A DNA stretch of 64,000 bases from a phage, in the NCBI GenBank assembly GCA_029742005.1, contig GCA_029742005.1_4113.1. One strand, written 5' to 3'. Numbering within the stretch: position 1 is the stretch's first letter; every line of letters begins with the position of its first letter. This document shows positions 1 to 64,000 of this stretch, in pieces. The position numbers were made by a program, and so were the translations under genes. Below the pieces are notes generated by a model. That model was not told where the DNA came from and searched no databases. It was given only the letters and a program-made list of their open reading frames with translations.

Positions 1-1
1 T

Positions 2-364
2 CATTCAGACGAAGAAATTGATGACATGGAAGCTGAACTGTCACAAGACCGCCAAATGACTGAAAAATCCCATAACGAACTACAGAAATTAATGCAATGG
101 GTTGCAGATGTTGGTGAAAAAGCTGGTGCTGATAAGAAGAGTATAAACCGAAATCTTAGTTGGATTAAAGATAAAGTTGGTAACAACGCTCGTAAACTAC
201 AAAAAGCGTGGACTGATGTAGTGAATGGTGCTGTTGACATTGATGTTGAATCCGGTGAGGCATATGATTATGCATTGACTACACTTGATGACTCTTTCCG
301 TGATTACGAAAATGGAAATGTAACTCCTTGGGAAAAGGATATCATGAGCAAATACGGTAAATGA
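2..364 (+). CDS. hypothetical protein (5' partial, continues upstream of window)
   Basis: Frame open to window start; stop at 362-364; hairpin + T-run terminator follows. Confidence 0.55.
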   Translation, partial: HSDEEIDDMEAELSQDRQMTEKSHNELQKLMQWVADVGEKAGADKKSINRNLSWIKDKVGNNARKLQKAWTDVVNGAVDIDVESGEAYDYALTTLDDSFRDYENGNVTPWEKDIMSKYGK

Positions 365-373
365 TAAAACAAA

Positions 374-400
374 AGGTTGACTTCGGTCAGCCTTTTTTTT
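374..400 (+). terminator. rho-independent terminator (GGTTGAC-TTCG-GTCAGCC + T8)
   Basis: Stem-loop followed by TTTTTTTT directly after stop. Confidence 0.7.
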
Positions 401-436
401 GTAAATACAAAAGAGGAATTAAGAAGAGGGATTACA

Positions 437-688
437 ATGAAAAAATATATTATATTTGGAATTGTATTATTTTCCAGTACTACTTATGGTGCAGATTATC
501 ATTGCTCCGTAGCAAGGCAGGATTTCAGAAATGGGGAGTTCTATACTACCTCATACACAAAAGGAATAATACACGACACCGACAGAACTATTGGATTTAA
601 TGCGTTTGACAACAAAGATTCATATACTTCAGGTATACTATCTGAGCGTAAGACGGATGTACTCGGAATAGAAAAAGAGTTTCGGTGA
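437..688 (+). CDS. small secreted/membrane-anchored protein (N-terminal signal-like segment)
   Basis: ATG preceded by AAGAGGG; hydrophobic N-terminus MKKYIIFGIVLFSSTTYGA. Confidence 0.55.
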   Translation: MKKYIIFGIVLFSSTTYGADYHCSVARQDFRNGEFYTTSYTKGIIHDTDRTIGFNAFDNKDSYTSGILSERKTDVLGIEKEFR

Positions 689-692
689 TTCC

Positions 693-1022
693 GTGGCAAT
701 GTGTAATGACATTGAAAGTACTAAAAAAATTTATTATAATAATGAAATAAATTATCGTTTTCATAATTTAACCACAAATAAAAGTTTACTATTTTACAAT
801 TGTAAAGAAGTAAAATTCCCACCAGACAATAGCTGTACTCCAACTAATCAACCCCCAGCACAATGTAATACTCCCTCTGAACCTGATAAAAATAAAAAAG
901 ACAAAGATAAAGATAAAAAAGAAGACAAAAAACCTTTAAAAGATAAAAAGAAAGATAAAAAACCTAATCCGTTTAAAAATAATAAACCAGCACAACCCGA
1001 TATGACGTGTAAAATAAAATAA
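693..1022 (+). CDS. hypothetical Lys/Asp-rich low-complexity protein
   Basis: 109-aa ORF with KDKDKDKK repeats and several Cys; no RBS checked. Confidence 0.4.
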   Translation: MAMCNDIESTKKIYYNNEINYRFHNLTTNKSLLFYNCKEVKFPPDNSCTPTNQPPAQCNTPSEPDKNKKDKDKDKKEDKKPLKDKKKDKKPNPFKNNKPAQPDMTCKIK

Positions 1023-1031
1023 GGATATAAA

Positions 1032-1451
1032 ATGAAAAAGATTTTTTTAAGTATTATTTTAGTACTTTTTAGTTTTAATGTATATGCAGCAGATGCTAAA
1101 CAGGTTGCTAATACAGTAAAAGATGTTATAGTAGACAATGCTCCTACCTTAGAGGAAATTGGGGTAAAAACTTGTGATATTGTAATATATAATTTAGTTA
1201 ATGATGAACGAGTTATGTTGAATACGTATGAACAAGTAGTCCCATTGGTTGAATCTGGTGCTGCTTTTAGCTTTACATATAAAGTTAAATTAACAGGAGG
1301 GGTTGAAGTTAATCTTGACATTGATACCGCTTCAGTACTAAAAGATAAACTAGGATATGTGTTCAATCGTATTCGTGAAGAAGGTCATCTTAAGTATGTT
1401 TATGAAAGTAAAATACTAAAACGTGCAATAGTTATAGAAAACTGTAAATGA
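1032..1451 (+). CDS. secreted protein with signal peptide
   Basis: RBS AAGGAT; N-terminus MKKIFLSIILVLFSFNVYAADA; terminator downstream. Confidence 0.65.
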   Translation: MKKIFLSIILVLFSFNVYAADAKQVANTVKDVIVDNAPTLEEIGVKTCDIVIYNLVNDERVMLNTYEQVVPLVESGAAFSFTYKVKLTGGVEVNLDIDTASVLKDKLGYVFNRIREEGHLKYVYESKILKRAIVIENCK

Positions 1452-1458
1452 TAATAAA

Positions 1459-1485
1459 AGGGTTGACTTCGGTCAGCCTTTTTTG
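1459..1485 (+). terminator. rho-independent terminator; stem carries TTGACT
   Basis: GGTTGACTTCGGTCAGCC hairpin + TTTTTTG. Confidence 0.65.
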
Positions 1486-1520
1486 TTATGATGTTGATAT
1501 TAACTACAGAGGATAAAGTA

Positions 1521-2162
1521 ATGACTAAGCAAGAAATATTCAAAACTTTAATTGACATTTTGCGTCCATCAAAAACTCGTTGTGCGATGGAGTTTGATAT
1601 TCCTTATGCTGAACGCGTAATCTTTCCACAAGTTAAAGCTGCTGGACTTACTTTGCTTGGAATGGGGATGTACTCTGTAGTAGTTGAACATAAAAACTAT
1701 CCTGGGCGTGCATTTAAAGTAACCACTTCACGCTGGGATGGTTTTCGTGCTTATGCAATGTACTGCATTGAAAACGCAGGAACCAAGTTTCTTCCAGTGA
1801 TCTACAGTGCAAACGAACAAGGAAACTTTGGATGGTATGAGATGGACAAGTACTATCCTATAATTAAACAAAAAAATAATTATGATGACTTTGTTAGTAC
1901 TAAAATTGGAGATTTATATTCTTATGCACATGCTGGTCAGTATGCTACTTCAGTGAATGATATGCGTGGAAATTCTGAAGAGATTGCTATTGCGACGGTC
2001 GCTGCTAACATCATGAAAGAGTTTCACGGGCGTTTTGTACCAGACATTCATTCCAGTAATGTCATGATGGATAAAGATGGCAATGTATTCATTACTGATC
2101 CTCTTTCGTGTGATGTACGTAGAGAAATACCAGTTACTGAAGAAGATCCAGTTTTTTATTGA
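1521..2162 (+). CDS. hypothetical protein, possible kinase/phosphotransferase-like fold
   Basis: RBS GAGGA before ATG; C-terminal DIHSSNVMMDKDGNVFITDP resembles a catalytic loop plus DFG-like motif. Confidence 0.45.
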   Translation: MTKQEIFKTLIDILRPSKTRCAMEFDIPYAERVIFPQVKAAGLTLLGMGMYSVVVEHKNYPGRAFKVTTSRWDGFRAYAMYCIENAGTKFLPVIYSANEQGNFGWYEMDKYYPIIKQKNNYDDFVSTKIGDLYSYAHAGQYATSVNDMRGNSEEIAIATVAANIMKEFHGRFVPDIHSSNVMMDKDGNVFITDPLSCDVRREIPVTEEDPVFY

Positions 2163-2224
2163 CAGAACTGATGTAATGAGGTATTCTTAATAAACCATTA
2201 AAAAGTGCGGTAAAGGATAAAATC

Positions 2225-2506
2225 ATGCGTTCATTTGAAAACTTAATAGGTAAGAATCTTTTATCTGAAATTGATGCAGACGTTAAAGAATTATCCAAAT
2301 CAAAAAGTTACATTCATTTGGATGAACTATTTGTTAAGTACGGTGAGATTGGTTTTAAGTCATTATTTGTTTTTACTATGAAAGTACATAGTTTAAAGTA
2401 CTTCGATTTGAGTGCTAAAGATGGTGAACCGAATCTATATTACATGTATTACCTTAAGAACAAAGATGAAGCTAATACATTACTCTCTGAATATATATTG
2501 GGGTAA
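2225..2506 (+). CDS. hypothetical protein
   Basis: RBS AAAGGATAAAATC-ATG; 93-aa ORF. Confidence 0.55.
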   Translation: MRSFENLIGKNLLSEIDADVKELSKSKSYIHLDELFVKYGEIGFKSLFVFTMKVHSLKYFDLSAKDGEPNLYYMYYLKNKDEANTLLSEYILG

Positions 2507-2508
2507 AA

Positions 2509-2847
2509 ATGGAACAATATTTTGAATTAATAAACAAAGTATCATTTTATGTAGTATCTTTGGTTTGGGTGTATTATATGTTTTGCTACATTATTGCATT
2601 CTTCCGATACACTACTTTATATGAACGTATCTACTATGATGCCCCAATTTCATTCTTGATGTTTTGTGCATGTACGTGGGGAATATTAGAAGTACTGATA
2701 TGTGGGTATAGTACTGATGAATTAAATCTGGTATCGGTGTTGACTGGGTTTTCATTTGTTGTTATGATAGCTGCCGTTCCAGTATGGTTGTTCTTTGGAC
2801 TAGTTCATCGCATTGATATATGGCGTTCTAATATCCCTGAAAAGTAA
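2509..2847 (+). CDS. small multi-pass membrane protein, family A
   Basis: Hydrophobic segments; basic C-terminus ..RSNIPEK; paralog of the 7584-10023 array. Confidence 0.55.
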   Translation: MEQYFELINKVSFYVVSLVWVYYMFCYIIAFFRYTTLYERIYYDAPISFLMFCACTWGILEVLICGYSTDELNLVSVLTGFSFVVMIAAVPVWLFFGLVHRIDIWRSNIPEK

Positions 2848-2856
2848 GGATTGGTA

Positions 2857-3198
2857 ATGATTTATTACACTAACATGTTTGCCTATGCTGTTGCTTGCAT
2901 TTACATTGTTTACTTCTTATTCGGTGGAGTACTGTGCTTCTTTAAGTACAAAACGTTGTTCAACCGAATGTACCCAAATCATCCAATTGTAGTTGTACTT
3001 TTGATTCTTTCAGTTTCTCAAATAATCGTTGAAACTACAATGGGTATCAGTAGTGTACATTATAGTTTTGGTACTATAGTAATTATTACTATGCTTATTG
3101 CATACATTTTAGTACTTGGATATGGTATCTTTGGTAATATTGGTATGAAAATGTATCATCGAATTAAAACATTACGTGATAATCTACCGGAGCGTTGA
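2857..3198 (+). CDS. small multi-pass membrane protein, family A
   Basis: RBS AAGGA; C-terminus ..LRDNLPER; table start at 2851 is TTG, ATG at 2857 used. Confidence 0.55.
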   Translation: MIYYTNMFAYAVACIYIVYFLFGGVLCFFKYKTLFNRMYPNHPIVVVLLILSVSQIIVETTMGISSVHYSFGTIVIITMLIAYILVLGYGIFGNIGMKMYHRIKTLRDNLPER

Positions 3199-3199
3199 T

Positions 3200-3544
3200 A
3201 TGTATAATTTGAACCTAATCTCATATATTATAACAACACTGTTTACATTCTATGCCTTTGTTGGTATAATCCTACTGTACTTTAAATTTTATAAAGTGTT
3301 TAACCGTTTCTATCCTTCAATGGAGAATGAGTTTTTCTTTGTGTTGTACGTATGTTACACATTCATGGCTACATGTTTCACTGTAGTCGATGGTGTCATC
3401 GGCATTAAAACTGCTGCACCAAATGGTAGTACGCTGGTTGCATTTATTCTTACCGGATTCCTTGCAACTTATATTGCCTTCATTGCAACATGGTCAGTGG
3501 TTGAATTTCTCTTGCGACTACGAAAGAATATGCCGAATCGATAG
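3200..3544 (+). CDS. small multi-pass membrane protein, family A
   Basis: RBS GGAG; C-terminus ..RKNMPNR; ATG at 3200 used instead of upstream GTG. Confidence 0.55.
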   Translation: MYNLNLISYIITTLFTFYAFVGIILLYFKFYKVFNRFYPSMENEFFFVLYVCYTFMATCFTVVDGVIGIKTAAPNGSTLVAFILTGFLATYIAFIATWSVVEFLLRLRKNMPNR

Positions 3545-3553
3545 GAGACATAT

Positions 3554-3808
3554 ATGTTTGCATTGCGTAACAAAAACACTAAAGAAATATTATGTTTAGA
3601 TACCGTATGGGATTGTGCGGGATCAACTACAGTTCTTGAAGAAGGAACTGGATATTGCGTGTTTGTTGTACATGATAGGAATGAACTCGAATTATTACTT
3701 GCTGAGTTCAATGCTGGTGGTAATCCTAACAGTACTGAATACCCTGAGATTATCAATCCAGCACCACCAGGCTCTTATGAAATTCTACAACTGTGGGAGT
3801 TGAAGTAA
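3554..3808 (+). CDS. hypothetical protein
   Basis: RBS TAGGAGA; 84 aa. Confidence 0.55.
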   Translation: MFALRNKNTKEILCLDTVWDCAGSTTVLEEGTGYCVFVVHDRNELELLLAEFNAGGNPNSTEYPEIINPAPPGSYEILQLWELK

Positions 3809-4188
3809 TGCGTCAAATGCACAAAGTAACCGAGCTAAACAAGCGTCTGGTTAAACAATCAATGTTCGAGGATAAAGAGTCTTATTATAACTTTAAACGT
3901 GCAGTAGAGGCTGCTATCCACATTCAGAAGCTTAAAGAACGTGGTTGTATTATTCTGGAAAATGGTTCGGAAGTTGTAACGGATGACTTTAGTGTAGCGT
4001 TTGATGTTTCACCTGACGGGACGCTATCAATGCCCCGCTTAGGAACTGGAAACATGACTGTTTGGGTTGGCTTCACTATGGGGAATGTACCTGGTACTGT
4101 GTACGTAGATGATGCGGAATTGAAAGACAGTTTCAAAAACTTATCTTATCTTGAACCACAATACGCACATGAAATGAATTTATTTTGA
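3808..4188 (+). CDS. hypothetical protein
   Basis: ATG overlaps preceding stop (TAATG); RBS GGGAG. Confidence 0.55.
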   Translation: MRQMHKVTELNKRLVKQSMFEDKESYYNFKRAVEAAIHIQKLKERGCIILENGSEVVTDDFSVAFDVSPDGTLSMPRLGTGNMTVWVGFTMGNVPGTVYVDDAELKDSFKNLSYLEPQYAHEMNLF

Positions 4189-4189
4189 G

Positions 4190-4218
4190 TTGACAAACAC
4201 ATTCAGTACTGTATAATG
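4190..4218 (+). promoter_or_regulatory. sigma70-like promoter (TTGACA-17-TATAAT) followed by 5' stem-loop at 4227-4246
   Basis: Exact consensus hexamers with 17-nt spacer; GGGATGA/TCATCCC hairpin downstream. Confidence 0.65.
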
Positions 4219-4264
4219 CTTATCAAGGGGATGAATTTCTCATCCCTACAATCGAGGAACTACC

Positions 4265-4819
4265 ATGATTACTTTTAAGAAAACTGCTAACCACATCCAT
4301 GAAATCTACATTAACGGTCACAAAGCTGGCCTTCTTCGTTTACTCGCCCATCATCCTGATGTTACCGTATCTGATAATGAACCTAAAGATTGGCGTGTAT
4401 TTTTCTTTGGAAAGTACAGTGATTTTCAAGTATCAAACCTGAAGAACATTCGTTCAGTATGCACGTTAACTGAAATTAAAGAAAAGTTAGAAAAAGCATT
4501 GAAAACTAATCCAGATGGTGTTCTTCCACCTGATAACTTTGTAGAGAAAGGTTATGCATTAGCTCATTTCAAAGATGGTACTATTCAATCTATCAGTACT
4601 GAATATGAATATCAATGGACTGAGTACTTCACTTATGGATCGCGTAATACATTGATGGCTTCACGTAGTAAATTGGAAGAAGTACTGACTCGTATGAATG
4701 AACGCGAACGTCAATTTTATGACAAACCAGAAATGTGGAGTTCAACTTACATTGACCGTATTGACTATGTTATTATGACTCCAATCTTTGACACTGCTTA
4801 CTATGATTCTTTGAAATAA
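4265..4819 (+). CDS. hypothetical protein
   Basis: RBS GAGGAA; 184 aa; downstream of promoter + hairpin. Confidence 0.6.
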   Translation: MITFKKTANHIHEIYINGHKAGLLRLLAHHPDVTVSDNEPKDWRVFFFGKYSDFQVSNLKNIRSVCTLTEIKEKLEKALKTNPDGVLPPDNFVEKGYALAHFKDGTIQSISTEYEYQWTEYFTYGSRNTLMASRSKLEEVLTRMNERERQFYDKPEMWSSTYIDRIDYVIMTPIFDTAYYDSLK

Positions 4820-4830
4820 GGATAACTTAT

Positions 4831-5007
4831 ATGAAACTACGTACTCGTAATCGACTGATGGATGCACTGTACCATGAACAGCTTTCACTGAATGAAGTGA
4901 AGCGACAGTTAATGTACACATATCTGTTACCCGCTCGCATTGCAAAACAACGTGCTAAAGAATTGCTGAAAGAAGCAATCGAGTACTGGGAATCTGATTC
5001 GTACTAA
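4831..5007 (+). CDS. small hypothetical protein (58 aa)
   Basis: RBS TAAGGA before ATG; absent from ORF track because under 60 aa. Confidence 0.45.
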   Translation: MKLRTRNRLMDALYHEQLSLNEVKRQLMYTYLLPARIAKQRAKELLKEAIEYWESDSY

Positions 5008-5035
5008 TTGTCACGTTAATTAAGTGAGGCGATAA

Positions 5036-5287
5036 ATGAAAATTTTATTAGTTCTAATACTACTAATTGTTTTACCATTTACGTTAGTATCCCCTGGACT
5101 TGCATGGAATGTGTTTGTGTACTTAGTATGTACTATTGTAGTAAATGGTATCTTGTTCTTAGTTCTATTCATAAATGGAATAGGACACGGTGGAGGATGG
5201 ACCAGTACTGCTGATATTGTACATAAAACCACTATGTCTTTATTTGTAGTGTGGAATTTATTCTGGACTTGGTTTGTGTTCTTCTAA
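5036..5287 (+). CDS. small membrane protein
   Basis: RBS GTGAGG; strongly hydrophobic 83 aa. Confidence 0.55.
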   Translation: MKILLVLILLIVLPFTLVSPGLAWNVFVYLVCTIVVNGILFLVLFINGIGHGGGWTSTADIVHKTTMSLFVVWNLFWTWFVFF

Positions 5288-5299
5288 TTAAAAAAAAAT

Positions 5300-5671
5300 A
5301 TGAATATAGATTTGAAAGGTGCAACCCGAACTGTCATACTCATTGGGGAATATGCTATCAAGATTCCAACCTTTAAAAGTTGGAAGCTATTCTTAACAGG
5401 GATGATAGCTAACCTCAATGAACGTTCTTGGATGCAGTACTCCAAGCGTAGTGATAGTGGTATCTGCCCTACGTTGTGGTCATCATGTACTGGACTAGTA
5501 ACTGTACAGAAACGTTGTAAGCCAGTACAACATAGGGGTTTATTTTGGGTGGAGTTGTGTGCTTTAGCATTGAATTCAGAGTTAAGTACTGACTTCTTCT
5601 ATTCAGATGCGAAGCCAGAAAACTTTGGGTATCTGGGTGGTAAGTTAGTTAAACTTGATTATGGAGATTAA
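5300..5671 (+). CDS. small protein with kinase-like motifs
   Basis: GATRTV..YAIKIP then DAKPENFG and KLDYGD, resembling Gly-loop/Lys/catalytic loop/DFG; only 123 aa. Confidence 0.4.
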   Translation: MNIDLKGATRTVILIGEYAIKIPTFKSWKLFLTGMIANLNERSWMQYSKRSDSGICPTLWSSCTGLVTVQKRCKPVQHRGLFWVELCALALNSELSTDFFYSDAKPENFGYLGGKLVKLDYGD

Positions 5672-5672
5672 T

Positions 5673-6095
5673 ATGTACGCACTGTATAATAAAGAAAAGA
5701 AACAATTTGCTAAGGTTGAAAAATCGATTGATACATTTGGCATGTTTAAGTACTGTATTGTGACGGACCCATATGCTAACTTGTATTACGTTCTTGATGA
5801 CGTATCAGTACTGCAACGATTGCTTGAACGTTCCAAAAGCCAATGCCAAGGTATCCATGATGGTTCAACTTATGAAACACCTGAGTGTTCCTATGGCTAT
5901 CTGGATGGGTATGAGATTGTGAAGTTGGGTGCATTGTTGATTAATGAGGAATTTATGAAACTATGTACATGTGATGATTGTGGTAAACAAATACCAGAAA
6001 GTGAAGTATATCGTAATGAAACTGCATTCGGTGATGATGGTGACTACTGCCAGGATTGTTTTTACGAGAACCATTATGATTTTGGCGATGATTAA
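5673..6095 (+). CDS. hypothetical protein with C-terminal Cys-rich (zinc-ribbon-like) region
   Basis: RBS GGAG; C-terminal CTCDDCGK..(21)..CQDC. Confidence 0.5.
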   Translation: MYALYNKEKKQFAKVEKSIDTFGMFKYCIVTDPYANLYYVLDDVSVLQRLLERSKSQCQGIHDGSTYETPECSYGYLDGYEIVKLGALLINEEFMKLCTCDDCGKQIPESEVYRNETAFGDDGDYCQDCFYENHYDFGDD

Positions 6096-6099
6096 AACA

Positions 6100-6127
6100 A
6101 AGGGTTGACTTCGGTCAGCCCTTTTTG
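6100..6127 (+). terminator. rho-independent terminator overlapping a promoter -35
   Basis: AGGGTTGACTTCGGTCAGCCCT hairpin + TTTTTG. Confidence 0.65.
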
Positions 6128-6134
6128 TTATAAT
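6105..6134 (+). promoter_or_regulatory. promoter TTGACT-18-TATAAT embedded in terminator
   Basis: -35 lies in hairpin stem; -10 TATAAT at 6129-6134. Confidence 0.5.
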
Positions 6135-6162
6135 CATTTCATCGAAACGAGAGGATGAATAC

Positions 6163-6678
6163 ATGACACGCATTAACTTAGTACACGTTAAAGAACTTGC
6201 TGACCAACATCTGATGGCTGAATATCGTGAACTCCCACGTGTATTTGGTGCTGTACAAAAACACGTTCAAGCACGTAAGCGTGTACGTGATTTCAAAATT
6301 AACAGTACTTACCTGTTAGGTTCAGGTCATGTAACATTCTTCTACAACAAGTTATTGTACTTACAGAAGCGTCATATTGATATTGTTAACGAATGTTTGC
6401 GTCGTGGTATGAAGATTCAAAACACTGAAGTAAACGACATTAGCGGATTCCCTGCTGAGTTTTGTAATGACTACGTACCATCGGAGTCAGAGATTAAAAT
6501 GTCTCGTGAGCGTTTGATTGAGAAGCTACAGATGAAGCCTACGTGGTATAAATTTACTGACGTTGAACGCCCACAGTATGTTAAAGATATGCAGGACGTA
6601 AGTAGTAATATAGAATCTAGTACTGATTTGTTCGACGAAATTGAAGAACAAATCAAAGATGAAATGAATAATTATTAA
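6163..6678 (+). CDS. denV: pyrimidine-dimer DNA glycosylase / endonuclease V
   Basis: N-terminal 130 aa closely match the T4 DenV sequence as recalled ([46 protein letters not shown]); acidic C-terminal extension. Confidence 0.88.
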
Positions 6679-6683
6679 AGAAA

Positions 6684-6710
6684 AGGGTTGACTTCGGTCA
6701 GCCCTTTTTG
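6684..6710 (+). terminator. rho-independent terminator overlapping a promoter -35
   Basis: GGGTTGACTTCGGTCAGCCC + TTTTTG. Confidence 0.65.
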
Positions 6711-6718
6711 CTATAATT
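6688..6718 (+). promoter_or_regulatory. promoter TTGACT-19-TATAAT embedded in terminator
   Basis: Same composite as at 6100; spacer is long (19). Confidence 0.4.
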
Positions 6719-6745
6719 ATTTCATCAACTGATGAGGATAACGAA

Positions 6746-7516
6746 ATGACCAGAGAAGCACGTAGCATTCAAATCCAGAAAAACTTCAACTCCATGATGG
6801 TTGCTCTTGAGTGTTTGCTCGATGATAGCAGTACTGTAAAAAGTATGGTTGTCAGCGGTGCACCTGGTGTTGGTAAGACTTACACCCTGTCACAACGCCT
6901 CCAGAAAGCTCATGACGCAGCAGAATGGAACGTAGCTACTATCAGTGGTAAGATGACTACTCTTGCTCTGTATGAAGTTCTGTACAAGAATCGTCACAGC
7001 ACTAACGTATTAGTACTGGATGATATGGACAGCATCTTTGATTCAGAAGACGGTATGAACCTGCTCAAAGCAGTACTGGACAGCGGTAAACGTACTGTGT
7101 CTTACATGACTAGCTCTAAGTACTTAACTACCAACGGTATCCCTAACAGCTTTGATTTTAACGGTCGTATCGTATTCATTACTAACAAAGATTTAGCACT
7201 GAATGCTAAAGCTAAAACCAAAATGTCTGCTCACTATGCTGCTCTTATGTCTCGCTCTGTGTATGTTGACTTACAGATCCAGACTAAAAGCGATATCATG
7301 ATTCACATTGAAAACGTAATGAACAAGACCAACATCCTGTCAACTAAAGGTGTTAATAGTAATGGTAGTAAAGCAATCCTGAATTGGATGCTGAAACATG
7401 AAGATGCACTTCGTGCCCCTTCACTGCGTATGCCTCTGTTGATTTCAGCAGTATACAACAACAACCCGTATGATTGGGAAGAGCAGTGCGAAAACTTGTT
7501 CCTTGAGAAAATTTAA
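6746..7516 (+). CDS. P-loop NTPase (AAA-like ATPase)
   Basis: Walker A GAPGVGKT and Walker B-like VLVLDDMD; RBS GAGGA. Confidence 0.6.
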   Translation: MTREARSIQIQKNFNSMMVALECLLDDSSTVKSMVVSGAPGVGKTYTLSQRLQKAHDAAEWNVATISGKMTTLALYEVLYKNRHSTNVLVLDDMDSIFDSEDGMNLLKAVLDSGKRTVSYMTSSKYLTTNGIPNSFDFNGRIVFITNKDLALNAKAKTKMSAHYAALMSRSVYVDLQIQTKSDIMIHIENVMNKTNILSTKGVNSNGSKAILNWMLKHEDALRAPSLRMPLLISAVYNNNPYDWEEQCENLFLEKI

Positions 7517-7525
7517 TTACATGTA

Positions 7526-7554
7526 TTGACAGTACTACACTATGGTAGTACTAT
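7526..7554 (+). promoter_or_regulatory. promoter TTGACA-17-TACTAT with inverted repeat AGTACTAC/GTAGTACT
   Basis: Consensus -35; weaker -10; palindrome spans the spacer. Confidence 0.45.
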
Positions 7555-7583
7555 AACTTAATATTCACCACCGGAGATACGAT

Positions 7584-7922
7584 ATGCTTGAGTTTTTTAA
7601 TTCAGATACAATGCTTAGTATTACTTTGATTTATCTGTTTGGTTTTTTCTTTTATCATGCACTAGTTGTAGTACTATGGTATTTTAAAAAGAAAATCGTT
7701 TTCAAACTGTATCCTGATGGAAACATTTCACTACTTCTTTTCACTATTATCCAAGGTATGTTTGCAATTGTTGGTCTTATCGCACACTTAATTTATTGTG
7801 CTAATCCACAGTTGAACTCAATATCACAATATATTGTATTCCTTGGATTACTAATTTGGGTGCTGATATACTTGTTTAATCTCATCATTAATGGTAGAGC
7901 AAAAATTCGTGGGGACTTCTAA
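7584..7922 (+). CDS. small multi-pass membrane protein, family A
   Basis: RBS GGAGA; hydrophobic; first of seven tandem paralogs. Confidence 0.55.
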   Translation: MLEFFNSDTMLSITLIYLFGFFFYHALVVVLWYFKKKIVFKLYPDGNISLLLFTIIQGMFAIVGLIAHLIYCANPQLNSISQYIVFLGLLIWVLIYLFNLIINGRAKIRGDF

Positions 7923-8269
7923 TGTTTGAATCTTATCTTGAGTTTTTAAAGAGTAGTTCTGTTGCACATTCAATTGCAGGGATTATTCTAACAGGTTATG
8001 TAACATTTTGGGTAGTTATGTTTCTAGGATGGTATTTTAAACGACAATTCTATAAGCGTAATGGTGAAGATTTTATGAATTCTTTCATTAATCAATCGTT
8101 GTTTGCATCAACATTGATAGCATGTATTGTAGCAACACTCACAGGAAAGGTACTGCCAGCATTCTCCGCAGTTTACGGTACATTGGGTATGATATGTGTA
8201 GTTTTTTACTTGACCATTAAACTTTGTTGTGTTATGATTGAACTTCGAAACAAGATACCGGAGGAATGA
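7922..8269 (+). CDS. small multi-pass membrane protein, family A
   Basis: Start overlaps previous stop; C-terminus ELRNKIPEE. Confidence 0.55.
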   Translation: MFESYLEFLKSSSVAHSIAGIILTGYVTFWVVMFLGWYFKRQFYKRNGEDFMNSFINQSLFASTLIACIVATLTGKVLPAFSAVYGTLGMICVVFYLTIKLCCVMIELRNKIPEE

Positions 8270-8604
8270 TGGAATATTTTTTACACTTACTGCCGTGGTA
8301 TATGAAAGTTAGTACTATGTACTATATTCTTAGTGCTGGATTCTACTTTCTGATGTGGTTCTTCAAACGACCAATTTCAGTATTCATCTCTGATAACATG
8401 CTGCAATTAAAATTACACGCATGGTTTTTTATGGCGATGTTTATGCCTATTATTCACTACTCAATGATTAGTAGAGGTTTACGTTCTAATGGTGAACCAA
8501 TTATATTAGTATTCTATTGGGGTTCAACTATTGCATATGTAAGTTTGTTGTTGATCCCAGCCGTTCATAAATTACGTGCTAAAGTTCCTGATGTGAGGTA
8601 CTAA
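8266..8604 (+). CDS. small multi-pass membrane protein, family A
   Basis: ATGA stop/start overlap; C-terminus KLRAKVPDVRY. Confidence 0.55.
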   Translation: MMEYFLHLLPWYMKVSTMYYILSAGFYFLMWFFKRPISVFISDNMLQLKLHAWFFMAMFMPIIHYSMISRGLRSNGEPIILVFYWGSTIAYVSLLLIPAVHKLRAKVPDVRY

Positions 8605-8918
8605 TGGATATCTTAACATTGATTTACACGTTGTATTCATTCTATTTTATTATGTGTTGGGTTGGATTTTTATTTGTACTGAAGATGTTTGATTATGTTG
8701 AAAAACAGATAAAAGAATTTTGTATTCCTTTTATTGGGTCAACCATTATTAGTATTACTTGTTTGTATTATTTGGTATGTGATCCACCTGATGATACAGC
8801 TATGATTGATTTCATGTTATTGCCAACAACTGTTATTTTTTTATGTAGTCTGATGCCACCGATTAGCCGTGGACTAACTGAATTTAGACGCAATCAAAAG
8901 CGTAAACGAGGGATGTGA
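8604..8918 (+). CDS. small multi-pass membrane protein, family A
   Basis: RBS GAGG; C-terminus EFRRNQKRKRGM. Confidence 0.55.
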   Translation: MDILTLIYTLYSFYFIMCWVGFLFVLKMFDYVEKQIKEFCIPFIGSTIISITCLYYLVCDPPDDTAMIDFMLLPTTVIFLCSLMPPISRGLTEFRRNQKRKRGM

Positions 8919-9286
8919 TGGAAATTGCACTTATTATATTAACTGCTATGTTGTTTATTAGTACAATTGTTATTATTGGCAAGTTCTTCTGTGTATCCTT
9001 CTTGGAAACCGTATACGATGAAATTGCTGATGATTATGAATTACATGCGGGATTTTTTACTACGTATTGGATTAGTTTATTACTACTTATCACTGTATGG
9101 ATTTTACATATATTCAAATGGGGTATGGTAGATGGTGATCCAGTACTGGCAATTATCTGTGTAGTGTTTGGTCTACTCGGTGGTGCTGTCCATAATCTGA
9201 TGGTAATTTGGCAAACCGTACAATATGTATTAGTTCCACATTTTCAGAGAATGCACCAAAGCATCAAATACCGCAAACGAGGATAA
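8918..9286 (+). CDS. small multi-pass membrane protein, family A
   Basis: ATG at 8918 after RBS GAGGG (ORF track starts at GTG 8915). Confidence 0.55.
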   Translation: MEIALIILTAMLFISTIVIIGKFFCVSFLETVYDEIADDYELHAGFFTTYWISLLLLITVWILHIFKWGMVDGDPVLAIICVVFGLLGGAVHNLMVIWQTVQYVLVPHFQRMHQSIKYRKRG

Positions 9287-9287
9287 C

Positions 9288-9650
9288 ATGAATAATATTG
9301 AATTATCTTTTATTGGTCAATTAATGGTAATGGCGTATACATTTATCTTCTCACTGAATGCATTCGTGTGCATTGGGAAGTACTTCCATAAGCGACCATT
9401 ATCAAATATATATGATGTAATCCAAAAGAGATATAGTCCAGCATATACTGTGTTGGGTACAGTATTCAATTTTGGTTTTATTGTATTAATAATTGGACTG
9501 TTCACATCCTCTTTGAATACAATAACCTTCGGTCTTATGATATGTTCATTGGTATTAGCCGTAATTATATGTTGTTTAGTACTACACCTTGTGATACTAT
9601 TATATATAAAGATCTCTGAAATCCACCAACGTTTGGGTATGAGGAAATAA
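9288..9650 (+). CDS. small multi-pass membrane protein, family A
   Basis: RBS GAGGA; hydrophobic. Confidence 0.55.
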   Translation: MNNIELSFIGQLMVMAYTFIFSLNAFVCIGKYFHKRPLSNIYDVIQKRYSPAYTVLGTVFNFGFIVLIIGLFTSSLNTITFGLMICSLVLAVIICCLVLHLVILLYIKISEIHQRLGMRK

Positions 9651-9651
9651 T

Positions 9652-10023
9652 ATGAGTTACCGTGAGATATTTTCCATTATTTCAATTATTATGTTCAGTA
9701 CTGGAACACTGGTATGGTTATTATATTTCTTCTGTATTAATCCAGTGTATAATATGTTATGTAATATTAAATCAAGTGCCGGATATATCACTTTTATGGT
9801 CTTTATGGGATATTATTGTCTAAGCATTTTAGGTGTTGTTTTGGTTGTTATATTTGATGTGGGGCCAAATAGTGATGGTATGGAAATACATGAATTAATA
9901 ACCATGTTTGGATGTATGATACCAACAGCACTACTGTTTGTAGCTACTGGTAGTGGATTGATAAAATTATATAATTATTTAAAATCCATTCATAATTCCA
10001 TTCATAATAAGCGTATGTCATAA
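9652..10023 (+). CDS. small multi-pass membrane protein, family A
   Basis: RBS GAGGAA; hydrophobic. Confidence 0.55.
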   Translation: MSYREIFSIISIIMFSTGTLVWLLYFFCINPVYNMLCNIKSSAGYITFMVFMGYYCLSILGVVLVVIFDVGPNSDGMEIHELITMFGCMIPTALLFVATGSGLIKLYNYLKSIHNSIHNKRMS

Positions 10024-10065
10024 TAAAAAATCCAGTACTATTAAGTACTGGATGTATAAGGAGTT

Positions 10066-10728
10066 ATGATGAAATCAAAATTAGGTTTGTTTTATAAAAA
10101 CTATTTTGTTAAACAACGTAAATTTATAAAAAAATATTTCTCTGGTGAGAAGTCTAGTCCTATAATTTTTAAAAGACCAAGTTATAATACTTACTTAGCT
10201 GGTGCTAAACAGTCTAAGAAATTTATTACTCTTTTAAATAAAAACAAAATTAAAGCTTCTTATGTTGAAACGAGAAGAAACTCATCAATAACTCCTGGTG
10301 ATTTTATTGAGTACGGATGTTTCAATATTAAGTATAATGATAATACATACTTTATGGATATTGATTGTAATACATCCAATCTTTTTAACATTGTAGTAAA
10401 TCCATTAAAACAATATAATGTTTATGGTGATTCTATTATCAAATTAATAAAAAACAAAGATGGCTTTGATTTTGAAATAAATGTTTTAGATGATAATTTT
10501 GACGAAGTACCCGTAAACCCTGAAATCTGTGATATTTTAAACAGTTTAAAAGGTAGTACCTACAATATATCATCTGATTTAATGTTTCAGTACTCATTAA
10601 TCCATAAAGATATTGAAAAGTATATTGAATGCTCCAGAATTTTGAATTTTCTCTATGATGAATTTAAAAAGAGTTCTAAAATAACTGCATACACTTTGTA
10701 CAATATTCCTAAAATGGTGAATCTTTAA
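10066..10728 (+). CDS. hypothetical protein
   Basis: RBS AAGGAG; 220 aa; converges on the minus-strand block. Confidence 0.55.
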   Translation: MMKSKLGLFYKNYFVKQRKFIKKYFSGEKSSPIIFKRPSYNTYLAGAKQSKKFITLLNKNKIKASYVETRRNSSITPGDFIEYGCFNIKYNDNTYFMDIDCNTSNLFNIVVNPLKQYNVYGDSIIKLIKNKDGFDFEINVLDDNFDEVPVNPEICDILNSLKGSTYNISSDLMFQYSLIHKDIEKYIECSRILNFLYDEFKKSSKITAYTLYNIPKMVNL

Positions 10729-11132
10729 CAAATACAGTACTGGCAACTCCACCGTCTGTAATATATTGTCCAGTACTGTAAATTTGTATACCATCGGTTA
10801 AGTAAGTTCTGTATAAAGTTGCTGTAACATATACGTTATTCATATTCATCTCTATTGGTAGTACACATTTGGTATAGGCCGACACATCTGTTTGTGTACC
10901 TATACCCAATTGACCTGCGTTATCGCCTGTGTTATTACCAGTTGCGTAAACACCCAATGAAGTTATAATATGATTAGAAAAATATGAATAACCCAAACTC
11001 TTGAGATTCTCTACTGTACAACGTACCATCTGACATAAGGGCAAAAACTGTTGTATCAGATGAAGCTATTTTTGTTACAGAAGGTTGTATGTTCTGTTTT
11101 GATGATGTGATAATTCTTCGAAAGGGTAGCAT
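10709..11132 (-). pseudogene. truncated/frameshifted RCC1-like paralog
   Basis: MLPFRR start after GGAGGA at 11132; frame breaks in 10974-11044; downstream frame has GNNTGDNAGQLGIG; total about 170 aa versus 370-395 aa for paralogs. Confidence 0.4.
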
Positions 11133-11203
11133 TGTATCCTCCAAATGTAAATCGTTATTATATTTAGGACAAAAAATGCCAGTACAAGGCACTGGCATAA
11201 AAT

Positions 11204-12373
11204 CTAAGCAGAAGGCATATCCTTCATCTTAATAAATGAAAATTGTGTACCAGTATTTGTGGTTTGATCAGTAAAATATGAATTACTACCAGCCCAGTAC
11301 AATTCATTATTAACTATACAATATATAACAGAACTCGAACTCTGTGAATACACACGACTTATATTTGATGGTTCTACTCCAGTACTGAACTGAACCGAAC
11401 CCAACTGTGAACTTGGTATCACATCAGTTGGTCTACCTAAACCATTAACACCAGCCCCACCACCACATGTATATACCCCAGTACTATCAGTTGATATATT
11501 AACATAACCATTCCCGGCATTTTCAAATAGTATTTCACTGGGAGCAACACCAAATCCTGTAAGATCTATTTTCCTGAATGTAGTGTAAACAGTAGAACCA
11601 CCAACACCTCTTCCACCATAATCATTAGAACCAGCCATATAGATACTATATCCAGAACTTCCTAAACATAATAACTGTACGTTGTCATATAATATTTGCA
11701 TAGATATAACGTTATCAGGAATACTCAATACCGTAAAAGTAGTTAAAGAAGAACTTCCAATATTACTACCAACCGATGTTCCACATCTGTAGTACTTACC
11801 GCCTTTTATATAATGGAACGATGAACCCCCTAACTTATGTGCTCCTATTGCACTTACCTCAGTATCTATGAGAATGGGAGATACAACTTTGTTATTAACA
11901 CCTAACTCAGATCTACTGTTCATACCGAACCCATATAAACGACCATCTAACATCAATATTAGTGTACTACCGGAAGTACCCGCTGACGTAAATTCTATAT
12001 TCTTTATTTGCGACACGTCAATACCTACAAATAATGAAGTTACTTCAGTCCAGTTAACATATGAACCACTAGCCCCAAAATATCCACCCATGTATAGACC
12101 TGCACAATATAATTTATTATCAACAGTCTTTATTAATGTACCGGATACACACGCCCAAAAATCATCAACTTCATAGGGTACATGTACCCAACCACCTAAT
12201 ACATCACTAGCATCCCCTGTACCTAATTTATAGTTCGAACCAGAACCACGCATGTACATATTCCCTGTACTATAAAGTAATCCGACATGTAATTGACTAC
12301 CATCCAATTTCTTTATTTCGGGAAGAGTTGGTTTAATATTTCCGTACTTTAACATTCTTCCAAAAGGTAACAT
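11204..12373 (-). CDS. RCC1-like repeat (beta-propeller) protein, MLPF family
   Basis: Start MLPFGRMLKYGN after AAAGGAGGAA; G-x-N-x-x-G-x-LG-like repeats. Confidence 0.6.
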   Translation of the reverse strand: MLPFGRMLKYGNIKPTLPEIKKLDGSQLHVGLLYSTGNMYMRGSGSNYKLGTGDASDVLGGWVHVPYEVDDFWACVSGTLIKTVDNKLYCAGLYMGGYFGASGSYVNWTEVTSLFVGIDVSQIKNIEFTSAGTSGSTLILMLDGRLYGFGMNSRSELGVNNKVVSPILIDTEVSAIGAHKLGGSSFHYIKGGKYYRCGTSVGSNIGSSSLTTFTVLSIPDNVISMQILYDNVQLLCLGSSGYSIYMAGSNDYGGRGVGGSTVYTTFRKIDLTGFGVAPSEILFENAGNGYVNISTDSTGVYTCGGGAGVNGLGRPTDVIPSSQLGSVQFSTGVEPSNISRVYSQSSSSVIYCIVNNELYWAGSNSYFTDQTTNTGTQFSFIKMKDMPSA

Positions 12374-12399
12374 AATTCCTCCTTTATTCATTATACTAT

Positions 12400-12437
12400 A
12401 TTTAATACAAAAAGAAAAGCCAGTACAGAGTACTGGC
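12400..12437 (-). terminator. terminator hairpin GCCAGTAC-N3-GTACTGGC with T-run on minus strand
   Basis: Perfect 8-bp stem; minus-strand transcript reads hairpin then TTTTCTTTTT. Confidence 0.55.
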
Positions 12438-12444
12438 CTATATT

Positions 12445-13164
12445 TTAGACTGAATTGTTAGGATAATATCTCCCACGTCCCCATATTATTCGCACAGCAC
12501 CACCACCAGCAGCCGTATAAGAAAAATTATCCCATATACTACCACCACCACCATACATCTTACCAGCACCACCACTACCAGCACCACCATTATATGAACC
12601 ATCGTATCTACCGCCAATACCATTAGCACCTTGAACAATGATACCAGTACCACCACCCGTACCAATGAACGAGGTATTATAGAATGCACCACCACCGCCG
12701 CCGCCGCCAGCACCATTTTCACCAGTGATTGCATCTCCGTTACCACCTTTACCAGTGTAGCCACCAGCACCACCACCAATGACTGCACCACCACTTACAC
12801 CAGCGTTGCCCCCATTACCACCACCATCATTAATAGCGTTAGCAGCTTTCCCACCTAGTCCACCAACCCTATATTCACCAGTGAAGCTAACACATAGTTT
12901 TTCAGTTCCACGATATAAACCGTTTTCAACTGGTGTAGTAGTGTTGGGATGTGTAAGAGAAACACTTAAGTACTCACCACTAGTAACCGGAATATTATTA
13001 CGCCACGATAAGCCGCCACCAGCACCACGTTGACCACCCGGCGAAATAACACATACTGATATTTCGGTAACGCCAGCAGGAACTGTAAATTGTGTTGTTC
13101 CTATTGTCGTGATTAATTGTTCACCATGTGGCTTATATTCAATTTTATTCCCTCCTTTATTCAT
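12445..13164 (-). CDS. glycine-rich repeat protein (possible fibre-like structural protein)
   Basis: 239 aa, long GGxGG runs in C-terminal two thirds; same upstream module as RCC1 genes. Confidence 0.55.
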   Translation of the reverse strand: MNKGGNKIEYKPHGEQLITTIGTTQFTVPAGVTEISVCVISPGGQRGAGGGLSWRNNIPVTSGEYLSVSLTHPNTTTPVENGLYRGTEKLCVSFTGEYRVGGLGGKAANAINDGGGNGGNAGVSGGAVIGGGAGGYTGKGGNGDAITGENGAGGGGGGGAFYNTSFIGTGGGTGIIVQGANGIGGRYDGSYNGGAGSGGAGKMYGGGGSIWDNFSYTAAGGGAVRIIWGRGRYYPNNSV

Positions 13165-13180
13165 TATAATATATTTAATA

Positions 13181-13211
13181 CAAAAAAGAAAAGCCAGTAC
13201 TCTGTACTGGC
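13181..13211 (-). terminator. terminator hairpin GCCAGTAC-N3-GTACTGGC with T-run
   Basis: Same hairpin as 12419-12437. Confidence 0.55.
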
Positions 13212-13218
13212 TTTTACA

Positions 13219-14409
13219 TTACAATTGTCTAGGTGTATCCAGTACATATCTATTTGTACGAGGACCACCATCATCATGCGTTCCGGTTGAATATATATTT
13301 TTCATATCAGCAGTTAGGAAAGTACGATACGAACCGCGATATATTTTAATTTTATCATACATAGAATATGTTATTCCTGACGGCAATGGACATGCAGTAA
13401 ATTTACCAATGGTAACATTAGAACCAACACCTAATGTACCAGCATAACCACTCGCATTTAAACCAGTTGCATATACACCTGTACTCGTAACTAGTATACT
13501 AGATTGTGATGCATATCCAGTATGGATTGAATAATAAGTTCCTGATGGTAATGTAGTACTATTATTCCCTAATACTGCTAGTGCTGTACTATTCGTAGTG
13601 TTATTACCCCATGCCCCATTATTAGCTAATCCACCAACTAGAAACTGACGTGCTCCTGTATTTGGATTCTCCACTAAAGCACTGACAGCACCAAATGAAC
13701 AAACAGTATATTGTAATGTTTTTGTATATGTGGTACTTGGCTTATACAAAGTATATTCATTAAATGGTGTCCATGTGGTACTAGTACTTATGCCAGATGT
13801 ACTACCACCAATATATAAATTATTTTGTGTATCAAAAAACATTGCACAGTAATTTGTTGACTGTATTTGTGCAATATCTACATCTGGTGTTACCGCTTTA
13901 ACAAATGAACCATCTGATATTTGATAAGTAGTTCCTGTACCATCTGCGAATTGTCTAGCACTATTCCACCCTGTACTCCATATTGTATTATTATCCATTA
14001 AGAAAGTAAACCATGTAGTACCTGCATACATCTGTTTAATTGAAGTACTTGAACTTTGTTTGTACAATTTTTCAATATATTGGTTATAACTTAAAAATGA
14101 TGTAGTACTAGTTTCTAAACCAATATGACTACCATATCCACAATAAAAATAATTTAAGTCCTTATCTTGAACTAACAAAGTTCCTTGTGTCATCCAGCAA
14201 TCTTTGACATTTTCTCTAATTAATGTCCACGACCTTACTGCATTATTATTTCCTCTACCAAACTTCCCAAAACTATTACTGCCTCGTGCGTATAGTTGAC
14301 CGTCGGTATAAAGTACAACAACCTCAGTATCAGTTGGTATTATTTTCTTAATTTGAAGAGGTTCAGGTGTGATATTCCCATAATCAAACATTCTAACAAA
14401 AGGTAACAT
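13219..14409 (-). CDS. RCC1-like repeat protein, MLPF family
   Basis: MLPFVRMFDYGN; RBS AAGGAGGAAAT; repeats such as YARGSNSFGKFGRGNN. Confidence 0.6.
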   Translation of the reverse strand: MLPFVRMFDYGNITPEPLQIKKIIPTDTEVVVLYTDGQLYARGSNSFGKFGRGNNNAVRSWTLIRENVKDCWMTQGTLLVQDKDLNYFYCGYGSHIGLETSTTSFLSYNQYIEKLYKQSSSTSIKQMYAGTTWFTFLMDNNTIWSTGWNSARQFADGTGTTYQISDGSFVKAVTPDVDIAQIQSTNYCAMFFDTQNNLYIGGSTSGISTSTTWTPFNEYTLYKPSTTYTKTLQYTVCSFGAVSALVENPNTGARQFLVGGLANNGAWGNNTTNSTALAVLGNNSTTLPSGTYYSIHTGYASQSSILVTSTGVYATGLNASGYAGTLGVGSNVTIGKFTACPLPSGITYSMYDKIKIYRGSYRTFLTADMKNIYSTGTHDDGGPRTNRYVLDTPRQL

Positions 14410-14478
14410 ATTTCCTCCTTATTCATTATACTATATTTAATACAAATAAGAATGCCAGTATCAAGTACTGGCATTATG

Positions 14479-15588
14479 TTATTTTGGTAAATCAATTTTA
14501 GTAAAGACTGCAACATCCTCGATTGCACCTGGAATGGCGTAATACGATCCAGTACTATACACATCTCCATTTTTGGTTAATATCGATGTCAAACCATCAC
14601 TAAAAAGAACATCCCTAATCTCACTAACTTCAACGGGTAATTGTAAATTGGTAGCACTATATATAGCACCAGTTTGAGAATTGTTTAATCCCAAACCACG
14701 GTTCGCCCCAACACCCTTCTGATATGTACTAGTAATTACCATTTGTGTAGCAGTATTTAAGGCAGGTGAATTCGTCATAAACAACGGAGAACTATTAGGC
14801 AAAGTACTTACAGGAACGGCACGGAATGTAGTCGTGCCTGAACTAAGAAAGTTTGGAGTTTGACCACATACGAAATATGATGTACCATTATAGTAATTGA
14901 ATGCATTACCACCAATGGCTGCATCGATTACACCAGAACTACGCAATCCCCAAGTGTTAATTTGTGTTTGGTTCCCCGTACCATGCTGTCCACTACTATT
15001 CCATCCAGAACTATATAGCTTATTATCTAATGTAAGATACATACTATCATTCGCATTGGTCATTACTTTACGAACGTTCGTAGCACATTGAGTTAATGTG
15101 TAAATTGATGAGGAACCAATACCCAAAGAACCACGATATCCATTATCTCCTGCACCATAGAGTACTGAATTAGTGCTAAGTACAAATATTAAACCATTTG
15201 TACATACAATATTAGCAATTTCACTTACTGGTATAGCATTGGTAAACCAATTAGTCCTTTCAACTAATACAGTACTGTAAGAAGTAGTTGTAGAAGATGA
15301 GAACCAGTACGTTTGACCTGATGTCCATATCGTATTATCATTTTTAATAATAACAAGTGTACGATCACCCACGAAAAAATTAGAAACATCTGCACTTACT
15401 AATATCCATGAAGATACCGTGTTGGTATTACCATTTCCAGATTCACCACCTTGATTTCTACCTATGTAATATAAATCATGTGAATCAGTCAATAAGAATT
15501 GACCTTGTGTAGAAGCACCAACTTTAATTATATTTTTAGGACCAGGTACAATATTTCCGTACTTAACCATTCTTGCAAAAGGTAACAT
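14479..15588 (-). CDS. RCC1-like repeat protein, MLPF family
   Basis: MLPFARMVKYGN start; 369 aa. Confidence 0.6.
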   Translation of the reverse strand: MLPFARMVKYGNIVPGPKNIIKVGASTQGQFLLTDSHDLYYIGRNQGGESGNGNTNTVSSWILVSADVSNFFVGDRTLVIIKNDNTIWTSGQTYWFSSSTTTSYSTVLVERTNWFTNAIPVSEIANIVCTNGLIFVLSTNSVLYGAGDNGYRGSLGIGSSSIYTLTQCATNVRKVMTNANDSMYLTLDNKLYSSGWNSSGQHGTGNQTQINTWGLRSSGVIDAAIGGNAFNYYNGTSYFVCGQTPNFLSSGTTTFRAVPVSTLPNSSPLFMTNSPALNTATQMVITSTYQKGVGANRGLGLNNSQTGAIYSATNLQLPVEVSEIRDVLFSDGLTSILTKNGDVYSTGSYYAIPGAIEDVAVFTKIDLPK

Positions 15589-15598
15589 AATTCTCTCC

Positions 15599-16729
15599 TT
15601 AATTTAATAATGCCCCTGGCAAATCCACTTTGACGAATTGTGCATATGCTGAGGAATTTTGATCAAAGTTTGGTCCCAATCCATAAAATGAGCTAATGCC
15701 GTCTTCATTTGTGTATATGATATAAACGTTCTTTACATCATTTCCGCATATAAATCGAATGTCTTTCGTTTGTGTTCCCGCTGGAACATTACGAAGGTTC
15801 ACAACGCCATTACTTGCATTGTTATCAGCCGACGCAATTGGTAATTGATTTTGACCATATTGACCACGCATATTTTTTGCATCTAAACCAAACACAGTAT
15901 TTGATACCGCACCAACTTTCAAAAATGAACCAAAACTATTATTGAATGACTTTGGAAATGTACCACTATAAACACTTCTCCCATCTGATAATACCGCTGA
16001 ACTGAATTTCCCGTTATTCGATATGGCAAATTCATTGTAAGGAAGTGTACCCATTTTGGTATATACAGAATATGAATTAGTGGAAGTATTATCAATAATC
16101 TTATTACCATTATATCCAATACCATACTGGTATCCGTCTGCATCTTGAACTATACACAAAGGACCACTTGGGGTTTGTGTCAACGAAACAACACGTTCAA
16201 CTTGTATATCACCAAATGTATTTCTTCGCCATGTTCTATCTATTATAGTACTAGTATTACCCAAAGATAATTCCACACTATATAATAGATTGTTTTCAGT
16301 AAAAATGGCAACATAATATGCGTGGTTAATAACTTGCTTCATCCCAGCATCAATAACTTCCTGTGGAATATGATCAGTAACATCCAACCAATCAAGGTTA
16401 GATGATGCAATATCTGGAGTACTGAATTTGTCAAATCTAGTTGAGCCACAAACTAGCACTCTATCATCATTTGTCAAAGCCACTGTGCTAGTCTGCATAT
16501 TAGAACTGAATGATTTAACATTACTAATGTTAGACTTGTACCAACCCTTATCAGCAGCACCCACCGTGAATCCGGTTCCCATTGATCCACTTGTACTTGT
16601 ACCATAAGCCCACATCTCACCACTATATGTTAGTGCCATACAGTGGCTTCCATTTGCTTGGAAATCCTTTATACCAGTGGGAGCAACCACTGTATTCCCA
16701 TAATCAAACATTCTAACAAAAGGTAACAT
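15599..16729 (-). CDS. RCC1-like repeat protein, MLPF family
   Basis: MLPFVRMFDYGN after GGAGAT; track start MEILV is the SD region. Confidence 0.6.
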   Translation of the reverse strand: MLPFVRMFDYGNTVVAPTGIKDFQANGSHCMALTYSGEMWAYGTSTSGSMGTGFTVGAADKGWYKSNISNVKSFSSNMQTSTVALTNDDRVLVCGSTRFDKFSTPDIASSNLDWLDVTDHIPQEVIDAGMKQVINHAYYVAIFTENNLLYSVELSLGNTSTIIDRTWRRNTFGDIQVERVVSLTQTPSGPLCIVQDADGYQYGIGYNGNKIIDNTSTNSYSVYTKMGTLPYNEFAISNNGKFSSAVLSDGRSVYSGTFPKSFNNSFGSFLKVGAVSNTVFGLDAKNMRGQYGQNQLPIASADNNASNGVVNLRNVPAGTQTKDIRFICGNDVKNVYIIYTNEDGISSFYGLGPNFDQNSSAYAQFVKVDLPGALLN

Positions 16730-16804
16730 AACTAAAATCTCCATATAATAATTATAATGTATTTACAAAAAAATACCAGTACATATTTCAGTACTGGCAT
16801 TTTG

Positions 16805-17932
16805 TTAAAATGGTAAATCTATTTGTTTAGTAAATGTCATACTTAGTGGTATTGAACACATTGACGCATTTCTCCCATTTAAATTGGACGGAGGCTGTCC
16901 GTTCATCCATATATTGGTATCGTCGTAAAAAGTACTCCACCACGTAGAACCTTCCGTATGAAGATTAATATTAAAATCAGGGAATTGACATTCTTGAAAA
17001 ACATCAAAAAACGGGATAGATGATACACTACTACCAGTAAATGGAGTGTAGCCTGTTGACATTAATTTATTAGTATCCGAATTTACCAAAAAGATAACAG
17101 AACCAGTATTGAATGGTGAATATTTTGGATACAAATTACTCATATCACCGATAGTGAAGTTGATATCAAATATTTTACTATGCTTACCAGTTCCTGAAAG
17201 TGTAGTACCAGTTACATATATTTTATTATCAGTTGTTCCCATGACAAACCCAATTCCAAATCCCACACAAAATGTTATGTCATATGGTATATTATCAAAG
17301 AGTGGGACAAACGTTGTGGCATCACCAGTAGTAGCTTTTATTTGATAGCTATTATTTGCCCCAGCACCCCAAACAGTACCATTTGATTTCACTTTGAATA
17401 TACTATCTCCTATGTAGTGACCGTATATACTATCAACTTCAGTATCAAGTTTTGTCCATTGTGATACAAAGTTTTTATGCCCTAAACCTAAACAACCATT
17501 GCGGTTTAGTCCCCTGCCGTATAGTGTACCATCATTCATCAGTACAAATGTTGTGTATCCACAAAGCATTTTTTTGATTTGTGTAACATCAATACCAGCA
17601 AAAAAACCACTCCAATCAGTATATCCTTGTTGGATTGCGTTTGATTTGGTGAATGACATAGTTGGTCCTGAACCATATATTTTACCATCTTTTATAATCA
17701 CTGAATAAGAACCTAACCATACATCTTGAACATTCTCACTAATTGTTTTCAATTCACCATATGCAGAGAATGGAGTACTTTGCCCTGCACTATATGATGA
17801 ATCTTCACCGTGTGCATATAATGTTCCATTTTCTGTTAGAATCATTTCCAAATATACACAATTGACAATTTTCTTTATTTTATTAACTTCTATTTTATTT
17901 CCGTACGCTAACATCCTTGCAAAAGGTAACAT
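16805..17932 (-). CDS. RCC1-like repeat protein, MLPF family
   Basis: MLPFARMLAYGN; YGRGLNRNGCLGLGH repeat. Confidence 0.6.
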   Translation of the reverse strand: MLPFARMLAYGNKIEVNKIKKIVNCVYLEMILTENGTLYAHGEDSSYSAGQSTPFSAYGELKTISENVQDVWLGSYSVIIKDGKIYGSGPTMSFTKSNAIQQGYTDWSGFFAGIDVTQIKKMLCGYTTFVLMNDGTLYGRGLNRNGCLGLGHKNFVSQWTKLDTEVDSIYGHYIGDSIFKVKSNGTVWGAGANNSYQIKATTGDATTFVPLFDNIPYDITFCVGFGIGFVMGTTDNKIYVTGTTLSGTGKHSKIFDINFTIGDMSNLYPKYSPFNTGSVIFLVNSDTNKLMSTGYTPFTGSSVSSIPFFDVFQECQFPDFNINLHTEGSTWWSTFYDDTNIWMNGQPPSNLNGRNASMCSIPLSMTFTKQIDLPF

Positions 17933-18007
17933 AACTAAAATCTCCATATAATAATTATAATGTATTTACAAAAAAATACCAGCACATATTTCAGTACTGG
18001 TATAATG

Positions 18008-19180
18008 TTATGGTAAAATAATAGCTTGTAACGAACTCATACCCAATGTTGGAACACTCGCCTGTGGTGCTGGTGCATTCACTTTTGGTGATGAAACCGC
18101 ATAAGTCATTCCTGTACCCAAATCTGGATCAAAAACTACAGAACAATAATCCCCATTGTATATAAGTCCATTAGTATATCCTTGTACACTTTGAATGCAT
18201 TTCGTGAACGTACCAATGTCAGTAGTGGCATTTATTAAGTTCCTCCCACGGTAGCCACATGTGTATATGAAATTATCATCACCTATGTACATACTCGCAT
18301 TCCCAGAAGAACTACATAGATAAGACATATAAGCACGCATGTTTTTAGGAGCAACTGACAATGTACCAGCATAGAATTTATTATTCATACCCGAAATATC
18401 ACCATCACCCAAAGCACCAAAACTCCCCCAACCAGTACCATAATATCTCTTATCACTCAAGAATATAATACAGTTGTTATTACACATCTTGACTTGATAT
18501 ATCAATGAAGGATCAACCCCAGGGAATGATTCAGTGTATGTTAGAACAGCCAGATCAGTACTGGCATTACATTGATGATATGTATTAGTACCAGCGGACA
18601 ATATTGTACCATCAACTAATAGAATCCTCGAAGTGCCAGTACCAGCAATACAAGCAACAGCATTACCTGTATATATTTTTCTGAAAGTAAAGAAACCAAC
18701 AGTCTTACTCCCCTGTCCACTCCAACCAGTATTATCAACACCACATGCCCATACTGAACCATCTTGCATGATCATCATTACACCATAGCGTTCTATCGAA
18801 ATATAGACAATCTTCGTAGTATCAACTGCACTAAATCTAGAAGTTATATCAGTCCAAACCTTTACACTCACCGCCGTCGCACCGAAAGTAGGATCTTCCC
18901 CTGCTATCATTATCCTACCATTGTTAGTCAGATACATTGTCTGACTATAACCAGTACTACAAAACTTAACACTATCAGTCTCTGGAACTTTTAACCACTC
19001 GTTGTAACGTGTTACGTTAGTGTTATTATCTAACTGATAATAGTTATTCATCCCAGATACATATAACACACCATCCTTTATTAAACTATAAGTCGCACTA
19101 TAGTCACTACAGGTATAACGTGTACCCACAGGTCGCTCAACGACGTTCCCATATTCTAACATCCTTACAAAAGGCAACAT
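18008..19180 (-). CDS. RCC1-like repeat protein, MLPF family
   Basis: MLPFVRMLEYGN; no clear SD; start uncertain. Confidence 0.5.
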   Translation of the reverse strand: MLPFVRMLEYGNVVERPVGTRYTCSDYSATYSLIKDGVLYVSGMNNYYQLDNNTNVTRYNEWLKVPETDSVKFCSTGYSQTMYLTNNGRIMIAGEDPTFGATAVSVKVWTDITSRFSAVDTTKIVYISIERYGVMMIMQDGSVWACGVDNTGWSGQGSKTVGFFTFRKIYTGNAVACIAGTGTSRILLVDGTILSAGTNTYHQCNASTDLAVLTYTESFPGVDPSLIYQVKMCNNNCIIFLSDKRYYGTGWGSFGALGDGDISGMNNKFYAGTLSVAPKNMRAYMSYLCSSSGNASMYIGDDNFIYTCGYRGRNLINATTDIGTFTKCIQSVQGYTNGLIYNGDYCSVVFDPDLGTGMTYAVSSPKVNAPAPQASVPTLGMSSLQAIILP

Positions 19181-19221
19181 AACTAAATACCAGAACATAT
19201 TTCAGTACTGGTATCGTAGCG

Positions 19222-20364
19222 TTAAAATGGCATCTTAACCTCTTTATATACTAATATATCACCGGATAAACCAGGAAACGCAGAACCATTACCACATGCA
19301 TATATAGTACTGTCATTCCACGCCGCTTGATGGTAATTACCTATAGTACATTTATAATTCGATAAATCAGTCACACCAGGTGTTAGTACATAATATACTG
19401 GTCCACTAGGTAAATTAAAATCAAATCTACCAAAGTAGTTCAAACCAGATGAATAGGACTTGTCATTAGCAAATATTACAGTACCATCTTCTGTAAAAGA
19501 ACTGTGAGAAATGTCTTTGAGATTGTTCACAACACCAGACGGTATTGATGTATTCAACGTAAAGGACGTCAATGGTGCTGCACTCGGTGTGTTGTTCGCC
19601 GTGTAACCATAATATGCATAACCAGCTACATATACACTCGAATCTGAACAAAATAAAAATGCACTCCTATAACCCAACCTAATACTCTCTATAGTCTTAC
19701 TAAAAGTAACTTTAGTAAAGGTAGGAACTAAACCACTATATCCTACCCCACATGTACCAAAATCATTCTTCCCAGTACTGTACAATTCGTTATTATTTGT
19801 AAGGTAAAATGACGCAGCAGCACCGCTATCTAAAGTACTGTAAACGTCTTTTACATTACTCGCAATCAATTTAAATGCACTCAATACGGTAGCCGAACCA
19901 TTGTTAGACAGCGTTGTTGAATCCGTGCCTTGTCCTATTGTATATAAATCTCCAGTACTAGTCAAAACAAATATACCATTAGTCGCCATAACAATTCTGT
20001 CATTCTTTAAATTAAATGAACTAAAAAGTGTACTTATATCAGTAAAGGTAGTATAACGCCCACTCTGCCCTATACTCGATAAATTCCCACTCAAATAAAC
20101 CTTATTATCATTACCAACAGCTACATAACAACCCCACCCAGCATATATCTGATCAATGCCTTGTATCGGTATTTGTAACCATTCACTACCAGTTACCGAA
20201 GCAGTACTTCCAGTTCCAAGTTCACCAGAGTTATTAGCTCCGAATACATATAAATTCCCACTATCCGATAAAACAACTGTATTACCAACTCCAGTTTTTA
20301 TATCCTTGATACCATTCTTAGGAGCAACATTCCCATAATCAAACATTCTAACAAAAGGTAACAT
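19222..20364 (-). CDS. RCC1-like repeat protein, MLPF family
   Basis: MLPFVRMFDYGN; RBS GGAGGGAAAT. Confidence 0.6.
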   Translation of the reverse strand: MLPFVRMFDYGNVAPKNGIKDIKTGVGNTVVLSDSGNLYVFGANNSGELGTGSTASVTGSEWLQIPIQGIDQIYAGWGCYVAVGNDNKVYLSGNLSSIGQSGRYTTFTDISTLFSSFNLKNDRIVMATNGIFVLTSTGDLYTIGQGTDSTTLSNNGSATVLSAFKLIASNVKDVYSTLDSGAAASFYLTNNNELYSTGKNDFGTCGVGYSGLVPTFTKVTFSKTIESIRLGYRSAFLFCSDSSVYVAGYAYYGYTANNTPSAAPLTSFTLNTSIPSGVVNNLKDISHSSFTEDGTVIFANDKSYSSGLNYFGRFDFNLPSGPVYYVLTPGVTDLSNYKCTIGNYHQAAWNDSTIYACGNGSAFPGLSGDILVYKEVKMPF

Positions 20365-20436
20365 ATTTCCCTCCTTTATTCATTATACTATATTTAATCA
20401 AAAATAAAAGCCAGTACTTGAGTACTGGCATAGTAT

Positions 20437-21564
20437 TCAAAAAGGTAAATCAATTTGCTTAGTAATAATAGTATCTAACGGTATTGAACACAATGAGAAA
20501 TTCTTTCCACCCGTATTTTCAGGATTATATCCATTCATCCATACATTATTACCTTCGTAAAATGTATTCCAGTATAAAGCCCCACTATATCGTGTATTCG
20601 AATTGAACGATGGAAAGTTGAATTCTTGGAATGATGTAAAATATGGAATGGAACTTGAACTACTTCCCGTAAATGGGGTATACCCAGTTGCTATTAGTTT
20701 GTTTGTATCTGCATTAATTAAAAATACAACACTAGTCGAATAGTCCAACGAATCAGGATGATATATATTACTCATATCACCTATAGTAAAACCAACATCA
20801 AAAACTTTACTATGTGCACCACTACCAGCAAAAGTAGTTCCAGTTGCATATATTTTATTATCAGATGTTATCATTACAAAACCAACACCAGAAACAAAAC
20901 TGCATTTTATATCATAAGATATATCATCAAACAACGGAACAAATGTGGTTGCATCACCCGATGTTGCTTTAACTTGAAAGCTGTTATTTGAACCTGAACC
21001 ATATACAGTTCCATCGTTTTTAATCTTAAACAATGTATCGCCAAGGTAACCGCCAAATATATTATCCACATTAGTGTCAAGTACAGTCCACGCTGAAACA
21101 TAATTTTTATGTCCTAAACCTAATGCACCACTTCGATTCCATCCTCTTCCATAAAGTGTTCCGTCTTTCATTAATATAAATGCTGTATAACCACATAACA
21201 TTTTTTTAATTTGGGTAACATCTATACCAGTGAAATACACAGCCCAGTCAGTATATCCTTGTTGGAAAGTATCAGAATTCGTGAATGCATATGTTGGACC
21301 TGAACCATATATTTTATCACCTTTAATAACAACGGAAAACAATCCTAACCATAAGTCATCAACTTCAGTTGTGATTTGTTGAACTGCTCCTAACGATACA
21401 AACTTTGTACTTAAACCCGCATTATAGTTTGAATCTTCACCGTGTGCATATACAGTGCCATCTTGCATTAGAAACATTTCAAGAGTGCCACTAACAACAC
21501 TTTTCTTTATATTATTAACTTCGATTATATTCCCATAATCAAACATTCTAACAAAAGGTAACAT
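20437..21564 (-). CDS. RCC1-like repeat protein, MLPF family
   Basis: MLPFVRMFDYGN; YGRGWNRSGALGLGH repeat; closest paralog of 16805-17932. Confidence 0.6.
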   Translation of the reverse strand: MLPFVRMFDYGNIIEVNNIKKSVVSGTLEMFLMQDGTVYAHGEDSNYNAGLSTKFVSLGAVQQITTEVDDLWLGLFSVVIKGDKIYGSGPTYAFTNSDTFQQGYTDWAVYFTGIDVTQIKKMLCGYTAFILMKDGTLYGRGWNRSGALGLGHKNYVSAWTVLDTNVDNIFGGYLGDTLFKIKNDGTVYGSGSNNSFQVKATSGDATTFVPLFDDISYDIKCSFVSGVGFVMITSDNKIYATGTTFAGSGAHSKVFDVGFTIGDMSNIYHPDSLDYSTSVVFLINADTNKLIATGYTPFTGSSSSSIPYFTSFQEFNFPSFNSNTRYSGALYWNTFYEGNNVWMNGYNPENTGGKNFSLCSIPLDTIITKQIDLPF

Positions 21565-21636
21565 AATTCCCTCCTTTATTCATTATACTTTATTTAATAC
21601 AAATAAGAATTCCTGTATCGAGTACTGGCATTCAAT

Positions 21637-22785
21637 TTATTGTAAAAAGGACATATCTACTTCTGTATAACTAAGAATGTTTTGACCAGCAATTCCACCC
21701 ATTACTACTATTGCATACCCACAATAATATAATTTCCCAGTGTCCGTAAGTATAAGTGAACCAGAAGGTGTTCTTACCAAATTACACGAACTATTAAAAG
21801 AAGTATACGAAGGAGTATAGGAGTACTGATTAATATTATTACCAACACCTAATTGACCACCCCTATTCGAACCAGATGCATAAAGTACTTCATCTGCTTT
21901 GACAATATGTGATGCCATGTTAGCAACACATGCATATACACCATATACCCCTGTACTCAATAATGTAGGAGTCTTGTATTGAATATCAGTACTAGTAGAT
22001 GTTCCACCTGTGCCAAATTCATTACCATATTGTGCTCCGTACTGCTTCCCACATGCGTACAAATTATTATCCGATTTGATAAAAAATGTACTCTGATAAC
22101 TTACATCAAAATCTATAACATCCGAAGAAATCATCGTTACCCCAGTAATCGAAGTTTGATTACCAGTACCCAACTGGTAGTAATAGTTAAAACCACAACC
22201 CCATAAAGTATTATCTTCTTTTAGGTATATGTTACCAACTGCCTTTTTAACCGAAGTTATAGTATCTACCCTTTTGAATGTGTTAAAAGAATTAATGTTT
22301 GTACCATCACCAAATGATGATAGGTTCGAGTTATTGTTAACTCCACAACAATACAACGTACCATCGTTTGTTATCAAATTCACCTTCATATCATTAAAAC
22401 TACTCATGTATTTTATATCAGAAACATTAATACCACCTGATGTTATCCATGTAGTACAGTCCGTCCATAACGTCTTCCTATCAGTTACCCCAGTAAATGC
22501 CTTCGTGTTACCAGTGATAAACACTTTACCAGTACCCTTTTCTTCATACAATTGACAATCACTACTGTTATCTTCCAATAAAACCCTCTGTACATTCTCT
22601 GCACAAAGAATAAATTTACTCGATGCTACACCTGTTCCAGTACCCCAATTCGTCGCAGAAGATGCATACAACTTATGTGTTAGTGTATCATGCAAATACA
22701 TAGAACCACTAGAATATATTTTAAAACGCCCAGAGTTGGTAGGTGCTTCATTCCCATAATCAAACATTCTAACAAAAGGTAACAT
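21637..22785 (-). CDS. RCC1-like repeat protein, MLPF family
   Basis: MLPFVRMFDYGN after AAAGGAGGAAAT; track start MNKGGN covers the SD. Confidence 0.6.
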   Translation of the reverse strand: MLPFVRMFDYGNEAPTNSGRFKIYSSGSMYLHDTLTHKLYASSATNWGTGTGVASSKFILCAENVQRVLLEDNSSDCQLYEEKGTGKVFITGNTKAFTGVTDRKTLWTDCTTWITSGGINVSDIKYMSSFNDMKVNLITNDGTLYCCGVNNNSNLSSFGDGTNINSFNTFKRVDTITSVKKAVGNIYLKEDNTLWGCGFNYYYQLGTGNQTSITGVTMISSDVIDFDVSYQSTFFIKSDNNLYACGKQYGAQYGNEFGTGGTSTSTDIQYKTPTLLSTGVYGVYACVANMASHIVKADEVLYASGSNRGGQLGVGNNINQYSYTPSYTSFNSSCNLVRTPSGSLILTDTGKLYYCGYAIVVMGGIAGQNILSYTEVDMSFLQ

Positions 22786-22827
22786 ATTTCCTCCTTTATT
22801 CATTATATCATATTTACCCCATAACCC

Positions 22828-22856
22828 TTGACATCCTTTCAGTACTGGTGTACTAT
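22828..22856 (+). promoter_or_regulatory. promoter TTGACA-17-TACTAT heading the 22.9-26.9 kb array
   Basis: Consensus -35, 17-nt spacer containing CAGTACTG. Confidence 0.5.
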
Positions 22857-22881
22857 AGAAGGAATATAAGGAGAACTACAC

Positions 22882-23109
22882 ATGACAGCTACACTTAAGT
22901 ACTACATTAATACTCTAAATGAACTAGAGTACGGTAAGTTTCTCGCGGATTGTTCGTGGCTAATAGAGCTAAAAACACATAACAGTACTGGATGTAACCT
23001 TATGCTGAACAATGCACTTGATACCCTTGTAGTGAGTATTTTACACAGCAACATCTGCGGGAATAGCAATAAACAATTATCAAAAATCTTAGTACTGGTA
23101 GCTATATGA
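22882..23109 (+). CDS. small hypothetical protein (family B-like)
   Basis: RBS TAAGGAG; 75 aa. Confidence 0.5.
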   Translation: MTATLKYYINTLNELEYGKFLADCSWLIELKTHNSTGCNLMLNNALDTLVVSILHSNICGNSNKQLSKILVLVAI

Positions 23110-23318
23110 ACACTATGAACATTAAACAGTACTACATCGATGCACTACCAACAAAAGGTCTACGAGAAAGCCTACTGTATACACAAAATAATTTTATACA
23201 CTACAAACGTTATCCTAAACTCCTGAACTCGTACAGGAATAATAACATAAGAAATGCTTTACAAGGGGTAGAAAGTATGCAATACTATTACATCCTTACC
23301 CTTTTAATCGAGTACTAA
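23106..23318 (+). CDS. small protein, family B
   Basis: ATGA overlap; MNTMNIKQYY.., C-terminus LTLLIEY. Confidence 0.5.
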   Translation: MNTMNIKQYYIDALPTKGLRESLLYTQNNFIHYKRYPKLLNSYRNNNIRNALQGVESMQYYYILTLLIEY

Positions 23319-23319
23319 T

Positions 23320-23505
23320 ATGTATAAAGAATTCTACTGTAGTAAGCTGCACAAGCAATACCGAGATTCATTCCCCAATGAACCTATGGACATGAATAGT
23401 CCATTTTATAAATTTGACTTCAGACTGGAGACACGTTATGCAATAGAACATCAATTTCCTGAAACTAAGTACTTATCTATCATGAACCTCATCTTTAAGT
23501 TCTAA
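23320..23505 (+). CDS. small protein, family B
   Basis: 61 aa, tightly packed. Confidence 0.45.
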   Translation: MYKEFYCSKLHKQYRDSFPNEPMDMNSPFYKFDFRLETRYAIEHQFPETKYLSIMNLIFKF

Positions 23506-23516
23506 AAGAGTACTAT

Positions 23517-23729
23517 ATGAAAACTATGAACATTCATCAGTACTACTTAGATATTCTCCCTAAAGATGTGCAGAACATCCTTAAACAAGAATTCAGTACT
23601 TTAAAAAACCTTAAAAGATCCGCACCGAATGTACTCATCCTGCACCAAATAAATGTAGTTGATAATATTCTACAAGGTGTACCAGGAACCGAGTACTTTA
23701 ATATAGTAAGGCTAATTACATTACAATGA
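23517..23729 (+). CDS. small protein, family B
   Basis: MKTMNIHQYY.., paralog of 23106. Confidence 0.5.
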   Translation: MKTMNIHQYYLDILPKDVQNILKQEFSTLKNLKRSAPNVLILHQINVVDNILQGVPGTEYFNIVRLITLQ

Positions 23730-23911
23730 ATCATATAAGCTACTATTACCAAAAACTATCCGACCGAGACAAGTACAGCCACAACTCCCATGTATGGTAC
23801 TACAAACGCGGTAGTATAAGGGACAAACAACATTACTTCTGTACTGCTATAAAAGAAAAACTAACAACTAAGTACACGTACAGAGCAGTACTGAAACTTA
23901 TTGATATGTAA
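23726..23911 (+). CDS. small protein, family B
   Basis: ATGA overlap; C-terminus KYTYRAVLKLIDM. Confidence 0.5.
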   Translation: MNHISYYYQKLSDRDKYSHNSHVWYYKRGSIRDKQHYFCTAIKEKLTTKYTYRAVLKLIDM

Positions 23912-23921
23912 AGAGAATACT

Positions 23922-24107
23922 ATGAATACATTTGAGTACTATACAAATAAACTATCTATGCCAGAAAGATCTCATCTCTATGTGTGGAGAAATGCGTATA
24001 AAAGCGGCAATAAACTTATACAAAGAAATTCCCTTACAGTGTGTACAAATTTAATTAAAGCAGAGTACCGCACATATATTGAAGTACTGAAACTAATCTC
24101 TATCTAA
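23922..24107 (+). CDS. small protein, family B
   Basis: RBS AAGAGA; C-terminus EYRTYIEVLKLISI. Confidence 0.5.
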   Translation: MNTFEYYTNKLSMPERSHLYVWRNAYKSGNKLIQRNSLTVCTNLIKAEYRTYIEVLKLISI

Positions 24108-24115
24108 GGTACTCT

Positions 24116-24295
24116 ATGCAAGAATTCTATATCTATAAACTTCAGCACAAAGATAGATACAACTATAATAAATTCCAAAGGTACTACACAGTCGGGAACA
24201 AAAGAGATAAAAAACGATACTTTCTATCATGTACAGTAGAAGCACAAAACGAAAAGTACACGTACAGAGAAGTACTGAAACTCATCTCAATCTAA
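24116..24295 (+). CDS. small protein, family B (59 aa)
   Basis: RBS TAAGG; C-terminus KYTYREVLKLISI; missing from ORF track. Confidence 0.5.
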   Translation: MQEFYIYKLQHKDRYNYNKFQRYYTVGNKRDKKRYFLSCTVEAQNEKYTYREVLKLISI

Positions 24296-24303
24296 GGAAT
24301 AAT

Positions 24304-24483
24304 ATGCAAGAATACTATATAGAACACATAAGCATTAAAGACCGTTTCATGTACGACACCTTCGTGAAGTACTACAACCTGGCAACTAACAGTACTAAAA
24401 ATATTAATCTCAATAGCTGCATTCATCAGGCACTAACAAAAGATAATCCCTTCAGGGAAATCCTCGCTCTCGCATCTGTATAA
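24304..24483 (+). CDS. small protein, family B
   Basis: RBS TAAGGAA; MQEYYIEH.. Confidence 0.5.
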   Translation: MQEYYIEHISIKDRFMYDTFVKYYNLATNSTKNINLNSCIHQALTKDNPFREILALASV

Positions 24484-24494
24484 AGGAATCTAAT

Positions 24495-25154
24495 ATGAAA
24501 CTTAATGCACACAGTAAACAATACCTTAAGCACTTTAAGTACCTCAACAGTATTCAAGCAGAATCTTTTACACCAACATATACTTACGACCCGTGTGTAC
24601 TAAAGAAACGAAATAAAAAGAAAAAATCCAGAAATGTTCTCGTATCTAAGAACCTCAAATCGTACTTGAAGAAAAATAATATAGCTCTTGCTTTTATTAA
24701 TATCTATAATACTGATTTAAAAGTATTGAGTACTAATACCAGCACAAAAGCACTAAAGAATGCATCTATCTATATACACATGGATAATATCCCGTGTACT
24801 ATAATTCTATCTTTCGGGAATGTATACTTCTTCGGGAATTGTAATAGCACCCATGATATCAGTACTGCACAATTCCAAATCGGCGATATGTACTGCATGG
24901 GTTCAGAAAAAATACACGATAACATGCACTTCTTCCAAAAGCAACGTACTAACGAAACTGATACAGTACTGCAATTCCTCAAAGAATTACAAGGCAAAGA
25001 ATTATCAGAAGAAGATCTATTCATGTACAGTACTGTAATCGATAATCCAGAACTCTATAAAAACGCGTACAATCTAACAAAACATGTACAGGAACTTATC
25101 AGTACTGATAAGAAATTTCATCACCTCATTACGTATATTTCAAACTATGTATAA
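24495..25154 (+). CDS. hypothetical protein (219 aa) inside small-gene array
   Basis: RBS AAAGGAA; Lys-rich N-terminal region. Confidence 0.55.
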   Translation: MKLNAHSKQYLKHFKYLNSIQAESFTPTYTYDPCVLKKRNKKKKSRNVLVSKNLKSYLKKNNIALAFINIYNTDLKVLSTNTSTKALKNASIYIHMDNIPCTIILSFGNVYFFGNCNSTHDISTAQFQIGDMYCMGSEKIHDNMHFFQKQRTNETDTVLQFLKELQGKELSEEDLFMYSTVIDNPELYKNAYNLTKHVQELISTDKKFHHLITYISNYV

Positions 25155-25329
25155 AGAATACTACAAAGATAAAATCCCAATGCATCTACAACACCATATA
25201 CCAAACGTTGCATTGGGTATCAAAGATCACGCAAAGATAATGTTCCAACAATGTACTAAGTACACGCTCATATACGATGATAATCCATATATGCTGTACT
25301 ACGTAGTAATGCTAACATTCAGGTACTAA
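25147..25329 (+). CDS. small protein, family B
   Basis: MYKEYYKD.., C-terminus VVMLTFRY. Confidence 0.5.
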   Translation: MYKEYYKDKIPMHLQHHIPNVALGIKDHAKIMFQQCTKYTLIYDDNPYMLYYVVMLTFRY

Positions 25330-25330
25330 T

Positions 25331-25510
25331 ATGAATACTTATAAAGAATTCTACCTCTCGTACCTTAATTCCGATATAGTAACATCCAATACATTCAGTA
25401 CTAAAATTATCTATAATGAATTAATGAAAGAATGTATTAACGGTGCTATTAACCCTAAAGATACGTATGACTTGTACTATGCAGTACTAACCCTTGTTTT
25501 CACGAAATAA
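25331..25510 (+). CDS. small protein, family B (59 aa)
   Basis: MNTYKEFY.., C-terminus LTLVFTK; missing from ORF track. Confidence 0.5.
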   Translation: MNTYKEFYLSYLNSDIVTSNTFSTKIIYNELMKECINGAINPKDTYDLYYAVLTLVFTK

Positions 25511-25518
25511 CACATAAT

Positions 25519-25710
25519 ATGAATAACCACAAAGAATACTACATAGAGAAACTCCCAATGTATCTCCAACACCTTGTACCAACAGAACCATTGGGTATAG
25601 AAAAAAACTACGAAAAAGACTACTTCATTCAGTGCACTAAATCCTCGATATATATTGAAGACTATAATCGAGTACTGTATCACATCCTTTTACTAATATA
25701 TAGGTACTAA
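25519..25710 (+). CDS. small protein, family B
   Basis: MNNHKEYYIEKLPMYLQH.., C-terminus LLLIYRY. Confidence 0.5.
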   Translation: MNNHKEYYIEKLPMYLQHLVPTEPLGIEKNYEKDYFIQCTKSSIYIEDYNRVLYHILLLIYRY

Positions 25711-25711
25711 T

Positions 25712-25894
25712 ATGCACAAAGAATACTACACACAATTTCTCCCCAGCATTTTTGAACACTACGCCAGATACAAAGTCCCTATGGATAACGATTTGGCAGT
25801 ACTGGGATTCAATAACTGCATAGAACGAAGTATAGAAAATAGTAGTAGTTATGACCAGCTATATAACACTATCCTACTTATATTCAGGTACTAA
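25712..25894 (+). CDS. small protein, family B
   Basis: MHKEYYTQF.., C-terminus ILLIFRY. Confidence 0.5.
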   Translation: MHKEYYTQFLPSIFEHYARYKVPMDNDLAVLGFNNCIERSIENSSSYDQLYNTILLIFRY

Positions 25895-25895
25895 T

Positions 25896-26081
25896 ATGCA
25901 TAAAGAATACTACACACAATTTGTTAAAGGGAACTACAAACATGCCGTACCCAGAACCCCTTTAAATTCTCATGACCCAAGTACTATATTCTTGTTTAAT
26001 GACGCAATACGTACAGTACTCAATACTAAAGATGAAGATGTGCAGTACGTATTCTTACTATTACTTATATACAGACACTAA
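25896..26081 (+). CDS. small protein, family B
   Basis: MHKEYYTQF.., C-terminus LLLLIYRH. Confidence 0.5.
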   Translation: MHKEYYTQFVKGNYKHAVPRTPLNSHDPSTIFLFNDAIRTVLNTKDEDVQYVFLLLLIYRH

Positions 26082-26086
26082 CTAAT

Positions 26087-26296
26087 ATGAATAAAGAACA
26101 TAAAGAATTCTACTCCAAATACATAAGCCCCTCAGAACAAATGTTTCTAAGGACTACTCCACCTTTAAGTACTAATACATTTTTCGGCAGAGTATGCTAC
26201 AATAATTGTATTCAAATGACTTTAAACGCAAACGAAGATGGTAACAGTACTAACCTGTACTCAGGTATCATAGGTATACTATTCCTGTATGAATAA
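26087..26296 (+). CDS. small protein, family B
   Basis: MNKEHKEFY.. Confidence 0.5.
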   Translation: MNKEHKEFYSKYISPSEQMFLRTTPPLSTNTFFGRVCYNNCIQMTLNANEDGNSTNLYSGIIGILFLYE

Positions 26297-26477
26297 TTAC
26301 AAAGACTTCTATTTGAATACACTACCTACTGTACTTTCTCTAAGTGCTCAATGTAAAATCCCGCTGGATAATGCTTACGCCAGATATAGCTATTCCATAA
26401 CTGTTAATCGATGTATAGAGAATCATTGCAGTACTAACCAGTACTATAACATAATCCTACTTATATTCAGGTACTAA
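26289..26477 (+). CDS. small protein, family B
   Basis: MNNYKDFY.., C-terminus ILLIFRY. Confidence 0.5.
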   Translation: MNNYKDFYLNTLPTVLSLSAQCKIPLDNAYARYSYSITVNRCIENHCSTNQYYNIILLIFRY

Positions 26478-26478
26478 T

Positions 26479-26625
26479 ATGAATAAAGAACATAAAGAAT
26501 TCTATATACGAAAACTAACATTCGTCCCCGTAAGAATATATAAAGAATGCGACCCAAGATTATACCTATGGCACTTCAATGAGTGCATAAAAGATTCTAT
26601 ATACCATAAGAACTATAAAGAATAA
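26479..26625 (+). CDS. small protein, family B (48 aa, possibly truncated)
   Basis: MNKEHKEFY.. N-terminus; short; missing from ORF track. Confidence 0.35.
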   Translation: MNKEHKEFYIRKLTFVPVRIYKECDPRLYLWHFNECIKDSIYHKNYKE

Positions 26626-26676
26626 TTGTGCTCAGTACTAACACTAGTACTATCATATTAATTAATAGAGAATACT

Positions 26677-26868
26677 ATGTATAAAAACTTCTATATAAGT
26701 AAACTAAAAGAAAATGAACAAGTATGGATTAGATCTATAATTCCACTGGCATTTAATAGATATGCATTTAACAGATGTACCGAGATTGCTATAGACCCTT
26801 ATAATATTAAAGAGAATGTACAGTATAATCAGTACTACTATATCTTAATGCTTATATATAGAAAGTAA
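26677..26868 (+). CDS. small protein, family B
   Basis: MYKNFYISKL.., C-terminus LMLIYRK. Confidence 0.5.
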   Translation: MYKNFYISKLKENEQVWIRSIIPLAFNRYAFNRCTEIAIDPYNIKENVQYNQYYYILMLIYRK

Positions 26869-27506
26869 TTAAACACAAGTAGACAGGGGAAGCTCCTAGT
26901 GAACAACCTTTATGTACAGGCGAATTGTTAAAATTCAGCCTGGACAAATGCGATCACTAGGATTCTCCCCAGGCTAAACCCCGTAATCATAGGTAGTCAT
27001 AAGTAATCATATATAAACATTTATATGAGCACCGTAGAATCACAGAATGATTATATATGATTCAGTACTGATTAGTATAGACAAGATTGCTCAAGAATGC
27101 ACGGAAATGTGTGTGAATGATTCAGTACTGATATCCCACTAAGTAGGCAGAGGAAGTCTGCCGTACTTTTTAGTTTCCAAGCTCCTTTTCCATTTTTCAA
27201 ATTACATCAAATGTAATCAAAAGTAATCACGCAATGATTAGTACTGAATTATTACTTTCACCTTAATTTCAATGACCCCTTTACCCTTCGGGGTAAAATT
27301 CCATTACCCCTTGAGGCTCCAGCAAAAAGTTGGTTAGTACTCCATCCTAAATCTCGATCCTAAAAATTTTGGAGTACCTATGAAATAAAAGTTGGATCTT
27401 CGAAAGTTGAAATTTACGTTGGGACGTTTATGATTTGTGGGATATAATGATGTTTGTAGTCGGGTAGTTCTCAAGAATATCAGTACTGAATAATGAAAGA
27501 AAGCTA

Positions 27507-27534
27507 TTGACATTATGATTCAGTACTGTATAAT
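27507..27534 (+). promoter_or_regulatory. promoter TTGACA-16-TATAAT in non-coding region
   Basis: Consensus hexamers; no protein ORF downstream. Confidence 0.5.
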
Positions 27535-27540
27535 GTTCTA

Positions 27541-27655
27541 CATAGCTTCAAGGGGTGATGAGTTGCTGCGAACAATTCATTTACTCTACCTCCTGTCGTG
27601 AGACAGTACAGAAAAGATAGTTCCTCCTGTGGTGGTACATCTTTTTGAACCTCAT
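27541..27655 (+). ncRNA. candidate small non-coding transcript
   Basis: Promoter upstream, no credible ORF, T-run near 27650. Confidence 0.25.
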
Positions 27656-27726
27656 ATGAAAATCGTAATAACAGTACTGATATTAACAGAATGGTGTCAG
27701 TACTGATTTTAATCTAAAGCATTATG

Positions 27727-27746
27727 CCACCAGCACAAGCTGGTGG
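27727..27746 (+). repeat. inverted Chi octamers forming hairpin CCACCAGC-ACAA-GCTGGTGG
   Basis: Perfect 8-bp inverted repeat whose arms are the E. coli Chi octamer and its complement. Confidence 0.6.
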
Positions 27747-27889
27747 ATTCCCTCTAACAGTATTCAGTACTACATGATAGTCTTCATCCTCCTAGGGTAA
27801 CATAGTGAGGGCTATGATGGCAGTACTGAATACTCCCTTTCAAAAGATAGATCTATGGTATAGTACTGACGGATTTTGGGCGTAGTTAC

Positions 27890-28060
27890 CCTGGATGGAT
27901 TTTGGACGTAGATATGTCTAGCCCTCCAGAAGTCTGGAAGTAAAGATGGCTATCCATCTAGACGGCTAAACGGCTAGATTTCTGGATGGCTGGATGGCTA
28001 GACGTTTGGACGGCTAAACGGCTAGATGGTTACACGTCTGGAAGTATAGACGGCTAAATC
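27890..28060. repeat. iteron-like direct repeat cluster
   Basis: GACGGCTAAACGGCTAGAT at 27961 and 28009, partial at 28049; TCTGGAAGTA twice; palindrome AGATGGCTATCCATCT. Confidence 0.6.
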
Positions 28061-28816
28061 AAAATTTTATTTTGTTTTTTCCAATAGTTCCCCTACCGCG
28101 TGGGGATAGTTTCCCCGCAGTATCTGGAGTTAGATTTTTCTGAATCTGGAATCATTATCTTATAAACTGGGGGCAATGTCAACCGCCTGGACGGATATTT
28201 TTAAAAATTTTTTCAGTACTGAATTTTGGGCGTAACTATGCACCCGGTGGGCTATAGTCTTTCTCGACTTGATGGAACTATTATACAGTACTGAAAAAAT
28301 AAAGCAATACCCTGGAAGCAAAAAAGTTTTAATTAATTTGCTTGCCATCCTGGGCCGTACTATGGTACTATATTTCAGTACTGAGAAAGTGCGTTTACCT
28401 GCTAGGGTGCGGGAGTGTATCCTTTTTTTATATCTTGAATTTTGGGCGTAATTCCGCACCCTCTGGGGTTTCCGCTTTCTCGCGTCTATGTAGTAATTAT
28501 ACGCTTTTTCAGGATCAAGTCAATACCTAAAAACAAAATAATTGAAAATAATTTAACGCGTTTAAACGGCCCGTAACGCCCTGGAATGATTGGAATGGTG
28601 CAAATGTATAGCTTAGGTGTATTAATGCGTTAGAATGCGTCTGAGGCCGTTTTACGGGGTATGGGGATGATTTAGTGGATTGATTCAGTACTGAATGATA
28701 GTACTACTATATAGAAAGATAGTTCCCCTGGATGGTTGCAGTACTGAATGATAGTACTGAATAATAGTTCCCCTATATAGAAAGAAAACTATTTTAAAAG
28801 TATTTGTAGAAAGTAC

Positions 28817-28844
28817 TTGCAAACTATGTTTAACGGCGTATAAT
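28817..28844 (+). promoter_or_regulatory. promoter TTGCAA-16-TATAAT followed by 5' stem-loop at 28856-28877
   Basis: First PeSL-like unit of the 28.8-45.3 kb region. Confidence 0.6.
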
Positions 28845-28899
28845 GTTTTACATCGAGAGCGGGAACACTTCCCGCTACACTTTAAGAGAGATTAATACG

Positions 28900-29262
28900 A
28901 TGGCGACTCAAATCACTAAAATCATGCTTAACCTGGTAAACTTCCGCGATGAGATGAAAGGTCTTCCGGCTGAAACTGTAAAAATTCACATTGCAGCTTA
29001 TCGGGAACTTATTGCAATGTTGCCGCTTAAGCGTGAACAATACGCCGCTACTTTGATGCTTGATTCAATGATCCATATAATGATCTCAAATGATTTAACG
29101 ATGGTTTATCAGTATATGGGTGAATTGTTCGCGGTGTATAGTAAACCAGTACCAGGAATGGAAAGTACAGAAGTATTACACGGTTTAAATTTAAAACAAG
29201 ATGCATGGGATAATATGCCTCGTTTCCTGGTATGGGCTGACAGTGGCAAGATTTACGAATAA
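28900..29262 (+). CDS. hypothetical protein
   Basis: ATG after RBS and hairpin; track start 28843 lies in the promoter. Confidence 0.55.
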   Translation: MATQITKIMLNLVNFRDEMKGLPAETVKIHIAAYRELIAMLPLKREQYAATLMLDSMIHIMISNDLTMVYQYMGELFAVYSKPVPGMESTEVLHGLNLKQDAWDNMPRFLVWADSGKIYE

Positions 29263-29276
29263 GTTTTAGAAAGTAC

Positions 29277-29304
29277 TTGCAAACTAAGTTTAAAAGCGTA
29301 TAAT
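29277..29304 (+). promoter_or_regulatory. promoter TTGCAA-16-TATAAT followed by stem-loop GTGGGGAATAGTTCCCCAC
   Basis: Same architecture as 28817. Confidence 0.6.
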
Positions 29305-29355
29305 GTTTTACATCAGGTGGGGAATAGTTCCCCACTATATAAGAGGATTAAAAAA

Positions 29356-29595
29356 ATGGCTAAATCAAAAATGTTCTTGGGTCACAAAAACAAAACTCAT
29401 TGGAATGTAAGCCTTTGGATTAATAACGATGAGTCATTGTACCGGTTGGCCCAGGACTTTATTGCCGCCAATACTAATCGCAATGATGCGGCCCGTCATA
29501 TGATGTTATTTTTAGAACAGACTGGACAATATAAAACACCGGACGGATTCAAATATAGCACTACTGCGATCCGTGCGGCGATGGTTGGAATGTAA
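29356..29595 (+). CDS. hypothetical protein
   Basis: RBS AAGAGGA; MAKSKMF.. Confidence 0.55.
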   Translation: MAKSKMFLGHKNKTHWNVSLWINNDESLYRLAQDFIAANTNRNDAARHMMLFLEQTGQYKTPDGFKYSTTAIRAAMVGM

Positions 29596-29609
29596 TAGAA
29601 TTTATTTAA

Positions 29610-29643
29610 AGTACTATCGCAAAAAATGATAGTACTTTATAAT
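29610..29643 (+). promoter_or_regulatory. promoter with operator-like inverted repeat AGTACTATC-N9-GATAGTACT before TATAAT
   Basis: Perfect 9-bp arms; -10 at 29638-29643; weak -35. Confidence 0.45.
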
Positions 29644-29680
29644 AGTGTTTTATTCATACACCAACGATAAGGGCAACAGC

Positions 29681-29947
29681 ATGAATATTAAGTATTTTGC
29701 GACGCGTGAACAAGCTCGGATCGCCGCACGCCAGGACGGGGCAACGTTTAAAGATATGGGCGTACAATCGGAACGTGGTAAACGTTGGGCCATTATAAAG
29801 CGTAGTACCGCCAGATCATTACAGTACTGGCTATCTGCTTTAAAGCGTCCTGATAGTGTATCGCGTCGCGTGGTAGAAATAAAGCACGACCGCAAGGGCA
29901 ACCGCGTTACTGTGTACAGTACTAAAAAGATAGCAGTACTTGAATAA
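29681..29947 (+). CDS. hypothetical protein, KYFATREQAR family
   Basis: Paralog of 40678-41073 (shared ..FATREQARI.AR..G.TFKDMG.. and ..HDRKGNRVTVYS..). Confidence 0.55.
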   Translation: MNIKYFATREQARIAARQDGATFKDMGVQSERGKRWAIIKRSTARSLQYWLSALKRPDSVSRRVVEIKHDRKGNRVTVYSTKKIAVLE

Positions 29948-30131
29948 AAGTACTTGCATACTATGTTTAAAGGCGTATAATGTTTTACATCAGGACGGGG
30001 AACGAAATAAGTAACTTCCCGTTAAGTAGCCCAGGAGTAAGGCACACGAAAAACTCCCCTGATAAAATAGTTTGACAAATGTTTTTAAAAGCGTATAATA
30101 CTTACATCAACTACTGAATGAGGGTTACAAA
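29946..30131 (+). repeat. dual-promoter repeat unit, copy 1
   Basis: Near-identical to 39417-39601; promoters at 29954-29981 and 30072-30099. Confidence 0.6.
29988..30070 (+). ncRNA. candidate small RNA between tandem promoters
   Basis: Hairpin ACGGGGAA..CTTCCCCGT; no ATG-initiated ORF; conserved in second copy. Confidence 0.3.
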
Positions 30132-30743
30132 ATGAAAACTATCACTACTACTACTTTCGTTATGGCTTTTTCTGAATTGAACGCAGAACAACAAACGTCA
30201 GCTATCGAACTGGTTCGGGATCGGGAACGTTCAAGCGGTGATGATTTCTTTTCTGAGTCAGTGATCGAGTACTATAAAGAAACAGTACTACCAGAATATG
30301 GAATTGATGACGCTGATTTGCAATTCAGTGGTTTTTGGTCGCAGGGTGACGGTGCATCAATCAGTACTGACCACGTTGACGCAGTGAAGTTTTTACGCAA
30401 GATTAAAGCATTAACTAAGTATCGTTCTATCCGTCACCTGCTGAATGAAGATGATTTGGCGATGAGTGTAAAGCGTTCTCACTCCCACTACTCGCATGAA
30501 AACACTGTAAGCGGGTACATTGAATCGGGGTACACTGATTTAACCGCAAAACAAGAAACGTTAGTTAATGAGCTTGAGGAACTACTCACTGAAACTATTC
30601 GTGAATTATCCCGCAAGTTGTACCGTGATTTAGAGAATGCATATGAGGATCAATTCACTACTGAAAACATTACGGCACTGATTGAGGGTAACGAATATCA
30701 ATTCAATGTTATTGATGGCGTAGTAGAATCTATCGAATATTAA
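30132..30743 (+). CDS. hypothetical protein
   Basis: 203 aa after promoter 30072-30099. Confidence 0.6.
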   Translation: MKTITTTTFVMAFSELNAEQQTSAIELVRDRERSSGDDFFSESVIEYYKETVLPEYGIDDADLQFSGFWSQGDGASISTDHVDAVKFLRKIKALTKYRSIRHLLNEDDLAMSVKRSHSHYSHENTVSGYIESGYTDLTAKQETLVNELEELLTETIRELSRKLYRDLENAYEDQFTTENITALIEGNEYQFNVIDGVVESIEY

Positions 30744-30799
30744 TTCAGTACTGAATCAATGGCGGGAGTGGTTCCCGCCTATAACCAGGAGTAAGCATC

Positions 30800-31033
30800 A
30801 TGTTCGAACAAATTCAAACGACCACAAGCCGGAGCGGAACGAAAGTACATTACATCGCTGATACTGATAAAGGTGTACCCTATTGTGCTGTACACGTAAA
30901 TACTGACGGTGACTATTGGTTAACTGTATACGGGCGTTACTCGTTTGCTTTTAGTGCACATTGTAAGATCCTGGAAGTAGTGAAGCCTACCGGTAAGAAT
31001 ATCACGCCGGGAAAATGTTTTACTAAGCACTAA
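30800..31033 (+). CDS. hypothetical protein, family with 31955-32191
   Basis: RBS AGGAG; shares GVPYCAVHVNT..YW.TVYG.YSF and ..PTGKNIT. Confidence 0.55.
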   Translation: MFEQIQTTTSRSGTKVHYIADTDKGVPYCAVHVNTDGDYWLTVYGRYSFAFSAHCKILEVVKPTGKNITPGKCFTKH

Positions 31034-31119
31034 AAAGTACTTGCATACTAAGTTTAAAAGCGTATAATACTTTATATCGAGGCGGGGGAATGGTTCCCGC
31101 CTTTACTGAGGATTATCTA

Positions 31120-31407
31120 ATGAGCAAAGTAATTAACTATACAGTACTAAGCAAGTCATTATCTATTAGCCAGTGCACCGATGGTTTTTGGCTGTACGAT
31201 GAAACGCGTGGCATGAATTTAGCTATGCGGGAGAAAACTGCTGAGGCGGCGTATTTACAAGCCCTGGAATACTACCAGGAACGTTTAAAGGAAGTAGAAA
31301 ACAATTATCAAAATTTAAAAGAGAAAGTAGATAATTTCGTTGGTCAATTCGTTGACGATGACGAGGAAGACGGGCACTACTGCAACCGTTGCGGATCTTA
31401 CAATTAA
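31120..31407 (+). CDS. hypothetical protein with C-terminal CxxC
   Basis: Promoter + hairpin GGCGGGGGAATGGTTCCCGCC upstream; RBS GAGGA. Confidence 0.55.
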   Translation: MSKVINYTVLSKSLSISQCTDGFWLYDETRGMNLAMREKTAEAAYLQALEYYQERLKEVENNYQNLKEKVDNFVGQFVDDDEEDGHYCNRCGSYN

Positions 31408-31489
31408 GTACTTGCAATTAGTTTTCAGTACTGTATAATGGTTTACATCAAAGGGAGAAATGGTTCTCCCTGGTAATGAGGAAAATAAA

Positions 31490-31711
31490 ATGGCTAATAT
31501 CACTACTCTTTCCCAACTGGAAGCACTGGTTAAATCTATGCGGGAACATGCCGACAAAATCGGCGTACAAGATCCAGCCGTTTGCTTTTGCGACGAATTG
31601 AATGATGATACCCTGGTAATAGCAGAAGTCCAGGACGTTTCTAACTATTCCTCGCGTTACACTGGCGGCGTAGCAAATAAAGGTGACTTCTGTTTATACC
31701 TTACAAAATAA
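31490..31711 (+). CDS. hypothetical protein
   Basis: Promoter + hairpin GGGAGAAATGGTTCTCCC upstream; RBS GAGGAA. Confidence 0.55.
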   Translation: MANITTLSQLEALVKSMREHADKIGVQDPAVCFCDELNDDTLVIAEVQDVSNYSSRYTGGVANKGDFCLYLTK

Positions 31712-31714
31712 CAA

Positions 31715-31747
31715 CGCGGGGAGATAATAACTCCCCGTTACTTTTTC
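31715..31747 (+). terminator. rho-independent terminator
   Basis: CGCGGGGAG..CTCCCCGT hairpin + TTACTTTTTC. Confidence 0.6.
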
Positions 31748-31954
31748 AGTACTGAATCATTTAATAGACGGATCTATGCACCCGGTGGGTTAGTGACTGT
31801 TTCGTCTTGATGTAGTAATTATGCCAGTACTGGATGCACTTGTCAACAATTATTTTTCAAATACTTTTTATTAAAATACTTGCAATTAGTTTTTAAACGC
31901 GTATAATGTTTTGCATAGGGGGAGCGGTTCCCCTGGTAACTAAGGAATAATAAA

Positions 31955-32191
31955 ATGCTTGAACAAATCAAATCAACGTCTTCGAATGTAACGGGAACGG
32001 TAGCACACTTTACTAGTGATGAATCGCGGGGCGTTCCCTATTGTGCTGTACATGTAAACACTGAGGGTAACTACTGGTTTACGGTTTACGGTTCATATTC
32101 ATTTGGACGGCCAGGGCATCAAAAAATTCTGGATAAAGTACAGCCAACGGGTAAAAATATCACTGCTGAAATGTTTTATAAAAAATCATAA
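31955..32191 (+). CDS. hypothetical protein, paralog of 30800-31033
   Basis: Promoter + hairpin upstream; RBS TAAGGAA. Confidence 0.55.
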   Translation: MLEQIKSTSSNVTGTVAHFTSDESRGVPYCAVHVNTEGNYWFTVYGSYSFGRPGHQKILDKVQPTGKNITAEMFYKKS

Positions 32192-32275
32192 AGTACTTGC
32201 AATTAGTTTTTAGTACTGTATAATATTTTACATCGCAAGGGGGAGCGGTTCCCCCTGGTAACTAAGGATAATCAA

Positions 32276-32575
32276 ATGAAAATTGCAATCATCGCCCTGG
32301 CTTTATCTGTTTCCTCTTTCGCTGTTAATGCGTCATTAGATGTAAGTAGTGAAAAATTCATTCAGTGCACTGTTGCAATGACCGATGAAAGTACTGGCGA
32401 GATTGTTTTAAAGGATTTAGAGATCCAGCCGGAAGCATTTAAAAACGGGCCGTTCCATGAAGAAGACGAAAAAGGTAGCACGACAATTTATTACGATGCA
32501 AGTACTAAACGCGGTTCGGTCACTGTTATGGATACTGAGAAAGTAACTCATACTGGCGTTATTAATTGCCGTTGA
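32276..32575 (+). CDS. secreted protein with signal peptide
   Basis: MKIAIIALALSVSSFAVNA; promoter + hairpin upstream. Confidence 0.6.
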   Translation: MKIAIIALALSVSSFAVNASLDVSSEKFIQCTVAMTDESTGEIVLKDLEIQPEAFKNGPFHEEDEKGSTTIYYDASTKRGSVTVMDTEKVTHTGVINCR

Positions 32576-32596
32576 TAGATACTACGGGGTAACATC

Positions 32597-32827
32597 ATGA
32601 CTAAGCGAATTGTTTTACTTAACGAAAGCAGTACTACACAACTACTTAACGCCGTGCATTATGATATTGAAACGAGCGTTAATCTTATCAGTACTGTCGT
32701 ACTGTTGGACACTGGAAAGGTCGCCAATGATAAAGCGATTGCAGGTATACTAACGGATCTTGAGCCTGGTAGCAGTGCACCAATAACGTTAAATGGTAAA
32801 GTGTTTAACATTTTACTTACTGATTAA
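32597..32827 (+). CDS. hypothetical protein
   Basis: 76-aa ORF, terminator immediately downstream. Confidence 0.5.
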   Translation: MTKRIVLLNESSTTQLLNAVHYDIETSVNLISTVVLLDTGKVANDKAIAGILTDLEPGSSAPITLNGKVFNILLTD

Positions 32828-32833
32828 GTACAT

Positions 32834-32856
32834 AGCCCACCCGGTGGGCTTTTTTG
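32834..32856 (+). terminator. rho-independent terminator AGCCCACC-CGGTGGGCT + T-run
   Basis: Perfect stem + TTTTTTG. Confidence 0.7.
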
Positions 32857-33059
32857 TTTTTGTAGTATCGTAGTACTGAGATACTTTGAAAATAGTTTTA
32901 AAAAATAGTTGACATTACCGCAGAAAAGCGTAGAATGTATTACATCAAGACGGGGAGCACTAAGTAGACCGCCAGTAAGTCGAACGAAAAACTGGACACG
33001 TCGAGAAAACTTTGATACACTAATAAACGTAAACTAAACTTTAATTGAGGATTTATAAA

Positions 33060-33542
33060 ATGGCTAATGTAAAATCATTCATCAAAGCACTGGTAGCAAA
33101 TGAAACTAACGTCGCGGCAGAGATCCTGGCTGATCTGGATAACGATACCATGAAAGCGGTACGCAATAATTTTAACATCGCTTATAGTACTGCGAAAGAA
33201 CTACAAGCAAATAAAGCGGCAGAAATTGAAGCGGCAAAGGCGGCCCGTGAAGCAGAACTACAAGCAACAATTGAAAGTATCCAGGCGGCAGTAGTTGGAT
33301 TGGATCTGGAAGTAGTTACAGAGATGGCACAAAAAGCCCTGGCGGTTAAGTATGGGGAAGATAAGCCGGAATCTAAGCCTAAAAAATGGATTCAAAAACG
33401 TGTAGCGGTAGTACTGGACAACGGGGAAGAATATCTGATTCCGGTGCGTGGTAACTGCATTGCGGTAGTACTGGATGCGATTAACTCCAGTGGTATGACT
33501 CGCGAGGAATGGATCGAAGCTCATCGCAAAGTGGAAGCATAA
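33060..33542 (+). CDS. hypothetical Ala-rich protein
   Basis: RBS GAGGA; long 5' UTR after promoter TTGACA..TAGAAT near 32909. Confidence 0.55.
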   Translation: MANVKSFIKALVANETNVAAEILADLDNDTMKAVRNNFNIAYSTAKELQANKAAEIEAAKAAREAELQATIESIQAAVVGLDLEVVTEMAQKALAVKYGEDKPESKPKKWIQKRVAVVLDNGEEYLIPVRGNCIAVVLDAINSSGMTREEWIEAHRKVEA

Positions 33543-33563
33543 CAATTAAAGTACTGAATCACT

Positions 33564-33590
33564 AGCCCACCTTAAACGGTGGGCTTTTTT
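33564..33590 (+). terminator. rho-independent terminator AGCCCACC-TTAAAC-GGTGGGCT + T-run
   Basis: Stem + TTTTTTG. Confidence 0.7.
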
Positions 33591-33609
33591 GTGTTTATCG
33601 TTTACCAGG

Positions 33610-33679
33610 CCACCAGCACCGCCTAGAAACGATTCTAACGCATTAAACTGATTATCTGATGCATTGCCCTAGCTGGTGG
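33610..33679 (+). repeat. inverted Chi octamers separated by about 55 nt
   Basis: CCACCAGC at 33610-33617 and GCTGGTGG at 33672-33679. Confidence 0.5.
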
Positions 33680-33827
33680 CGTTAAGGCTGTAAGAACGCG
33701 ATTGAGAGCGTTTAAAGTATTTTGCAAAAAGTAATAAAAAGTACTTGCACGATTAAGAGATTAGCGTATAATGTTTTACATCGAGAGGGGGAAACGGTTC
33801 TCCTTCCAAATCAAAGGAATTAAAACA

Positions 33828-34055
33828 ATGGCTATCGTAATCACTCGCGTAACTGGTACTACTGGCAATTCTTCTACTGTTGCTGTAATTACTAATAAGA
33901 AAGGTGCGGAATTGCATTTTGCAATGGATAAATGGGCCGTTAATGAGTTCGGTCAGTGGGCAAGTGTAGCATACATTGAAACCTATCAAGTGCCGTCAAT
34001 TAGTTTAACTGATTTGGGCGTTGAGCGTATCCTTTGCCTGGATGAATTAAATTAA
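33828..34055 (+). CDS. hypothetical protein
   Basis: Promoter + hairpin upstream; RBS AAAGGAA. Confidence 0.55.
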   Translation: MAIVITRVTGTTGNSSTVAVITNKKGAELHFAMDKWAVNEFGQWASVAYIETYQVPSISLTDLGVERILCLDELN

Positions 34056-34141
34056 AAAAGTACTTGCAAAGTAAATCAGATAAAGTATAATACATTACAT
34101 CAAGGGGAGAAATGGTTCTCCCTGATAATGAGGAAACTAAT

Positions 34142-34285
34142 ATGAAAACTTGTCAATGTGGTAAAAAATCTATTACTGGTTTAAAGCGGGGCGTTGCACT
34201 TTGCCAGTACCATTATAATTTACAAGTATGGGGTAAAGAATGGGCCGACCAGGTGGAAGCAGCAAAGAAAGCAAAAAGTAAGTAA
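34142..34285 (+). CDS. small Cys-containing protein (47 aa)
   Basis: Promoter + hairpin upstream; RBS GAGGAA; CQCG..CQYH. Confidence 0.45.
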   Translation: MKTCQCGKKSITGLKRGVALCQYHYNLQVWGKEWADQVEAAKKAKSK

Positions 34286-34297
34286 AAATATTATCAC

Positions 34298-34333
34298 AGT
34301 ACTATTGACATAGTTTGATAGTACTGGCATAAT
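34298..34333 (+). promoter_or_regulatory. promoter TTGACA-17-CATAAT bracketed by inverted repeat CAGTACTAT/ATAGTACTG
   Basis: IR arms flank -35 and fill the spacer; same unit at 37151, 40593, 43371. Confidence 0.55.
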
Positions 34334-34366
34334 AGATTTTATCAAGACAACTAAGAGGAAATTAAA

Positions 34367-34711
34367 ATGGCTAATATCAACACTATCGCAAAACAAAATA
34401 TCAACCTGTCTTCTGTTGAAGTTGTACATATTGCCGCTCGGCGTTGGTTCCAGGCTTCATATGGTAACACTTATTTCTCTTTAAGTGTAGACGTAGAAAT
34501 TGATGGTAATTTTATTGAAGTAGTAAACGTGCCGTTCCAATATGGATACGGGGATCACTTTGACACTGTAGCAATGGAAGAATTTAGCAAGGTTATTAAT
34601 ATGGAAGATAAGGAGTTTACACGCGGAACGTACCTTTCACGTTTTTGCCGTGATAATAATATCACTGTTTATAGTTCTGTTAGTGATGTTAAACGCAAAA
34701 AAGATCTTTAA
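34367..34711 (+). CDS. hypothetical protein, paralog of 40255-40578
   Basis: Shared ..GNTY.S..V..YGYG.. and C-terminal VKRKKD. Confidence 0.55.
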   Translation: MANINTIAKQNINLSSVEVVHIAARRWFQASYGNTYFSLSVDVEIDGNFIEVVNVPFQYGYGDHFDTVAMEEFSKVINMEDKEFTRGTYLSRFCRDNNITVYSSVSDVKRKKDL

Positions 34712-34791
34712 TTAGCTTTACTTTATGCAGATACTTTGATATAGTGTCTGCATAGGGGAAAGAAATTAAATTAACTTAAGAGGATAGTATA

Positions 34792-35061
34792 ATGAAAAAT
34801 ATCAGTACTTTAATCGATGCAGGTACACATGTTCGGCGGTCAATGGTTGCAACCAGTACTACAAAACAAGTAGCGAGCGGTTATCTTGTATTTGTGCACG
34901 ATGGTAAACTCCTGGAACGTTCAATCAATTTTGATGTTAAAAACAATTGCCGTTTTATTATCTTTCGCCGTGAACAATATAAGATCGACATTCCAGCGAA
35001 GCCCATTAGCGGGGCGTATAACGTCTATTCATTGTTTGAGCGTCAACCATACACCTATTAA
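34792..35061 (+). CDS. hypothetical protein
   Basis: RBS AAGAGGA. Confidence 0.5.
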   Translation: MKNISTLIDAGTHVRRSMVATSTTKQVASGYLVFVHDGKLLERSINFDVKNNCRFIIFRREQYKIDIPAKPISGAYNVYSLFERQPYTY

Positions 35062-35112
35062 TCAAAACATCGTTAGCGGTTGATTTAGGCCGCTTATATT
35101 GAGGATTATACC

Positions 35113-35385
35113 ATGAACGTTAATCAAGTACTGAATGAGATCGAAAGCATCATTAAACCGATGAAGCGTACTGATGCTATGTTAACACCGGAAGAATGCC
35201 GCCTATATGAGCGTTATAGCGTCGAACAAGTCCAGGCAATGGCTATGGCTACCCCAGCCGTTAAACCGCCTGAGAATGCGTTACAGGACGTTACAGGGGA
35301 TTATATCATCAATCCAGTACTAGGGAAGATGGCTGCAATCACCGAAGATCAACAAGACTACTTAAGCCAGTACTTAAAAGGTTAA
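35113..35385 (+). CDS. hypothetical protein
   Basis: RBS GAGGA. Confidence 0.5.
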   Translation: MNVNQVLNEIESIIKPMKRTDAMLTPEECRLYERYSVEQVQAMAMATPAVKPPENALQDVTGDYIINPVLGKMAAITEDQQDYLSQYLKG

Positions 35386-35390
35386 TTAAT

Positions 35391-35600
35391 ATGCTTACTG
35401 TACAGGATAAGATCGACATCTTAAAGGTTAATATGTATGTGATTGATGCCGTACCTGGTAAAGTATTTGCATACGATGATAGTACTGTAAGCGATTTCTA
35501 CTATAGCCAGGACGTGGGGGATCTTTCTGTACAGTCGGTTATTGAAAACGTAGTTAATGCAGCGTATGAGCATTTACTTTCAAATAGTACTTGCAATTAG
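35391..35600 (+). CDS. hypothetical protein
   Basis: 69-aa ORF; weak RBS. Confidence 0.4.
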   Translation: MLTVQDKIDILKVNMYVIDAVPGKVFAYDDSTVSDFYYSQDVGDLSVQSVIENVVNAAYEHLLSNSTCN

Positions 35601-35669
35601 TTTTTAAACGCGTATAATGTTTTACATGAAGGGGAGAAATGATTCTCCCCACTAATTAAGGAATATGAA

Positions 35670-35816
35670 ATGAAAGCATCAAAAAAGAGTAATACCAAGA
35701 AAGCATGTTCACCTTTCGCTGGGGTATTCCCTTTACGTTTCGTTGATGAAGTAGTTTCCTACCCGCCGGGCCTTACTCCTGAGATGGTAGAAAGTTTGCG
35801 TAAATCTAAAAAATAG
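35670..35816 (+). CDS. small hypothetical protein (48 aa)
   Basis: Promoter + hairpin GGGGAGAAATGATTCTCCCC upstream; RBS TAAGGAA. Confidence 0.45.
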   Translation: MKASKKSNTKKACSPFAGVFPLRFVDEVVSYPPGLTPEMVESLRKSKK

Positions 35817-35897
35817 TACTTGCAATTAGTTTTTAGTACTGTATAATAGTTTACATGAAGGGGAGAAATGGTTCTCCCCAATAACAGGAGAATCAAA

Positions 35898-36050
35898 ATG
35901 AAACAATACAACGCTCGGTTTGATGTTACTATCGGTAACGGCAAAGGTCAATTCTCTTTCAGTACTCGCAAAAGTTATACAGAAAACTTCCTGCGTAATT
36001 GTGCACTGACCGCCGCACAAATTAAACATTATTTTCAGGCTAAAAAATGA
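35898..36050 (+). CDS. small hypothetical protein (50 aa)
   Basis: Promoter + hairpin upstream; RBS AGGAGAA. Confidence 0.5.
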   Translation: MKQYNARFDVTIGNGKGQFSFSTRKSYTENFLRNCALTAAQIKHYFQAKK

Positions 36051-36136
36051 AAACATTAGCTTACTATAGTTCGGCCCTGGTCGGTGCATTGATCGCGGCG
36101 TTGTTAGTAACCTATCTATTCTTTATGGTGATTTAA
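36047..36136 (+). CDS. tiny hydrophobic peptide (29 aa)
   Basis: ATGA overlap with upstream gene; one predicted TM helix. Confidence 0.3.
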   Translation: MKTLAYYSSALVGALIAALLVTYLFFMVI

Positions 36137-36280
36137 ATGAATCCAACAGGTTTAAACTATAAAAGTTGTTCGGCGTTTACGAAAGCAAATAAAGCGAATG
36201 CACGTAAAGCGAAAGTACAGGAATACATCAAGCAAGGCATGACGCGAAAGGCGGCGATTCTAAAAGCTAAAAATAAATGA
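36137..36280 (+). CDS. small basic protein (47 aa)
   Basis: Starts right after previous stop; Lys/Ala-rich; terminator follows. Confidence 0.35.
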   Translation: MNPTGLNYKSCSAFTKANKANARKAKVQEYIKQGMTRKAAILKAKNK

Positions 36281-36285
36281 AAAAA

Positions 36286-36319
36286 GTGGTTGACTCCGGT
36301 CAGCCATTTTGCTATTATA
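36286..36319 (+). terminator. terminator-promoter composite (hairpin with TTGACT, then TATTAT)
   Basis: TGGTTGACTCCGGTCAGCCA hairpin; -35 36290-36295; -10 36314-36319. Confidence 0.55.
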
Positions 36320-36490
36320 TATTCATTGAGAGATAGCTCACTAGCCCACAGGGTGCATAAGTGTATCTATTATATAAGTATTGAGTACTGAAAACTATTT
36401 TTAAAAAGTACTTGCAAACTATCTCAATTGGCGTATAATGTTTTACATCGCAAGGGGAAACGGTTTCCCCTGGTAATAAGGAAACGAATC

Positions 36491-36832
36491 ATGACTATCT
36501 CAATTGCTCAATCTAACTTTGAAAACGAAATCATCGCCCAGGCACTGCGTTTAAATGATGGTCGGGCCGAAATTAATTACGGTTTCAATTCAGGCGGTTG
36601 CGAAAAATATCAGTACTTTGTAACGGCTGATGGCGGTGTCCTGGGGATCAATACAGTTATTGTAAACATTCAGAAAATTAATTTCAATGATCCAGAAGAT
36701 AGCCAGTTTTACATCACGGGTGTGAACGTGAACTATGAGGATGATTATCTAACTGATGATCACACTGGCGAGAAGTTAGAAAGTGCATACGGTGAAGATG
36801 ATTATCAGTCCGGTCCAGAAGATTTTGAATAA
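36491..36832 (+). CDS. hypothetical acidic protein
   Basis: Promoter + hairpin upstream; RBS AAGGAAA. Confidence 0.55.
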   Translation: MTISIAQSNFENEIIAQALRLNDGRAEINYGFNSGGCEKYQYFVTADGGVLGINTVIVNIQKINFNDPEDSQFYITGVNVNYEDDYLTDDHTGEKLESAYGEDDYQSGPEDFE

Positions 36833-36927
36833 TATTAAAAAATAGTTTGACAATAGATTATAGTACTGTATAATAAGTTACATCAAGGGGAGAAATGATT
36901 CTCCCCCACTAACAAAGAGAAAACAAA

Positions 36928-37140
36928 ATGGCTAATATCTGCACTGTACTGAAAAATGCAAAACAAGTTTTATTTTCTGATCATGAAAATTTCAACAAGG
37001 ATATTACGGGCGTTCGGAATATCAAAGATGTAAAAAGTGTTATGGGTATCTATTGCAATATGAAACGTGTTGGTACGTTCGGCGACAAAGTACTATACCA
37101 GGCAGGGGATTATAACTTTACATTAACCATTATCAATTAA
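36928..37140 (+). CDS. hypothetical protein
   Basis: Promoter + hairpin upstream. Confidence 0.5.
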   Translation: MANICTVLKNAKQVLFSDHENFNKDITGVRNIKDVKSVMGIYCNMKRVGTFGDKVLYQAGDYNFTLTIIN

Positions 37141-37150
37141 AATATATTAC

Positions 37151-37187
37151 CAGTACTATTGACAATGATTGATAGTACTGGCATAAT
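37151..37187 (+). promoter_or_regulatory. promoter TTGACA-17-CATAAT bracketed by IR CAGTACTAT/ATAGTACTG
   Basis: -35 37159-37164; -10 37182-37187. Confidence 0.55.
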
Positions 37188-37231
37188 AACTTTTATCAAC
37201 AGTAGTTAACTTAACAAAAGAGAGAAACAAA

Positions 37232-37375
37232 ATGATCGCACTAGATTCATTCATCGACGCAGTACTGGCAAAAACTGGCGAGGATCTGACCGCAGAACAA
37301 TACGCGATGATCGAACAATGTCAGCAAAACGGTAAATCGGTGAAAGATACTGTTAAGATTATCCGCAAGATGTAA
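37232..37375 (+). CDS. small hypothetical protein (47 aa)
   Basis: RBS AGAGAGAAA; hairpin with Chi octamer downstream. Confidence 0.45.
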   Translation: MIALDSFIDAVLAKTGEDLTAEQYAMIEQCQQNGKSVKDTVKIIRKM

Positions 37376-37474
37376 GATTATAGCCCACTGGTTAACGCTG
37401 GTGGGCTATAATTCATTACCCTATACAATGCCAGTACTAAACCGTTTATCTCGTTAGAATGCGTTACAGGACGT

Positions 37475-37678
37475 TTGACAATGATTAGCATGAAATCAGT
37501 ACAAAAACAAATAGAAACATTATCAAAAATTAAACGTAAACAATACTCCTTAGAATATAATATCAATGGTAACTATCATCTAATGAAAGAAAATAATTTT
37601 ATAGTCATTGATGAATCATTGCAAATTATTAGTATAGTACTGAAAGCATTAATCAATGACAGAAAAAAGTTAAAATAA
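37475..37678 (+). CDS. hypothetical protein
   Basis: ORF only; start uncertain (alternative ATG at 37490). Confidence 0.4.
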   Translation: MTMISMKSVQKQIETLSKIKRKQYSLEYNINGNYHLMKENNFIVIDESLQIISIVLKALINDRKKLK

Positions 37679-37935
37679 TGGCTGTAGGATTCGCGAAAGA
37701 CGGGGCCGAGCAAGACGAGATTAACGCAGTGATTCAGGCCGCCGTAAACCACGCTAGAAAGCAAATTAACGCACAAATAGAATCACTGATACATTGCCGC
37801 GACTGCGGCGATATAATCCCTGAGAAACGACGCCAGGCCGTTAAGGGATGTAAGTACTGCATAACTTGCCAGGAGGATCATGATAGTACTTTTAAACGTC
37901 CCCCGCGTAATTGTTGGCATAGATCTATGAGATAA
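37678..37935 (+). CDS. TraR/DksA-type C4 zinc-finger protein
   Basis: CRDCGDIIPEKRRQAVKGCKYCITCQ = CxxC-N17-CxxC typical of the family. Confidence 0.55.
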   Translation: MAVGFAKDGAEQDEINAVIQAAVNHARKQINAQIESLIHCRDCGDIIPEKRRQAVKGCKYCITCQEDHDSTFKRPPRNCWHRSMR

Positions 37936-38016
37936 AAAGTATTGACAGTACTATCCAGTAGTGTTATAGTACTTACATCAAGGGGAAACATCTTCCCCTA
38001 CTAAGAGGAAATGAAA

Positions 38017-38205
38017 ATGGAAAACTTATCAAGTATTTTAGTACAAGATGATTTCGGTAATCCTGGAAGTGCTATCATTGTTCGGGGTAATAAAGCAACA
38101 TTTGTTATTGCTGGTGGACCTGTACAGCGTAGCATTAAAAACAATGCCGTTACTATTAATAATGTACGCTATCGCTTAGATAAAGAATTGATTCATAAAC
38201 TGTAA
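38017..38205 (+). CDS. hypothetical protein
   Basis: Promoter + hairpin upstream; RBS AAGAGGAAA. Confidence 0.5.
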   Translation: MENLSSILVQDDFGNPGSAIIVRGNKATFVIAGGPVQRSIKNNAVTINNVRYRLDKELIHKL

Positions 38206-38232
38206 TATTAATTTAATAGAGGATAACAATAA

Positions 38233-38556
38233 ATGTACATTCATACTACTATCACAAAGGAAGTCCGTTGCCAGTTCGAAAGTATTCCGGGCGTATGTTT
38301 CATCACTGGTACGTTTTCCCCTGGTGATCGTGATAATCCAGTACTGTTACAATTACGCCATCCATCATGGGATAAAGCATTTGATCTACCGTTGAATGAA
38401 TTCGCAACTACTGCTGAAAAGTACATTAAAAATATTCGCGAGAATGATCGACTATTCATTAATGCTTTTAGTGATTCCGCGTTAAGCGAGATCCACGGCG
38501 TATTGGTTGCAATCATGGAATCAATGGAGAAAACTAAATTCAAACAAGGTGAATAA
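38233..38556 (+). CDS. hypothetical protein
   Basis: RBS TAGAGGA. Confidence 0.55.
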   Translation: MYIHTTITKEVRCQFESIPGVCFITGTFSPGDRDNPVLLQLRHPSWDKAFDLPLNEFATTAEKYIKNIRENDRLFINAFSDSALSEIHGVLVAIMESMEKTKFKQGE

Positions 38557-38639
38557 AAACTATTGACAATGTAATCTAGTACTGTATAATAAGTTACATG
38601 AAGGGGAGAAATGATTCTCCCCACTGAGAGGAAAGAAAA

Positions 38640-38852
38640 ATGCAAGGTCAACTAATCGTTCGTAAATGGTCTGATACTAACGAAAAACCGTGGGATGTAC
38701 AATACATCGGACCGGACGGTGTTTCACGTTATCAACCTGGCGTAACGCATAGTACTGAGCAATATGCCGCCGCTCACCGCGAACGCCTGTTAGAATCCAT
38801 GAAACAGGGATTCTGTGAAAAATTCATTCAAGATCATTGGCTGAAAGATTAA
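38640..38852 (+). CDS. hypothetical protein
   Basis: Promoter TTGACA-16-TATAAT + hairpin upstream; RBS GAGAGGAAA. Confidence 0.55.
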   Translation: MQGQLIVRKWSDTNEKPWDVQYIGPDGVSRYQPGVTHSTEQYAAAHRERLLESMKQGFCEKFIQDHWLKD

Positions 38853-38869
38853 TATAAGGAGTACAGCTT

Positions 38870-38962
38870 ATGCAAATGAATCCGATGATTATTGTTTTAG
38901 CTGTACTTATGATCATTCATGCAATTGTAGAAGTATTAACGCAATCAGGAGTAATAAAATGA
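38870..38962 (+). CDS. tiny hydrophobic peptide (30 aa)
   Basis: RBS TAAGGAG; one TM-like segment. Confidence 0.35.
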   Translation: MQMNPMIIVLAVLMIIHAIVEVLTQSGVIK

Positions 38963-39132
38963 TTCAAGTAGAATTATCAGTACTGAAAGATCTGTTTTAT
39001 CGGATTGGTACTACTGGCGAATATCCGAAGGGTGATAATGCAAAACTTTACGTATCACTCGACTTATGGCAACGCGAACAATTAGCAACAGCGTGGCGTA
39101 AAGGTAAAGCAGATCGCGAGGTGAAAGCATGA
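38959..39132 (+). CDS. small hypothetical protein (57 aa)
   Basis: ATGA overlap with upstream ORF. Confidence 0.4.
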   Translation: MIQVELSVLKDLFYRIGTTGEYPKGDNAKLYVSLDLWQREQLATAWRKGKADREVKA

Positions 39133-39278
39133 AAGAATTCTTATTCGAAGTAGTGTTCCAGGGCGTAGGAAGTAACCAACTGATTCGATCAAGTGGTTAC
39201 AATGTTAACCAGGCATGGAATAACATTAAACAAATGTACCCGAACGCTATCACCTATCGCAACCCAAAACAAGTTTAA
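39129..39278 (+). CDS. small hypothetical protein (49 aa)
   Basis: ATGA overlap; terminator-promoter follows. Confidence 0.4.
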   Translation: MKEFLFEVVFQGVGSNQLIRSSGYNVNQAWNNIKQMYPNAITYRNPKQV

Positions 39279-39292
39279 AAAGAATTGAAAAA

Positions 39293-39325
39293 GGGATTGA
39301 CTCCGGTCAGTCCCTTTGCTATTAT
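39293..39325 (+). terminator. terminator-promoter composite
   Basis: GGGATTGACTCCGGTCAGTCCC hairpin; TTGACT-17-TATTAT. Confidence 0.6.
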
Positions 39326-39416
39326 ATATTCATTGAAACAATCTAGCCCACAGGGTGCATAAATGTATCTATTGTTTGCTGGTGGCTAGTACTATCAAGT
39401 ACTGAAAACTATTTTT

Positions 39417-39601
39417 AAAAAGTACTTGCAAAGTATCACGATAAGCGTATAATGTTTTACATCAGGACGGGGAACGAAACAAGTAACTCCCCGTTAAGTA
39501 GTCCAGGAGTAAGACATACGAAAACCTCCCCTGATAAAATAGTTTGACAATAGAAATTAAACGAGTATAATACTTACATCAACCACAAAGAGGAATACAA
39601 A
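39417..39601 (+). repeat. dual-promoter repeat unit, copy 2
   Basis: Near-identical to 29946-30131. Confidence 0.6.
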
Positions 39602-39802
39602 ATGAAACATTTTACTTTCGGTGTAGTAGGCTTTACAGTATCCAGCGGCGTTTATAAATCAGAACGCGGTGCTAAAAATGCAGCAAGTCGGGCGTATGGT
39701 TCACAGCGTGACTTACAGGTCGGTTATATTAGTAACATTAATAACATGTTTATTCCTGTTTCACAGCGTAAAGCGGGTAACATGAAATGGGAAACAATTT
39801 GA
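39602..39802 (+). CDS. hypothetical protein
   Basis: RBS AAGAGGAA. Confidence 0.5.
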   Translation: MKHFTFGVVGFTVSSGVYKSERGAKNAASRAYGSQRDLQVGYISNINNMFIPVSQRKAGNMKWETI

Positions 39803-39891
39803 TAAAATAGTTTGACAATAGTTTTTAGTACTGTATAATAGTTTACATCAAGTGGGGAATAGTTCCCCACCTAACAAAGAGAGAAATTAAA

Positions 39892-40167
39892 ATGCGGATT
39901 CTACTGACAGCTAACGAAATCGAGCAAGTACTGACTACTAACCTGGAAGACTGGAAACGTGATGCAGATATCCAGGCGGTTCAATGCCTTAACGATAAGT
40001 TAACGCCAGATGACTTAAGCACGATTGTTGATCCACAATTTTATGAAGATATTCACGACATGGATTTAAGCGTAGAGGATGTACTTGATAAGCACTACAT
40101 TGATACTGATTTACAGGTTTACGGTCGTAAAAACTTTATCACTATTCACGACATTTACAATACTTAA
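39892..40167 (+). CDS. hypothetical acidic protein
   Basis: Promoter + hairpin GTGGGGAATAGTTCCCCAC upstream. Confidence 0.55.
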   Translation: MRILLTANEIEQVLTTNLEDWKRDADIQAVQCLNDKLTPDDLSTIVDPQFYEDIHDMDLSVEDVLDKHYIDTDLQVYGRKNFITIHDIYNT

Positions 40168-40254
40168 GTATTGACAAAGTATCTTAGTACTGTATAATAG
40201 TTTACATCAAGTGAGGGGAATGGTTCCCCTCCTAACAAAAAGAGAGAAATTAAA

Positions 40255-40578
40255 ATGGCTATGATCCTTACCCAGAAAGTAGAAATGAAAATTGTAACTT
40301 CCTTTGACATTAAAGTTAATCGGTGGACTGATAGCCACGGCAATACTTACCACTCATGCTACGTGTCTGCATTGATTGGTGACCGCTGGGAAGACCTGGG
40401 ACATGAAACCTTTACTTACGGTTACGGTACACAAGGCGAATACACGGGCTTGGAGATCATTAAAGAAACTGTAATAGGTTTCAACCCGAAAGAGAAAGTA
40501 CTACACAGAATTGAGGATGAGATCAACAAAGAAATTACAGTTCGTTACTACGATGTAAAACGTAAGAAAGACATGTAA
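40255..40578 (+). CDS. hypothetical protein, paralog of 34367-34711
   Basis: Promoter + hairpin upstream; C-terminus VKRKKDM. Confidence 0.55.
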   Translation: MAMILTQKVEMKIVTSFDIKVNRWTDSHGNTYHSCYVSALIGDRWEDLGHETFTYGYGTQGEYTGLEIIKETVIGFNPKEKVLHRIEDEINKEITVRYYDVKRKKDM

Positions 40579-40592
40579 TAGAATCCATTTAA

Positions 40593-40629
40593 AGTACTAT
40601 TTGACATTACCCAGATAGTACTTTATAAT
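40593..40629 (+). promoter_or_regulatory. promoter TTGACA-17-TATAAT bracketed by IR AGTACTAT/ATAGTACT
   Basis: -35 40601-40606; -10 40624-40629. Confidence 0.6.
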
Positions 40630-40677
40630 AGACTCTAACTTGTAGTACTAATTAACTTAACTAATAGGATGTACACC

Positions 40678-41073
40678 ATGATTACTAAATTCTTCGCTAC
40701 CCGTGAACAAGCTCGCATCGTTGCCCGTGAAGAAGGTGAAACATTTAAAGACATGGGCAAAGATGCACCGAAAGGACAACGCTGGGCGGTACAGTTCAAA
40801 GAGATCTCTGATATTGTGAATTCACCTGAACCAGTACTTACTGAAGCAGAACTAAAGCAAGCTCAAGAACTGGCTGAAGTACTGAACGCTCAAGATGACT
40901 TCTTGGAAGGTTCTGATATTCAAGTACAAGTGAATAGTAATGCATGGACTCACGCGGATCACCTGGCAAACCTTAAGCGTCCAAGTGAACTGATTCGTAA
41001 CCAGAAAGAGATCCGTCATGACCGTAAAGGAAACCGTGTAACAGTATACAGTAAACGCCGCCAGGTTATCTAA
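40678..41073 (+). CDS. hypothetical protein, KFFATREQAR family
   Basis: Paralog of 29681-29947. Confidence 0.55.
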   Translation: MITKFFATREQARIVAREEGETFKDMGKDAPKGQRWAVQFKEISDIVNSPEPVLTEAELKQAQELAEVLNAQDDFLEGSDIQVQVNSNAWTHADHLANLKRPSELIRNQKEIRHDRKGNRVTVYSKRRQVI

Positions 41074-41095
41074 TAACTTGCAGTACTAACAACAC

Positions 41096-41120
41096 GGCGG
41101 GTTCAGTTCCCGCCTTTTTT
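41096..41120 (+). terminator. rho-independent terminator
   Basis: GGCGGG-TTCAGTT-CCCGCC + TTTTTT. Confidence 0.7.
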
Positions 41121-41135
41121 ATAGGATAAACTAAA

Positions 41136-41390
41136 ATGATGAAGGTACAACTATCTAAAGATAATATCTTGCGGGTACACTATAAAGCACCACAGAGAAT
41201 CATCACAAAGGCCGTACAGCTTGCTAATGAGTTTATTAATGGTAGTCTATTACCCAGGAAGTTAAGCAACGGAAAACTACGTGTTATCGATGTAGACACT
41301 AACAATAGAATAGTAATTGAGAGTACTGGAAAAATTAATCTATATGAACACCAACAATACAATAAAAAAATAAAACTAATATCACGTTGA
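41136..41390 (+). CDS. hypothetical protein
   Basis: RBS TAGGATAAA. Confidence 0.5.
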   Translation: MMKVQLSKDNILRVHYKAPQRIITKAVQLANEFINGSLLPRKLSNGKLRVIDVDTNNRIVIESTGKINLYEHQQYNKKIKLISR

Positions 41391-41446
41391 CAGTACTCAA
41401 TTGTTTTAGTATTATGTATCTATACCAACACAGAGAGAGAAACAAA

Positions 41447-41665
41447 ATGAAATTATCTAAAATCGAAAAGAAAACTATTGATGAAGCAGTGAAGCACGGT
41501 TATACCTTTCGTAATGATTCACATTTTACCAATTTTCAACAAGGGTATCGTACTATTAAAAAACTAATTGACAAAGGTTTATTAGTTGAAGTCAATAACG
41601 GCAATGGCATTGAGTATCAACCAACACAAGACGCATTATCACTAAAGAAATATTCTATTATCTAA
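41447..41665 (+). CDS. hypothetical protein
   Basis: Promoter TTGACAGTACTCAATTGTTTTAG-TATTAT upstream. Confidence 0.5.
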   Translation: MKLSKIEKKTIDEAVKHGYTFRNDSHFTNFQQGYRTIKKLIDKGLLVEVNNGNGIEYQPTQDALSLKKYSII

Positions 41666-41722
41666 TTGACAGTACTCAAATGTTTTAGTACTATGTACGC
41701 ATACCAACACGGGGAAAACAAA

Positions 41723-41950
41723 ATGATTACTTTAGAAAAACGTATCAAAGAGACTACAACGCTGGTGGAACTGTTAACCGTTCTTAAATGCCGGGTAACT
41801 CCATTCAGTACACCGGACTTTATCAACATGGTGGACGTTAACGGTCGATATCGTATTGCGGTCGAACAAGGTACGGCAAAAGTATTCAGTACTAAAAATA
41901 CGCGTGAAGTATTCCACGCAGTTCAAGTAAAAAAAAGTAGTTGCCATTGA
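41723..41950 (+). CDS. hypothetical protein
   Basis: Near-identical duplicated promoter upstream. Confidence 0.5.
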   Translation: MITLEKRIKETTTLVELLTVLKCRVTPFSTPDFINMVDVNGRYRIAVEQGTAKVFSTKNTREVFHAVQVKKSSCH

Positions 41951-41997
41951 TAGTAAAGTACTGTAATATAGTTTCATTAACTCAAGGAGTCAACACA

Positions 41998-42582
41998 ATG
42001 CGTAACTATACTAAATTCATCCGTTCACTTCATGCAATGGAAACCAACAAAGAGATCCTTTCAGCTTGTCGGTTAGCTGGACTGGAGATCGTCGGTGCGG
42101 GTTCTTCCCGTATTGTATTCGCTTTAAATGATCGGTTAGTGATTAAGGTCGCGAATTGTGATGCGGGTGTAGAACAAAATGAAACTGAATGTAAGGTATG
42201 GAATTTTTTAGATTATGACCGTCCGCACCTTAAACAGTTCTTTGCCAAGGTGCATATGCATTTATGCGATCCTGATAATCTGTTTATTGTTATGGATCGT
42301 TTGAGTACTGCAAGCAAAGGCAGTGTAAAGCATGTAAACGCGTGCAATGAGTTAAAGTACAATATTAAACGTAATACGGTAGAACGCCAACACCATTTCG
42401 CTGATGCTCTCAATCACGTTGATGATACATTATCCACACTAACGATAAGAGATATCAGAAAACAGAATATCGGCCAGGATCGCAACGGCTTGATTAAAGT
42501 ACTTGATTACGGTTTAACCCGCAATATCTGGAATCAGTACTATAAAAAACGTGATGTTAACGCGATAACTATAACACGATAA
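41998..42582 (+). CDS. protein kinase-like protein
   Basis: GAGSSRIVF (Gly loop), VIKVA (Lys), IRDIRKQN (catalytic loop), KVLDYG (DFG-like); RBS AAGGAG. Confidence 0.5.
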   Translation: MRNYTKFIRSLHAMETNKEILSACRLAGLEIVGAGSSRIVFALNDRLVIKVANCDAGVEQNETECKVWNFLDYDRPHLKQFFAKVHMHLCDPDNLFIVMDRLSTASKGSVKHVNACNELKYNIKRNTVERQHHFADALNHVDDTLSTLTIRDIRKQNIGQDRNGLIKVLDYGLTRNIWNQYYKKRDVNAITITR

Positions 42583-42596
42583 AAAAGATTAAAAAA

Positions 42597-42629
42597 GGGA
42601 TTGACTCCAGTCAGTCCCTTTGCTATTAT
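42597..42629 (+). terminator. terminator-promoter composite
   Basis: GGGATTGACTCCAGTCAGTCCC hairpin; TTGACT-17-TATTAT. Confidence 0.6.
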
Positions 42630-42803
42630 ATATTCATTGAGAGATAACTCACTGACCCATAGGGTGCGGAAGTGTATCTATTATATAAGTATTCAGTACT
42701 GAAAACTATTTGATAAAAAGTACTTGCAAACTATCTCAAAGAGCGTATAATGTTTTATATCGAGAGGGGGAAATGGTTTCCCCTCAAGTCCAGGAGATAC
42801 ACC

Positions 42804-43067
42804 ATGAACACTATCGAAATCACTATCAATGCACACGTATACGACAACGTAGTACTGCAAACTACTATGACCGCTAACGATACCAGTACTTTGCGGAATA
42901 CTGTTATTAGTGCTGTATGTGCCGCTATCGGTGATGTCGCCCTGGAAAATGCAAAACACGTAAACGATGGTTTCACTATGTGCAAACGTGATAACGCAAA
43001 ACATATCATCGTAGAAGGTTACGGCGGTGTAGAATATAATGTTTATATGAAAAAAGTACTTGCATAG
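42804..43067 (+). CDS. hypothetical protein
   Basis: Promoter + hairpin GAGAGGGGGAAATGGTTTCCCCTC upstream. Confidence 0.55.
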   Translation: MNTIEITINAHVYDNVVLQTTMTANDTSTLRNTVISAVCAAIGDVALENAKHVNDGFTMCKRDNAKHIIVEGYGGVEYNVYMKKVLA

Positions 43068-43134
43068 TACTGAATAAAGCGTATAATGTTTTGCATAGGG
43101 GGAGATATCCTCCCCCACTAAAAGGAGTATTAAA

Positions 43135-43359
43135 ATGGCTAACTTTGATGAACTGATGCGGGAAGTAGCTAACCTGGCAGAAGAGAAGAAATCATTCGAT
43201 TCTATCTATAACACCGCTCACCGTGATTCAGTACTGGCATGTAACCAGGATCAAAAAGATGAACTAATCGCCACATATCATGAAGCATGGAAGTACTACC
43301 GACAATGGGAGAAAGAAGAAAGCGAGTCTACCATCGAAGGTATCAATAATCTAATCTAA
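43135..43359 (+). CDS. hypothetical protein
   Basis: Promoter + hairpin upstream; RBS AAGGAG. Confidence 0.55.
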   Translation: MANFDELMREVANLAEEKKSFDSIYNTAHRDSVLACNQDQKDELIATYHEAWKYYRQWEKEESESTIEGINNLI

Positions 43360-43370
43360 AAGTTTTATTT

Positions 43371-43407
43371 CAGTACTATTGACATAGCTTGATAGTACTG
43401 ATATGAT
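43371..43407 (+). promoter_or_regulatory. promoter TTGACA-17-TATGAT bracketed by IR CAGTACTAT/ATAGTACTG
   Basis: -35 43379-43384; -10 43402-43407. Confidence 0.55.
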
Positions 43408-43434
43408 AACTTTACTAACTAAAGGGGAAACATA

Positions 43435-43692
43435 ATGGAACAGTTCACACAATATCGGGTAAATCCTCAAGCGATGGCCTACGTAGAAGACCATAAAACG
43501 TTACCAGTACTGCAACCAGTTAAAGGCCATATCTATCGTGCAATGTCGTGGAGTGCGGCCCAGGATGGATATAAAACCGTCGCCGTGGGGATGTATTGCG
43601 GGAATGGTGAATGGTTTGATCCTAACAATCCGATTGCACTTGACAGTACTGAAAAAATGAAATGGGCCGACTACATCGAAGATATTTCATAA
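43435..43692 (+). CDS. hypothetical protein
   Basis: RBS AAAGGGGAAA. Confidence 0.55.
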   Translation: MEQFTQYRVNPQAMAYVEDHKTLPVLQPVKGHIYRAMSWSAAQDGYKTVAVGMYCGNGEWFDPNNPIALDSTEKMKWADYIEDIS

Positions 43693-43782
43693 AAACTATT
43701 TGACAGTACTAACCAGTAATGTATAATGTTTTACATAGAGCGGGGGAATAGTTCTCCCGCCAATAGTTTGGAGTAAAACATT

Positions 43783-43983
43783 ATGTCTATCGCTATCGCC
43801 CTGGTTGAAGTACTGAAAGAAGCTAAAGCCAACCTTATCGATGTACAGATTAAGGAATTGCAAAACGGCTTAATCGGCTGTACTTGTACCGCTGGTGGAG
43901 CGGCAGACTATCGAGAACACGAATCACTCGAATCACTGGTTCGGTATCTTACCATGATCGTTGATGATTGGAGAATCATCTAA
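43783..43983 (+). CDS. hypothetical protein
   Basis: Promoter + hairpin GCGGGGGAATAGTTCTCCCGC upstream. Confidence 0.55.
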   Translation: MSIAIALVEVLKEAKANLIDVQIKELQNGLIGCTCTAGGAADYREHESLESLVRYLTMIVDDWRII

Positions 43984-44000
43984 CAAAAAAGAATAAAAAA

Positions 44001-44033
44001 GGGATTGACTCCGGTCAGTCCCTTTGCTATTAT
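44001..44033 (+). terminator. terminator-promoter composite
   Basis: GGGATTGACTCCGGTCAGTCCC hairpin; TTGACT-17-TATTAT. Confidence 0.6.
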
Positions 44034-44228
44034 ATACGCATAGACAAAAACTAGCCCACTGGGTGCATAAGTGTATCCAAAATATATAGTTAATAACGGT
44101 GAGTAACTATCTGCTGGTGGAGTGAAAACTATTAATAAAAAAAGTATTGACAAAGTATATCAGTACTGCGATAATGTATCTCGTAGGGCGGCAATGGTGC
44201 GACGGCCCACAAAGTTAGGAGATTCAAA

Positions 44229-44561
44229 ATGACTACTTCAATCGCTATCGTTAAAGCTTTCATCCGTACTAATGTTTCCTCTGTATTCATCGACGGCCTC
44301 GACCGTAACGTAGAATACTCAATCATTATCGCACAAACGGCAAACGGTTCTCGGTACATCCTGAATGATAGTGAAGCAAATCACTACTACTTCACTAAAG
44401 CCACTGGCTTTAAACGCATCGATGCTGATGTAGTATACGCTAAGATGAATAAGCTGGTAGATAAGATTAACGCTAAAGGTACTATAGATTTACAGTACTG
44501 GACCGAAACCGATCCAGAATATGGATCTCACCGCTACCTGAATCCAGGTATTAAAATGTAA
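44229..44561 (+). CDS. hypothetical protein
   Basis: RBS TAGGAGA. Confidence 0.55.
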   Translation: MTTSIAIVKAFIRTNVSSVFIDGLDRNVEYSIIIAQTANGSRYILNDSEANHYYFTKATGFKRIDADVVYAKMNKLVDKINAKGTIDLQYWTETDPEYGSHRYLNPGIKM

Positions 44562-44650
44562 AAAGTACTTGCATAGTACTTAGATTCATGTATAATGTTT
44601 TACATAGAGAGGGGGAAATGGTTCTCCCTCCTAAATTAAGGAGTTTTATC

Positions 44651-45052
44651 ATGACCTTCTCAATCACTTCCTTCGCTGACGTTTTAGTACTGGCTCGGAC
44701 TTTTGGTAAAGATGCACTGGAGTACGCTGTAAGTAATGGCACTATCCAACCGGAACAGTGCCGCATCATTGGAAACTGCAAACGTTGGGCGGTATCCAAT
44801 ACTATTGCACTGGAAAACTTCAACGATGGCAACAATGAATATTCTGTTGATGCAGTATTCGAAGCCGTAGACCTGGGCGGTATCTATAACACTAACCTGA
44901 ATGATGTGCGTATCGTTCGCACTGGCTTCGGTGCTTATGATGTATCTATCCGTGAAGCTATGGACAAGGGATACATTAGCAAGGACCAGTTAGCTTACAT
45001 CATGCAGCAAACTAAGGAGCGTAACGAAGCCCGTACTATCTTAGGGTTGTAA
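44651..45052 (+). CDS. hypothetical protein
   Basis: Promoter + hairpin GAGAGGGGGAAATGGTTCTCCCTC upstream; RBS AAGGAG. Confidence 0.55.
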   Translation: MTFSITSFADVLVLARTFGKDALEYAVSNGTIQPEQCRIIGNCKRWAVSNTIALENFNDGNNEYSVDAVFEAVDLGGIYNTNLNDVRIVRTGFGAYDVSIREAMDKGYISKDQLAYIMQQTKERNEARTILGL

Positions 45053-45120
45053 GCGTTACACATCACCAAACATCATAGGCCGCCTTGTAGCGGCCTTAAC
45101 TATATCAGGAGTACATACAC

Positions 45121-45330
45121 ATGATCTATACAGTATATAGCGTTCTAGGTACTATTGCAGGCGTACACGATAACGTCGATAGTGCTATGCGTACAGTACT
45201 GCAACAGGTTCCACTAAAGCCTAAGACCATTAAGCAGATGACAGCACGATTAACCAGGGCGACGGCTGGCGTGGAAGTATGGCAGGACTATGGGGATACA
45301 CAGATAATCGTAAGCGTAACGAAGGATTAA
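45121..45330 (+). CDS. hypothetical protein
   Basis: RBS TCAGGAG. Confidence 0.5.
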   Translation: MIYTVYSVLGTIAGVHDNVDSAMRTVLQQVPLKPKTIKQMTARLTRATAGVEVWQDYGDTQIIVSVTKD

Positions 45331-45561
45331 TGCGTAAAAGGATTTAGTACTGAATCAAAAAAAAGTCAAGGCATTTTTTTCATGCGTCGAAAAAAAACTT
45401 AACCAGTACACTATCACGCATGAAATAATTTTGACCAGTGATTATATCTCTTGCCCTAAAGGGCGGGTAATGTCTTAGCGAGCATATTGGAGTTCTTGGG
45501 TAGGACAAAATTATTTCTTGTGCTATAATTATATCGAATGTAATCATAGAAAGGAGTCCCT

Positions 45562-45759
45562 ATGCGTATTTTAACTGAAGAAGAGCACAACCACACACTC
45601 ATATCCAACATGGCATATATCCTACATATGTCACATATCCGTGGTATTGCATATAAGCGTGAATTGGTTATGAAACTTTTCATAGGAACTAACTATCAAG
45701 AAAAGTATATCGAACTATACTTACAAGAATTACGAAGGGACATAAAAGGAAGACGATGA
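45562..45759 (+). CDS. small protein, LGTNYQ-motif family C
   Basis: RBS AAAGGAG; ..FIGTNYQEKY.. Confidence 0.55.
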   Translation: MRILTEEEHNHTLISNMAYILHMSHIRGIAYKRELVMKLFIGTNYQEKYIELYLQELRRDIKGRR

Positions 45760-45956
45760 AAATGCGTATTTTAAATAAAGAAGATTATCAAGAACTGTTA
45801 TGTAAAAACATGGTAAAGATTTATAACACAGACACAAACTTAGAACGAATTGAGTTATACCTTTTGATTACATTGGGAACAAGCTATCAGAGAAGATGGG
45901 TGATTCAATATATGGATGCATTGAAAAATGAAATATTGTCCACGAGGAAACAATGA
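45756..45956 (+). CDS. small protein, family C
   Basis: ATGA overlap; ..LGTSYQRR.. Confidence 0.5.
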   Translation: MKMRILNKEDYQELLCKNMVKIYNTDTNLERIELYLLITLGTSYQRRWVIQYMDALKNEILSTRKQ

Positions 45957-46162
45957 AAACTATAACACGAACCCAATCATACGGTCTTATCTTGAGATAC
46001 ATGGACTTAATGTTGGATATCAGCAAAGACCTTCCTAAAACTGCAATTGAAGTTACAAGAGCAGAGATCCGCATGTTGGCTGTACTGAACACAAACCATC
46101 AGGAAGAGTATGTTGATGATTGGATTAATTTTTTAATTCAAGATATAAAGAGTAAACTATGA
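45953..46162 (+). CDS. small protein, family C
   Basis: ATGA overlap; ..LNTNHQEEY.. Confidence 0.5.
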   Translation: MKTITRTQSYGLILRYMDLMLDISKDLPKTAIEVTRAEIRMLAVLNTNHQEEYVDDWINFLIQDIKSKL

Positions 46163-46371
46163 TTTTTTTAACACCAGAAGAATATAAGATACGTTTTGTT
46201 TCTGTCCAGAATAAAATCTTAATTATATACAATTCAAATGCAGACCTTAACTTATCAAGGGTATTAGAAAAAGATTTACTTATGGGTGCATTTTTGGATA
46301 CAGACTTTCAGGAGTATTATGTAGGGGAATACTTAATTGCACTCAAGAATTATATTAAGAGTAAACTATGA
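46159..46371 (+). CDS. small protein, family C
   Basis: ATGA overlap; ..LDTDFQEYY.. Confidence 0.5.
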   Translation: MIFLTPEEYKIRFVSVQNKILIIYNSNADLNLSRVLEKDLLMGAFLDTDFQEYYVGEYLIALKNYIKSKL

Positions 46372-46583
46372 ATATCATTGCAAACTCAAATCAATATACC
46401 GAACGCGTCGCTGCAAGACAACTTGAAATTCTCATAGTATACGAAGAGACTTCTGATTTAAACTTAGCCGAGGTATTGGAAAATGATATACTATTGGGTG
46501 CATTCCTCGGCACAGACTATCAGGAGCACTTCTTGAATGAGTATATAATTGCACTCCAGAAATACATTAAGAGCAAACTATGA
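46368..46583 (+). CDS. small protein, family C
   Basis: ATGA overlap; ..LGTDYQEHF.. Confidence 0.5.
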   Translation: MNIIANSNQYTERVAARQLEILIVYEETSDLNLAEVLENDILLGAFLGTDYQEHFLNEYIIALQKYIKSKL

Positions 46584-46816
46584 AACATTTAAGTAACTCC
46601 GAGAAGAATAAAATTATCGTTGCTGCAATAAACAAATATTTTACACTTCCTCACACAGAAGGTTTATGTGTAAGAGAACACAGGATAAACACCACCGATA
46701 TACGCATGATGGCTGTACTGGGGACTAACTTTCAGAAGGAGTATGTTGATGCACACATTACCGCACTGATGAACTTTATAATGGGAAAGGTAAATGAAAC
46801 ACTTAACACTAGATGA
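46580..46816 (+). CDS. small protein, family C
   Basis: ATGA overlap; ..LGTNFQKEY.. Confidence 0.5.
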   Translation: MKHLSNSEKNKIIVAAINKYFTLPHTEGLCVREHRINTTDIRMMAVLGTNFQKEYVDAHITALMNFIMGKVNETLNTR

Positions 46817-47051
46817 ATATGAAACTATAGTCCGTAAACTAACCCCTATAGCAAGGATAGTCTACGATGACCCCAGCCTTACATGGAACCAAATGCGAGC
46901 TAAAGTTAATGAGCTATGGTTGCTGTACTTTATGGGAACGCAATATCAAGATAAGTTTTGCACAGAATATGTCGAACAATTAATGAATGTTATACAGGAT
47001 AAACTAGATGATTATTGGCTCGCAAAACATGAAGACTTTATCAGGAGTTGA
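46794..47051 (+). CDS. small protein, family C
   Basis: ..MGTQYQDKF.. Confidence 0.5.
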   Translation: MKHLTLDEYETIVRKLTPIARIVYDDPSLTWNQMRAKVNELWLLYFMGTQYQDKFCTEYVEQLMNVIQDKLDDYWLAKHEDFIRS

Positions 47052-47280
47052 GTATCAAACTGCCCTATTCTCTTTAATCCATACCCTTAGAAAAAACAAT
47101 GCCTTACATGGTGCACCTGAAGTGGATGTTATCAACGGTGAACTTTATCTGATGAAATTCATTGGAACAAACTATCAAGATCTGTTCATTCAACGATACC
47201 TATCAGCATTAAGAAACCAAATCCAATATAAAACCATCAAGGCCAAAAAAGAATGGAATAAACAATGCGACACAGACTAA
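47029..47280 (+). CDS. small protein, family C
   Basis: ..IGTNYQDLF..; start uncertain. Confidence 0.45.
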   Translation: MKTLSGVEYQTALFSLIHTLRKNNALHGAPEVDVINGELYLMKFIGTNYQDLFIQRYLSALRNQIQYKTIKAKKEWNKQCDTD

Positions 47281-47516
47281 ATCACAAAATGTATTGTAAA
47301 CTATTGCAGACACTGGCACAGAAACACTATGACACGGTATCTGAAATATTACCCTATGATATCATGCGTTTACTTCACTGTGAGGCCGAGATGCTTGTAC
47401 TGATGACAGGCACAGATAAAAAAGCAATTGCCAAATCAATAGATATGTTCATCGAAGCACAATGTCAACACATTAGAACCGAGATATGGAGGCGAGAGAA
47501 TGATAACCCTAAATGA
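47265..47516 (+). CDS. small protein, family C (divergent)
   Basis: ..MTGTDKKAI.. Confidence 0.45.
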   Translation: MRHRLNHKMYCKLLQTLAQKHYDTVSEILPYDIMRLLHCEAEMLVLMTGTDKKAIAKSIDMFIEAQCQHIRTEIWRRENDNPK

Positions 47517-47715
47517 GTATCAGTATCATTGGAGGTTACAAGCTATAAGAAGGAAAGTTGTTAGTATTTCTTTAGACAAGTCTATTGCACAAGAGGACAA
47601 ATGTGTTATAATAGCTGAAATGAAGTTGGGTGTTTTCGTAGGGACAAACTATCAAAACATCTACACTGACGTATTGTTAAGTGTCTTACGTAACAAGGTG
47701 ATATCAAAAGAATGA
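47500..47715 (+). CDS. small protein, family C
   Basis: ..VGTNYQNIY.. Confidence 0.5.
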   Translation: MITLNEYQYHWRLQAIRRKVVSISLDKSIAQEDKCVIIAEMKLGVFVGTNYQNIYTDVLLSVLRNKVISKE

Positions 47716-47930
47716 GAAAATTACAAGGCTTTGAATACATCAGGCTCCTGAAAACATGTGGCAGCAGAAGGAGAATGATATCAAGCGATAAGAGCATCTC
47801 TATTGACCTGAAGCACGCAATGAAAGCTGAACTCTATGTATGAGCACTATTGGGGACAAACTATCAACAAATGTATGTAGACCTATGGATTGATGCATTA
47901 GTCAAGGAGGTCCAAAGTAAATGCAAATGA
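47712..47930 (+). pseudogene. family C member interrupted by in-frame TGA at 47841-47843
   Basis: ATGA overlap start; 43 codons, TGA, then ALLGTNYQQMYVDLWIDALVKEVQSKCK in the same frame. Confidence 0.5.
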
Positions 47931-48139
47931 TTAATTTAAGTAAAGATGAATTTTATGTTCTACTGGCGAAAACTTATTCATTACGCAAGGCCGTTTATGA
48001 TAGTCACATTATTGAACCAACAAAGAAGTTGATTTTAGTATCTGAGATAAAGATGCTTTCAGTCTTAGGAACAAACTACCAAGAGAATGCTGTACTGTTG
48101 TTAATTGATGCCCTCAAGAGAGAGATACAAAGTAAATGA
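47927..48139 (+). CDS. small protein, family C
   Basis: ATGA overlap; ..LGTNYQENA.. Confidence 0.5.
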   Translation: MINLSKDEFYVLLAKTYSLRKAVYDSHIIEPTKKLILVSEIKMLSVLGTNYQENAVLLLIDALKREIQSK

Positions 48140-48375
48140 TTCATTTATCTTACCATGATTATCAAAAACGTTTAAATGCATCAAGGGATATAAGAATTCA
48201 AATCTTCAATAACAAAAAATTGAAACCTGACACCAGAAGAATCAAAATAATCGAAGCAGAGTTATGCAACTTCCTGGGGACGAACTATCAGGCAGGTAAG
48301 GTAAAAAACTATCTTAGAGAACTCATGAATTGTATCGAAAATAAATGCGATGCTTTGGAGGATAAAAATGATTAA
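48136..48375 (+). CDS. small protein, family C
   Basis: ATGA overlap; ..LGTNYQAGK.. Confidence 0.5.
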   Translation: MIHLSYHDYQKRLNASRDIRIQIFNNKKLKPDTRRIKIIEAELCNFLGTNYQAGKVKNYLRELMNCIENKCDALEDKND

Positions 48376-48625
48376 TTTAAATTCTGATGAATATCATGAA
48401 CGCATGGCTAAAATCTCAACTAAACGAAATGAAATCTATCACAACCCAGAAATTCAACACAGTAAGAAAATGATTATGATGCGTGAGTTAAAGTTGGGTG
48501 TATTCTTAGGAACAAACTATCAAGAACCAGAGGTCCAACGCGTATTAAATGAATTACTAATGGAAATCAGAGGTAAGCTTTACTTTCATCAAATGACCCA
48601 ACCACTGAGGTGTACTGTGAAATGA
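48368..48625 (+). CDS. small protein, family C
   Basis: RBS GGAGGA; ..LGTNYQEPE.. Confidence 0.5.
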   Translation: MINLNSDEYHERMAKISTKRNEIYHNPEIQHSKKMIMMRELKLGVFLGTNYQEPEVQRVLNELLMEIRGKLYFHQMTQPLRCTVK

Positions 48626-48837
48626 TCAACATCACATTACAAGAAAGATTCATCCGAATCAACTATGCAATTTCCAAATTAGATGCTACAATAGGATTTC
48701 AAAGTCTACCGTTCAAAACCAGAATGATATTAGAGTGCGAAGCCAGGTTAGGTGTACTGTTAGGGACGCAACACCAACAACGATATGTGGAAATCTGGAT
48801 TGATCTTTTAACCCAAAATGCACATGAGAGAATGTAA
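48622..48837 (+). CDS. small protein, family C
   Basis: ..LGTQHQQRY.. Confidence 0.5.
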   Translation: MINITLQERFIRINYAISKLDATIGFQSLPFKTRMILECEARLGVLLGTQHQQRYVEIWIDLLTQNAHERM

Positions 48838-49068
48838 ATGCAAAATGAAATGATATACTTAACACATGATGAATTTCAAGAGAAGATGTTAAAAGCCAAT
48901 AACATTACTCTTAAGTTCGTTCCAAATCAATCAATATATGAAATGTCTGCGAATGTATTGTTTGAGAAGCTACCATACGTTCTTGGAACTGATAAACAAG
49001 AATTTATGGTTCAAAATATGATTGAGCATCTTGCAATGAGTATTATGGAAAAAGTAAATGCAAAATGA
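48838..49068 (+). CDS. small protein, family C (divergent)
   Basis: ..LGTDKQEFM..; start may be 48850. Confidence 0.45.
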   Translation: MQNEMIYLTHDEFQEKMLKANNITLKFVPNQSIYEMSANVLFEKLPYVLGTDKQEFMVQNMIEHLAMSIMEKVNAK

Positions 49069-49318
49069 AATGAAATACTTAACATATAATGAATACGTCG
49101 AGAGATTAGTTAGTGCCAAGAGATATGCCAATCAACTTCCTAATGATCCAAACCAAACCCCAGAGGAAAAGAATGCGGAAGCTCTATTCCAAGCACTACC
49201 ATACCTTCTTGGAACTGATAGGCAGGAGTATCACGTTGAACGTATAATTAAATCTCTTAAAATCACTATTAAGGAAAAAGTAAATGCAAAAGGAAATGAT
49301 ATACTTAACAGACGATGA
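49058..49318 (+). CDS. small protein, family C (divergent)
   Basis: ..LGTDRQEYH..; start may be 49070. Confidence 0.45.
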   Translation: MQNEMKYLTYNEYVERLVSAKRYANQLPNDPNQTPEEKNAEALFQALPYLLGTDRQEYHVERIIKSLKITIKEKVNAKGNDILNRR

Positions 49319-49541
49319 GTTAAAAGAACGATTAATTAAATCCAGAAAACTTACAAATCAACTTCCAAACGACACAAACAAGTCACCTGCCGAAAGGAGT
49401 GCAGAAGTTTTATACATTCAACTCATGTACTTTCTTGGAACTGACAGACAAGAGTATTACATTGAAAGTATGCTTCGATATCTTAAATTCTCTATAAAGG
49501 AAAAGATACATGCTCAAGAATTTAAAAATCCTAACAGCTAA
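49284..49541 (+). CDS. small protein, family C (divergent)
   Basis: ..LGTDRQEYY..; start may be 49296. Confidence 0.45.
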   Translation: MQKEMIYLTDDELKERLIKSRKLTNQLPNDTNKSPAERSAEVLYIQLMYFLGTDRQEYYIESMLRYLKFSIKEKIHAQEFKNPNS

Positions 49542-49767
49542 TGAATATCATAAGATTGTAATGGAAACTAATAGTGCTTACGCTAAAAAATCAAACCCAA
49601 AGTATATACTGGAACACACATTTGAAGAACGTCAATTAGCTCTAGTTGAAGCAAAACTTCTTGCACTATTAGGAACAAACTATCAGGAAGAATACAATAG
49701 AAAACTAATATACCTTTTAACTAAACACATCAGGAAAAGAAAAAAGCATGAAACACTTGACAGATGA
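49510..49767 (+). CDS. small protein, family C
   Basis: ..LGTNYQEEY.. Confidence 0.5.
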   Translation: MLKNLKILTANEYHKIVMETNSAYAKKSNPKYILEHTFEERQLALVEAKLLALLGTNYQEEYNRKLIYLLTKHIRKRKKHETLDR

Positions 49768-49978
49768 TGAACATGGGCTTATAGTAATGGATGTAATCAA
49801 CATCGAATTCAAAAAGTTGATACGCTACCGTTGTTATGAAGATAAGCAACTCGTTCTAGCAGAACAGAAGTTGTTTCGACTCTTAAACACAAACTACCAA
49901 GCACAATACGAAGAATCGTATATGTACCTTTTGGCGAGGAAAGCAAAAAGAGATTATGAAAATTTTAAGCCACGATAA
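49748..49978 (+). CDS. small protein, family C
   Basis: ..LNTNYQAQY.. Confidence 0.5.
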   Translation: MKHLTDDEHGLIVMDVINIEFKKLIRYRCYEDKQLVLAEQKLFRLLNTNYQAQYEESYMYLLARKAKRDYENFKPR

Positions 49979-50171
49979 ACAAACAGAATTGTTAATCTTT
50001 AATACAAGTAAATTCTTAAACATAACATTGTCTGATATAGATGAGGATGAAAAAGAGTTACTTAGAGCAGATTTAAGAGTTCTTTTATATATTGGAACTA
50101 ACTTCCAAGAGCAATTCGTTGAGGACTACATCGATGAACTTAAAGAATCTGTACTGAGAACATGCAAATGA
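49956..50171 (+). CDS. small protein, family C
   Basis: ..IGTNFQEQF.. Confidence 0.5.
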   Translation: MKILSHDKQTELLIFNTSKFLNITLSDIDEDEKELLRADLRVLLYIGTNFQEQFVEDYIDELKESVLRTCK

Positions 50172-50413
50172 AAATCCTTTCACCAAGTGAATACCACGAA
50201 CTATTAAGTAGTTTAATTCTAAAATTGTATATAGCAAAGACCACAGATTTACCAGATGAAGAAAAAAATATTCTAATGAGTGAAATCTATGTTAATTCTA
50301 CCCTAGGGACTAACTATCAAGAATGTAATATTAATGATTACATCAAAGAACTAAAAAGGTTTATCCAATGCAAATGCGAATCATTACCGGAGAAGAATAC
50401 CGAACAATCATAA
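50168..50413 (+). CDS. small protein, family C
   Basis: ATGA overlap; ..LGTNYQECN..; 3' end runs into next gene. Confidence 0.5.
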   Translation: MKILSPSEYHELLSSLILKLYIAKTTDLPDEEKNILMSEIYVNSTLGTNYQECNINDYIKELKRFIQCKCESLPEKNTEQS

Positions 50414-50610
50414 ATGGACTGTTTTTGAAGTTATTTGCCATTAACACATCAAAACTACCAGATACGGATAAAATTATTAAGTTAAATGAAATCTACGTTC
50501 AAGCTACTCTAGGAACTAACTATCAAGAAGCCAATGTGTATAATTACATTAATACACTTAAAAGGGTAATACAATTAAAATGCACAGACAGCACATACAC
50601 AAACCCCTAG
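50374..50610 (+). CDS. small protein, family C
   Basis: ..LGTNYQEAN..; near-duplicate of 50168. Confidence 0.5.
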   Translation: MRIITGEEYRTIINGLFLKLFAINTSKLPDTDKIIKLNEIYVQATLGTNYQEANVYNYINTLKRVIQLKCTDSTYTNP

Positions 50611-50810
50611 GAACAGCAGAATACATTGAACTAATGGCAGCAAACTTCTCATCCTTTCAGAAACTGATGCAAGAATCAAATAATGATTTAGAATATCATA
50701 TCAAAAGTTCAGATTTAAGATTGTTACTCACTCTAGGAACAGACAGTCAGTACAAATTCGTACAGGAGCATATTAGAGCACTTTTAAATGGCATCAGGAA
50801 TAAACTATGA
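50580..50810 (+). CDS. small protein, family C (divergent)
   Basis: ..LGTDSQYKF.. Confidence 0.45.
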   Translation: MHRQHIHKPLGTAEYIELMAANFSSFQKLMQESNNDLEYHIKSSDLRLLLTLGTDSQYKFVQEHIRALLNGIRNKL

Positions 50811-51022
50811 AGGTAATATCAAACCAAGAGTACTTGGCACTATTCAGAAAAAATAGTCAAGAATTTCTGAATCTTGATACAAGAACTGATATAAGTGAAC
50901 TTGAAAAAAATCTTTTGCGTTCAGAGATGATAGTACTGACACTCTTAGGAACACAGCACCAAGAGAGAACTGTTAATTCACACATAGGGATTCTTATACA
51001 GATAGTACAGGAAAAGATATGA
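50807..51022 (+). CDS. small protein, family C (divergent)
   Basis: ATGA overlap; ..LGTQHQERT.. Confidence 0.5.
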   Translation: MKVISNQEYLALFRKNSQEFLNLDTRTDISELEKNLLRSEMIVLTLLGTQHQERTVNSHIGILIQIVQEKI

Positions 51023-51240
51023 GAATCATAACACAACAAGATATTCTTAAGTTCACAAGGGTTCATGCATCTGAATTTGATGCTATATTATCAAAAAGTT
51101 ACAACAACCCTTATACAGAAGATGTACACTACAGTGAATTATGGGTGTATATACTTTTAGGTACAGATCATCAAGAGCAAGCAGTACAGAAGTATTTGTT
51201 AGCGTTAAGTACTGCTACTGCTAATGGAGTATGTGTTTAA
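51019..51240 (+). CDS. small protein, family C (divergent)
   Basis: ATGA overlap; ..LGTDHQEQA.. Confidence 0.5.
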   Translation: MRIITQQDILKFTRVHASEFDAILSKSYNNPYTEDVHYSELWVYILLGTDHQEQAVQKYLLALSTATANGVCV

Positions 51241-51241
51241 T

Positions 51242-51484
51242 ATGAAAGTACTGACAGAATTAGAAATGTATCATAGATTTAATAAGTACTATCATTTACT
51301 TAAACCTATACAGAGGATTAAGTGTCCCTTTGTAGTGAAACAGGTATTAATTTATGAGCATAAGTTATTTGTATCATTAGGTACGAATGAACAAGAGTAT
51401 TATTTGAAGTTGTACTTAATTACTTTAATTGAATTGATTAATTACAAAACTCAGAAAGCGAAGAAATCTAAAAATGAAAACTAA
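51242..51484 (+). CDS. small protein, family C (divergent)
   Basis: RBS GGAG; ..LGTNEQEYY.. Confidence 0.5.
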   Translation: MKVLTELEMYHRFNKYYHLLKPIQRIKCPFVVKQVLIYEHKLFVSLGTNEQEYYLKLYLITLIELINYKTQKAKKSKNEN

Positions 51485-51815
51485 AATTCAACTCAGGGTA
51501 TACATATCGTATGAAAATATATACGTTAAAAGTAGTCTATGTAAAGATGTAATGGACTACAAAGGTAAACCATTCACAGTTACTTACAGTTTAACAGGAG
51601 GTTTATATATCTCTTTTGCTAATTACGAAAATAATATGTACGAACACATTGACATTGAAGATTTAAGTACTTTATCACCAGAGGAATACTTCCAGGAATC
51701 ATTAGTATGGGATTTAGAGTTCCCTATGCCATTAGTACATAAGATGATAGTACTAATGAAAGAATCTAAACAGGAGCCTAATAGTGCTTATGAAGAACAC
51801 ATTATTGAGTATTAA
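51474..51815 (+). CDS. FQ-motif family D protein inside family C array
   Basis: ..SPEEYFQESLVWDLEF.. Confidence 0.5.
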   Translation: MKTKIQLRVYISYENIYVKSSLCKDVMDYKGKPFTVTYSLTGGLYISFANYENNMYEHIDIEDLSTLSPEEYFQESLVWDLEFPMPLVHKMIVLMKESKQEPNSAYEEHIIEY

Positions 51816-51827
51816 GAGTACTGATAT

Positions 51828-52043
51828 ATGAAAAGATTATCATACAAAGATTACAGTAAACTTATCAGTACTTTACAACCAGAAATTAGAAGAATTAATT
51901 ATCTTCCTATATCTAACGAAGAACGTGTAGTACTGAAAAATGAGTTAATCTTAAAACGCACAGTAGGTACTAACTATCAAGATAATAGTGTTCGCGATTT
52001 AATTAGAGGGTTAATGATCACAATAAAGGCCAAGTGCTATTGA
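51828..52043 (+). CDS. small protein, family C
   Basis: ..VGTNYQDNS.. Confidence 0.5.
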   Translation: MKRLSYKDYSKLISTLQPEIRRINYLPISNEERVVLKNELILKRTVGTNYQDNSVRDLIRGLMITIKAKCY

Positions 52044-52107
52044 CAGTACTTGACGGAGCTTTTCATTACTGATATAGTGCATCAACGTTAATCATAGGGT
52101 ACAGATT

Positions 52108-52353
52108 ATGTTAAAATTTTTAAATTTCCTTATCGTCTTGTGTATTGTTCTTGGAATTGCACCGTTTGTATTAGCGTATCTGGATTCAGATGAAATGCAG
52201 AAGATGAATTGCACAAAGACAGGACAGAGTAGAGAAGAGACGGTTATGATGCCTGTAACGGTTATTGTGAATAACATACCAATTACGAACATGATTCCTA
52301 CCCTAACGACAACGTACCAGTACTCTTGTGCTGACGGAGAGAGGTGGAGATGA
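52108..52353 (+). CDS. small membrane protein
   Basis: Hydrophobic N-terminus; RBS ATAGGG weak. Confidence 0.45.
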   Translation: MLKFLNFLIVLCIVLGIAPFVLAYLDSDEMQKMNCTKTGQSREETVMMPVTVIVNNIPITNMIPTLTTTYQYSCADGERWR

Positions 52354-52661
52354 AATTTAATATAGCAAAAACATCGAGTATATGTATTTTTGGTTATTCC
52401 TATGAATTGGGTGATATTGACATTCTATTGTACAAAACGAATGGTGTTATGCATTTCAAGTACCAGGATGAAGAGGCAGACAATTATCTTTTACCTAATT
52501 TAGTACAAATGCAGGAAGAGGAATTATTCCAGTACAGCTTAATATACGACATTGATATTTGCACGATGCCAGTATTAATTAGTATTCAAAAAGTGATGCT
52601 CGATATGTATGATAAGCTAATACAAGGTATGTCAGGGAGGATCATTGAAATCGATATATAA
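52344..52661 (+). CDS. FQ-motif family D protein
   Basis: ..QEEELFQYSLIYDIDI.. Confidence 0.5.
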   Translation: MEMKFNIAKTSSICIFGYSYELGDIDILLYKTNGVMHFKYQDEEADNYLLPNLVQMQEEELFQYSLIYDIDICTMPVLISIQKVMLDMYDKLIQGMSGRIIEIDI

Positions 52662-52857
52662 GAATTTACCTAATGAATATTTGTTGAAGTACAAAGAGTT
52701 TATTAAAGATGTATATGTAGATCCTTTTAATATCAAATTTGCAGAGTTCGAAGTATCATTTTATCTAGGGACAATAGTACAGGACCAATACGTTGATAAT
52801 CTAATAAGGTGTTTGAAAAAGGAGATACAATGCAGACCCAAATGTACAAAAAAATAA
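52645..52857 (+). CDS. small protein, family C (divergent)
   Basis: ..LGTIVQDQY.. Confidence 0.45.
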   Translation: MKSIYKNLPNEYLLKYKEFIKDVYVDPFNIKFAEFEVSFYLGTIVQDQYVDNLIRCLKKEIQCRPKCTKK

Positions 52858-53093
52858 ACTGTTATTTGTATGCATCAAAGTACAGGGATTTTTGTTTACG
52901 AGGGGGAGAGGAAGATTTTGCTCTGAGATTATCGGAATTTAATATGTTATTTTATCTTGGTACATCAGTACAAGAAGAAATGGTACAGAAATTTATCAAT
53001 CACCTTGTACAAAAAATTAATATGCAAATTTTGATGCTTGAGTTACAGAATGAGATAAACAAATATGAACCCAACAATAGTACAGGATCTTAA
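52830..53093 (+). CDS. small protein, family C (divergent)
   Basis: RBS AGGAGA; ..LGTSVQEEM.. Confidence 0.45.
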   Translation: MQTQMYKKINCYLYASKYRDFCLRGGEEDFALRLSEFNMLFYLGTSVQEEMVQKFINHLVQKINMQILMLELQNEINKYEPNNSTGS

Positions 53094-53454
53094 ACAAGTA
53101 ATATTCCTTTTGAATACAAGAAGTGAAATGTATACAGAGTTTAAAGAGATTAATGCATTTTATCAGAATTTTGTAATTCAAGAGTTCAGTGATTTAATTA
53201 CAGATGCATTATTTGAATTATCGGAAAAATACAAAGGAACAGAGTTCAGTGTTAAAAATGTATTACGTTCTTTATCAACGCGTATAATAAAATTAGATCA
53301 TTTCAAATTTGAAAATAAAGATTTATTCAGTCACAATCCAAGTACAGCTTTATATTTTATTCCTGATTCAGACAAAAATCATCCTATTCATTACGGATGG
53401 ATTTTGTCGTACATAGTACAAGGAAAGGAGTATCCTATTAAATGGAACGATTAG
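53065..53454 (+). CDS. hypothetical protein
   Basis: 129-aa ORF. Confidence 0.45.
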   Translation: MNPTIVQDLKQVIFLLNTRSEMYTEFKEINAFYQNFVIQEFSDLITDALFELSEKYKGTEFSVKNVLRSLSTRIIKLDHFKFENKDLFSHNPSTALYFIPDSDKNHPIHYGWILSYIVQGKEYPIKWND

Positions 53455-53602
53455 GGCGATTAGATTATTACACAATTAATACAAATTATTTGTTGCGTAA
53501 TATAAAATCCGATTACAAAATATGGATAAAGAACAGAGATAGTATGTGTTATGAATTTTATTTAGATTATGCCATCAAACGCTTTTTAAGAGAAGAACAT
53601 TA

Positions 53603-53794
53603 ATGCACACACCGCACAAAGAGCACAAAAATACAAAAACGATAAATGTTTTAAATGATTCTTTATTGGTGAGTATAAATTTATATTATAAAATTCATTT
53701 AAATGGTGGTATTGAAAATTTTAGTTATTATTTGAGTGCAATATCGCAAGAGCATTTAATATACCAAGATCATTTATTGCACCCGAATCCATAA
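53603..53794 (+). CDS. hypothetical small protein (doubtful)
   Basis: ORF only; no RBS; AT-rich. Confidence 0.25.
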   Translation: MHTPHKEHKNTKTINVLNDSLLVSINLYYKIHLNGGIENFSYYLSAISQEHLIYQDHLLHPNP

Positions 53795-53802
53795 GGCGAA
53801 TT

Positions 53803-54348
53803 ATGAATGAGATAGAATTATTAGCACACAAGATTAGTACAATAATGCTTATCCTAAATAACAACCATCCTATATCGCAGATAGATGGAATCCTGAGTCA
53901 GAGGACAGGTGGTAGTTTATATTTGACATTAACAGAGGTTATCGCAAGGAATTACATTGATATTGAAATCGAGAACAGTGATGCATCAGGAAAGGTTGAT
54001 GTAGGTGCATTAATCAGTTCAAATCCAGTATCAGCATCCCCATTGACCAAAGGTGTTAGTACAGGATTCGAAGGGTATTTGTGGTACAATACCAATGATG
54101 ATTATTTTATATATCAGCATTCCAATACAAATTATGATGAAGACAAATTTCAGTTCATAGACCCTTATGATGAAGCTGAAGTATTTCAAAAATCATTAAT
54201 CACAAAACCGCATGAGATGATGTATCTAATGTTATTCAGTACAATGCATTTGAATCCATTAATTAAAGGTTTAAAATTTTATATTCAATTGAAATTAGTC
54301 CATGTAGTTTATGATTTATTAATGCAAGGATATAGTTATGAAGTATAA
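53803..54348 (+). CDS. FQ-motif family D protein
   Basis: ..YDEAEVFQKSLITKP.. Confidence 0.5.
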   Translation: MNEIELLAHKISTIMLILNNNHPISQIDGILSQRTGGSLYLTLTEVIARNYIDIEIENSDASGKVDVGALISSNPVSASPLTKGVSTGFEGYLWYNTNDDYFIYQHSNTNYDEDKFQFIDPYDEAEVFQKSLITKPHEMMYLMLFSTMHLNPLIKGLKFYIQLKLVHVVYDLLMQGYSYEV

Positions 54349-54655
54349 AATGCTTAATACAGTATCAGGGATATATGTAGAATTAGAATCCGATTATTCA
54401 GATGGATGGAATTTTATTAAACGACACGATAGAAATACATGGTACATGGCACATTTGGATAATGACGTAATAATAGATAATTTTGTCGATTTTAATACAT
54501 TATCAGAAGAAGAATTTTTCCAAATGCAATTTGTGCTTGATACAAATGGATTTGATTTGCTATTATTAAGGAATATTCAGAAAGCGGTTAATGAATTCAT
54601 AATCCAAAATAATTCAGGTAAAATGGGGATGTTCCATGATCTGGAAGTACAATGA
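54338..54655 (+). CDS. FQ-motif family D protein
   Basis: ..LSEEEFFQMQFVLDT.. Confidence 0.5.
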   Translation: MKYKMLNTVSGIYVELESDYSDGWNFIKRHDRNTWYMAHLDNDVIIDNFVDFNTLSEEEFFQMQFVLDTNGFDLLLLRNIQKAVNEFIIQNNSGKMGMFHDLEVQ

Positions 54656-55193
54656 AATTCAGTACACCTACGCTAATGCAATCCTTATGGGACAAAAGTT
54701 AGCTTGTATTGTTGCAGCCTTATATAATGCACAGAAAGATTACAAGCGTCATATCCACAAATGTATTGGTATTATTCCATCGAAGTACAATACATATATT
54801 GCGTGCACGAGTCATTTTGATAAACGATTCAATACACCTGATACCCCAAATGCCAGTAGTGTTATTGGTCTTTTGGATTTCGCACCTGGTGCTGTTATTG
54901 GAAAGAATGATTTAGAGTACACATGGTATAATAAAAATGCCCCGTTAGTAATGGGAAAATATGATACAGAAACGAACAAAACAATAGAGTACAATACATA
55001 TAAATCAGAGGAAGAATTTTTCCAAGGTTCATTGCTTGTACCAGTGCGTTTGTTGTTTTATAATGTCCTTATTAGTACAGTACACAATAGTCCATTACAC
55101 AAGAATCACAAAATTAATTTCAATTTTTGTGCTTATGCGATTGATGGTGTGTATGAGTGTTTAATGGAGGTATTGAGTTATGAAGCTGAATAA
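54636..55193 (+). CDS. FQ-motif family D protein
   Basis: ..KSEEEFFQGSLLVP.. Confidence 0.5.
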   Translation: MIWKYNEIQYTYANAILMGQKLACIVAALYNAQKDYKRHIHKCIGIIPSKYNTYIACTSHFDKRFNTPDTPNASSVIGLLDFAPGAVIGKNDLEYTWYNKNAPLVMGKYDTETNKTIEYNTYKSEEEFFQGSLLVPVRLLFYNVLISTVHNSPLHKNHKINFNFCAYAIDGVYECLMEVLSYEAE

Positions 55194-55521
55194 TACATTT
55201 GATATTAATAAGTTAAGAGAATGGTTTTATAGTATTGAAATTGAAGCCATCCCGTATCATAGATATGAACAATATAATTTAACCAGTATTGATATCCGTG
55301 AGTTGTACGCGTATTATCAAAGTGCATTAGAGATGCATAAGTTATTTTTGAGTACAGATTTTGTTATAAATTACAATTTTGAGGAATTTAATAATTATAA
55401 TTTAGTACAGAAATATGTAGTAGCAAAGTACATGTACCTTCAAGGAATTACAAGTAATTTGGAATTCAATACAGTCCTGGCTTTAGTTGAGGTAATTTTA
55501 TGCAGTACATGTATGATTTAG
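55180..55521 (+). CDS. hypothetical protein (array member, motif not evident)
   Basis: RBS GGAGG. Confidence 0.45.
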   Translation: MKLNNTFDINKLREWFYSIEIEAIPYHRYEQYNLTSIDIRELYAYYQSALEMHKLFLSTDFVINYNFEEFNNYNLVQKYVVAKYMYLQGITSNLEFNTVLALVEVILCSTCMI

Positions 55522-55895
55522 AGTTTAGTTTAGATGCTGCCTTTAAATTTGTTCACAAGATAGAAACAATATACAGTACATTATGTGCAATACAATCAGT
55601 ATCATCTGAGTTTGATGTTGGTGAAAAATATCAGGTATGGAATAATACATTTCTAAACAAAGAACGTTGCTCTACGGGGTTTAATATTTTAACATTTAAT
55701 CCCAGCAATTGTTACCCAGAGAAGCATGAACGTTATCCGAATGACGACATGTGGTTTGATTACACAAAAGATGGTGATATGTCATCCCTTGTAGTTCCTG
55801 ATGATTTTAATGCCGAAGATTTAACGGAAGAGTGGTGGTTTCAACAGAATTTAGTTCACGATGATATTGATTTATTTTTTTTATGTAGTATTTAA
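55500..55895 (+). CDS. FQ-motif family D protein
   Basis: ..LTEEWWFQQNLVHDDIDL.. Confidence 0.5.
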   Translation: MQYMYDLEFSLDAAFKFVHKIETIYSTLCAIQSVSSEFDVGEKYQVWNNTFLNKERCSTGFNILTFNPSNCYPEKHERYPNDDMWFDYTKDGDMSSLVVPDDFNAEDLTEEWWFQQNLVHDDIDLFFLCSI

Positions 55896-56022
55896 AATGC
55901 TTTATCACAACAATATATTAAAAGATAGTGTGTTTTTTTCATGTCTATATATTGATGATTTGTACAATGAAATCCAAATCAACATTCCCAGCACGCCTGT
56001 ATCGTAAGATATGGGCTTTTTT

Positions 56023-56050
56023 CGTTTTGGTATTGACAAAGAAGTGCAAA
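56023..56050 (+). promoter_or_regulatory. internal promoter TTGACA-16-TATCAT
   Basis: Consensus -35; precedes RBS AAAGGAGAA and GTG start. Confidence 0.45.
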
Positions 56051-56089
56051 GCTGTTATCATGTGTAATCATTTTAAAGGAGAACATATA

Positions 56090-56602
56090 GTGAGTTTCAT
56101 AATCCCAAGTACATACGAAGATGCATCAAGTGCAGTTCATAAGATTCATTATATTTTTAATTTAATTATTAGATCTGCAAAAATTAAAATGTATGCACCT
56201 CTTGTGGAATACGATAAAAATGAGGAAATTTTTGTTAGCACAGACCAAATTATTTTTCCATATTTCAATGAAGATAGATTGTGGTTCATGCATTTAGCTG
56301 CATTACAAAAATATAAAATGTCAATTCGTAATAATTTGGATATACCGTTATATCATCCTGATATTGGAGAGGATGAATATTTTCAGTACAGTACAGTACA
56401 CCGCCATGAAGATATCTTTGTTGCTATGCTTATTGCTAAATTGAATACCGTTGATTTGGAGCAGTACAAATACAATAATAAATCATGTAAGATCATAATC
56501 CCTGCATTCATAGCTCTTTATGATTATGTGGTGCATAACAAAAAAGATGATACATATGCTTTCAATGAAGAGTATTTGAATTTTTTTAAGGAGAACATAT
56601 GA
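56090..56602 (+). CDS. FQ-motif family D protein
   Basis: GTG start after AAAGGAGAA; ..IGEDEYFQYSTVHRHED.. Confidence 0.5.
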   Translation: MSFIIPSTYEDASSAVHKIHYIFNLIIRSAKIKMYAPLVEYDKNEEIFVSTDQIIFPYFNEDRLWFMHLAALQKYKMSIRNNLDIPLYHPDIGEDEYFQYSTVHRHEDIFVAMLIAKLNTVDLEQYKYNNKSCKIIIPAFIALYDYVVHNKKDDTYAFNEEYLNFFKENI

Positions 56603-57126
56603 GCAGTGAAGTGCTGAAATCAATGACATTCAATGAAATTGGTGCATTTAAAGATAAGATCATTGATTGCATTGAATACATGATTTGTAGTAATATCGAA
56701 AGTATTGAGATATTTAACAAGACAAATCGCTCTTACCATATGATGTACATTGCAAACAATAATGGTATCATTCCATTTATTTCGGATAGTACAATATGGT
56801 ACGCATGTGATACGAAAAAAACCACAATAGGTTTACATTCATTTGAGACACATTATGATCTAATTATTCCTGAACATTGTATGCAAGAAGAAGAATATTT
56901 TCAAATGCAATGTATACATTCACCATTAGTGTTGTTTAGTTTATATATTATACCTTATATCACCAAATGTGTTCATGAGAATAAAGCTCCGTGGAATCAT
57001 GAATTTGTATCGTTGAAGTTATTGTATAATGTATTAGTAGAATATTATGATTACAGGCACAATGGTACAATCAGTGATGTATGGGATTTTGAATCGCTAA
57101 GGGTGAAAACATACACAGGTGAATGA
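56599..57126 (+). CDS. FQ-motif family D protein
   Basis: ..MQEEEYFQMQCIHSP.. Confidence 0.5.
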   Translation: MSSEVLKSMTFNEIGAFKDKIIDCIEYMICSNIESIEIFNKTNRSYHMMYIANNNGIIPFISDSTIWYACDTKKTTIGLHSFETHYDLIIPEHCMQEEEYFQMQCIHSPLVLFSLYIIPYITKCVHENKAPWNHEFVSLKLLYNVLVEYYDYRHNGTISDVWDFESLRVKTYTGE

Positions 57127-57742
57127 TATGACCAGAATTAAAATGTATGATTTGATGCAGTACAGTAAAATTGCCATTCCAGTGCTTAATAAAGTGCTGG
57201 ATGCATTCATTGCCAAATACCCTGAGAATTCAGTGTTATGTATTCCATTTAGTGTTCCAGATAAAGATGATATATTCCAAGTGAATGTCAGTACACGTGG
57301 TATTACATTGCAGCAGAAATACATGGATACGGAATATTATGGAATAAAGTTGGATTCAGTACAGGGTTCAAAATCAGCCTATGATTTTTTTGTTCCTAAT
57401 AATATAGAGTCATGGGAAACAAACATTTCAAAGAAAGATGAAAATGATGTTCCTATTAGTGGTGTGTTCAACAATAAAGTTTTTTATTATTACGAAACCG
57501 ACAAATTCCCTGAAGAGTTATATTACAATTCAGAAATGATTGAAGATGTAGATGCATTCATGTTTCAATTATCGTTAGTACATGATATCATTGATGTTCA
57601 AGAGTTAAGAGCAGAAATCAATTTAGCTAAAGAGTTATCGGACATGCTGCCACCGTTTAGTATGCTTTTTTGTGAAGGAGGTTATTTTTCAAAAGAAGTG
57701 TTTGAACATTTCGTAGATGTTGTAAAAGGGTTGGATATATAG
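57119..57742 (+). CDS. FQ-motif family D protein (divergent)
   Basis: ..EDVDAFMFQLSLVHDIIDV.. Confidence 0.5.
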   Translation: MNDMTRIKMYDLMQYSKIAIPVLNKVLDAFIAKYPENSVLCIPFSVPDKDDIFQVNVSTRGITLQQKYMDTEYYGIKLDSVQGSKSAYDFFVPNNIESWETNISKKDENDVPISGVFNNKVFYYYETDKFPEELYYNSEMIEDVDAFMFQLSLVHDIIDVQELRAEINLAKELSDMLPPFSMLFCEGGYFSKEVFEHFVDVVKGLDI

Positions 57743-57743
57743 T

Positions 57744-57938
57744 ATGCTTACAGTTGATGTTAAACAAAAATACCGTAAGTTTGATTGGTTCACCGACAGT
57801 TTCCAGCTTGAATTATTACATTTGAATATCTGTGAAACATTATGTGCAGAAACACAAGATGAATTTGATGATAGAGTGCTTCACATCGTAGTTCTTTCTT
57901 GCTTTAAACATTTTGGTTATTTTTTCGGACAGAATTGA
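57744..57938 (+). CDS. small hypothetical protein
   Basis: 64-aa ORF. Confidence 0.4.
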   Translation: MLTVDVKQKYRKFDWFTDSFQLELLHLNICETLCAETQDEFDDRVLHIVVLSCFKHFGYFFGQN

Positions 57939-57946
57939 GGTAAAAA

Positions 57947-58465
57947 ATGCATCAACACAAGCATCATTCATATGATTTTGCAATTAACATTATGAAGTTC
58001 ATTCGAGCGTTGGAGGATGGGAAGCTTAGTCATAAGTACACCAAAGTGGGTGACAATTGGTTCAGAAATGATGATGATGAGTTCAGAAGTCATAAGATTG
58101 TTTACAGCAATAATTACAGTGCCAATTACCTACAAGATGTAGTGATGTGTTTTGAATACGTGTTACAGTTCAGGGGTTCCATCAGTCCTGAGCTAAGAGA
58201 ACACATGTACATTCGATACCTACCAATGCTTAAGGATGAGAAATCAATATTCAATTCAGTACACCACAGAGTACGAGAGAGAACATTCAGAGATATTTTG
58301 GAAGATGAAGCTGCCTATTTTCAGCAATCATTGATTGATGCTCCTGATGTGTTACAGATGCAGAATTTGTATAATGTATTAGATGCGAACATCGATACGG
58401 ATATCTTTTTTTCCTTAAGTGATTATGAAACATTTTTGGAAGATTTAAAGGAAATAGGATTATGA
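57947..58465 (+). CDS. FQ-motif family D protein
   Basis: RBS GAGGT; ..EDEAAYFQQSLIDAPD.. Confidence 0.5.
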   Translation: MHQHKHHSYDFAINIMKFIRALEDGKLSHKYTKVGDNWFRNDDDEFRSHKIVYSNNYSANYLQDVVMCFEYVLQFRGSISPELREHMYIRYLPMLKDEKSIFNSVHHRVRERTFRDILEDEAAYFQQSLIDAPDVLQMQNLYNVLDANIDTDIFFSLSDYETFLEDLKEIGL

Positions 58466-58806
58466 GTAGATTTTCAGTTTATATAGTAAACGTCAGTAAA
58501 GATGGTAGTTTAATTGAATTTGATGTAGTTGATAACAATGATAATTCATATGGTATTAAGGTACAGGACAATGATGTACAGTTCAGTACAAGGACAAATT
58601 TTGAGAATCCAGTCCAAGTTCCGAATTTCATAGAAGATGAAGCTGCACGATTCCAATACGAAACGGCCTTTGATAATTTAGCGATGCATATTATTATGCA
58701 AGAAAGTTTAGTTCAATTGCTTCAGGTATTCAGACAAAATATATATGTACATGAAGTGTCGATTAATGGCATTCAAAGTTCCGTTTTGTTCGGTACAAAT
58801 ATGTAA
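58462..58806 (+). CDS. FQ-motif family D protein
   Basis: ATGA overlap; ..EDEAARFQYETAFD.. Confidence 0.5.
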   Translation: MSRFSVYIVNVSKDGSLIEFDVVDNNDNSYGIKVQDNDVQFSTRTNFENPVQVPNFIEDEAARFQYETAFDNLAMHIIMQESLVQLLQVFRQNIYVHEVSINGIQSSVLFGTNM

Positions 58807-58816
58807 GGAAAGTACA

Positions 58817-59371
58817 ATGAGTTCAATGAGTTTATTAGATACATTAGAAAAAGACAGAAGTGCCATTAAGAGATTAAAAAATCTTGTCCAGAGCATTGCG
58901 AACAACGCTGAGAAGTTCAGTGACAATCTTAGTATAGGTGATATAACCAGTACAGGAATAAAATCCCTGAAGTCAGATTTATTAATTCATAAGGAAGATA
59001 AATTATTATTTGTATTGAGTTCAGATTTAATGGTTGCAAGTAATGGTTTCAATTCGATATCAACACAAGATGGTAGCACAGGATTATATCTATCACAGGG
59101 TGTCCAGACGAACGAACAGAAGTGTTTTAGTTCAGGAGTACAGAATCCCTTTAAGTTCAGTACAGAACAAGCTACAGAGCTTTTAGAGGCTTCAGAAGAG
59201 ATGTTATTTCAGTACAAAACGGTTCATACAGATTTTGAATTACGATGCATGTACGCTGTTAAGCATTATGTTCAGGAGTTCGAGGATTTAAGTTATCTTT
59301 TAGTTCGAACGAATACAAAGAACATTGGTGCATTAGAAGATTACATTTCAAAAGTTGTTAAAGGTTGTTAA
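58817..59371 (+). CDS. FQ-motif family D protein
   Basis: RBS AAGGAAAG; ..SEEMLFQYKTVHTDF.. Confidence 0.5.
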   Translation: MSSMSLLDTLEKDRSAIKRLKNLVQSIANNAEKFSDNLSIGDITSTGIKSLKSDLLIHKEDKLLFVLSSDLMVASNGFNSISTQDGSTGLYLSQGVQTNEQKCFSSGVQNPFKFSTEQATELLEASEEMLFQYKTVHTDFELRCMYAVKHYVQEFEDLSYLLVRTNTKNIGALEDYISKVVKGC

Positions 59372-59380
59372 AGGGTGCTG

Positions 59381-59542
59381 ATGAAAGAGTTATTTGAAGA
59401 ACAGTTCGATACATATGTGGATAATATTCTTTATTCTAGCCGTGCTAGTCAACGAGGAAATCGTGCTTACAACATAGATTACCTATTAACGGTGCTGAGT
59501 TCACAGTACACCTACGCTGTACAGAGGACATATTATGAATAA
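59381..59542 (+). CDS. small hypothetical protein (53 aa)
   Basis: ORF overlapping next start; weak RBS. Confidence 0.3.
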   Translation: MKELFEEQFDTYVDNILYSSRASQRGNRAYNIDYLLTVLSSQYTYAVQRTYYE

Positions 59543-59738
59543 TTTTAGAGATGTTGCAAAGGAGAAGTTCAAGTGCAGTTTAGATTACGGTTTAAATGAT
59601 TTTCTTACATGCACAATGTACAGGAATGATGATTATGAGCAATCCGTAATTTCGTTGCACAGATATTTCGAAATAATTTACGCAAGATATCTTAGAAGGT
59701 TAGAGGGAATAGGGGATTGGAATTATGATTACGTTTGA
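59535..59738 (+). CDS. small hypothetical protein
   Basis: 67-aa ORF. Confidence 0.4.
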   Translation: MNNFRDVAKEKFKCSLDYGLNDFLTCTMYRNDDYEQSVISLHRYFEIIYARYLRRLEGIGDWNYDYV

Positions 59739-59949
59739 AGAGCCGGAAGTGGTATATTGCTTTAGTGTGAAAGGTTTTGAATACATGATGGATTCGATTT
59801 TGAAGGATACATATTTGGTTCAGATTGCAGTTACAGATAATACAGATAATGCATTACAGCGTGTAATGAATATGTACGAGAAGACAAGTCGAAGGCTTTG
59901 TGCAATGAAAAGGATTGAAGAAATCAAGGTTTCTAGGCTGAATAAATAG
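59725..59949 (+). CDS. small hypothetical protein
   Basis: 74-aa ORF, RBS GGAATT weak. Confidence 0.4.
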   Translation: MITFEEPEVVYCFSVKGFEYMMDSILKDTYLVQIAVTDNTDNALQRVMNMYEKTSRRLCAMKRIEEIKVSRLNK

Positions 59950-60147
59950 AGACGTTTCATTTTGACAGGCCGCAGGGGGGTCAAAAAAATTTCCGCTGAA
60001 AAACATGCTAAGGTATATGTTTAATATAAAGTTTTATATTGTGTTTTTCAGAGTACAGTTCATGTTTCCTGAAACAAAAAAAATACCCCGCCACCGAACG
60101 TGCTCCTTATATTGGAGTTTACCTTATTAATTATAGTAGAGATTAAG

Positions 60148-60525
60148 ATGGAAATAAAATATAATGAATTTTGTGCAAGGACATGGATGTACACTGGTGA
60201 GTTAGTTACGCACTCTAACTTATACAAGGGTGATTTAAACTACGCTAGGGACAAGATTTTAAAGTACTGGAATGCTGACTTTTATTTGATGGATTTTAGT
60301 ACTGGGTTTAGGGGTAAAGCAACCGAGATGTTGGACTATACAGTACTTGATGATGCTGCACTGTTTCAGGAGGCATTAGTATTTGATAAGAAGTACATCT
60401 GTACATTAGAAGAGATGATTGAATTACAGCGTAGAATTAAATGTATTCACAGGGAATGTATAGATATCTGGTGCAGTACTGGTGAAGTTGATTTTTGTAA
60501 TCATTTCAATCTAGGGGAAGTGTGA
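60148..60525 (+). CDS. FQ-motif family D protein (LFQEALVFDKKYICT subgroup)
   Basis: ..DDAALFQEALVFDKKYICTLEEMIELQ.. Confidence 0.5.
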   Translation: MEIKYNEFCARTWMYTGELVTHSNLYKGDLNYARDKILKYWNADFYLMDFSTGFRGKATEMLDYTVLDDAALFQEALVFDKKYICTLEEMIELQRRIKCIHRECIDIWCSTGEVDFCNHFNLGEV

Positions 60526-60881
60526 TGGAATTTGATTTTTTAATATCAGTACATTCTTTTAAGCACAGTTTTCAGTACTTTTGTAATTTAAACAAAGGTG
60601 ATTTAATGCACAGTGCGAATGAGTATATTCATTTTACTGATGGTAAATTCTCATTTATTGATTACAGTTCATTAGATTTTCCATACACTGATATGCCGGA
60701 CTATACATTGATGGATGCTGGTGAACTATTTCAAGCTGCATTAGTATTTGACAAGAAGTACATCTGTACATTTGAAGAAGTAATTACTATACAAAATGAA
60801 ATGAAGGTGTATGCATCGTTGAATAAACCTAATGAATGTATTAATCAAGAATACAAATTCAATATAGGAATTCCAAAATGA
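60522..60881 (+). CDS. FQ-motif family D protein (same subgroup)
   Basis: ATGA overlap; ..DAGELFQAALVFDKKYICTFEEVITIQ.. Confidence 0.55.
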   Translation: MMEFDFLISVHSFKHSFQYFCNLNKGDLMHSANEYIHFTDGKFSFIDYSSLDFPYTDMPDYTLMDAGELFQAALVFDKKYICTFEEVITIQNEMKVYASLNKPNECINQEYKFNIGIPK

Positions 60882-61237
60882 CATATGATTATTCTATGTA
60901 CTATTATAAGTTACCTAAAGGATGGGACTTGTGCTGTAATCTTATTAAGGGAGACTCGGAACATGAGTTGAGTTTATATATGCACTACAAAGATTCTTGT
61001 TTTAAATTTATTCATGTATTACATGATGGCTATGACTATGAATCTGAGAGTCTTATAGATTATACAGTACTGGACGATGGTGAACTATTTCAGGAAGCAT
61101 TAGTGTTTGATAAGAATAAGTACTCCTGTACATTTGAAGAAATGGTTTCTTTGCAAAATGAAATGAAGAGATTTGAAAAAGAAAACGTATTTAATCCATC
61201 CCCATCAAGAACGAATAATTATTATTTCAATATATGA
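60878..61237 (+). CDS. FQ-motif family D protein (same subgroup)
   Basis: ATGA overlap; ..DDGELFQEALVFDKNKYSCTFEEMVSLQ.. Confidence 0.55.
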   Translation: MTYDYSMYYYKLPKGWDLCCNLIKGDSEHELSLYMHYKDSCFKFIHVLHDGYDYESESLIDYTVLDDGELFQEALVFDKNKYSCTFEEMVSLQNEMKRFEKENVFNPSPSRTNNYYFNI

Positions 61238-61246
61238 GATTATAAA

Positions 61247-61741
61247 ATGACATTACAGAGTTCATTGGAAAAAGCAAAGAAGATTCATGAGTACATGAAT
61301 ATGGCAAAAGAAGGTTCAGTTTACGGTGTTTTCAAAGACACAAGTACTCAATATTATGTGCCAGATAACCTCCTTTATAATGACTGCTCAGATACAGAAA
61401 CGTGCGTACTGGATACAGAAACGTGCATACTAGATACCGACCCTAATGATTATGAATGTTTCATTGATATGCATAATGAGTACATGGTCTATATTAATGA
61501 TGCAGATATTACCATATACAGTACTGACTGCGATTCCGATGACATTATAATTCCGAGTGAAGTACTAGAAGGTCAGTGGGATAGTGAAGAGTATTACTTC
61601 CAACAAAGTACTGTTTACGATGATGAAGTACTTGAAGTATTAGTTATTATGTGGTACTTTAAAAGTATTGGTTCTGGGAACTTCTATTTCGATTACAGAT
61701 ACGTAACGAAAACTGTAGATAACGGTATTAACAGGGGTTGA
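61247..61741 (+). CDS. FQ-motif family D protein (EEYYFQ/WYFK subgroup)
   Basis: RBS GAGATT; ..WDSEEYYFQQSTVYDDEVLEVLVIMWYFKSI.. Confidence 0.55.
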   Translation: MTLQSSLEKAKKIHEYMNMAKEGSVYGVFKDTSTQYYVPDNLLYNDCSDTETCVLDTETCILDTDPNDYECFIDMHNEYMVYINDADITIYSTDCDSDDIIIPSEVLEGQWDSEEYYFQQSTVYDDEVLEVLVIMWYFKSIGSGNFYFDYRYVTKTVDNGINRG

Positions 61742-61742
61742 A

Positions 61743-62213
61743 ATGAGTTTAGAAAGAGCATTAGAGATTGCGAAGTTAATTGATTTATGCAGCAAAGAAA
61801 TTGTATCAAATTGTCTCAATGGATATCTATTCAAGGAAGGTAAATCATATTGTCGAATGATATACGATGACAGTAGTGAATATATCCATATGTATGAAGA
61901 AAACTTAGATGATTCTGACATAGTACTCACAGGATGTGATGTTAATTTGGAAGATAATTACATGTACTTCTGCCGTGATGCTGATATTTTAATCCAAGAT
62001 TCATTAATTCAAACAGGTGCACCAGAGGTATATCTTCCGTATTCAGTACTGGATAATAACTGGGGTAGTGAAGATTACTATTTCCAGCAGAGTACTATAT
62101 ATAATGAAGATATACTTGACAAACTTGTTATTTCGTGGTACTTTCATAACACGGATTATAGTAGCTTCTACATAGACTTGGATCTACTAAGAGTACTTAA
62201 AGAGGATATATGA
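61743..62213 (+). CDS. FQ-motif family D protein (same subgroup)
   Basis: ..WGSEDYYFQQSTIYNEDILDKLVISWYFH.. Confidence 0.55.
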   Translation: MSLERALEIAKLIDLCSKEIVSNCLNGYLFKEGKSYCRMIYDDSSEYIHMYEENLDDSDIVLTGCDVNLEDNYMYFCRDADILIQDSLIQTGAPEVYLPYSVLDNNWGSEDYYFQQSTIYNEDILDKLVISWYFHNTDYSSFYIDLDLLRVLKEDI

Positions 62214-62650
62214 GTTTAGAAAGAGCACTAGAACTAGCCAACAAAATACATCAGTACTACGATAAAATAAAAAGTGGGTTCTATGGTGATAAAGTACATG
62301 CATATGGGAATGAATATTACCTCACAGGAGTAAAGAGATACTCTAATGATATTTTACTTATGGGTCATGATAAAGACTATACTATACAGTACTCTTCATG
62401 TAGTCAATATACTAGTTTTATGGTATATATTCCTGGTACTAAGATTACTTTTGACACATCAAATACACCTGTTGACTTTGAAGTGTTGGAAGGACCGTGG
62501 GGTACTGAAGAATATTACTTCCAACAGAGTCTCATTTTTAACCAAGAAATGCTTGATTCCTTGGTTGTGTTGTGGTACTTTAAGGAATTGAATTTTGAAC
62601 CATTCTTTCTTGACTGGGGATCATGTGAGTATTTAATTTCAGGGGAATAA
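62210..62650 (+). CDS. FQ-motif family D protein (same subgroup)
   Basis: ATGA overlap; ..WGTEEYYFQQSLIFNQEMLDSLVVLWYFK.. Confidence 0.55.
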   Translation: MSLERALELANKIHQYYDKIKSGFYGDKVHAYGNEYYLTGVKRYSNDILLMGHDKDYTIQYSSCSQYTSFMVYIPGTKITFDTSNTPVDFEVLEGPWGTEEYYFQQSLIFNQEMLDSLVVLWYFKELNFEPFFLDWGSCEYLISGE

Positions 62651-62652
62651 TA

Positions 62653-63141
62653 ATGTCATTACAAAGTGCATTGAAAGAAGCAAAGAAAATTCATGAGTTC
62701 ATGATTATGGTACAGGAAGGTTCAGTACCAGGTGTATACAAAACATCAGATACGGAATTCTTCGTTAAGGATAGAGATGATTATGACGATTCAGAGGTAT
62801 GTGCAGAAACATTAGTACTGCACACTGATACTGGTGACAGTGATAACTGTGAATATCATATGTACAATCAGTACATTAGTTATTGCCGTAATGAAGATAT
62901 TACCATCTACAACACAGATAGTGATGCTGATGACACTATCATTCCTTATTCAGTACTGGAAGGTCCGTGGGATAGTGAAGAATATTACTTCCAGAATAGT
63001 ACTATCTACAATGAAGAAGAACTGGATGTTATTGTGATTATGTGGTATTTCAAAAGTATTGACTCCAGTAGTTTCTATTTTGATTATGAATATGTAGAGA
63101 ATACAGTAGGAGAAGGTAATGTCATTACAAAGTGCTCTTGA
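62653..63141 (+). CDS. FQ-motif family D protein (same subgroup)
   Basis: ..WDSEEYYFQNSTIYNEEELDVIVIMWYFKSI.. Confidence 0.55.
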   Translation: MSLQSALKEAKKIHEFMIMVQEGSVPGVYKTSDTEFFVKDRDDYDDSEVCAETLVLHTDTGDSDNCEYHMYNQYISYCRNEDITIYNTDSDADDTIIPYSVLEGPWDSEEYYFQNSTIYNEEELDVIVIMWYFKSIDSSSFYFDYEYVENTVGEGNVITKCS

Positions 63142-63571
63142 AAAAGCAAAAGAACTACATGGATACTTTGAAGATATAAAGGCCGGAAAGTTCAAAGAAG
63201 TGTACAAAGCCGAGAACGGTAACTACTACAAAGATGAAATGTATAATAACTCCGTTGGTGTAAGGGTTATTCTTGGGTTGAATTCCAATAGTCCTATATC
63301 GTTTTCTGAATACAATAGAGATGCAGAATTTATTAGTTATGTTGAAAATGGTAGCATTCGTTTTATTAATAGACAAAAACCATTAATTTTGAATTATGAA
63401 GTACTGGATGGACAGTGGAATAGTGAAGAGTATTACTTCCAAAACAGTACTGTATATGATGATGAAGTACTTGAAGCATTAGTTATTATGTGGTACTTCA
63501 AGAGTGTTAGCTGTCCTCGATTTTATTTGGATTTCGAAGATCTTCGTAAAGATCCAGAAGGTATAGAATGA
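63119..63571 (+). CDS. FQ-motif family D protein (same subgroup)
   Basis: ..WNSEEYYFQNSTVYDDEVLEALVIMWYFKSV.. Confidence 0.55.
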   Translation: MSLQSALEKAKELHGYFEDIKAGKFKEVYKAENGNYYKDEMYNNSVGVRVILGLNSNSPISFSEYNRDAEFISYVENGSIRFINRQKPLILNYEVLDGQWNSEEYYFQNSTVYDDEVLEALVIMWYFKSVSCPRFYLDFEDLRKDPEGIE

Positions 63572-63882
63572 AAAACTTATTCAGTGTTCAGTACGTTCCT
63601 GGTGAAATTGGTTTATTGTATCTATTTGACCATGATAATTCATTATTACTAGTAGTGAAGAAATGCCAAGCTAGTTCGTTTGTTGAATACATTCACGATA
63701 GTGAATACATTCCTGATTTCCTAGAGTGTGATTATCACGATGAACATGAATCATTTATTTTTCAGGAATCACTCGTTTGGGATAAGTCTATTAACTTCTT
63801 TACGTTAATTGAATTACAAAAGCAGGTGAAGTATCATTGGGATTACTTAATTACACAGGATTACATTGAGATAGAAATATAA
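63568..63882 (+). CDS. FQ-motif family D protein
   Basis: ATGA overlap; ..HESFIFQESLVWDKSINFF.. Confidence 0.5.
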   Translation: MKNLFSVQYVPGEIGLLYLFDHDNSLLLVVKKCQASSFVEYIHDSEYIPDFLECDYHDEHESFIFQESLVWDKSINFFTLIELQKQVKYHWDYLITQDYIEIEI

Positions 63883-64000
63883 TGACTAAAAATGAATTTG
63901 ATTCACTTTGTACGGTTTATAATTCATTGACAGAAATACCTGACTTTATTAATTACATTTCAGCTTTAAATCAAATTATGCATAGTTTTGAACAATCGTT
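63882..64000 (+). CDS. hypothetical protein (3' partial, continues past window end)
   Basis: ATG overlapping previous stop (TAATG); open to window end. Confidence 0.4.
   Translation, partial: MTKNEFDSLCTVYNSLTEIPDFINYISALNQIMHSFEQS

What the first reader, a model, noticed from the sequence alone, without database searches (positions are those of the whole stretch)
37678..37935. TraR/DksA-type zinc-finger protein among early ORFans
The CxxC-N17-CxxC pattern (CRDCGD..(17)..CKYCITC) with surrounding basic residues matches the small TraR/DksA-like C4 zinc-finger proteins that bind the RNA polymerase secondary channel. A phage-encoded member could reprogramme host transcription.
Basis: inference. 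Interest (0 to 1): 0.4.

Follow-up and report, generated by a model that had tools for sequence, protein, structure and literature searches.

The report
Phage TraR/DksA-family zinc-finger protein, YbiI-like
This is a real, conserved 85-residue phage gene of the known TraR/DksA zinc-finger family, most like E. coli YbiI, so it probably binds the host RNA polymerase, but it lacks the acidic motif that TraR needs to act, and public records already annotate it this way.

Summary
The ORF at 37678..37935 (+) exists as described. It encodes 85 aa with CxxC-N17-CxxC (C40, C43, C61, C64).

**Family.** It passes the Pfam zf-dskA_traR threshold (42.2 bits against 24.9). Its best solved relatives are E. 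coli YbiI (2KGO) and TraR bound to RNA polymerase. All four cysteines and the TraR R48/R49 equivalents (R51/R52) are invariant in 57 homologues. dN/dS is 0.08-0.22. An AlphaFold model gives the TraR layout: long N-terminal helix, zinc domain, short C-terminal helix.

**Host and setting.** The window is an Asteriusvirus jumbo coliphage (121Q/PBECO4/phAPEC6 group). The gene sits among small unknown ORFs with perfect sigma-70 promoters. In a relative it lies inside the 21.5 kb terminal repeat.

The family assignment is right, but ordinary. The identical protein is already named "TraR/DksA C4-type zinc finger protein".

**Departures from TraR:**
- It belongs to the uncharacterised YbiI-like subfamily, with an N-terminal MAxG[FW] motif.
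- It lacks the DxxDxA motif required for TraR and lambda Orf73 activity.
- It carries an invariant C-terminal tail, PRNCWHRSMR.
- In this phage a ~330 bp deletion removed its own promoter and ribosome-binding site.

RNA polymerase binding is inferred, not shown.

The parts
37678..37935 (+). Coding sequence of the 85-aa TraR/DksA-family (YbiI-like) zinc-finger protein, stop codon included
   Evidence: ORF list and sequence. Pfam PF01258 42.2 bits, above the gathering score of 24.9. PHROG_54. dN/dS 0.08-0.22 among Asteriusvirus orthologues. GC 47.7% against 35.3% for the window.
37678..37713 (+). N-terminal motif MAVGFAKDGAEQ (residues 1-12), the YbiI-subfamily signature MAxG[FW]...; it takes the place of TraR's DxxDxA tip
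   Evidence: M1, A2 and G4 are invariant; K7, D8, G9, A10 and Q12 are at least 90% conserved in 57 homologues. The motif is shared with E. coli YbiI and with YbiI-like proteins of four unrelated phages. TraR, lambda Orf73 and K139 orf26 have DxxDxA instead.
37693..37770 (+). Predicted long N-terminal helix (residues 6-31), counterpart of the TraR helix that inserts into the RNAP secondary channel
   Evidence: AlphaFold2 model. Foldseek matches to TraR in RNAP complexes 6N57_M and 5W1S_M. TraR helix residues 2-27 are described in PMC6970531.
37795..37869 (+). C4 zinc-binding motif C40-x2-C43-x17-C61-x2-C64
   Evidence: All four cysteines are invariant in alignments A1, A2 and A3; C58 is variable. 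It is the only such pattern in the window.
37816..37833 (+). I47-P48-E49-K50-R51-R52, equivalent to TraR I44-P45-E46-A47-R48-R49 (contacts with the beta' rim helices and beta'Si3)
   Evidence: I47, R51 and R52 are invariant; P48 and E49 are at least 90% conserved. The register comes from the phmmer alignment to TraR. The roles of TraR P45, E46, R48 and R49 are taken from PMC6970531 and PMC9239242.
37861..37890 (+). Predicted short C-terminal helix (residues 62-71), counterpart of the TraR C-helix that contacts the beta lobe-Si1
   Evidence: AlphaFold2 secondary structure. Q65 and D69 are invariant.
37891..37932 (+). Basic C-terminal tail FKRPPRNCWHRSMR (residues 72-85); TraR has no counterpart
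   Evidence: RNCWHRSMR is identical in every shown member of the T4-like plus Asteriusvirus clade except P0018, which has RNCWHRTMR. Bacterial YbiI and other phage YbiI-like proteins carry YNRRGSKDSQLR there instead. The model predicts it as disordered, pLDDT about 51-63.
37670..37680 (+). Deletion junction: one copy of the 10-bp repeat TTAAAATAAT, giving a TAATG stop/start overlap with the upstream ORF
   Evidence: In BF17 a ~330 bp spacer with its own TTGACA-N17-CATAAT promoter and a GAGG Shine-Dalgarno lies between two copies of this repeat. Of the 34 Asteriusvirus records that span this point, 27 (121Q, PBECO4 and others) match in two pieces about 330 bp further apart, as in BF17; 7 (phAPEC6, G17, Sharanji, ECO103 4-12-1, EC22.5-2, UE-S1, ph0011) share the window's fused junction.
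37159..37187 (+). Nearest upstream sigma-70-like promoter (TTGACA-N17-CATAAT with TG), inferred to drive ORFs 37232..37375, 37481..37678 and then this gene
   Evidence: Promoter scan. No better promoter and no terminator-like site lies between it and 37678. That the three genes share one transcript is inferred.
37481..37678 (+). Upstream 65-aa ORF of unknown function (phrog_36844), whose stop overlaps the start of the zinc-finger gene
   Evidence: It corresponds to the annotated CDS at 4850..5047 of locus L001 (BF17).
37942..37970 (+). Next promoter (TTGACA-N17-TATAGT), which marks the end of the transcription unit's coding part
   Evidence: the sequence is.

Best explanation
The ORF encodes a small zinc-ribbon protein of the TraR/DksA family, of the YbiI-like subtype, carried by an Asteriusvirus jumbo coliphage.

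Proposed mechanism:
1. It is transcribed by host sigma-70 RNA polymerase with the surrounding small genes soon after infection. In this phage that happens by read-through from the promoter at 37159 and translational coupling at the TAATG overlap.
2. Its long N-terminal helix enters the RNA polymerase secondary channel. The zinc domain docks on the beta' rim helices through the conserved IPExRR patch (R51/R52).
3. This changes the kinetics of transcription initiation, and/or excludes the host factors DksA, GreA and GreB, to the phage's benefit.

Shown: the gene is real and under purifying selection, it belongs to the family, the zinc ligands are conserved, the RNAP-docking arginines are conserved, and the predicted fold is TraR-like.

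Inferred: early expression, RNAP binding, and the direction of the regulatory effect.

Because the DxxDxA tip is absent, the effect on the polymerase need not be the TraR-type inhibition of rRNA promoters.
For: Family: Pfam PF01258 above threshold. PHROG_54. The best NCBIfam model is the YbiI equivalog NF008243, followed by the TraR subfamily TIGR02419.

Solved relatives: phmmer to PDB gives YbiI 2KGO at E 8.5e-13 and TraR 5W1S/6N57 at about 5e-6.

Structure: AF2 model with helix 6-31, a zinc domain and helix 62-71. The top Foldseek PDB hits are YbiI, RNAP-bound TraR (TM 0.52/0.60) and then DksA.

Conservation: C40, C43, C61, C64, I47, R51 and R52 are invariant; P48 and E49 are at least 90% conserved in 57 homologues. 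dN/dS is 0.08-0.22.

Distribution: about 160 phage records have matches at 60% identity or more. The ones I examined are Asteriusvirus and T4-like phages, where the gene sits downstream of tk/rI among small genes.

Context: ten perfect TTGACA-N16/17-TATAAT sites, all on the + strand, against 0.13 expected. The orthologue lies inside the 21.5 kb direct terminal repeat of vB_Ec-M-J. The related Rak2-like phage CBB is described as having RpoD-type early promoters and a gp55-like late sigma (PMC5259590); together with the consensus sigma-70 promoters here, this suggests dependence on host RNAP.

Precedent: five phage TraR homologues bind E. coli RNAP, and lambda Orf73 raises burst size (PMC9239242). 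YbiI rescued the dksA auxotrophy at high expression, as data not shown (PMC2613031).
Against: No DxxDxA. By register with the zinc domain, TraR D3, D6 and A8 correspond to A6, G9 and E11 here. D3N or D6N strongly reduces lambda Orf73 activity.

Scores fall below the curated cut-offs of both the TraR subfamily model (52.8 against 59.7) and the YbiI equivalog (81.7 against 96).

The most conserved segment, the C-terminal tail, has no counterpart in TraR, so an additional or different target is possible.

The model's confidence is only moderate (pLDDT 71.6), and it is low at both ends.

YbiI itself has no established function. In this phage the gene has lost its own promoter and Shine-Dalgarno sequence. 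No binding or expression data exist.
Confidence: 0.55

Rival explanations
1. It binds the RNAP secondary channel but acts as an inert plug rather than a TraR mimic. Without the acidic tip it would not remodel the active-site region. It would only exclude DksA/ppGpp and the Gre factors, for example to keep host RNAP from stringent-type shut-down during infection.
For: The docking residues R51/R52, P48 and E49 and the TraR-like fold are conserved, while the DxxDxA motif is absent. The equivalent aspartates of DksA are essential for function but not for binding to RNAP (PMC9239242). Rnk is a precedent for a channel binder that only competes.
Against: The N-terminal 12 residues are among the best-conserved in the protein, which argues that the tip does something specific. 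YbiI reportedly complemented the dksA auxotrophy at high level, which a pure competitor would not be expected to do.
Confidence: 0.2
2. YbiI-like proteins, this one included, have a main target other than RNA polymerase. That target would be recognised through the invariant C-terminal tail and/or the MAxG[FW] N-terminus, and the zinc ribbon would be only a scaffold.
For: The tail is the most conserved segment. YNRRGSKDSQLR is almost unchanged in bacteria and in four unrelated phages whose remaining sequence is only 35-40% identical to this protein. PRNCWHRSMR is identical in every shown member of the T4-like/Asteriusvirus clade except P0018 (RNCWHRTMR). A Mosigvirus ORF keeps only the second CxxC plus the tail. 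Some zinc-finger family members do not act like DksA. [quoted passage not shown]
Against: No alternative target is known. The bacterial neighbourhoods examined are not conserved. The RNAP-contacting IPExRR patch is invariant.
Confidence: 0.15
3. In this particular phage the gene is a poorly expressed or dispensable passenger, because the deletion removed its promoter and ribosome-binding site.
For: The ~330 bp spacer with a TTGACA promoter and a GAGG Shine-Dalgarno that is present in BF17 is missing here, and most relatives match in two pieces the same distance apart. The region is rich in insertions and deletions.
Against: The ORF is intact, and it is full-length in the one deletion-allele phage checked at protein level, ECO103 4-12-1, at 95.3% amino-acid identity. 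dN/dS is low. The exact TAATG overlap allows translational coupling. The gene is kept in two phage groups whose synonymous sites are saturated.
Confidence: 0.07

Closest known systems
E. coli YbiI (PDB 2KGO; NCBIfam NF008243/PRK11019)
   Same: It is the best sequence and fold match (E 8.5e-13; Foldseek E 2.5e-5). The size is similar (85 against 88 aa). The N-terminal MAxG[FW]A.D motif, the C4 motif, IPxxRR and the single long helix plus zinc domain are shared.
   Different: Identity is only 38%. The score is below the equivalog cut-off (81.7 against 96). The invariant YbiI tail YNRRGSKDSQLR is replaced by PRNCWHRSMR. This gene is encoded by a virulent phage. YbiI's own function is unknown.
F-plasmid TraR (PDB 5W1S, 6N57) and lambda Orf73
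   Same: Same Pfam family, the same three-part architecture, and the same CxxC-N17-CxxC motif. P45, E46, R48 and R49 are conserved as P48, E49, R51 and R52. All are small proteins of mobile elements of Proteobacteria. Lambda Orf73 matches at E 6e-5.
   Different: 26-27% identity. There is no DxxDxA tip; TraR has MSDEADEA and Orf73 has MADIIDSA. The N-terminus is three residues longer. There is an extra 14-residue conserved basic tail. The score is below the TIGR02419 cut-off. The host phage is a lytic jumbo phage, not a plasmid or a temperate phage.
DksA
   Same: Shared zinc-finger globular domain and, presumably, the same binding site on RNAP; DksA is a weaker Foldseek hit (7KHI_M).
   Different: DksA has about 151 aa with a two-helix coiled coil and needs ppGpp. 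This protein has a single helix and is half the size. NCBIfam DksA_like gives E 0.03 only.
YbiI-like proteins of other phages (Serratia phage BF, Erwinia pEa_SNUABM_14, Aeromonas BUCT695, Proteus 3H10_20)
   Same: Same subfamily, N-terminal motif, length and zinc motif. They too are found in large virulent phages.
   Different: They keep the bacterial-type tail YNRRGSKDSQLR. The Asteriusvirus/T4-like clade has its own tail.

Membership tests
Pfam PF01258 zf-dskA_traR (DksA/TraR C4-type zinc finger) | HMM score at or above the gathering threshold | tested here: met
   42.2 bits against 24.9, E 7.9e-11, residues 39-68.
Pfam PF01258 zf-dskA_traR (DksA/TraR C4-type zinc finger) | Four zinc-ligand cysteines as CxxC-N17-CxxC, conserved in homologues | tested here: met
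   C40, C43, C61 and C64 are invariant in 57 homologues and in TraR, YbiI and K139 orf26.
TraR-type regulators (F TraR, lambda Orf73; Gopalkrishnan et al.) | Three structural elements: N-terminal helix, globular zinc domain, C-terminal helix | tested here: met
   AF2 model: H6-31, zinc domain 38-60, H62-71. Foldseek to 6N57_M and 5W1S_M: prob 1.00, TM 0.52/0.60. Model confidence is moderate.
TraR-type regulators (F TraR, lambda Orf73; Gopalkrishnan et al.) | DxxDxA motif at the N-terminal tip (required for activity) | tested here: not met
   The N-terminus is MAVGFAKDGAEQ. In register, TraR D3, D6 and A8 correspond to A6, G9 and E11. The nearest acidic pattern is D8xxE11xD13, two residues out of register.
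TraR-type regulators (F TraR, lambda Orf73; Gopalkrishnan et al.) | Equivalents of R48 (rim helices) and R49 (beta'Si3) | tested here: met
   R51 and R52 are invariant; P48 and E49 (TraR P45 and E46) are at least 90% conserved.
TraR-type regulators (F TraR, lambda Orf73; Gopalkrishnan et al.) | C-terminal helix that contacts the beta lobe-Si1 | tested here: inconclusive
   A 10-residue helix is predicted (62-71) with Q65 and D69 invariant. The contact with RNAP cannot be assessed here.
TraR-type regulators (F TraR, lambda Orf73; Gopalkrishnan et al.) | Binds the RNAP secondary channel, competes with DksA, and regulates rrnB P1 without ppGpp | not testable with these tools
   This needs biochemistry. 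The only indirect support is the report that YbiI rescued the dksA auxotrophy at high expression (PMC2613031).
NCBIfam TIGR02419 C4_traR_proteo (phage/conjugal plasmid TraR subfamily) | Score at or above the curated cut-off | tested here: not met
   52.8 bits against a cut-off of 59.7.
YbiI (NCBIfam NF008243 equivalog) | Score at or above the equivalog cut-off | tested here: not met
   81.7 bits against 96. It is nevertheless the best-scoring model, covering residues 1-72.
YbiI (NCBIfam NF008243 equivalog) | N-terminal MAxG[FW] motif | tested here: met
   MAVGF here against MASGW in YbiI. M1, A2 and G4 are invariant across the subfamily.
YbiI (NCBIfam NF008243 equivalog) | C-terminal tail YNRRGSKDSQLR | tested here: not met
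   It is replaced by PRNCWHRSMR. Only an arginine nine residues from the end, the [LM] next to the end and the terminal R are shared.
DksA | A protein of about 150 aa with an N-terminal two-helix coiled coil carrying the tip motif | tested here: not met
   85 aa and a single N-terminal helix. NF033459 DksA_like gives E 0.03, 14.6 bits against a cut-off of 105.

The most novel reading that the evidence does not exclude
The YbiI-like branch is a functionally distinct class, not a TraR mimic. The branch includes bacterial YbiI, the YbiI-like proteins of several large virulent phages, and this T4-like/Asteriusvirus clade.

It has swapped the DxxDxA tip for an invariant MAxG[FW] N-terminus and has gained a nearly invariant C-terminal peptide (YNRRGSKDSQLR or PRNCWHRSMR). 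Through these it would act on RNA polymerase in a different way, for example by reaching the active site with a non-acidic tip, or by blocking DksA/ppGpp and Gre access so that the host cannot mount a stringent response. Alternatively it could engage a second, unknown partner.
Probability: 0.25. Interest if true: 0.55.

Novelty: new member of a known kind. Interest (0 to 1): 0.3.

Why it matters
TraR-type proteins let plasmids and temperate phages reset host transcription without ppGpp. Showing that large virulent phages (Asteriusvirus and many T4-like phages) use a relative for host take-over would extend that principle to lytic infection.

The modest added value here is the definition of a YbiI-like subtype. 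It lacks the catalytic-site acidic motif and has two strongly conserved terminal peptides. It would give a handle on the unknown function of E. coli YbiI.

As an annotation, however, the finding is routine. The identical protein and its orthologues already carry this name in public records.

Tried and rejected
**Recent capture from the host.** The ORF is GC-rich (47.7% against 35.3%, the top 0.5% of 258-nt windows). But blastn (word size 11) of the gene against 5,426 complete E. coli genomes found nothing. The T4-like homologues are equally GC-rich relative to their flanks. So any transfer is old, or the composition reflects the amino-acid content.

**A structured RNA in the region.** Rfam at gathering thresholds on the whole window gave no match. 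There are no tRNAs.

**A second copy in the window.** None was found.

**Function from bacterial gene neighbourhoods of YbiI-like genes.** One gene sits between trpE and selO/trpGDC, another next to a Gcw_chp gene. Nothing is conserved.

**Literature on YbiI or on DksA-like proteins of jumbo or T4-like phages.** I found only the 2009 'data not shown' remark. The 2017 PNAS mutagenesis paper on TraR is not held, so residue roles are taken from PMC6970531 and PMC9239242.

**Opposite-strand ORFs inside the gene** (37734..37862 and 37783..37920, - strand). These are mechanical ORFs with no support.

**Procedural points.**
- One search confirms YbiI residues 1-71 and about TraR residues 15-68.
- The TraR tip agrees with the D3, D6 and A8 numbering in the papers.
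- The lambda Orf73 tip was read from a lambda record.

Full report
**1. The observation.**
The + strand ORF 37678..37935 starts with ATG and encodes 85 residues. It contains C40-R-D-C43, 17 residues, then C61-I-T-C64. A fifth cysteine (C58) creates an alternative CKYC. This is the only CxxC-N15-19-CxxC pattern in the six-frame translation of the 64 kb window.

**2. Is it a gene?**
- The N-terminal twelve residues are conserved with bacterial YbiI, which fixes the start codon.
- Pairwise Nei-Gojobori estimates among four Asteriusvirus orthologues give dN/dS of 0.08-0.22.
- Against T4-like homologues the synonymous sites are saturated while the proteins stay 65-72% identical.
- The exact protein is already in public collections, named 'TraR/DksA C4-type zinc finger protein' (P0001).

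**3. Where it is.**
The window is an Asteriusvirus jumbo coliphage of the 121Q/PBECO4 group. A 241-nt segment across the upstream junction is 99.2% identical to phAPEC6.
- All ten neighbouring ORFs tested fall in PHROG families of unknown function, one of them with a weak secondary match to a 'DNA ligase' PHROG.
- The window holds ten perfect TTGACA-N16/17-TATAAT sites, all on the + strand, against 0.13 expected. Five of them lie within 3 kb of the gene.
- In vB_Ec-M-J the orthologue lies inside the annotated 21.5 kb direct terminal repeat. Several other records show the match twice, or label it as terminal repeat.
- The related Rak2-like phage CBB is described as having RpoD-type early promoters before short ORFs and a gp55-like late sigma factor (PMC5259590). 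With the consensus sigma-70 promoters here, that suggests dependence on host RNA polymerase.
- 'Early' is therefore a reasonable inference, not a measurement.

**4. What it is.**
- Pfam zf-dskA_traR scores 42.2 bits against a gathering score of 24.9.
- PHROG_54 'DksA-like zinc-finger protein' gives E 2.8e-18.
- Among NCBIfam models the best is the YbiI equivalog NF008243 (81.7 bits, cut-off 96). Next is the TraR subfamily TIGR02419 (52.8, cut-off 59.7), and DksA models are far behind.
- Against PDB sequences the best hits are YbiI (2KGO, E 8.5e-13) and TraR from RNAP complexes (5W1S and 6N57, E about 5e-6).
- An AlphaFold2 model built on 57 homologues has mean pLDDT 71.6. It shows a helix at 6-31, a zinc domain, a helix at 62-71 and a disordered tail.
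- The top Foldseek hits in the PDB are YbiI, RNAP-bound TraR (TM 0.52/0.60) and DksA.
- Family membership is therefore secure.

**5. How it compares with functional TraR.**
The literature defines three functional regions (PMC9239242; PMC6970531):
- the N-terminal helix with DxxDxA, which reaches the active site, where TraR S2 is 4.3 A from the Mg;
- the zinc domain with P45, E46, R48 and R49, which contacts the rim helices and beta'Si3;
- the C-terminal helix, which contacts the beta lobe-Si1.

The phmmer alignment sets the register at our residue = TraR residue + 3. The zinc-domain residues are kept: P48 and E49 are at least 90% conserved, and R51 and R52 are invariant. The tip is not kept: TraR D3, D6 and A8 fall on A6, G9 and E11.

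Instead, the subfamily has its own strongly conserved N-terminus, MAxG[FW]xx(D). It is three residues longer than TraR's and is shared with E. coli YbiI and with YbiI-like proteins of Serratia phage BF, Erwinia phage pEa_SNUABM_14, Aeromonas phage BUCT695 and Proteus phage 3H10_20. In contrast, lambda Orf73 (MADIIDSA), K139 orf26 and TraR carry DxxDxA.

In lambda Orf73, D3N or D6N strongly reduces inhibition of rrnB P1. The equivalent aspartates of DksA are needed for function but not for binding.

So binding to RNAP is plausible, but a TraR-type effect is not assured. The only functional datum for the subtype is that over-expressed YbiI rescued the amino-acid auxotrophy of a dksA mutant, reported as data not shown (PMC2613031).

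**6. The tail.**
After the C-terminal helix come 14 residues, FKRPPRNCWHRSMR. The last nine are identical in every shown member of the phage clade that joins Asteriusvirus and many T4-like phages (Dhakavirus, Marfavirus, Moonvirus and others), except P0018, which has RNCWHRTMR. Bacterial YbiI and the other phage YbiI-like proteins instead end in YNRRGSKDSQLR. That tail is almost unchanged even where the rest of the protein is only 35-40% identical to this one. TraR has no such tail. What it binds is unknown. This is the main unexplained feature.

**7. A local peculiarity.**
In BF17 a ~330 bp spacer separates the upstream 65-aa ORF from this gene. The spacer carries its own TTGACA-N17-CATAAT promoter and a GAGG Shine-Dalgarno. 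In fEgEco12 the same interval is annotated with a 48-aa ORF whose end overlaps the gene's start.

Of the 34 Asteriusvirus records that span this point, 27 (121Q, PBECO4 and others) match in two pieces the same extra distance apart, as in BF17.

In the window, and in 7 of those 34 records (phAPEC6, G17, Sharanji, ECO103 4-12-1, EC22.5-2, UE-S1, ph0011), the spacer is missing. The break lies exactly between two copies of TTAAAATAAT and leaves a TAATG stop/start overlap.

Expression here must therefore depend on the promoter at 37159 and on translational coupling. This is inferred. The ORF stays intact, and it is full-length at 95.3% amino-acid identity in ECO103 4-12-1, the one deletion-allele phage checked at protein level. 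That argues against loss of function.

**8. Composition.**
The gene has 47.7% GC against 35.3% for the window (top 0.5% of windows of its size). The T4-like homologues are similarly GC-rich relative to their flanks. There is no DNA-level match in complete E. coli genomes. An old transfer from a bacterial YbiI-like gene is possible but not demonstrated.

**9. Verdict.**
The thing is a member of a known family that public annotation already recognises.

Its most likely action is binding the secondary channel of host RNA polymerase early in infection. I put that mechanism at about 0.55, and family membership at above 0.95.

The rivals are:
- a non-regulatory plug that excludes DksA and the Gre factors (0.2);
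- a different target reached through the conserved termini (0.15);
- a dispensable passenger in this phage (0.07).

Interest is low to moderate. It is a routine annotation, with a modest lead in the distinct YbiI-like subtype.

Noticed in passing
window 37670-37680; L001 (BF17) 5040-5380: There is an insertion/deletion polymorphism of ~330 bp bounded by the 10-bp direct repeat TTAAAATAAT. BF17 carries a spacer with its own promoter and Shine-Dalgarno in front of the zinc-finger gene, and 27 of the 34 Asteriusvirus records that span the point match in two pieces the same distance apart. In fEgEco12 the interval is annotated with a 48-aa ORF. The window and 7 relatives lack the spacer.
   Followed up: yes
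window 4190, 27507, 30072, 36847, 38563, 39544, 39812, 40171, 40601, 43700 (all + strand): Ten perfect sigma-70 consensus promoters (TTGACA-N16/17-TATAAT) against 0.13 expected. Most share an extended AGTACTGTATAAT -10 region, so they form a repeated promoter cassette in front of small ORFs.
   Followed up: partly
window 36283-36318 and 39290-39325 (+): Two copies of a 12-bp-stem hairpin (AAAG(G/T)G(A/G)TTGACTCCGGTCAG(T/C)C(C/A)(C/T)TTT) are followed by GCTATTATAT. The stem contains a TTGACT -35-like hexamer, so a terminator-like hairpin overlaps a promoter-like site.
   Followed up: no
window 11204-22803 (- strand): A tandem array of ten ORFs: nine of 369-396 aa and one of 239 aa (12445..13164). 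Three of the long ORFs were scanned and all match RCC1-like repeat (beta-propeller) models; the two compared are only about 29% identical. This looks like a diverged paralogue family. The 239-aa ORF has no Pfam match and contains the GC-richest stretch of the window (about 12450-12700).
   Followed up: partly
L002 (Mosigvirus JS09) 1417-1581: JS09_077 is a 54-aa protein that probably corresponds to phrog_25948. It keeps only the second CxxC and the FKRxPRNCWHRSMR tail of the zinc-finger protein, joined to an unrelated N-terminus. Its first 47 residues match small ORFs in about 150 T4-like phages. It may be a chimeric remnant or a tail-only module.
   Followed up: partly
L007-L011 (Serratia phage BF, Aeromonas BUCT695, Erwinia pEa_SNUABM_14, Proteus 3H10_20) and bacterial P0046-P0058: The C-terminal peptide YNRRGSKDSQLR of YbiI is almost invariant across bacteria and unrelated phages, although the rest of the protein diverges to 35-40% identity. 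No function is known for it.
   Followed up: partly
window 37936-38010; L003 1367-1723; L004 1022-1378: In vB_Ec-M-J and fEgEco12 a GNAT acetyltransferase gene directly follows the zinc-finger gene, and several other relatives show an acetyltransferase under the wider match. It is absent from the window and from BF17. This is another sign that the region gains and loses genes easily.
   Followed up: no
L005 (Dhakavirus UP19) 2501-2758; L006 (Marfavirus EI) 2501-2758: In T4-like phages the homologue sits at a conserved place downstream of tk and rI among small genes. In UP19 it lies close to a gene annotated 'starvation-inducible transcriptional regulator'.
   Followed up: no
L013 4001-4267: In one bacterial contig the YbiI-like gene lies between trpE and selO, followed by trpG, trpD and trpC. 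Another bacterium has it next to a Gcw_chp gene. The context is not conserved.
   Followed up: no

What the first reader, a model, noticed from the sequence alone, without database searches (positions are those of the whole stretch)
45562..53093. About 30 tandem, translationally coupled small paralogs with a conserved LGTNYQ-E core
Over 7.5 kb nearly every gene encodes a 65-90 aa protein built as: variable N-terminal half, then [LVIF]-[LF]-[LV]-G-T-[ND]-[YF]-Q-[ED]-x-[YF], then a short helix ending in basic residues. Most junctions are ATGA stop/start overlaps, so the array is probably one or a few polycistronic units. The motif is retained while the rest diverges, including variants such as LGTDRQ, LGTQHQ and LNTNHQ. 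This scale of amplification of one small fold is unusual and points to a diversifying effector or inhibitor family with many specificities. No function is recognisable from sequence.
Basis: seen in the sequence. Interest (0 to 1): 0.72.

Follow-up and report, generated by a model that had tools for sequence, protein, structure and literature searches.

The report
Thirty-gene small-protein array in jumbo coliphage
A giant E. coli phage carries, right after its terminal repeat, a packed row of 30 old, diverged copies of one small four-helix protein with no known relative; they are probably early host-manipulating proteins, but their function is untested.

Summary
Window 45562-53093 (+ strand) holds 29 intact members and one member broken by an in-frame TGA. 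All belong to one ~70-aa family, PHROG 4148 (function unknown). Three unrelated ORFs sit near the 3' end of the array.

The members align over their whole length, not only at the LGTNYQ motif. AlphaFold predicts a confident four-helix fold with no informative match among solved structures.

The window comes from an Asteriusvirus-like jumbo coliphage (121Q/PBECO4/phAPEC6 group). The array starts about 86 bp after the inner edge of the ~20-kb direct terminal repeat, which is dense with sigma-70-type promoters. It has its own promoter-like site and almost no intergenic space.

The nine Asteriusvirus-like relatives examined carry 21-31 members at the same locus, mostly in the same order. The paralogs are old (mean 29% identity, maximum 51%). 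Orthologs are under purifying selection (dN/dS about 0.34), with allele replacement and loss at some positions.

My best reading (confidence about 0.45) is a battery of early, non-virion, protein-binding host-takeover or anti-defence modulators built on one scaffold. It was diversified long ago and has been maintained, rather than being amplified recently. The function is inferred, not shown. [quoted passage not shown]

The parts
27142..45476 (+). Equivalent of the ~20-kb direct terminal repeat (DTR) of Asteriusvirus genomes. It is context for the array, not part of it. It carries about 35 small genes, most with their own near-consensus sigma-70-type promoter.
   Evidence: The fEgEco12 termini and its 20,993-bp DTR were determined experimentally (PMC13070987). 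The two DTR copies in that record are identical. Its left end maps to window 27142, and its inner boundary maps to about 45476 by reading the shared boundary sequence across. 24 of the 28 strict promoter matches lie in this stretch.
45502..45529 (+). Promoter-like site in front of the array: AGGACA, 16 nt, TGcTATAAT (extended -10). It lies in unique DNA just past the DTR boundary.
   Evidence: Consensus match only; not shown to be functional.
45562..45759 (+). family member 1 (65 aa, LFIGTNYQ)
   Evidence: phrog_4148 E 1e-14
45756..45956 (+). family member 2 (66 aa, ITLGTSYQ)
45953..46162 (+). family member 3 (69 aa, AVLNTNHQ)
46159..46371 (+). family member 4 (70 aa, AFLDTDFQ)
46368..46583 (+). 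family member 5 (71 aa, AFLGTDYQ)
   Evidence: phrog_4148 E 2e-17
46580..46816 (+). family member 6 (78 aa, AVLGTNFQ)
46794..47051 (+). family member 7 (85 aa, YFMGTQYQ)
47029..47280 (+). family member 8 (83 aa from the conserved start; the first ATG is at 47008; KFIGTNYQ)
47265..47516 (+). family member 9, the most divergent (83 aa, LMTGTDKK)
   Evidence: AF2 model: pLDDT 84.6, helices 7-26, 31-47, 52-80.
47500..47715 (+). family member 10 (71 aa, VFVGTNYQ)
47712..47930 (+). family member 11, interrupted by an in-frame TGA at 47841-47843 (...ELYV*ALLGTNYQQ...). It is either a recent nonsense mutation or a sequencing error.
   Evidence: Sequence. Both halves hit the family HMM. All 7 related loci checked have a sense codon (Gly or Leu) at that position.
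47927..48139 (+). family member 12 (70 aa from the conserved start; the first ATG is at 47921; SVLGTNYQ)
   Evidence: AF2 model of the 72-aa form: pLDDT 97.3.
48136..48375 (+). family member 13 (79 aa, NFLGTNYQ)
48368..48625 (+). family member 14 (85 aa from the conserved start, VFLGTNYQ)
48622..48837 (+). family member 15 (71 aa from the conserved start, VLLGTQHQ)
48850..49068 (+). family member 16 (72 aa from the conserved start, YVLGTDKQ)
49070..49318 (+). family member 17 (82 aa from the conserved start, YLLGTDRQ)
   Evidence: phrog_4148 E 2e-22
49296..49541 (+). family member 18 (81 aa from the conserved start, YFLGTDRQ)
49510..49767 (+). family member 19 (85 aa, ALLGTNYQ)
49748..49978 (+). 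family member 20 (76 aa, RLLNTNYQ). It is 97-99% identical to its ortholog in the six closer relatives compared.
49956..50171 (+). family member 21 (71 aa, LYIGTNFQ)
50168..50413 (+). family member 22 (81 aa from the conserved start, STLGTNYQ). Its positional ortholog ranges from 39% to 100% identity among the closer relatives.
50374..50610 (+). family member 23 (78 aa from the conserved start, ATLGTNYQ)
50580..50810 (+). family member 24 (76 aa, LTLGTDSQ)
50807..51022 (+). family member 25 (71 aa, TLLGTQHQ)
51019..51240 (+). family member 26 (73 aa, ILLGTDHQ)
51242..51484 (+). family member 27 (80 aa from the conserved start, VSLGTNEQ)
51474..51815 (+). Interspersed non-family ORF (113 aa). 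It belongs to a second paralog family (phrog_13866), together with 52344 and probably 54338, on the resemblance of their sequences.
   Evidence: Not matched by the family HMM.
51828..52043 (+). family member 28 (71 aa, RTVGTNYQ). It is the last gene before the only real intergenic gap.
52050..52078 (+). Second promoter-like site: TTGACG, 17 nt, TGaTATAGT. It lies in the 64-nt gap.
52108..52353 (+). Interspersed non-family ORF (81 aa) with a hydrophobic N-terminus; phrog_8826.
52344..52661 (+). Interspersed non-family ORF (103-105 aa), related to 51474 and 54338.
   Evidence: The relationship rests on my reading of the sequences; no Pfam match.
52645..52857 (+). family member 29 (70 aa, TTG start, FYLGTIVQ)
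52830..53093 (+). family member 30 (87 aa from ATG 52830; the GTG at 52809 would give 94 aa; FYLGTSVQ)
   Evidence: phrog_4148 E 1e-4

Best explanation
The array is an old, lineage-specific multigene family of a jumbo coliphage (Asteriusvirus group). About 30 diverged copies of one small soluble four-helix protein lie head to tail immediately after the left direct terminal repeat.

I infer the following steps; none is shown.
- Host RNA polymerase transcribes the array early, from a sigma-70-type promoter at 45502-45529, as one long message of about 6.5 kb. A second, shorter message starts at the promoter at 52050.
- The genes are translated by coupling or re-initiation across the overlapping stop and start codons.
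- The products stay in the cell and are not built into virions.
- Each product acts as a small protein-binding modulator of a different host target, for takeover or counter-defence.
- A shared hydrophobic core and the G-T-x-x-Q junction hold the fold. Paralog-specific surface residues give each copy its own specificity.

Shown here: family membership, predicted fold, position, synteny across relatives, and purifying selection.
For: Family and fold:
- 29 intact members plus one interrupted member, found nowhere else in the window.
- The members align beyond the motif.
- AlphaFold gives pLDDT 97.3 and pTM 0.82, with four helices and a beta-bridge between the N-terminal strand and the invariant Thr. 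The most divergent member still gives an all-helical model, but with three helices because the first two merge (pLDDT 84.6).

Position and likely timing:
- In fEgEco12, whose ends were determined experimentally, the DTR is 20,993 bp (PMC13070987). The first array gene there starts at 21,091.
- The same boundary sequence lies at about window 45476.
- The DTR-equivalent holds 24 of the 28 strict sigma-70-like promoters in the window, against about 1 expected.
- In PA5oct, which that paper describes as related to 121Q/PBECO4, phage production is blocked by rifampicin and most DTR genes are early (PMC7318152).

Packing: 27 of 32 junctions overlap, and only one gap exceeds 12 nt.

Not in the virion: none of gp462c-gp489c appears in the phAPEC6 virion mass-spectrometry table (PMC7247149; gene numbers).

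The genes are real and individually maintained:
- Pooled ortholog dN/dS is 0.33-0.35.
- Positional orthologs exist in Turkey3, phAPEC6, G17, Salmonella phage SD-15, 121Q and phage contigs from E. coli assemblies. Those loci hold 25-31 copies.

Accessory-type turnover:
- Some positions are only 39-60% identical between otherwise close phages.
- Copy number varies from 25 to 31 among the close relatives.
- One copy is nonsense-mutated in this genome.

Diversified surfaces:
- pI ranges from 4.4 to 9.9. Conserved positions are mostly the hydrophobic core plus T7, E10, Y11, E42, G50, T51, N52, Q54, E55 and K72.
- The residues just before the motif (profile positions 41-45) differ between paralogs but are 94-97% conserved within ortholog groups.
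Against: - There is no expression, localisation, binding or phenotype data for any member, in any phage.
- The promoter assignments are consensus matches. The scan as a whole found no more promoter-like sites in 44-55 kb than shuffles do.
- Known anti-defence genes usually show presence/absence patchiness. This array is largely syntenic, and its selection regime is only slightly more relaxed than that of its neighbours (0.34 against 0.26).
- The invariant Thr and the near-invariant Gln are not explained by a 'variable binder' model. They could mark a shared active or docking site.
- No library of anti-defence proteins was available to search.
- Which genome end enters the cell first is unknown.
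Confidence: 0.45

Rival explanations
1. The members are adaptors, chaperones or regulators for the phage's own machinery. For example, each copy could partner one of the phage's other paralogous proteins (RCC1-like propellers, fibres or whiskers) or tune phage replication, rather than act on host targets.
For: The same window holds several other large paralog families: ten RCC1-like genes at 11204-22803, about 16 small proteins at 22882-26868, and the phrog_13866/15629 family. Stable synteny and purifying selection fit housekeeping partners of conserved phage proteins.
Against: No family with a matching copy number lies in the window. The array sits next to the early terminal-repeat genes, not next to structural modules. 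Allele replacement down to 39-60% identity at some positions is unusual for partners of conserved phage proteins. One copy is broken here.
Confidence: 0.18
2. The members are nucleic-acid-binding regulators: small transcription or translation factors, or DNA-coating proteins. This is what Iyer et al. proposed for the ~35-copy zinc-ribbon expansion of phage G.
For: The median pI is 8.7 and many copies end in basic residues. The helix, G-T turn, helix layout looks superficially like a helix-turn-helix. Iyer et al. propose this role for the phage G expansion (PMC7824862).
Confidence: 0.1
3. The copies are subunits of one hetero-oligomeric assembly made in fixed stoichiometry, which would explain the tight translational coupling.
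For: 27 of 32 junctions overlap. Every copy is kept in most relatives. The small hydrophobic core leaves room for inter-subunit packing.
Against: Copy number varies from 21 to 31 across relatives. Positions are replaced by 40-60% identical alleles. One copy carries a stop codon here. Surface charge varies widely. No assembly of this kind is known.
Confidence: 0.07
4. The array is largely functionless filler produced by tandem duplication, which let the genome grow into a larger capsid. This is the 'ratchet' idea of Hua et al. 2017.
For: Hua et al. offer tandem arrays in 121Q and phage G as evidence for genome growth by duplication (PMC5646251). One copy is dispensable here.
Against: Ortholog dN/dS of about 0.34 is well below 1, and reading frames are intact in 29 of 30 copies despite paralog divergence to about 29% identity. 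Neutral copies would have decayed long ago. The fold-determining residues are conserved in all copies.
Confidence: 0.05

Closest known systems
[quoted passage not shown] 2017, mBio, PMC5646251); family catalogued as PHROG 4148, function unknown
   Same: Same genus and, very probably, the same locus. My HMM finds 25 members in the 121Q locus. Window members match phrog_4148 with E-values from 1e-4 to 2e-22 over nearly the full length.
   Different: The paper gives one sentence with no coordinates, family definition, fold, position or selection analysis. I could not confirm that it means this array. 'Very similar' does not fit, because the paralogs average 29% identity.
Phage G expansion of about 35 copies of a zinc-ribbon protein (Iyer et al. 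2021, PMC7824862)
   Same: It is a lineage-specific expansion of one very small domain to about 30-35 copies in a jumbo phage, with unknown function.
   Different: The fold is different (zinc ribbon against a four-helix protein without conserved Cys or His). The phage lineage and host are different. No homology.
Early genes in long terminal repeats: PA5oct DTR genes (PMC7318152) and the T5 pre-early region (own knowledge)
   Same: Many small uncharacterised genes at or next to a long direct terminal repeat, read in one direction, dependent on host RNA polymerase. In T5 these genes serve host shut-off and anti-restriction.
   Different: The array lies just outside the repeat, has one promoter for about 27 genes rather than one per gene, and is a single paralog family. 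Its timing has not been measured in any Asteriusvirus.
Multigene families of large eukaryotic DNA viruses: poxvirus Bcl-2-like proteins and African swine fever virus MGF110/360/505 (own knowledge)
   Same: One small, mostly helical fold is duplicated many times near the genome ends. The copies have diverged to low identity, and each is kept and used against a different host immune component. Copy sets vary between strains.
   Different: The hosts are eukaryotic, the folds are unrelated and the proteins are larger. The comparison is functional only.
Phage anti-defence gene clusters (anti-CRISPR loci, T-even accessory regions) and orphan immunity-gene arrays of polymorphic toxin systems (own knowledge)
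   Same: Small, early, non-structural proteins with no detectable homologs, clustered and co-transcribed. Allele replacement occurs between close relatives. Immunity arrays are also tandem rows of small helical paralogs.

Membership tests
PHROG 4148 (phage protein family, unknown function) | Significant full-length match to the family HMM | tested here: met
   Seven of the eight members scanned match positions 1-3 to 69-73 of the 74-position profile, with E-values from 4e-10 to 2e-22. The outlying last member matches at 1e-4 over the C-terminal half.
Any curated Pfam, NCBIfam, PADLOC or PDB-sequence family | Match above the curated cut-off, or a family that recurs across members | tested here: not met
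   All 29 members were scanned. No family is hit by more than one member and none reaches its cut-off. The profile against PDB sequences gives a best E-value of 0.56.
Helix-turn-helix DNA-binding proteins | Structural match to HTH domains, a short 3-4-residue turn, and a generally basic recognition surface | tested here: not met
DNA-mimic anti-restriction proteins (Ocr/ArdA/Arn type) | Strongly acidic surface in all members | tested here: not met
   The median pI is 8.7, and 18 of 29 members carry a net positive charge.
Virion or internal-head proteins | Detection in purified particles | tested here: not met
   The phAPEC6 virion proteome (62 proteins) lists no gp45x-gp49x entry. The family there is gp462c-gp489c. 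This is absence of detection in one phage, and small proteins are easy to miss.
Recent adaptive gene amplification ('gene accordion') | Near-identical tandem copies, and copy number that varies between very close isolates | tested here: not met
   The maximum paralog identity is 51% and the mean is 29%. The nearest paralog is not preferentially adjacent (p=0.17). Each copy has a positional ortholog in most relatives.
Early (host-RNA-polymerase) transcription unit | A functional sigma-70 promoter and transcripts in the first minutes of infection | not testable with these tools
   There are only consensus matches at 45502-45529 and 52050-78, the position next to the promoter-dense DTR, and analogy with PA5oct. 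No transcript data were found for any Asteriusvirus.
Anti-defence proteins (anti-CRISPR, anti-RM, anti-CBASS and similar) | Homology to a characterised inhibitor, or demonstrated inhibition of a defence system | not testable with these tools
   No anti-defence profile library was available; PADLOC covers defence systems, not inhibitors. The fold searches returned only family members and generic helices.
Translationally coupled operon | Stop/start overlaps, and dependence of downstream translation on upstream translation | tested here: inconclusive
   The overlaps are present: 12 ATGA junctions and 27 of 32 overlapping, many without a Shine-Dalgarno match. Dependence of translation cannot be tested in silico.

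The most novel reading that the evidence does not exclude
The invariant G-T-x-x-Q junction, together with the conserved T7/E10/Y11 and E42, may form a common docking pole. Through it, all ~30 paralogs would plug into one hub, while their variable faces each recruit a different target. Candidate hubs are a host protease, RNA polymerase, the ribosome, or the protein kinase encoded in the adjacent terminal repeat. That would make the array a phage-encoded 'adaptor library' that redirects one host or phage machine to about 30 substrates. An invariant exposed Thr next to a neighbouring Ser/Thr-kinase-like gene would also allow control by phosphorylation.
Probability: 0.08. Interest if true: 0.85.

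Novelty: new member of a known kind. Interest (0 to 1): 0.5.

Why it matters
Jumbo phages are full of genes that nobody can name. Here about 2% of a 350-kb genome is one small protein made in 30 versions. The set has been kept for a long time, sits at the edge of the early terminal repeat, and has a confidently predicted fold with no informative match in the structure libraries searched.

If the copies are host-takeover or counter-defence binders, the array offers roughly 30 natural variants of one scaffold with different targets. That would be a compact system for discovering bacterial defence or physiology targets and for studying how binding specificity evolves on a 70-residue fold. It would also bear on host range, since these phages are being developed for therapy.

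If the copies instead share one docking partner, the array would be a kind of viral adaptor system not described in phages. Either outcome can be tested with standard deletion, expression and pull-down experiments.

Tried and rejected
- **Homology searches found no function.** Pfam, NCBIfam and PADLOC scans of all 29 members gave no recurrent or significant family. A profile search against PDB sequences gave only noise, with E>=0.56.
- **A 2180-aa hit is a chance motif match.** The exhaustive profile search returned a 2180-aa protein with eight matches. It is a repeat protein with an 'LGVVIGTDVQA' unit that matches only 18 motif columns, so I rejected it as a homolog.
- **Domain fusions gave no clue.** P0195 is a family domain plus about 200 C-terminal residues, encoded at the 3' end of the array in phage contigs from E. 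coli assemblies. The extra part has no Pfam match.
- **No link to the other small-protein family.** hhalign against the family at 22882-26868 gave probability 0.5%.
- **No sign of cassette shuffling at the motif.** No ortholog or paralog pair combines >=85% identity in one half with <=55% in the other. Only members 5 and 6 show a milder discordance.
- **No sign of recent tandem duplication.** There is no adjacency signal.
- **No Rfam family** matches at gathering score in 28-54 kb.
- **Literature.** No searchable paper contains 'phrog_4148' or 'LGTNYQ'. Asteriusvirus genome papers do not discuss the array.

Full report
**What is there.**
- The + strand between 45562 and 53093 is an almost gap-free run of 33 ORFs.
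- Twenty-nine of them align into one family of 65-87 residues.
- A thirtieth, 47712-47930, is the same protein with an in-frame TGA at 47841-47843 (sequence). Both halves hit the family HMM. All seven related loci checked have a sense codon there.
- Three ORFs near the 3' end are not members: 51474-51815, 52108-52353 and 52344-52661.
- An HMM scan of the six-frame translation finds no member elsewhere in the window.
- The strict motif [LIVMF]GT[NDQS][YFHRKSE]Q occurs 24 times in the region and never in the rest of the six-frame translation.

**Is it more than a motif?** Yes.
- Leave-one-out HMMs built after deleting the 13 motif columns still detect 29 of 29 members above the best of 200 shuffles. 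The median is 33 bits against 8.
- The N-terminus is also conserved (M-K-x-L-T-x-x-E-Y).
- Conserved positions are mostly a hydrophobic core (L6, L15, I38, I43, M45, L49, V58, Y61, I62, L65, I69).
- The rest is a polar set: T7, E10, Y11, E42, G50, T51, N52, Q54, E55 and K72. T51 is invariant and Q54 is kept in 28 of 29.

**Junctions.**
- With family-consistent start codons, 12 of 32 junctions are ATGA.
- 27 of 32 overlap by 3-40 nt.
- Only one gap exceeds 12 nt: 64 nt at 52044-52107.
- Many starts lack a Shine-Dalgarno match. Coupling or re-initiation is therefore plausible, but it is not shown.

**Fold.**
- AlphaFold2 with the 29 paralogs as the alignment gives pLDDT 97.3 and pTM 0.82. The helices are 8-17, 19-27, 33-47 and 54-71. 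A beta-bridge joins residue 4 to the invariant Thr 51.
- The most divergent member (47265) gives pLDDT 84.6 with helices 7-26, 31-47 and 52-80, the first two being merged.
- Foldseek against the PDB finds nothing at E<=0.001.
- Foldseek against viral models finds, at high probability, only uncharacterised phage proteins. Every named one is from an Asteriusvirus-group coliphage (121Q, PBECO4, UB, slurp01).
- No Pfam, NCBIfam, PADLOC or PDB-sequence family is matched.
- The family is PHROG 4148, function unknown.

**Whose genome, and where in it.**
- The region is 85-94% identical to Asteriusvirus jumbo coliphages and to a few Salmonella relatives. The closest include Turkey3, fEgEco12, phAPEC6, G17, 121Q and PBECO4.
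- fEgEco12 has experimentally confirmed ends and a 20,993-bp direct terminal repeat (PMC13070987). I checked that the two copies in its record are identical.
- Its first array gene starts at 21,091, which is 98 bp past the repeat.
- The repeat's left end maps to window 27142. Its inner boundary sequence lies at about 45476, read across.
- So the window runs from the unique right end, through the single collapsed repeat (27142-45476), into the array.
- The repeat-equivalent is packed with small genes. Most are preceded by a near-consensus TTGACA/TTGCAA-17-TATAAT promoter, often followed by a GC-rich 5' hairpin.
- A strict promoter pattern matches 28 times on the + strand against about 1 expected, and 24 of those matches fall in 27.5-44.2 kb.
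- The array has one promoter-like site of its own just after the boundary (AGGACA-16-TGcTATAAT, 45502-45529). A second lies in the 64-nt gap (52050-52078).
- In PA5oct, which its authors describe as related to 121Q/PBECO4, phage production is blocked by rifampicin and most terminal-repeat genes are early (PMC7318152).
- Early expression of the array as one or two long messages is therefore a reasoned inference, not an observation.

**Distribution.**
- An exhaustive profile search of 1.84 billion representative proteins returns only 98 hits.
- A word-indexed search returns 175 hits. Those with a source name are Escherichia or Salmonella phage proteins, or 'E. coli' proteins on contigs of about 350 kb. 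I take the latter to be phage genomes carried in bacterial assemblies.
- tblastn with one member (window 50168-50410) against 50,697 phage records hits the family in 36 records only, all Escherichia or Salmonella jumbo phages.
- More distant uncultured relatives also carry multi-copy arrays. L005 has at least 15 copies, and its nearest phage is A4. L011 has at least 12 copies.

**Evolution.**
- HMM counts in related loci are as follows:

| Locus | Copies |
|---|---|
| Turkey3 | 31 |
| phAPEC6 | 30 |
| G17 | 31 |
| Salmonella SD-15 | 28 |
| 121Q | 25 |
| Three assembly-borne phages | 28-29 |
| Turkey5 (divergent) | 21 |

- Window members have positional orthologs in the same order, but identity ranges from 39% to 100% depending on the position and the phage. 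Member 20 is 97-99% identical in the six closer relatives, whereas member 22 ranges from 39% to 100%.
- Paralogs within the window average 29% identity, with a maximum of 51%. The nearest paralog is not preferentially a neighbour (p=0.17). The duplications are therefore old, and this is not a recent amplification.
- Pooled dN/dS for orthologs of at least 60% identity is 0.33-0.35 in four comparisons. Flanking non-family genes give 0.24-0.27. This is clear purifying selection, slightly relaxed.
- I found no chimeras that recombine at the motif.
- The residues just before the motif (profile positions 41-45) differ between paralogs but are 94-97% conserved within ortholog groups. They are candidate specificity residues.

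**Other properties.**
- pI spans 4.4-9.9. That argues against a uniform DNA-binding or DNA-mimic role.
- No member has a hydrophobic segment typical of membrane proteins (sequences; hydropathy).
- None of the phAPEC6 orthologs (gp462c-gp489c) appears in that phage's virion proteome (PMC7247149).

**Interpretation.**
- The evidence fits an old, lineage-specific multigene family of early, intracellular, non-structural small proteins. Each copy is individually maintained, and there is accessory-type turnover at some positions.
- I commit, at about 0.45, to protein-binding modulators of host targets (takeover or counter-defence) built on one scaffold.
- The rivals are partners or regulators of the phage's own proteins (0.18), nucleic-acid binders (0.10), a hetero-oligomeric assembly (0.07) and near-neutral filler (0.05). 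The remainder is something not considered.
- The invariant Thr and Gln are not explained by a pure 'variable binder' model. They leave open a shared docking or active site.

**Prior knowledge.**
- Hua et al. [quoted passage not shown] The phAPEC6 paper echoes this.
- That is probably this array. No coordinates, family definition or function are given, and I could not verify the identity.
- No searchable paper contains the PHROG number or the motif.
- Iyer et al. 2021 describe a comparable ~35-copy zinc-ribbon expansion in phage G.
- So the phenomenon and the existence of the array are known. New here are the family definition, the fold prediction, the position at the terminal-repeat boundary, the age, the synteny and the selection regime.

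**Verdict.** The feature is real and well defined, and it is interesting as an experimental target. It is not a new kind of system on present evidence. Interest 0.5.

Noticed in passing
whole window; sparse in 44000-60000: The palindrome AGTACT is the most frequent hexamer in the window: 269 copies against 20.7 +/- 4.6 in block shuffles, about 13-fold. The extended form is (C)AGTACT(G). It is enriched both in coding DNA (3.3 per kb) and intergenic DNA (10 per kb). It often abuts the -35 ('AGTACTTGCAA') or the -10 ('AGTACTgTATAAT') of the early promoters. Per 4-kb bin, the 44-60 kb stretch holds only 7, 10, 2 and 0 copies, so the LGTNYQ array and especially its downstream neighbours are poor in it. 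Its meaning is unknown; it could be a regulator site, a modification or restriction-related site, or a packaging signal.
   Followed up: partly
27142-45476: This stretch is the equivalent of the ~20-kb direct terminal repeat, so the window spans the junction of the genome ends. It holds about 35 small genes. Most have their own near-consensus sigma-70-type promoter, and many have a GC-rich hairpin (for example ggggagaaatgattctcccc) between promoter and ribosome-binding site. 24 of the 28 strict promoter matches in the window lie here, against about 1 expected.
   Followed up: partly
11204-22803, minus strand: Ten tandem paralogs of about 370-396 aa with an RCC1-like beta-propeller (PF25390 E 2e-16; phrog_4219 'regulator of chromosome condensation'). 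One gene was scanned; the other nine are judged from their size and arrangement.
   Followed up: partly
22882-26868, + strand: A second array of about 16 small proteins (48-84 aa) with the pattern K-E-[YF]-Y ... Y-x-x-I-L-x-L-I. It is unrelated to the LGTNYQ family by profile-profile comparison (probability 0.5%). It lies in the unique DNA just before the terminal repeat.
   Followed up: partly
51474-51815, 52344-52661, 54338-54655 and 60148-63882: A further paralog family of about 105-160 aa (phrog_13866 / phrog_15629). It is partly interleaved with the 3' end of the LGTNYQ array, which is the end that differs most between related phages.
   Followed up: no
41998-42582: A 194-aa protein inside the terminal-repeat equivalent with a weak protein-kinase match (Pfam E 1e-3, below cut-off). 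It is annotated as a Ser/Thr kinase in Turkey3, Turkey5 and fEgEco12. The fEgEco12 repeat also carries genes annotated as spackle, DksA-like zinc finger and GNAT acetyltransferase.
   Followed up: no
47841-47843: In-frame TGA in one family member, where all seven relatives checked have a Gly or Leu codon. It is a recent nonsense mutation, a read-through site or a sequencing error.
   Followed up: yes
L002-L004, 10001-10810 (phage contigs in E. coli assemblies): A 269-aa protein (P0195) joins an N-terminal LGTNYQ-family domain to about 200 further residues with no Pfam match. It sits at the variable 3' end of the array. Two 121-122-aa members with short C-terminal extensions occur in metagenomes (P0198, P0200).
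   Followed up: partly
2225-4188 and 7584-10023, + strand: Two more runs of 6-7 similarly sized genes (about 104-126 aa; phrog_19285 and phrog_19046). Most of this window consists of tandem paralog families.
   Followed up: no

What the first reader, a model, noticed from the sequence alone, without database searches (positions are those of the whole stretch)
47712..47930. In-frame TGA inside a conserved family C member
The member starting at 47712 has TGA at 47841-47843 after codon 43; the frame then continues as ALLGTNYQQMYVDLWIDALVKEVQSKCK with the family motif intact, to a stop at 47928-47930. Total length matches intact paralogs. Neighbouring genes use TGA as a true stop, so this is either a recent nonsense mutation or a site of stop-codon read-through or recoding.
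Basis: seen in the sequence. Interest (0 to 1): 0.5.

Follow-up and report, generated by a model that had tools for sequence, protein, structure and literature searches.

The report
Strain-private nonsense SNP in phage paralog
One copy of a roughly 30-copy family of tiny genes in an E. coli jumbo phage carries a single G-to-T change that turns a glycine codon into a stop; near-identical phages have the intact gene, so this is an ordinary recent knockout mutation, not stop-codon recoding.

Summary
A 72-codon reading frame (47712-47930, + strand) of the "LGTNYQ" family (phrog_4148) is interrupted by TGA at 47841-47843, and the rest of the frame is intact. The window comes from an Asteriusvirus (PBECO4/121Q-like E. 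coli jumbo phage). Seven sequences from six near-identical genomes (97.5-99.98% identity nearby) carry this gene with one nucleotide difference: G instead of T at 47841, giving GGA (Gly). Another 21 more distant orthologs have GGT/GGG (Gly) or TTA (Leu), and none has a stop. The T allele recurs only in a separately built assembly of run SRR21990203, which is 100% identical to the window over 13.7 kb (same strain, probably the same reads). TGA is a normal stop here (45 of 141 ORFs; 16 of 25 array genes). The window has no tRNA or Rfam hit, and there is no significant RNA structure downstream. The intact gene is under purifying selection (dN/dS 0.30; 0.21 downstream of codon 44). The stop removes the invariant motif and the last helix of a confidently predicted four-helix domain. 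Verdict: a recent, strain-private nonsense mutation that inactivates one redundant paralog. Programmed read-through or recoding is not supported. Low interest.

The parts
47712..47843 (+). Truncated reading frame: 43 sense codons plus the premature TGA. It encodes helices 1-3 of the family fold only.
   Evidence: Fold model helices are H6-14, H17-25, H31-45 and H52-71.
47841..47841 (+). The causal SNP: T in the window, G in all near-identical relatives (GGA Gly to TGA stop).
   Evidence: it is the only difference in the 219-nt gene against L023-L028 and L030-L033. It is also the only difference in 4,216 bp against GCA_958319075.1 (L031).
47841..47843 (+). Premature TGA stop (codon 44). The fourth base is G (TGAG), as at four genuine array gene ends.
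47844..47930 (+). Orphaned 3' part of the gene: 28 codons (ALLGTNYQQ...SKCK) plus the original TGA stop. It encodes the invariant T49/Q52 motif loop and helix 4, and shows no further decay.
   Evidence: no private changes downstream; invariant T49, Q52, L63; dN/dS 0.21 in this part among orthologs.
47850..47930 (+). In-frame TTG-initiated 26-codon ORF just after the stop. It is a possible but unproven re-initiation product and has no Shine-Dalgarno sequence upstream.
   Evidence: One search lists the ORF. The absence of an SD is read from the sequence.
47695..47701 (+). Shine-Dalgarno-like AAGGTGA, 10 nt upstream of the focal ATG. That ATG overlaps the upstream gene's stop as ATGA.
   Evidence: Read directly.
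47904..47911 (+). Strong Shine-Dalgarno AAGGAGGT for the next array gene (ATG at 47921). Because that gene has its own ribosome binding site, the premature stop need not be polar on it.
   Evidence: Read directly. The lack of a polar effect is an inference.
45562..52043 (+). Tandem array of about 28 head-to-tail paralogs of the same family (phrog_4148), mostly overlapping by ATGA. The focal gene is the 11th. Two weaker members follow at 52621-53093.

Best explanation
A single, evolutionarily very recent G-to-T transversion at 47841 changed GGA (Gly44) to TGA in one member of a roughly 30-copy tandem family of about 70-aa proteins of unknown function (phrog_4148) in an Asteriusvirus jumbo coliphage. 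Translation ends after 43 residues. The product lacks the invariant G-T-N-Y-Q loop and the C-terminal helix of a four-helix domain, so this paralog is most likely inactivated. The loss is probably tolerated because the phage carries 28 other intact paralogs. Shown here: the SNP, its polarity, its restriction to one strain, the normal use of TGA as a stop, and purifying selection on the intact gene. Inferred: loss of function, tolerance through redundancy, and no polar effect on the next gene because it has its own strong Shine-Dalgarno sequence. Any full-length protein would come only from the ordinary low-level leakiness of UGA in E. coli (near-cognate tRNA-Trp; established knowledge, not tested here), not from a programmed signal.
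For: (1) The intact allele exists. P0001 is identical to the Gly-repaired protein at all 72 residues. At the DNA level, GCA_005400705.1, DRR159911, ERR3531130, DRR569831, SRR11615244 and GCA_958319075.1 differ from the window gene only at 47841 (G, codon GGA). ERR3531130 is 99.95% identical over 13.9 kb. GCA_958319075.1 differs at only this base in 4,216 bp. (2) Of 22 GenBank Asteriusvirus orthologs, 21 are intact, with GGT/GGG (Gly) or TTA (Leu) at codon 44. The remaining one (CMSTMSU, an UNVERIFIED_ORG record) is frameshifted and reads GGG there. None has a stop at the codon. (3) The window gene has only two other private base changes and none downstream of the stop, so no decay has accumulated. 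(4) TGA is a genuine stop in this window: 45 of 141 ORFs and 16 of 25 array genes, which end at the family's aligned C-terminus. (5) There is no tRNA and no Rfam family in the window. Relatives are reported to encode only Ser, Met, Asn, Thr, Arg and Gly tRNAs (PMC13070987; PMC11895373). (6) The 81 nt around and after the stop fold no better than shuffles (z = -0.39). (7) Orthologs show dN/dS 0.30 overall and 0.21 downstream of codon 44. The fold model has pLDDT 97, with the stop at the end of helix 3. (8) The T is reproduced in the Logan assembly of SRR21990203, which is 100% identical to the window over 13,692 bp. (9) Other strains carry different broken members of the array (DRR569831: a Tyr-to-stop change and a frameshift in two other members; CMSTMSU frameshifts), which fits occasional loss of single copies.
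Against: The reads could not be inspected. SRR21990203 may be the very data set the window was assembled from, so the second assembly guards against an assembler or consensus artefact but not against a systematic read error or a mixed population. Loss of function is inferred from the model and conservation and was not measured. Codon 44 lies in a variable column (L, G, M, K, P, F, C, N, Q, Y among paralogs), so any read-through product with Trp there could well be functional.
Confidence: 0.87

Rival explanations
1. The T at 47841 is a base-call, consensus or population artefact. The phage actually carries GGA, or the T is a minority or laboratory-passage variant that was called as consensus.
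For: Every other near-identical genome has G. The only other sequence with T is 100% identical over 13.7 kb and so may come from the same reads. The exact 43-aa product is not on record as a called gene.
Against: Two assemblies from different pipelines agree on T. The site is not in a homopolymer (context TATGTATGAGCAC). The surrounding 13.7 kb shows no frameshifts or other disruptions, and all 28 other family members are intact.
Confidence: 0.09
2. Functional stop-codon read-through or recoding: the UGA is decoded at useful frequency (as Trp by near-cognate tRNA, as Sec, or by a phage suppressor), so a full-length protein is made as a regulated, low-dose isoform.
For: The downstream frame is perfectly intact. 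Codon 44 is a tolerant position. UGA is the leakiest stop in E. coli (established knowledge).
Against: The stop is not conserved in any sequenced ortholog. An intact downstream frame is simply what a very young mutation looks like. There is no stimulatory or SECIS-like structure, no Rfam hit and no tRNA in the window, and no suppressor tRNA is reported in two relatives. Orthologs have Gly or Leu, not Cys, at this site. TGAG also terminates four genuine array genes.
Confidence: 0.02
3. Split gene with termination-reinitiation: ribosomes that stop at 47843 restart at the in-frame TTG at 47850, so both a 43-aa and a 26-aa piece are made and may reassemble into a working domain.
For: An in-frame TTG lies 6 nt after the stop. 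Short-range re-initiation after premature stops is known in E. coli (established knowledge).
Against: There is no Shine-Dalgarno sequence before the TTG. No relative has this arrangement. The 26-aa piece would start inside the invariant motif loop, and there is no evidence that the fragments complement each other.
Confidence: 0.02

Closest known systems
Ordinary nonsense (opal) mutation producing a young pseudogene in a multi-copy phage gene family
   Same: A single-base change from a sense codon. It is private to one strain. The rest of the frame is undecayed. Intact paralogs and orthologs exist. Other strains show different broken copies.
   Different: Nothing notable. The only open point is that loss of function was not measured.
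Programmed UGA read-through, as at the end of the coat gene of RNA phage Q-beta (A1 protein)
   Same: A UGA followed by an open in-frame continuation in a phage that infects E. coli.
   Different: In Q-beta the stop and the extension are conserved and the read-through product is essential (established knowledge). Here the stop sits inside a domain, is absent from all orthologs and has no associated signal.
Bacterial selenocysteine recoding (UGA plus a downstream SECIS hairpin)
   Same: An in-frame UGA.
   Different: There is no hairpin beyond chance and no Rfam SECIS hit. Orthologs have Gly or Leu rather than Cys, and the protein is not a redox protein by any detectable homology.
Stop-codon reassignment in phages (TGA or TAG recoded genome-wide, with suppressor tRNAs)
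   Same: An in-frame stop in a large phage.
   Different: Only one gene is affected. TGA ends 32% of the window's ORFs, the standard code gives dense ORFs, and there is no suppressor tRNA in the window or reported in relatives.
phrog_4148, a family of small Asteriusvirus proteins of unknown function
   Same: The focal gene is a full-length member apart from the stop (E = 6e-21, profile positions 1-72 of 74).
   Different: It is the only member in this window that is interrupted.

Membership tests
phrog_4148 (small Asteriusvirus protein family with the LGTNYQ motif) | Significant full-length match to the family profile | tested here: met
   The repaired protein scores E = 6e-21 and 75 bits over residues 1-72 against profile positions 1-72 of 74. 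Five neighbours score 4e-10 to 3e-21.
phrog_4148 (small Asteriusvirus protein family with the LGTNYQ motif) | Invariant T and Q of the G-T-x-x-Q motif and the conserved L in the last helix | tested here: met
   T49, Q52 and L63 are invariant in 43 sequences and present in the focal frame downstream of the stop.
Young nonsense pseudogene | The stop arises by one base change from a sense codon found in the closest relatives | tested here: met
   GGA to TGA. It is the only difference in the gene against six near-identical genomes.
Young nonsense pseudogene | The stop is not shared by diverged orthologs | tested here: met
   None of 22 GenBank orthologs and none of six near-identical genomes has a stop at this codon. 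Only the same-strain assembly shares it.
Young nonsense pseudogene | The truncated product is non-functional | not testable with these tools
   Inferred from the loss of the invariant motif and helix 4 and from dN/dS of 0.21 in the lost part.
Programmed stop-codon read-through | The stop codon is conserved at the site across orthologs | tested here: not met
   Gly or Leu codons everywhere else.
Programmed stop-codon read-through | A stimulatory context or downstream RNA structure | tested here: not met
   MFE is -14.9 kcal/mol against a shuffle mean of -13.8 (z = -0.39). The fourth base is G, as at genuine stops in the array.
Programmed stop-codon read-through | Full-length product detected | not testable with these tools
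   This needs ribosome profiling or mass spectrometry.
Selenocysteine recoding | A SECIS hairpin just 3' of the UGA, with Cys in non-Sec orthologs | tested here: not met
   No significant structure, no Rfam hit, and orthologs have Gly or Leu.
Genome-wide TGA reassignment or suppressor-tRNA phage | Many in-frame TGAs and TGA rarely used as a terminator | tested here: not met
   TGA terminates 45 of 141 ORFs. All 28 other family members are uninterrupted in the standard code.
Genome-wide TGA reassignment or suppressor-tRNA phage | A phage-encoded suppressor tRNA (anticodon UCA) | tested here: inconclusive
   There is none in the 64-kb window. Two relatives are reported to have Ser, Met, Asn, Thr, Arg and Gly tRNAs only. 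The rest of this phage's genome was not available to scan.

The most novel reading that the evidence does not exclude
The nonsense allele was selected rather than being neutral. The phrog_4148 proteins may be early host-interaction factors, one of which is sensed by a host defence system. Knocking out that one paralog with an opal mutation would then let this strain escape on its propagation host, while residual UGA leakiness and 28 sister copies preserve the family's function. The evidence does not exclude this. The SNP is the strain's only private change in 4.2 kb. All six SNPs against ERR3531130 fall inside the array, and five of them change the protein. Other strains carry different knocked-out members.
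Probability: 0.04. Interest if true: 0.5.

Novelty: already known. Interest (0 to 1): 0.08.

Why it matters
It matters little in itself. It is a routine annotation point: the gene should be flagged as a pseudogene or disrupted copy in this strain, not as a recoding site, and the two short ORFs (43 aa and 26 aa) should not be annotated as separate genes. The useful by-product is context. The array is a large, fast-turning-over family of about 30 tandem small genes. It has a confidently predicted but unmatched four-helix fold, is restricted to Asteriusviruses, and its function is entirely unknown. Natural knockouts like this one mark individual copies as dispensable.

Full report
OBSERVATION. 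An ATG at 47712, which overlaps the upstream gene's stop as ATGA, opens a frame that encodes 43 residues. It meets TGA at 47841-47843 and then continues in the same frame as ALLGTNYQQMYVDLWIDALVKEVQSKCK to a TGA at 47928-47930. The combined 72 codons match the neighbouring paralogs in length and sequence. With Gly in place of the stop, the protein matches phrog_4148 (unknown function) end to end at E = 6e-21. It has no Pfam family.

CONTEXT. The window has 35% G+C and is 80-94% identical to PBECO4/121Q-like E. coli and Salmonella jumbo phages of 320-386 kb, genus Asteriusvirus. The focal gene is the 11th of about 28 head-to-tail paralogs on the + strand between 45562 and 52043, most joined by ATGA start/stop overlaps. 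An HMM built from the family finds 28 other members in the window, all uninterrupted. The focal gene is therefore the only broken copy. TGA is a normal terminator here. It ends 45 of 141 ORFs of at least 60 aa in the window and 16 of 25 array genes, four of them in the same TGAG context.

ORTHOLOGS. I fetched 22 GenBank orthologs. In 21 the gene is an intact 72-codon frame with GGT or GGG (Gly) at codon 44, or TTA (Leu) in the 121Q/A4/CRJP21 clade. CMSTMSU, an UNVERIFIED_ORG record, is frameshifted but also reads GGG there. None has a stop. The closest GenBank phage gene is only 90% identical, so these sequences alone could not tell how the TGA arose.

THE DECISIVE COMPARISON. A search of the large protein collection returned P0001, which is identical to the Gly-repaired protein at all 72 positions. 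Its encoding contigs, together with those of the neighbouring gene's product, gave six near-identical genomes: GCA_005400705.1 (a 345,910-bp contig filed in an E. coli assembly), DRR159911, ERR3531130, DRR569831, SRR11615244 and GCA_958319075.1. In every one, the 219-nt gene differs from the window at exactly one base: G instead of T at 47841, giving GGA. ERR3531130 is 99.95% identical to the window over 13.9 kb, with six SNPs and one homopolymer indel. GCA_958319075.1 differs at this base only in 4,216 bp. The stop is therefore a single G-to-T transversion from GGA (Gly), and T is clearly the derived state. Apart from this, the window gene has only two private base changes relative to all GenBank orthologs, and none downstream of the stop. 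The mutation is too young for any secondary decay, which fully explains why the 'family motif is intact'.

IS IT AN ERROR? One further contig, from the Logan assembly of run SRR21990203, carries the same T. It is 100.000% identical to the window over 13,692 bp. This is the same strain and quite possibly the same read set. It shows that a second assembly pipeline calls T, but it is not independent biological replication. The site is not in a homopolymer, and the surrounding region shows no other disruptions. I put an artefact or minority variant at about 9%.

IS IT RECODING? Each testable criterion fails. The stop is not conserved in any ortholog. The 81 nt from 47830 fold at -14.9 kcal/mol against -13.8 ± 2.9 for shuffles (z = -0.39). 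ARAGORN finds no tRNA and Rfam finds no family anywhere in the window. Published relatives are reported to carry only Ser, Met, Asn and Thr tRNAs (fEgEco12, PMC13070987), or those plus Arg and Gly (Sharanji, PMC11895373). Orthologs have Gly or Leu at the site, not Cys. TGA terminates a third of the window's genes, which rules out code reassignment. What remains is the ordinary background leakiness of UGA in E. coli (established knowledge, not measured here). Because codon 44 lies in a variable column (L, G, M, K, P, F, C, N, Q, Y among paralogs), a rare Trp-containing read-through product might even work. That would be incidental, not a mechanism.

CONSEQUENCE. Orthologs of the intact gene evolve under purifying selection: Nei-Gojobori dN/dS is 0.30 overall, 0.36 for codons 1-43 and 0.21 for codons 45-72. 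An AlphaFold2 model built on 43 orthologs and paralogs is very confident (pLDDT 97, pTM 0.82). It shows four helices: 6-14, 17-25, 31-45 and 52-71. The stop falls at the end of helix 3. The 43-aa product therefore lacks the loop with the invariant T49 and Q52, and the whole of helix 4 with the invariant L63. I infer that this copy is inactivated. The next gene (ATG at 47921) has its own strong AAGGAGGT ten bases upstream, so a polar effect is not expected; this too is an inference. An in-frame TTG at 47850 could in principle allow re-initiation of a 26-aa fragment, but it has no Shine-Dalgarno sequence and no precedent in relatives.

TURNOVER IN THE ARRAY. Other strains have other broken copies. 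In DRR569831 the ortholog of 46368-46583 has Tyr-to-stop inside its GTDYQ motif, and the ortholog of 47008-47280 has a 1-nt frameshift. This is a short Logan contig, so errors are possible. EC.P1, fEgEco12, WPEC3 and CMSTMSU have about 235 bp of extra sequence right after the focal gene. In EC.P1 it is annotated as one additional small CDS. This pattern of copy gain and loss fits a redundant family in which single knockouts are tolerated.

VERDICT. This is a real but ordinary feature: a recent, strain-private opal nonsense mutation in one redundant paralog. It is not a recoding site. Confidence is about 0.87. Interest is low.

Noticed in passing
window 3730-45201 and 60474-63452; densest at 27063-28746: The palindromic 8-mer CAGTACTG occurs 61 times against 0.83 expected (no shuffle exceeds 5). 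Twelve copies sit in the ORF-poor stretch at 27.0-28.8 kb. There are none at all between 45,202 and 60,473, which covers the whole phrog_4148 array and the genes after it. It may be a promoter, operator or other regulatory site that punctuates transcription units, with the array forming one long unit.
   Followed up: partly
window 26869-28159 (and on to about 28840): About 1.3 kb has no ORF of 60 aa or more in an otherwise dense genome. It holds an 8-nt-period array (GGATGGCT/AGACGGCT) at 27928-28055 and many inverted repeats built on TCAGTACTGA, and GC skew changes sign near 27 kb. It could be an origin, a genome terminus or a divergent control region. There is no Rfam hit.
   Followed up: partly
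window 45562-53093: A tandem array of about 30 paralogs of a roughly 70-aa protein (phrog_4148). It has a very confident four-helix model (pLDDT 97), no structural or sequence relative outside Asteriusviruses, and an invariant T..Q in a G-T-N-Y-Q loop. Its function is unknown.
   Followed up: partly
window 45801, 47634, 47638, 47841, 48104, 50115 versus L025: All six SNPs that separate the window from the 99.95%-identical ERR3531130 contig over 13.9 kb fall inside the 6.5-kb array (chance about 0.01). Five of the six change the protein. This hints that the array is the fastest-diversifying part of this region.
   Followed up: partly
L026 (DRR569831): orthologs of window 46368-46583 and 47008-47280: Two other family members are broken in this strain: a Tyr-to-stop change inside the GTDYQ motif and a 1-nt frameshift. 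These are either further natural knockouts or errors in a short, low-coverage contig.
   Followed up: no
L004 (EC.P1) 572-1025; also fEgEco12, WPEC3 and CMSTMSU (two-piece hits): These phages carry about 235 bp of extra sequence immediately after the focal gene's ortholog. In EC.P1 it is annotated as one additional small CDS, presumably another family member, which would mean copy-number variation in the array.
   Followed up: no
L034 2587-2841 (GCA_005400705.1); by alignment, roughly window 41.1-41.4 kb: An 84-aa gene with a ParE_like (PF24732) hit lies a few kb upstream of the array in relatives. A toxin-like domain in a lytic jumbo phage may be worth a look. The window coordinates were not verified.
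   Followed up: no
window 55867-55875: A T8 versus T7 homopolymer length difference between the window and ERR3531130. I did not check whether it lies in a coding frame.
   Followed up: no
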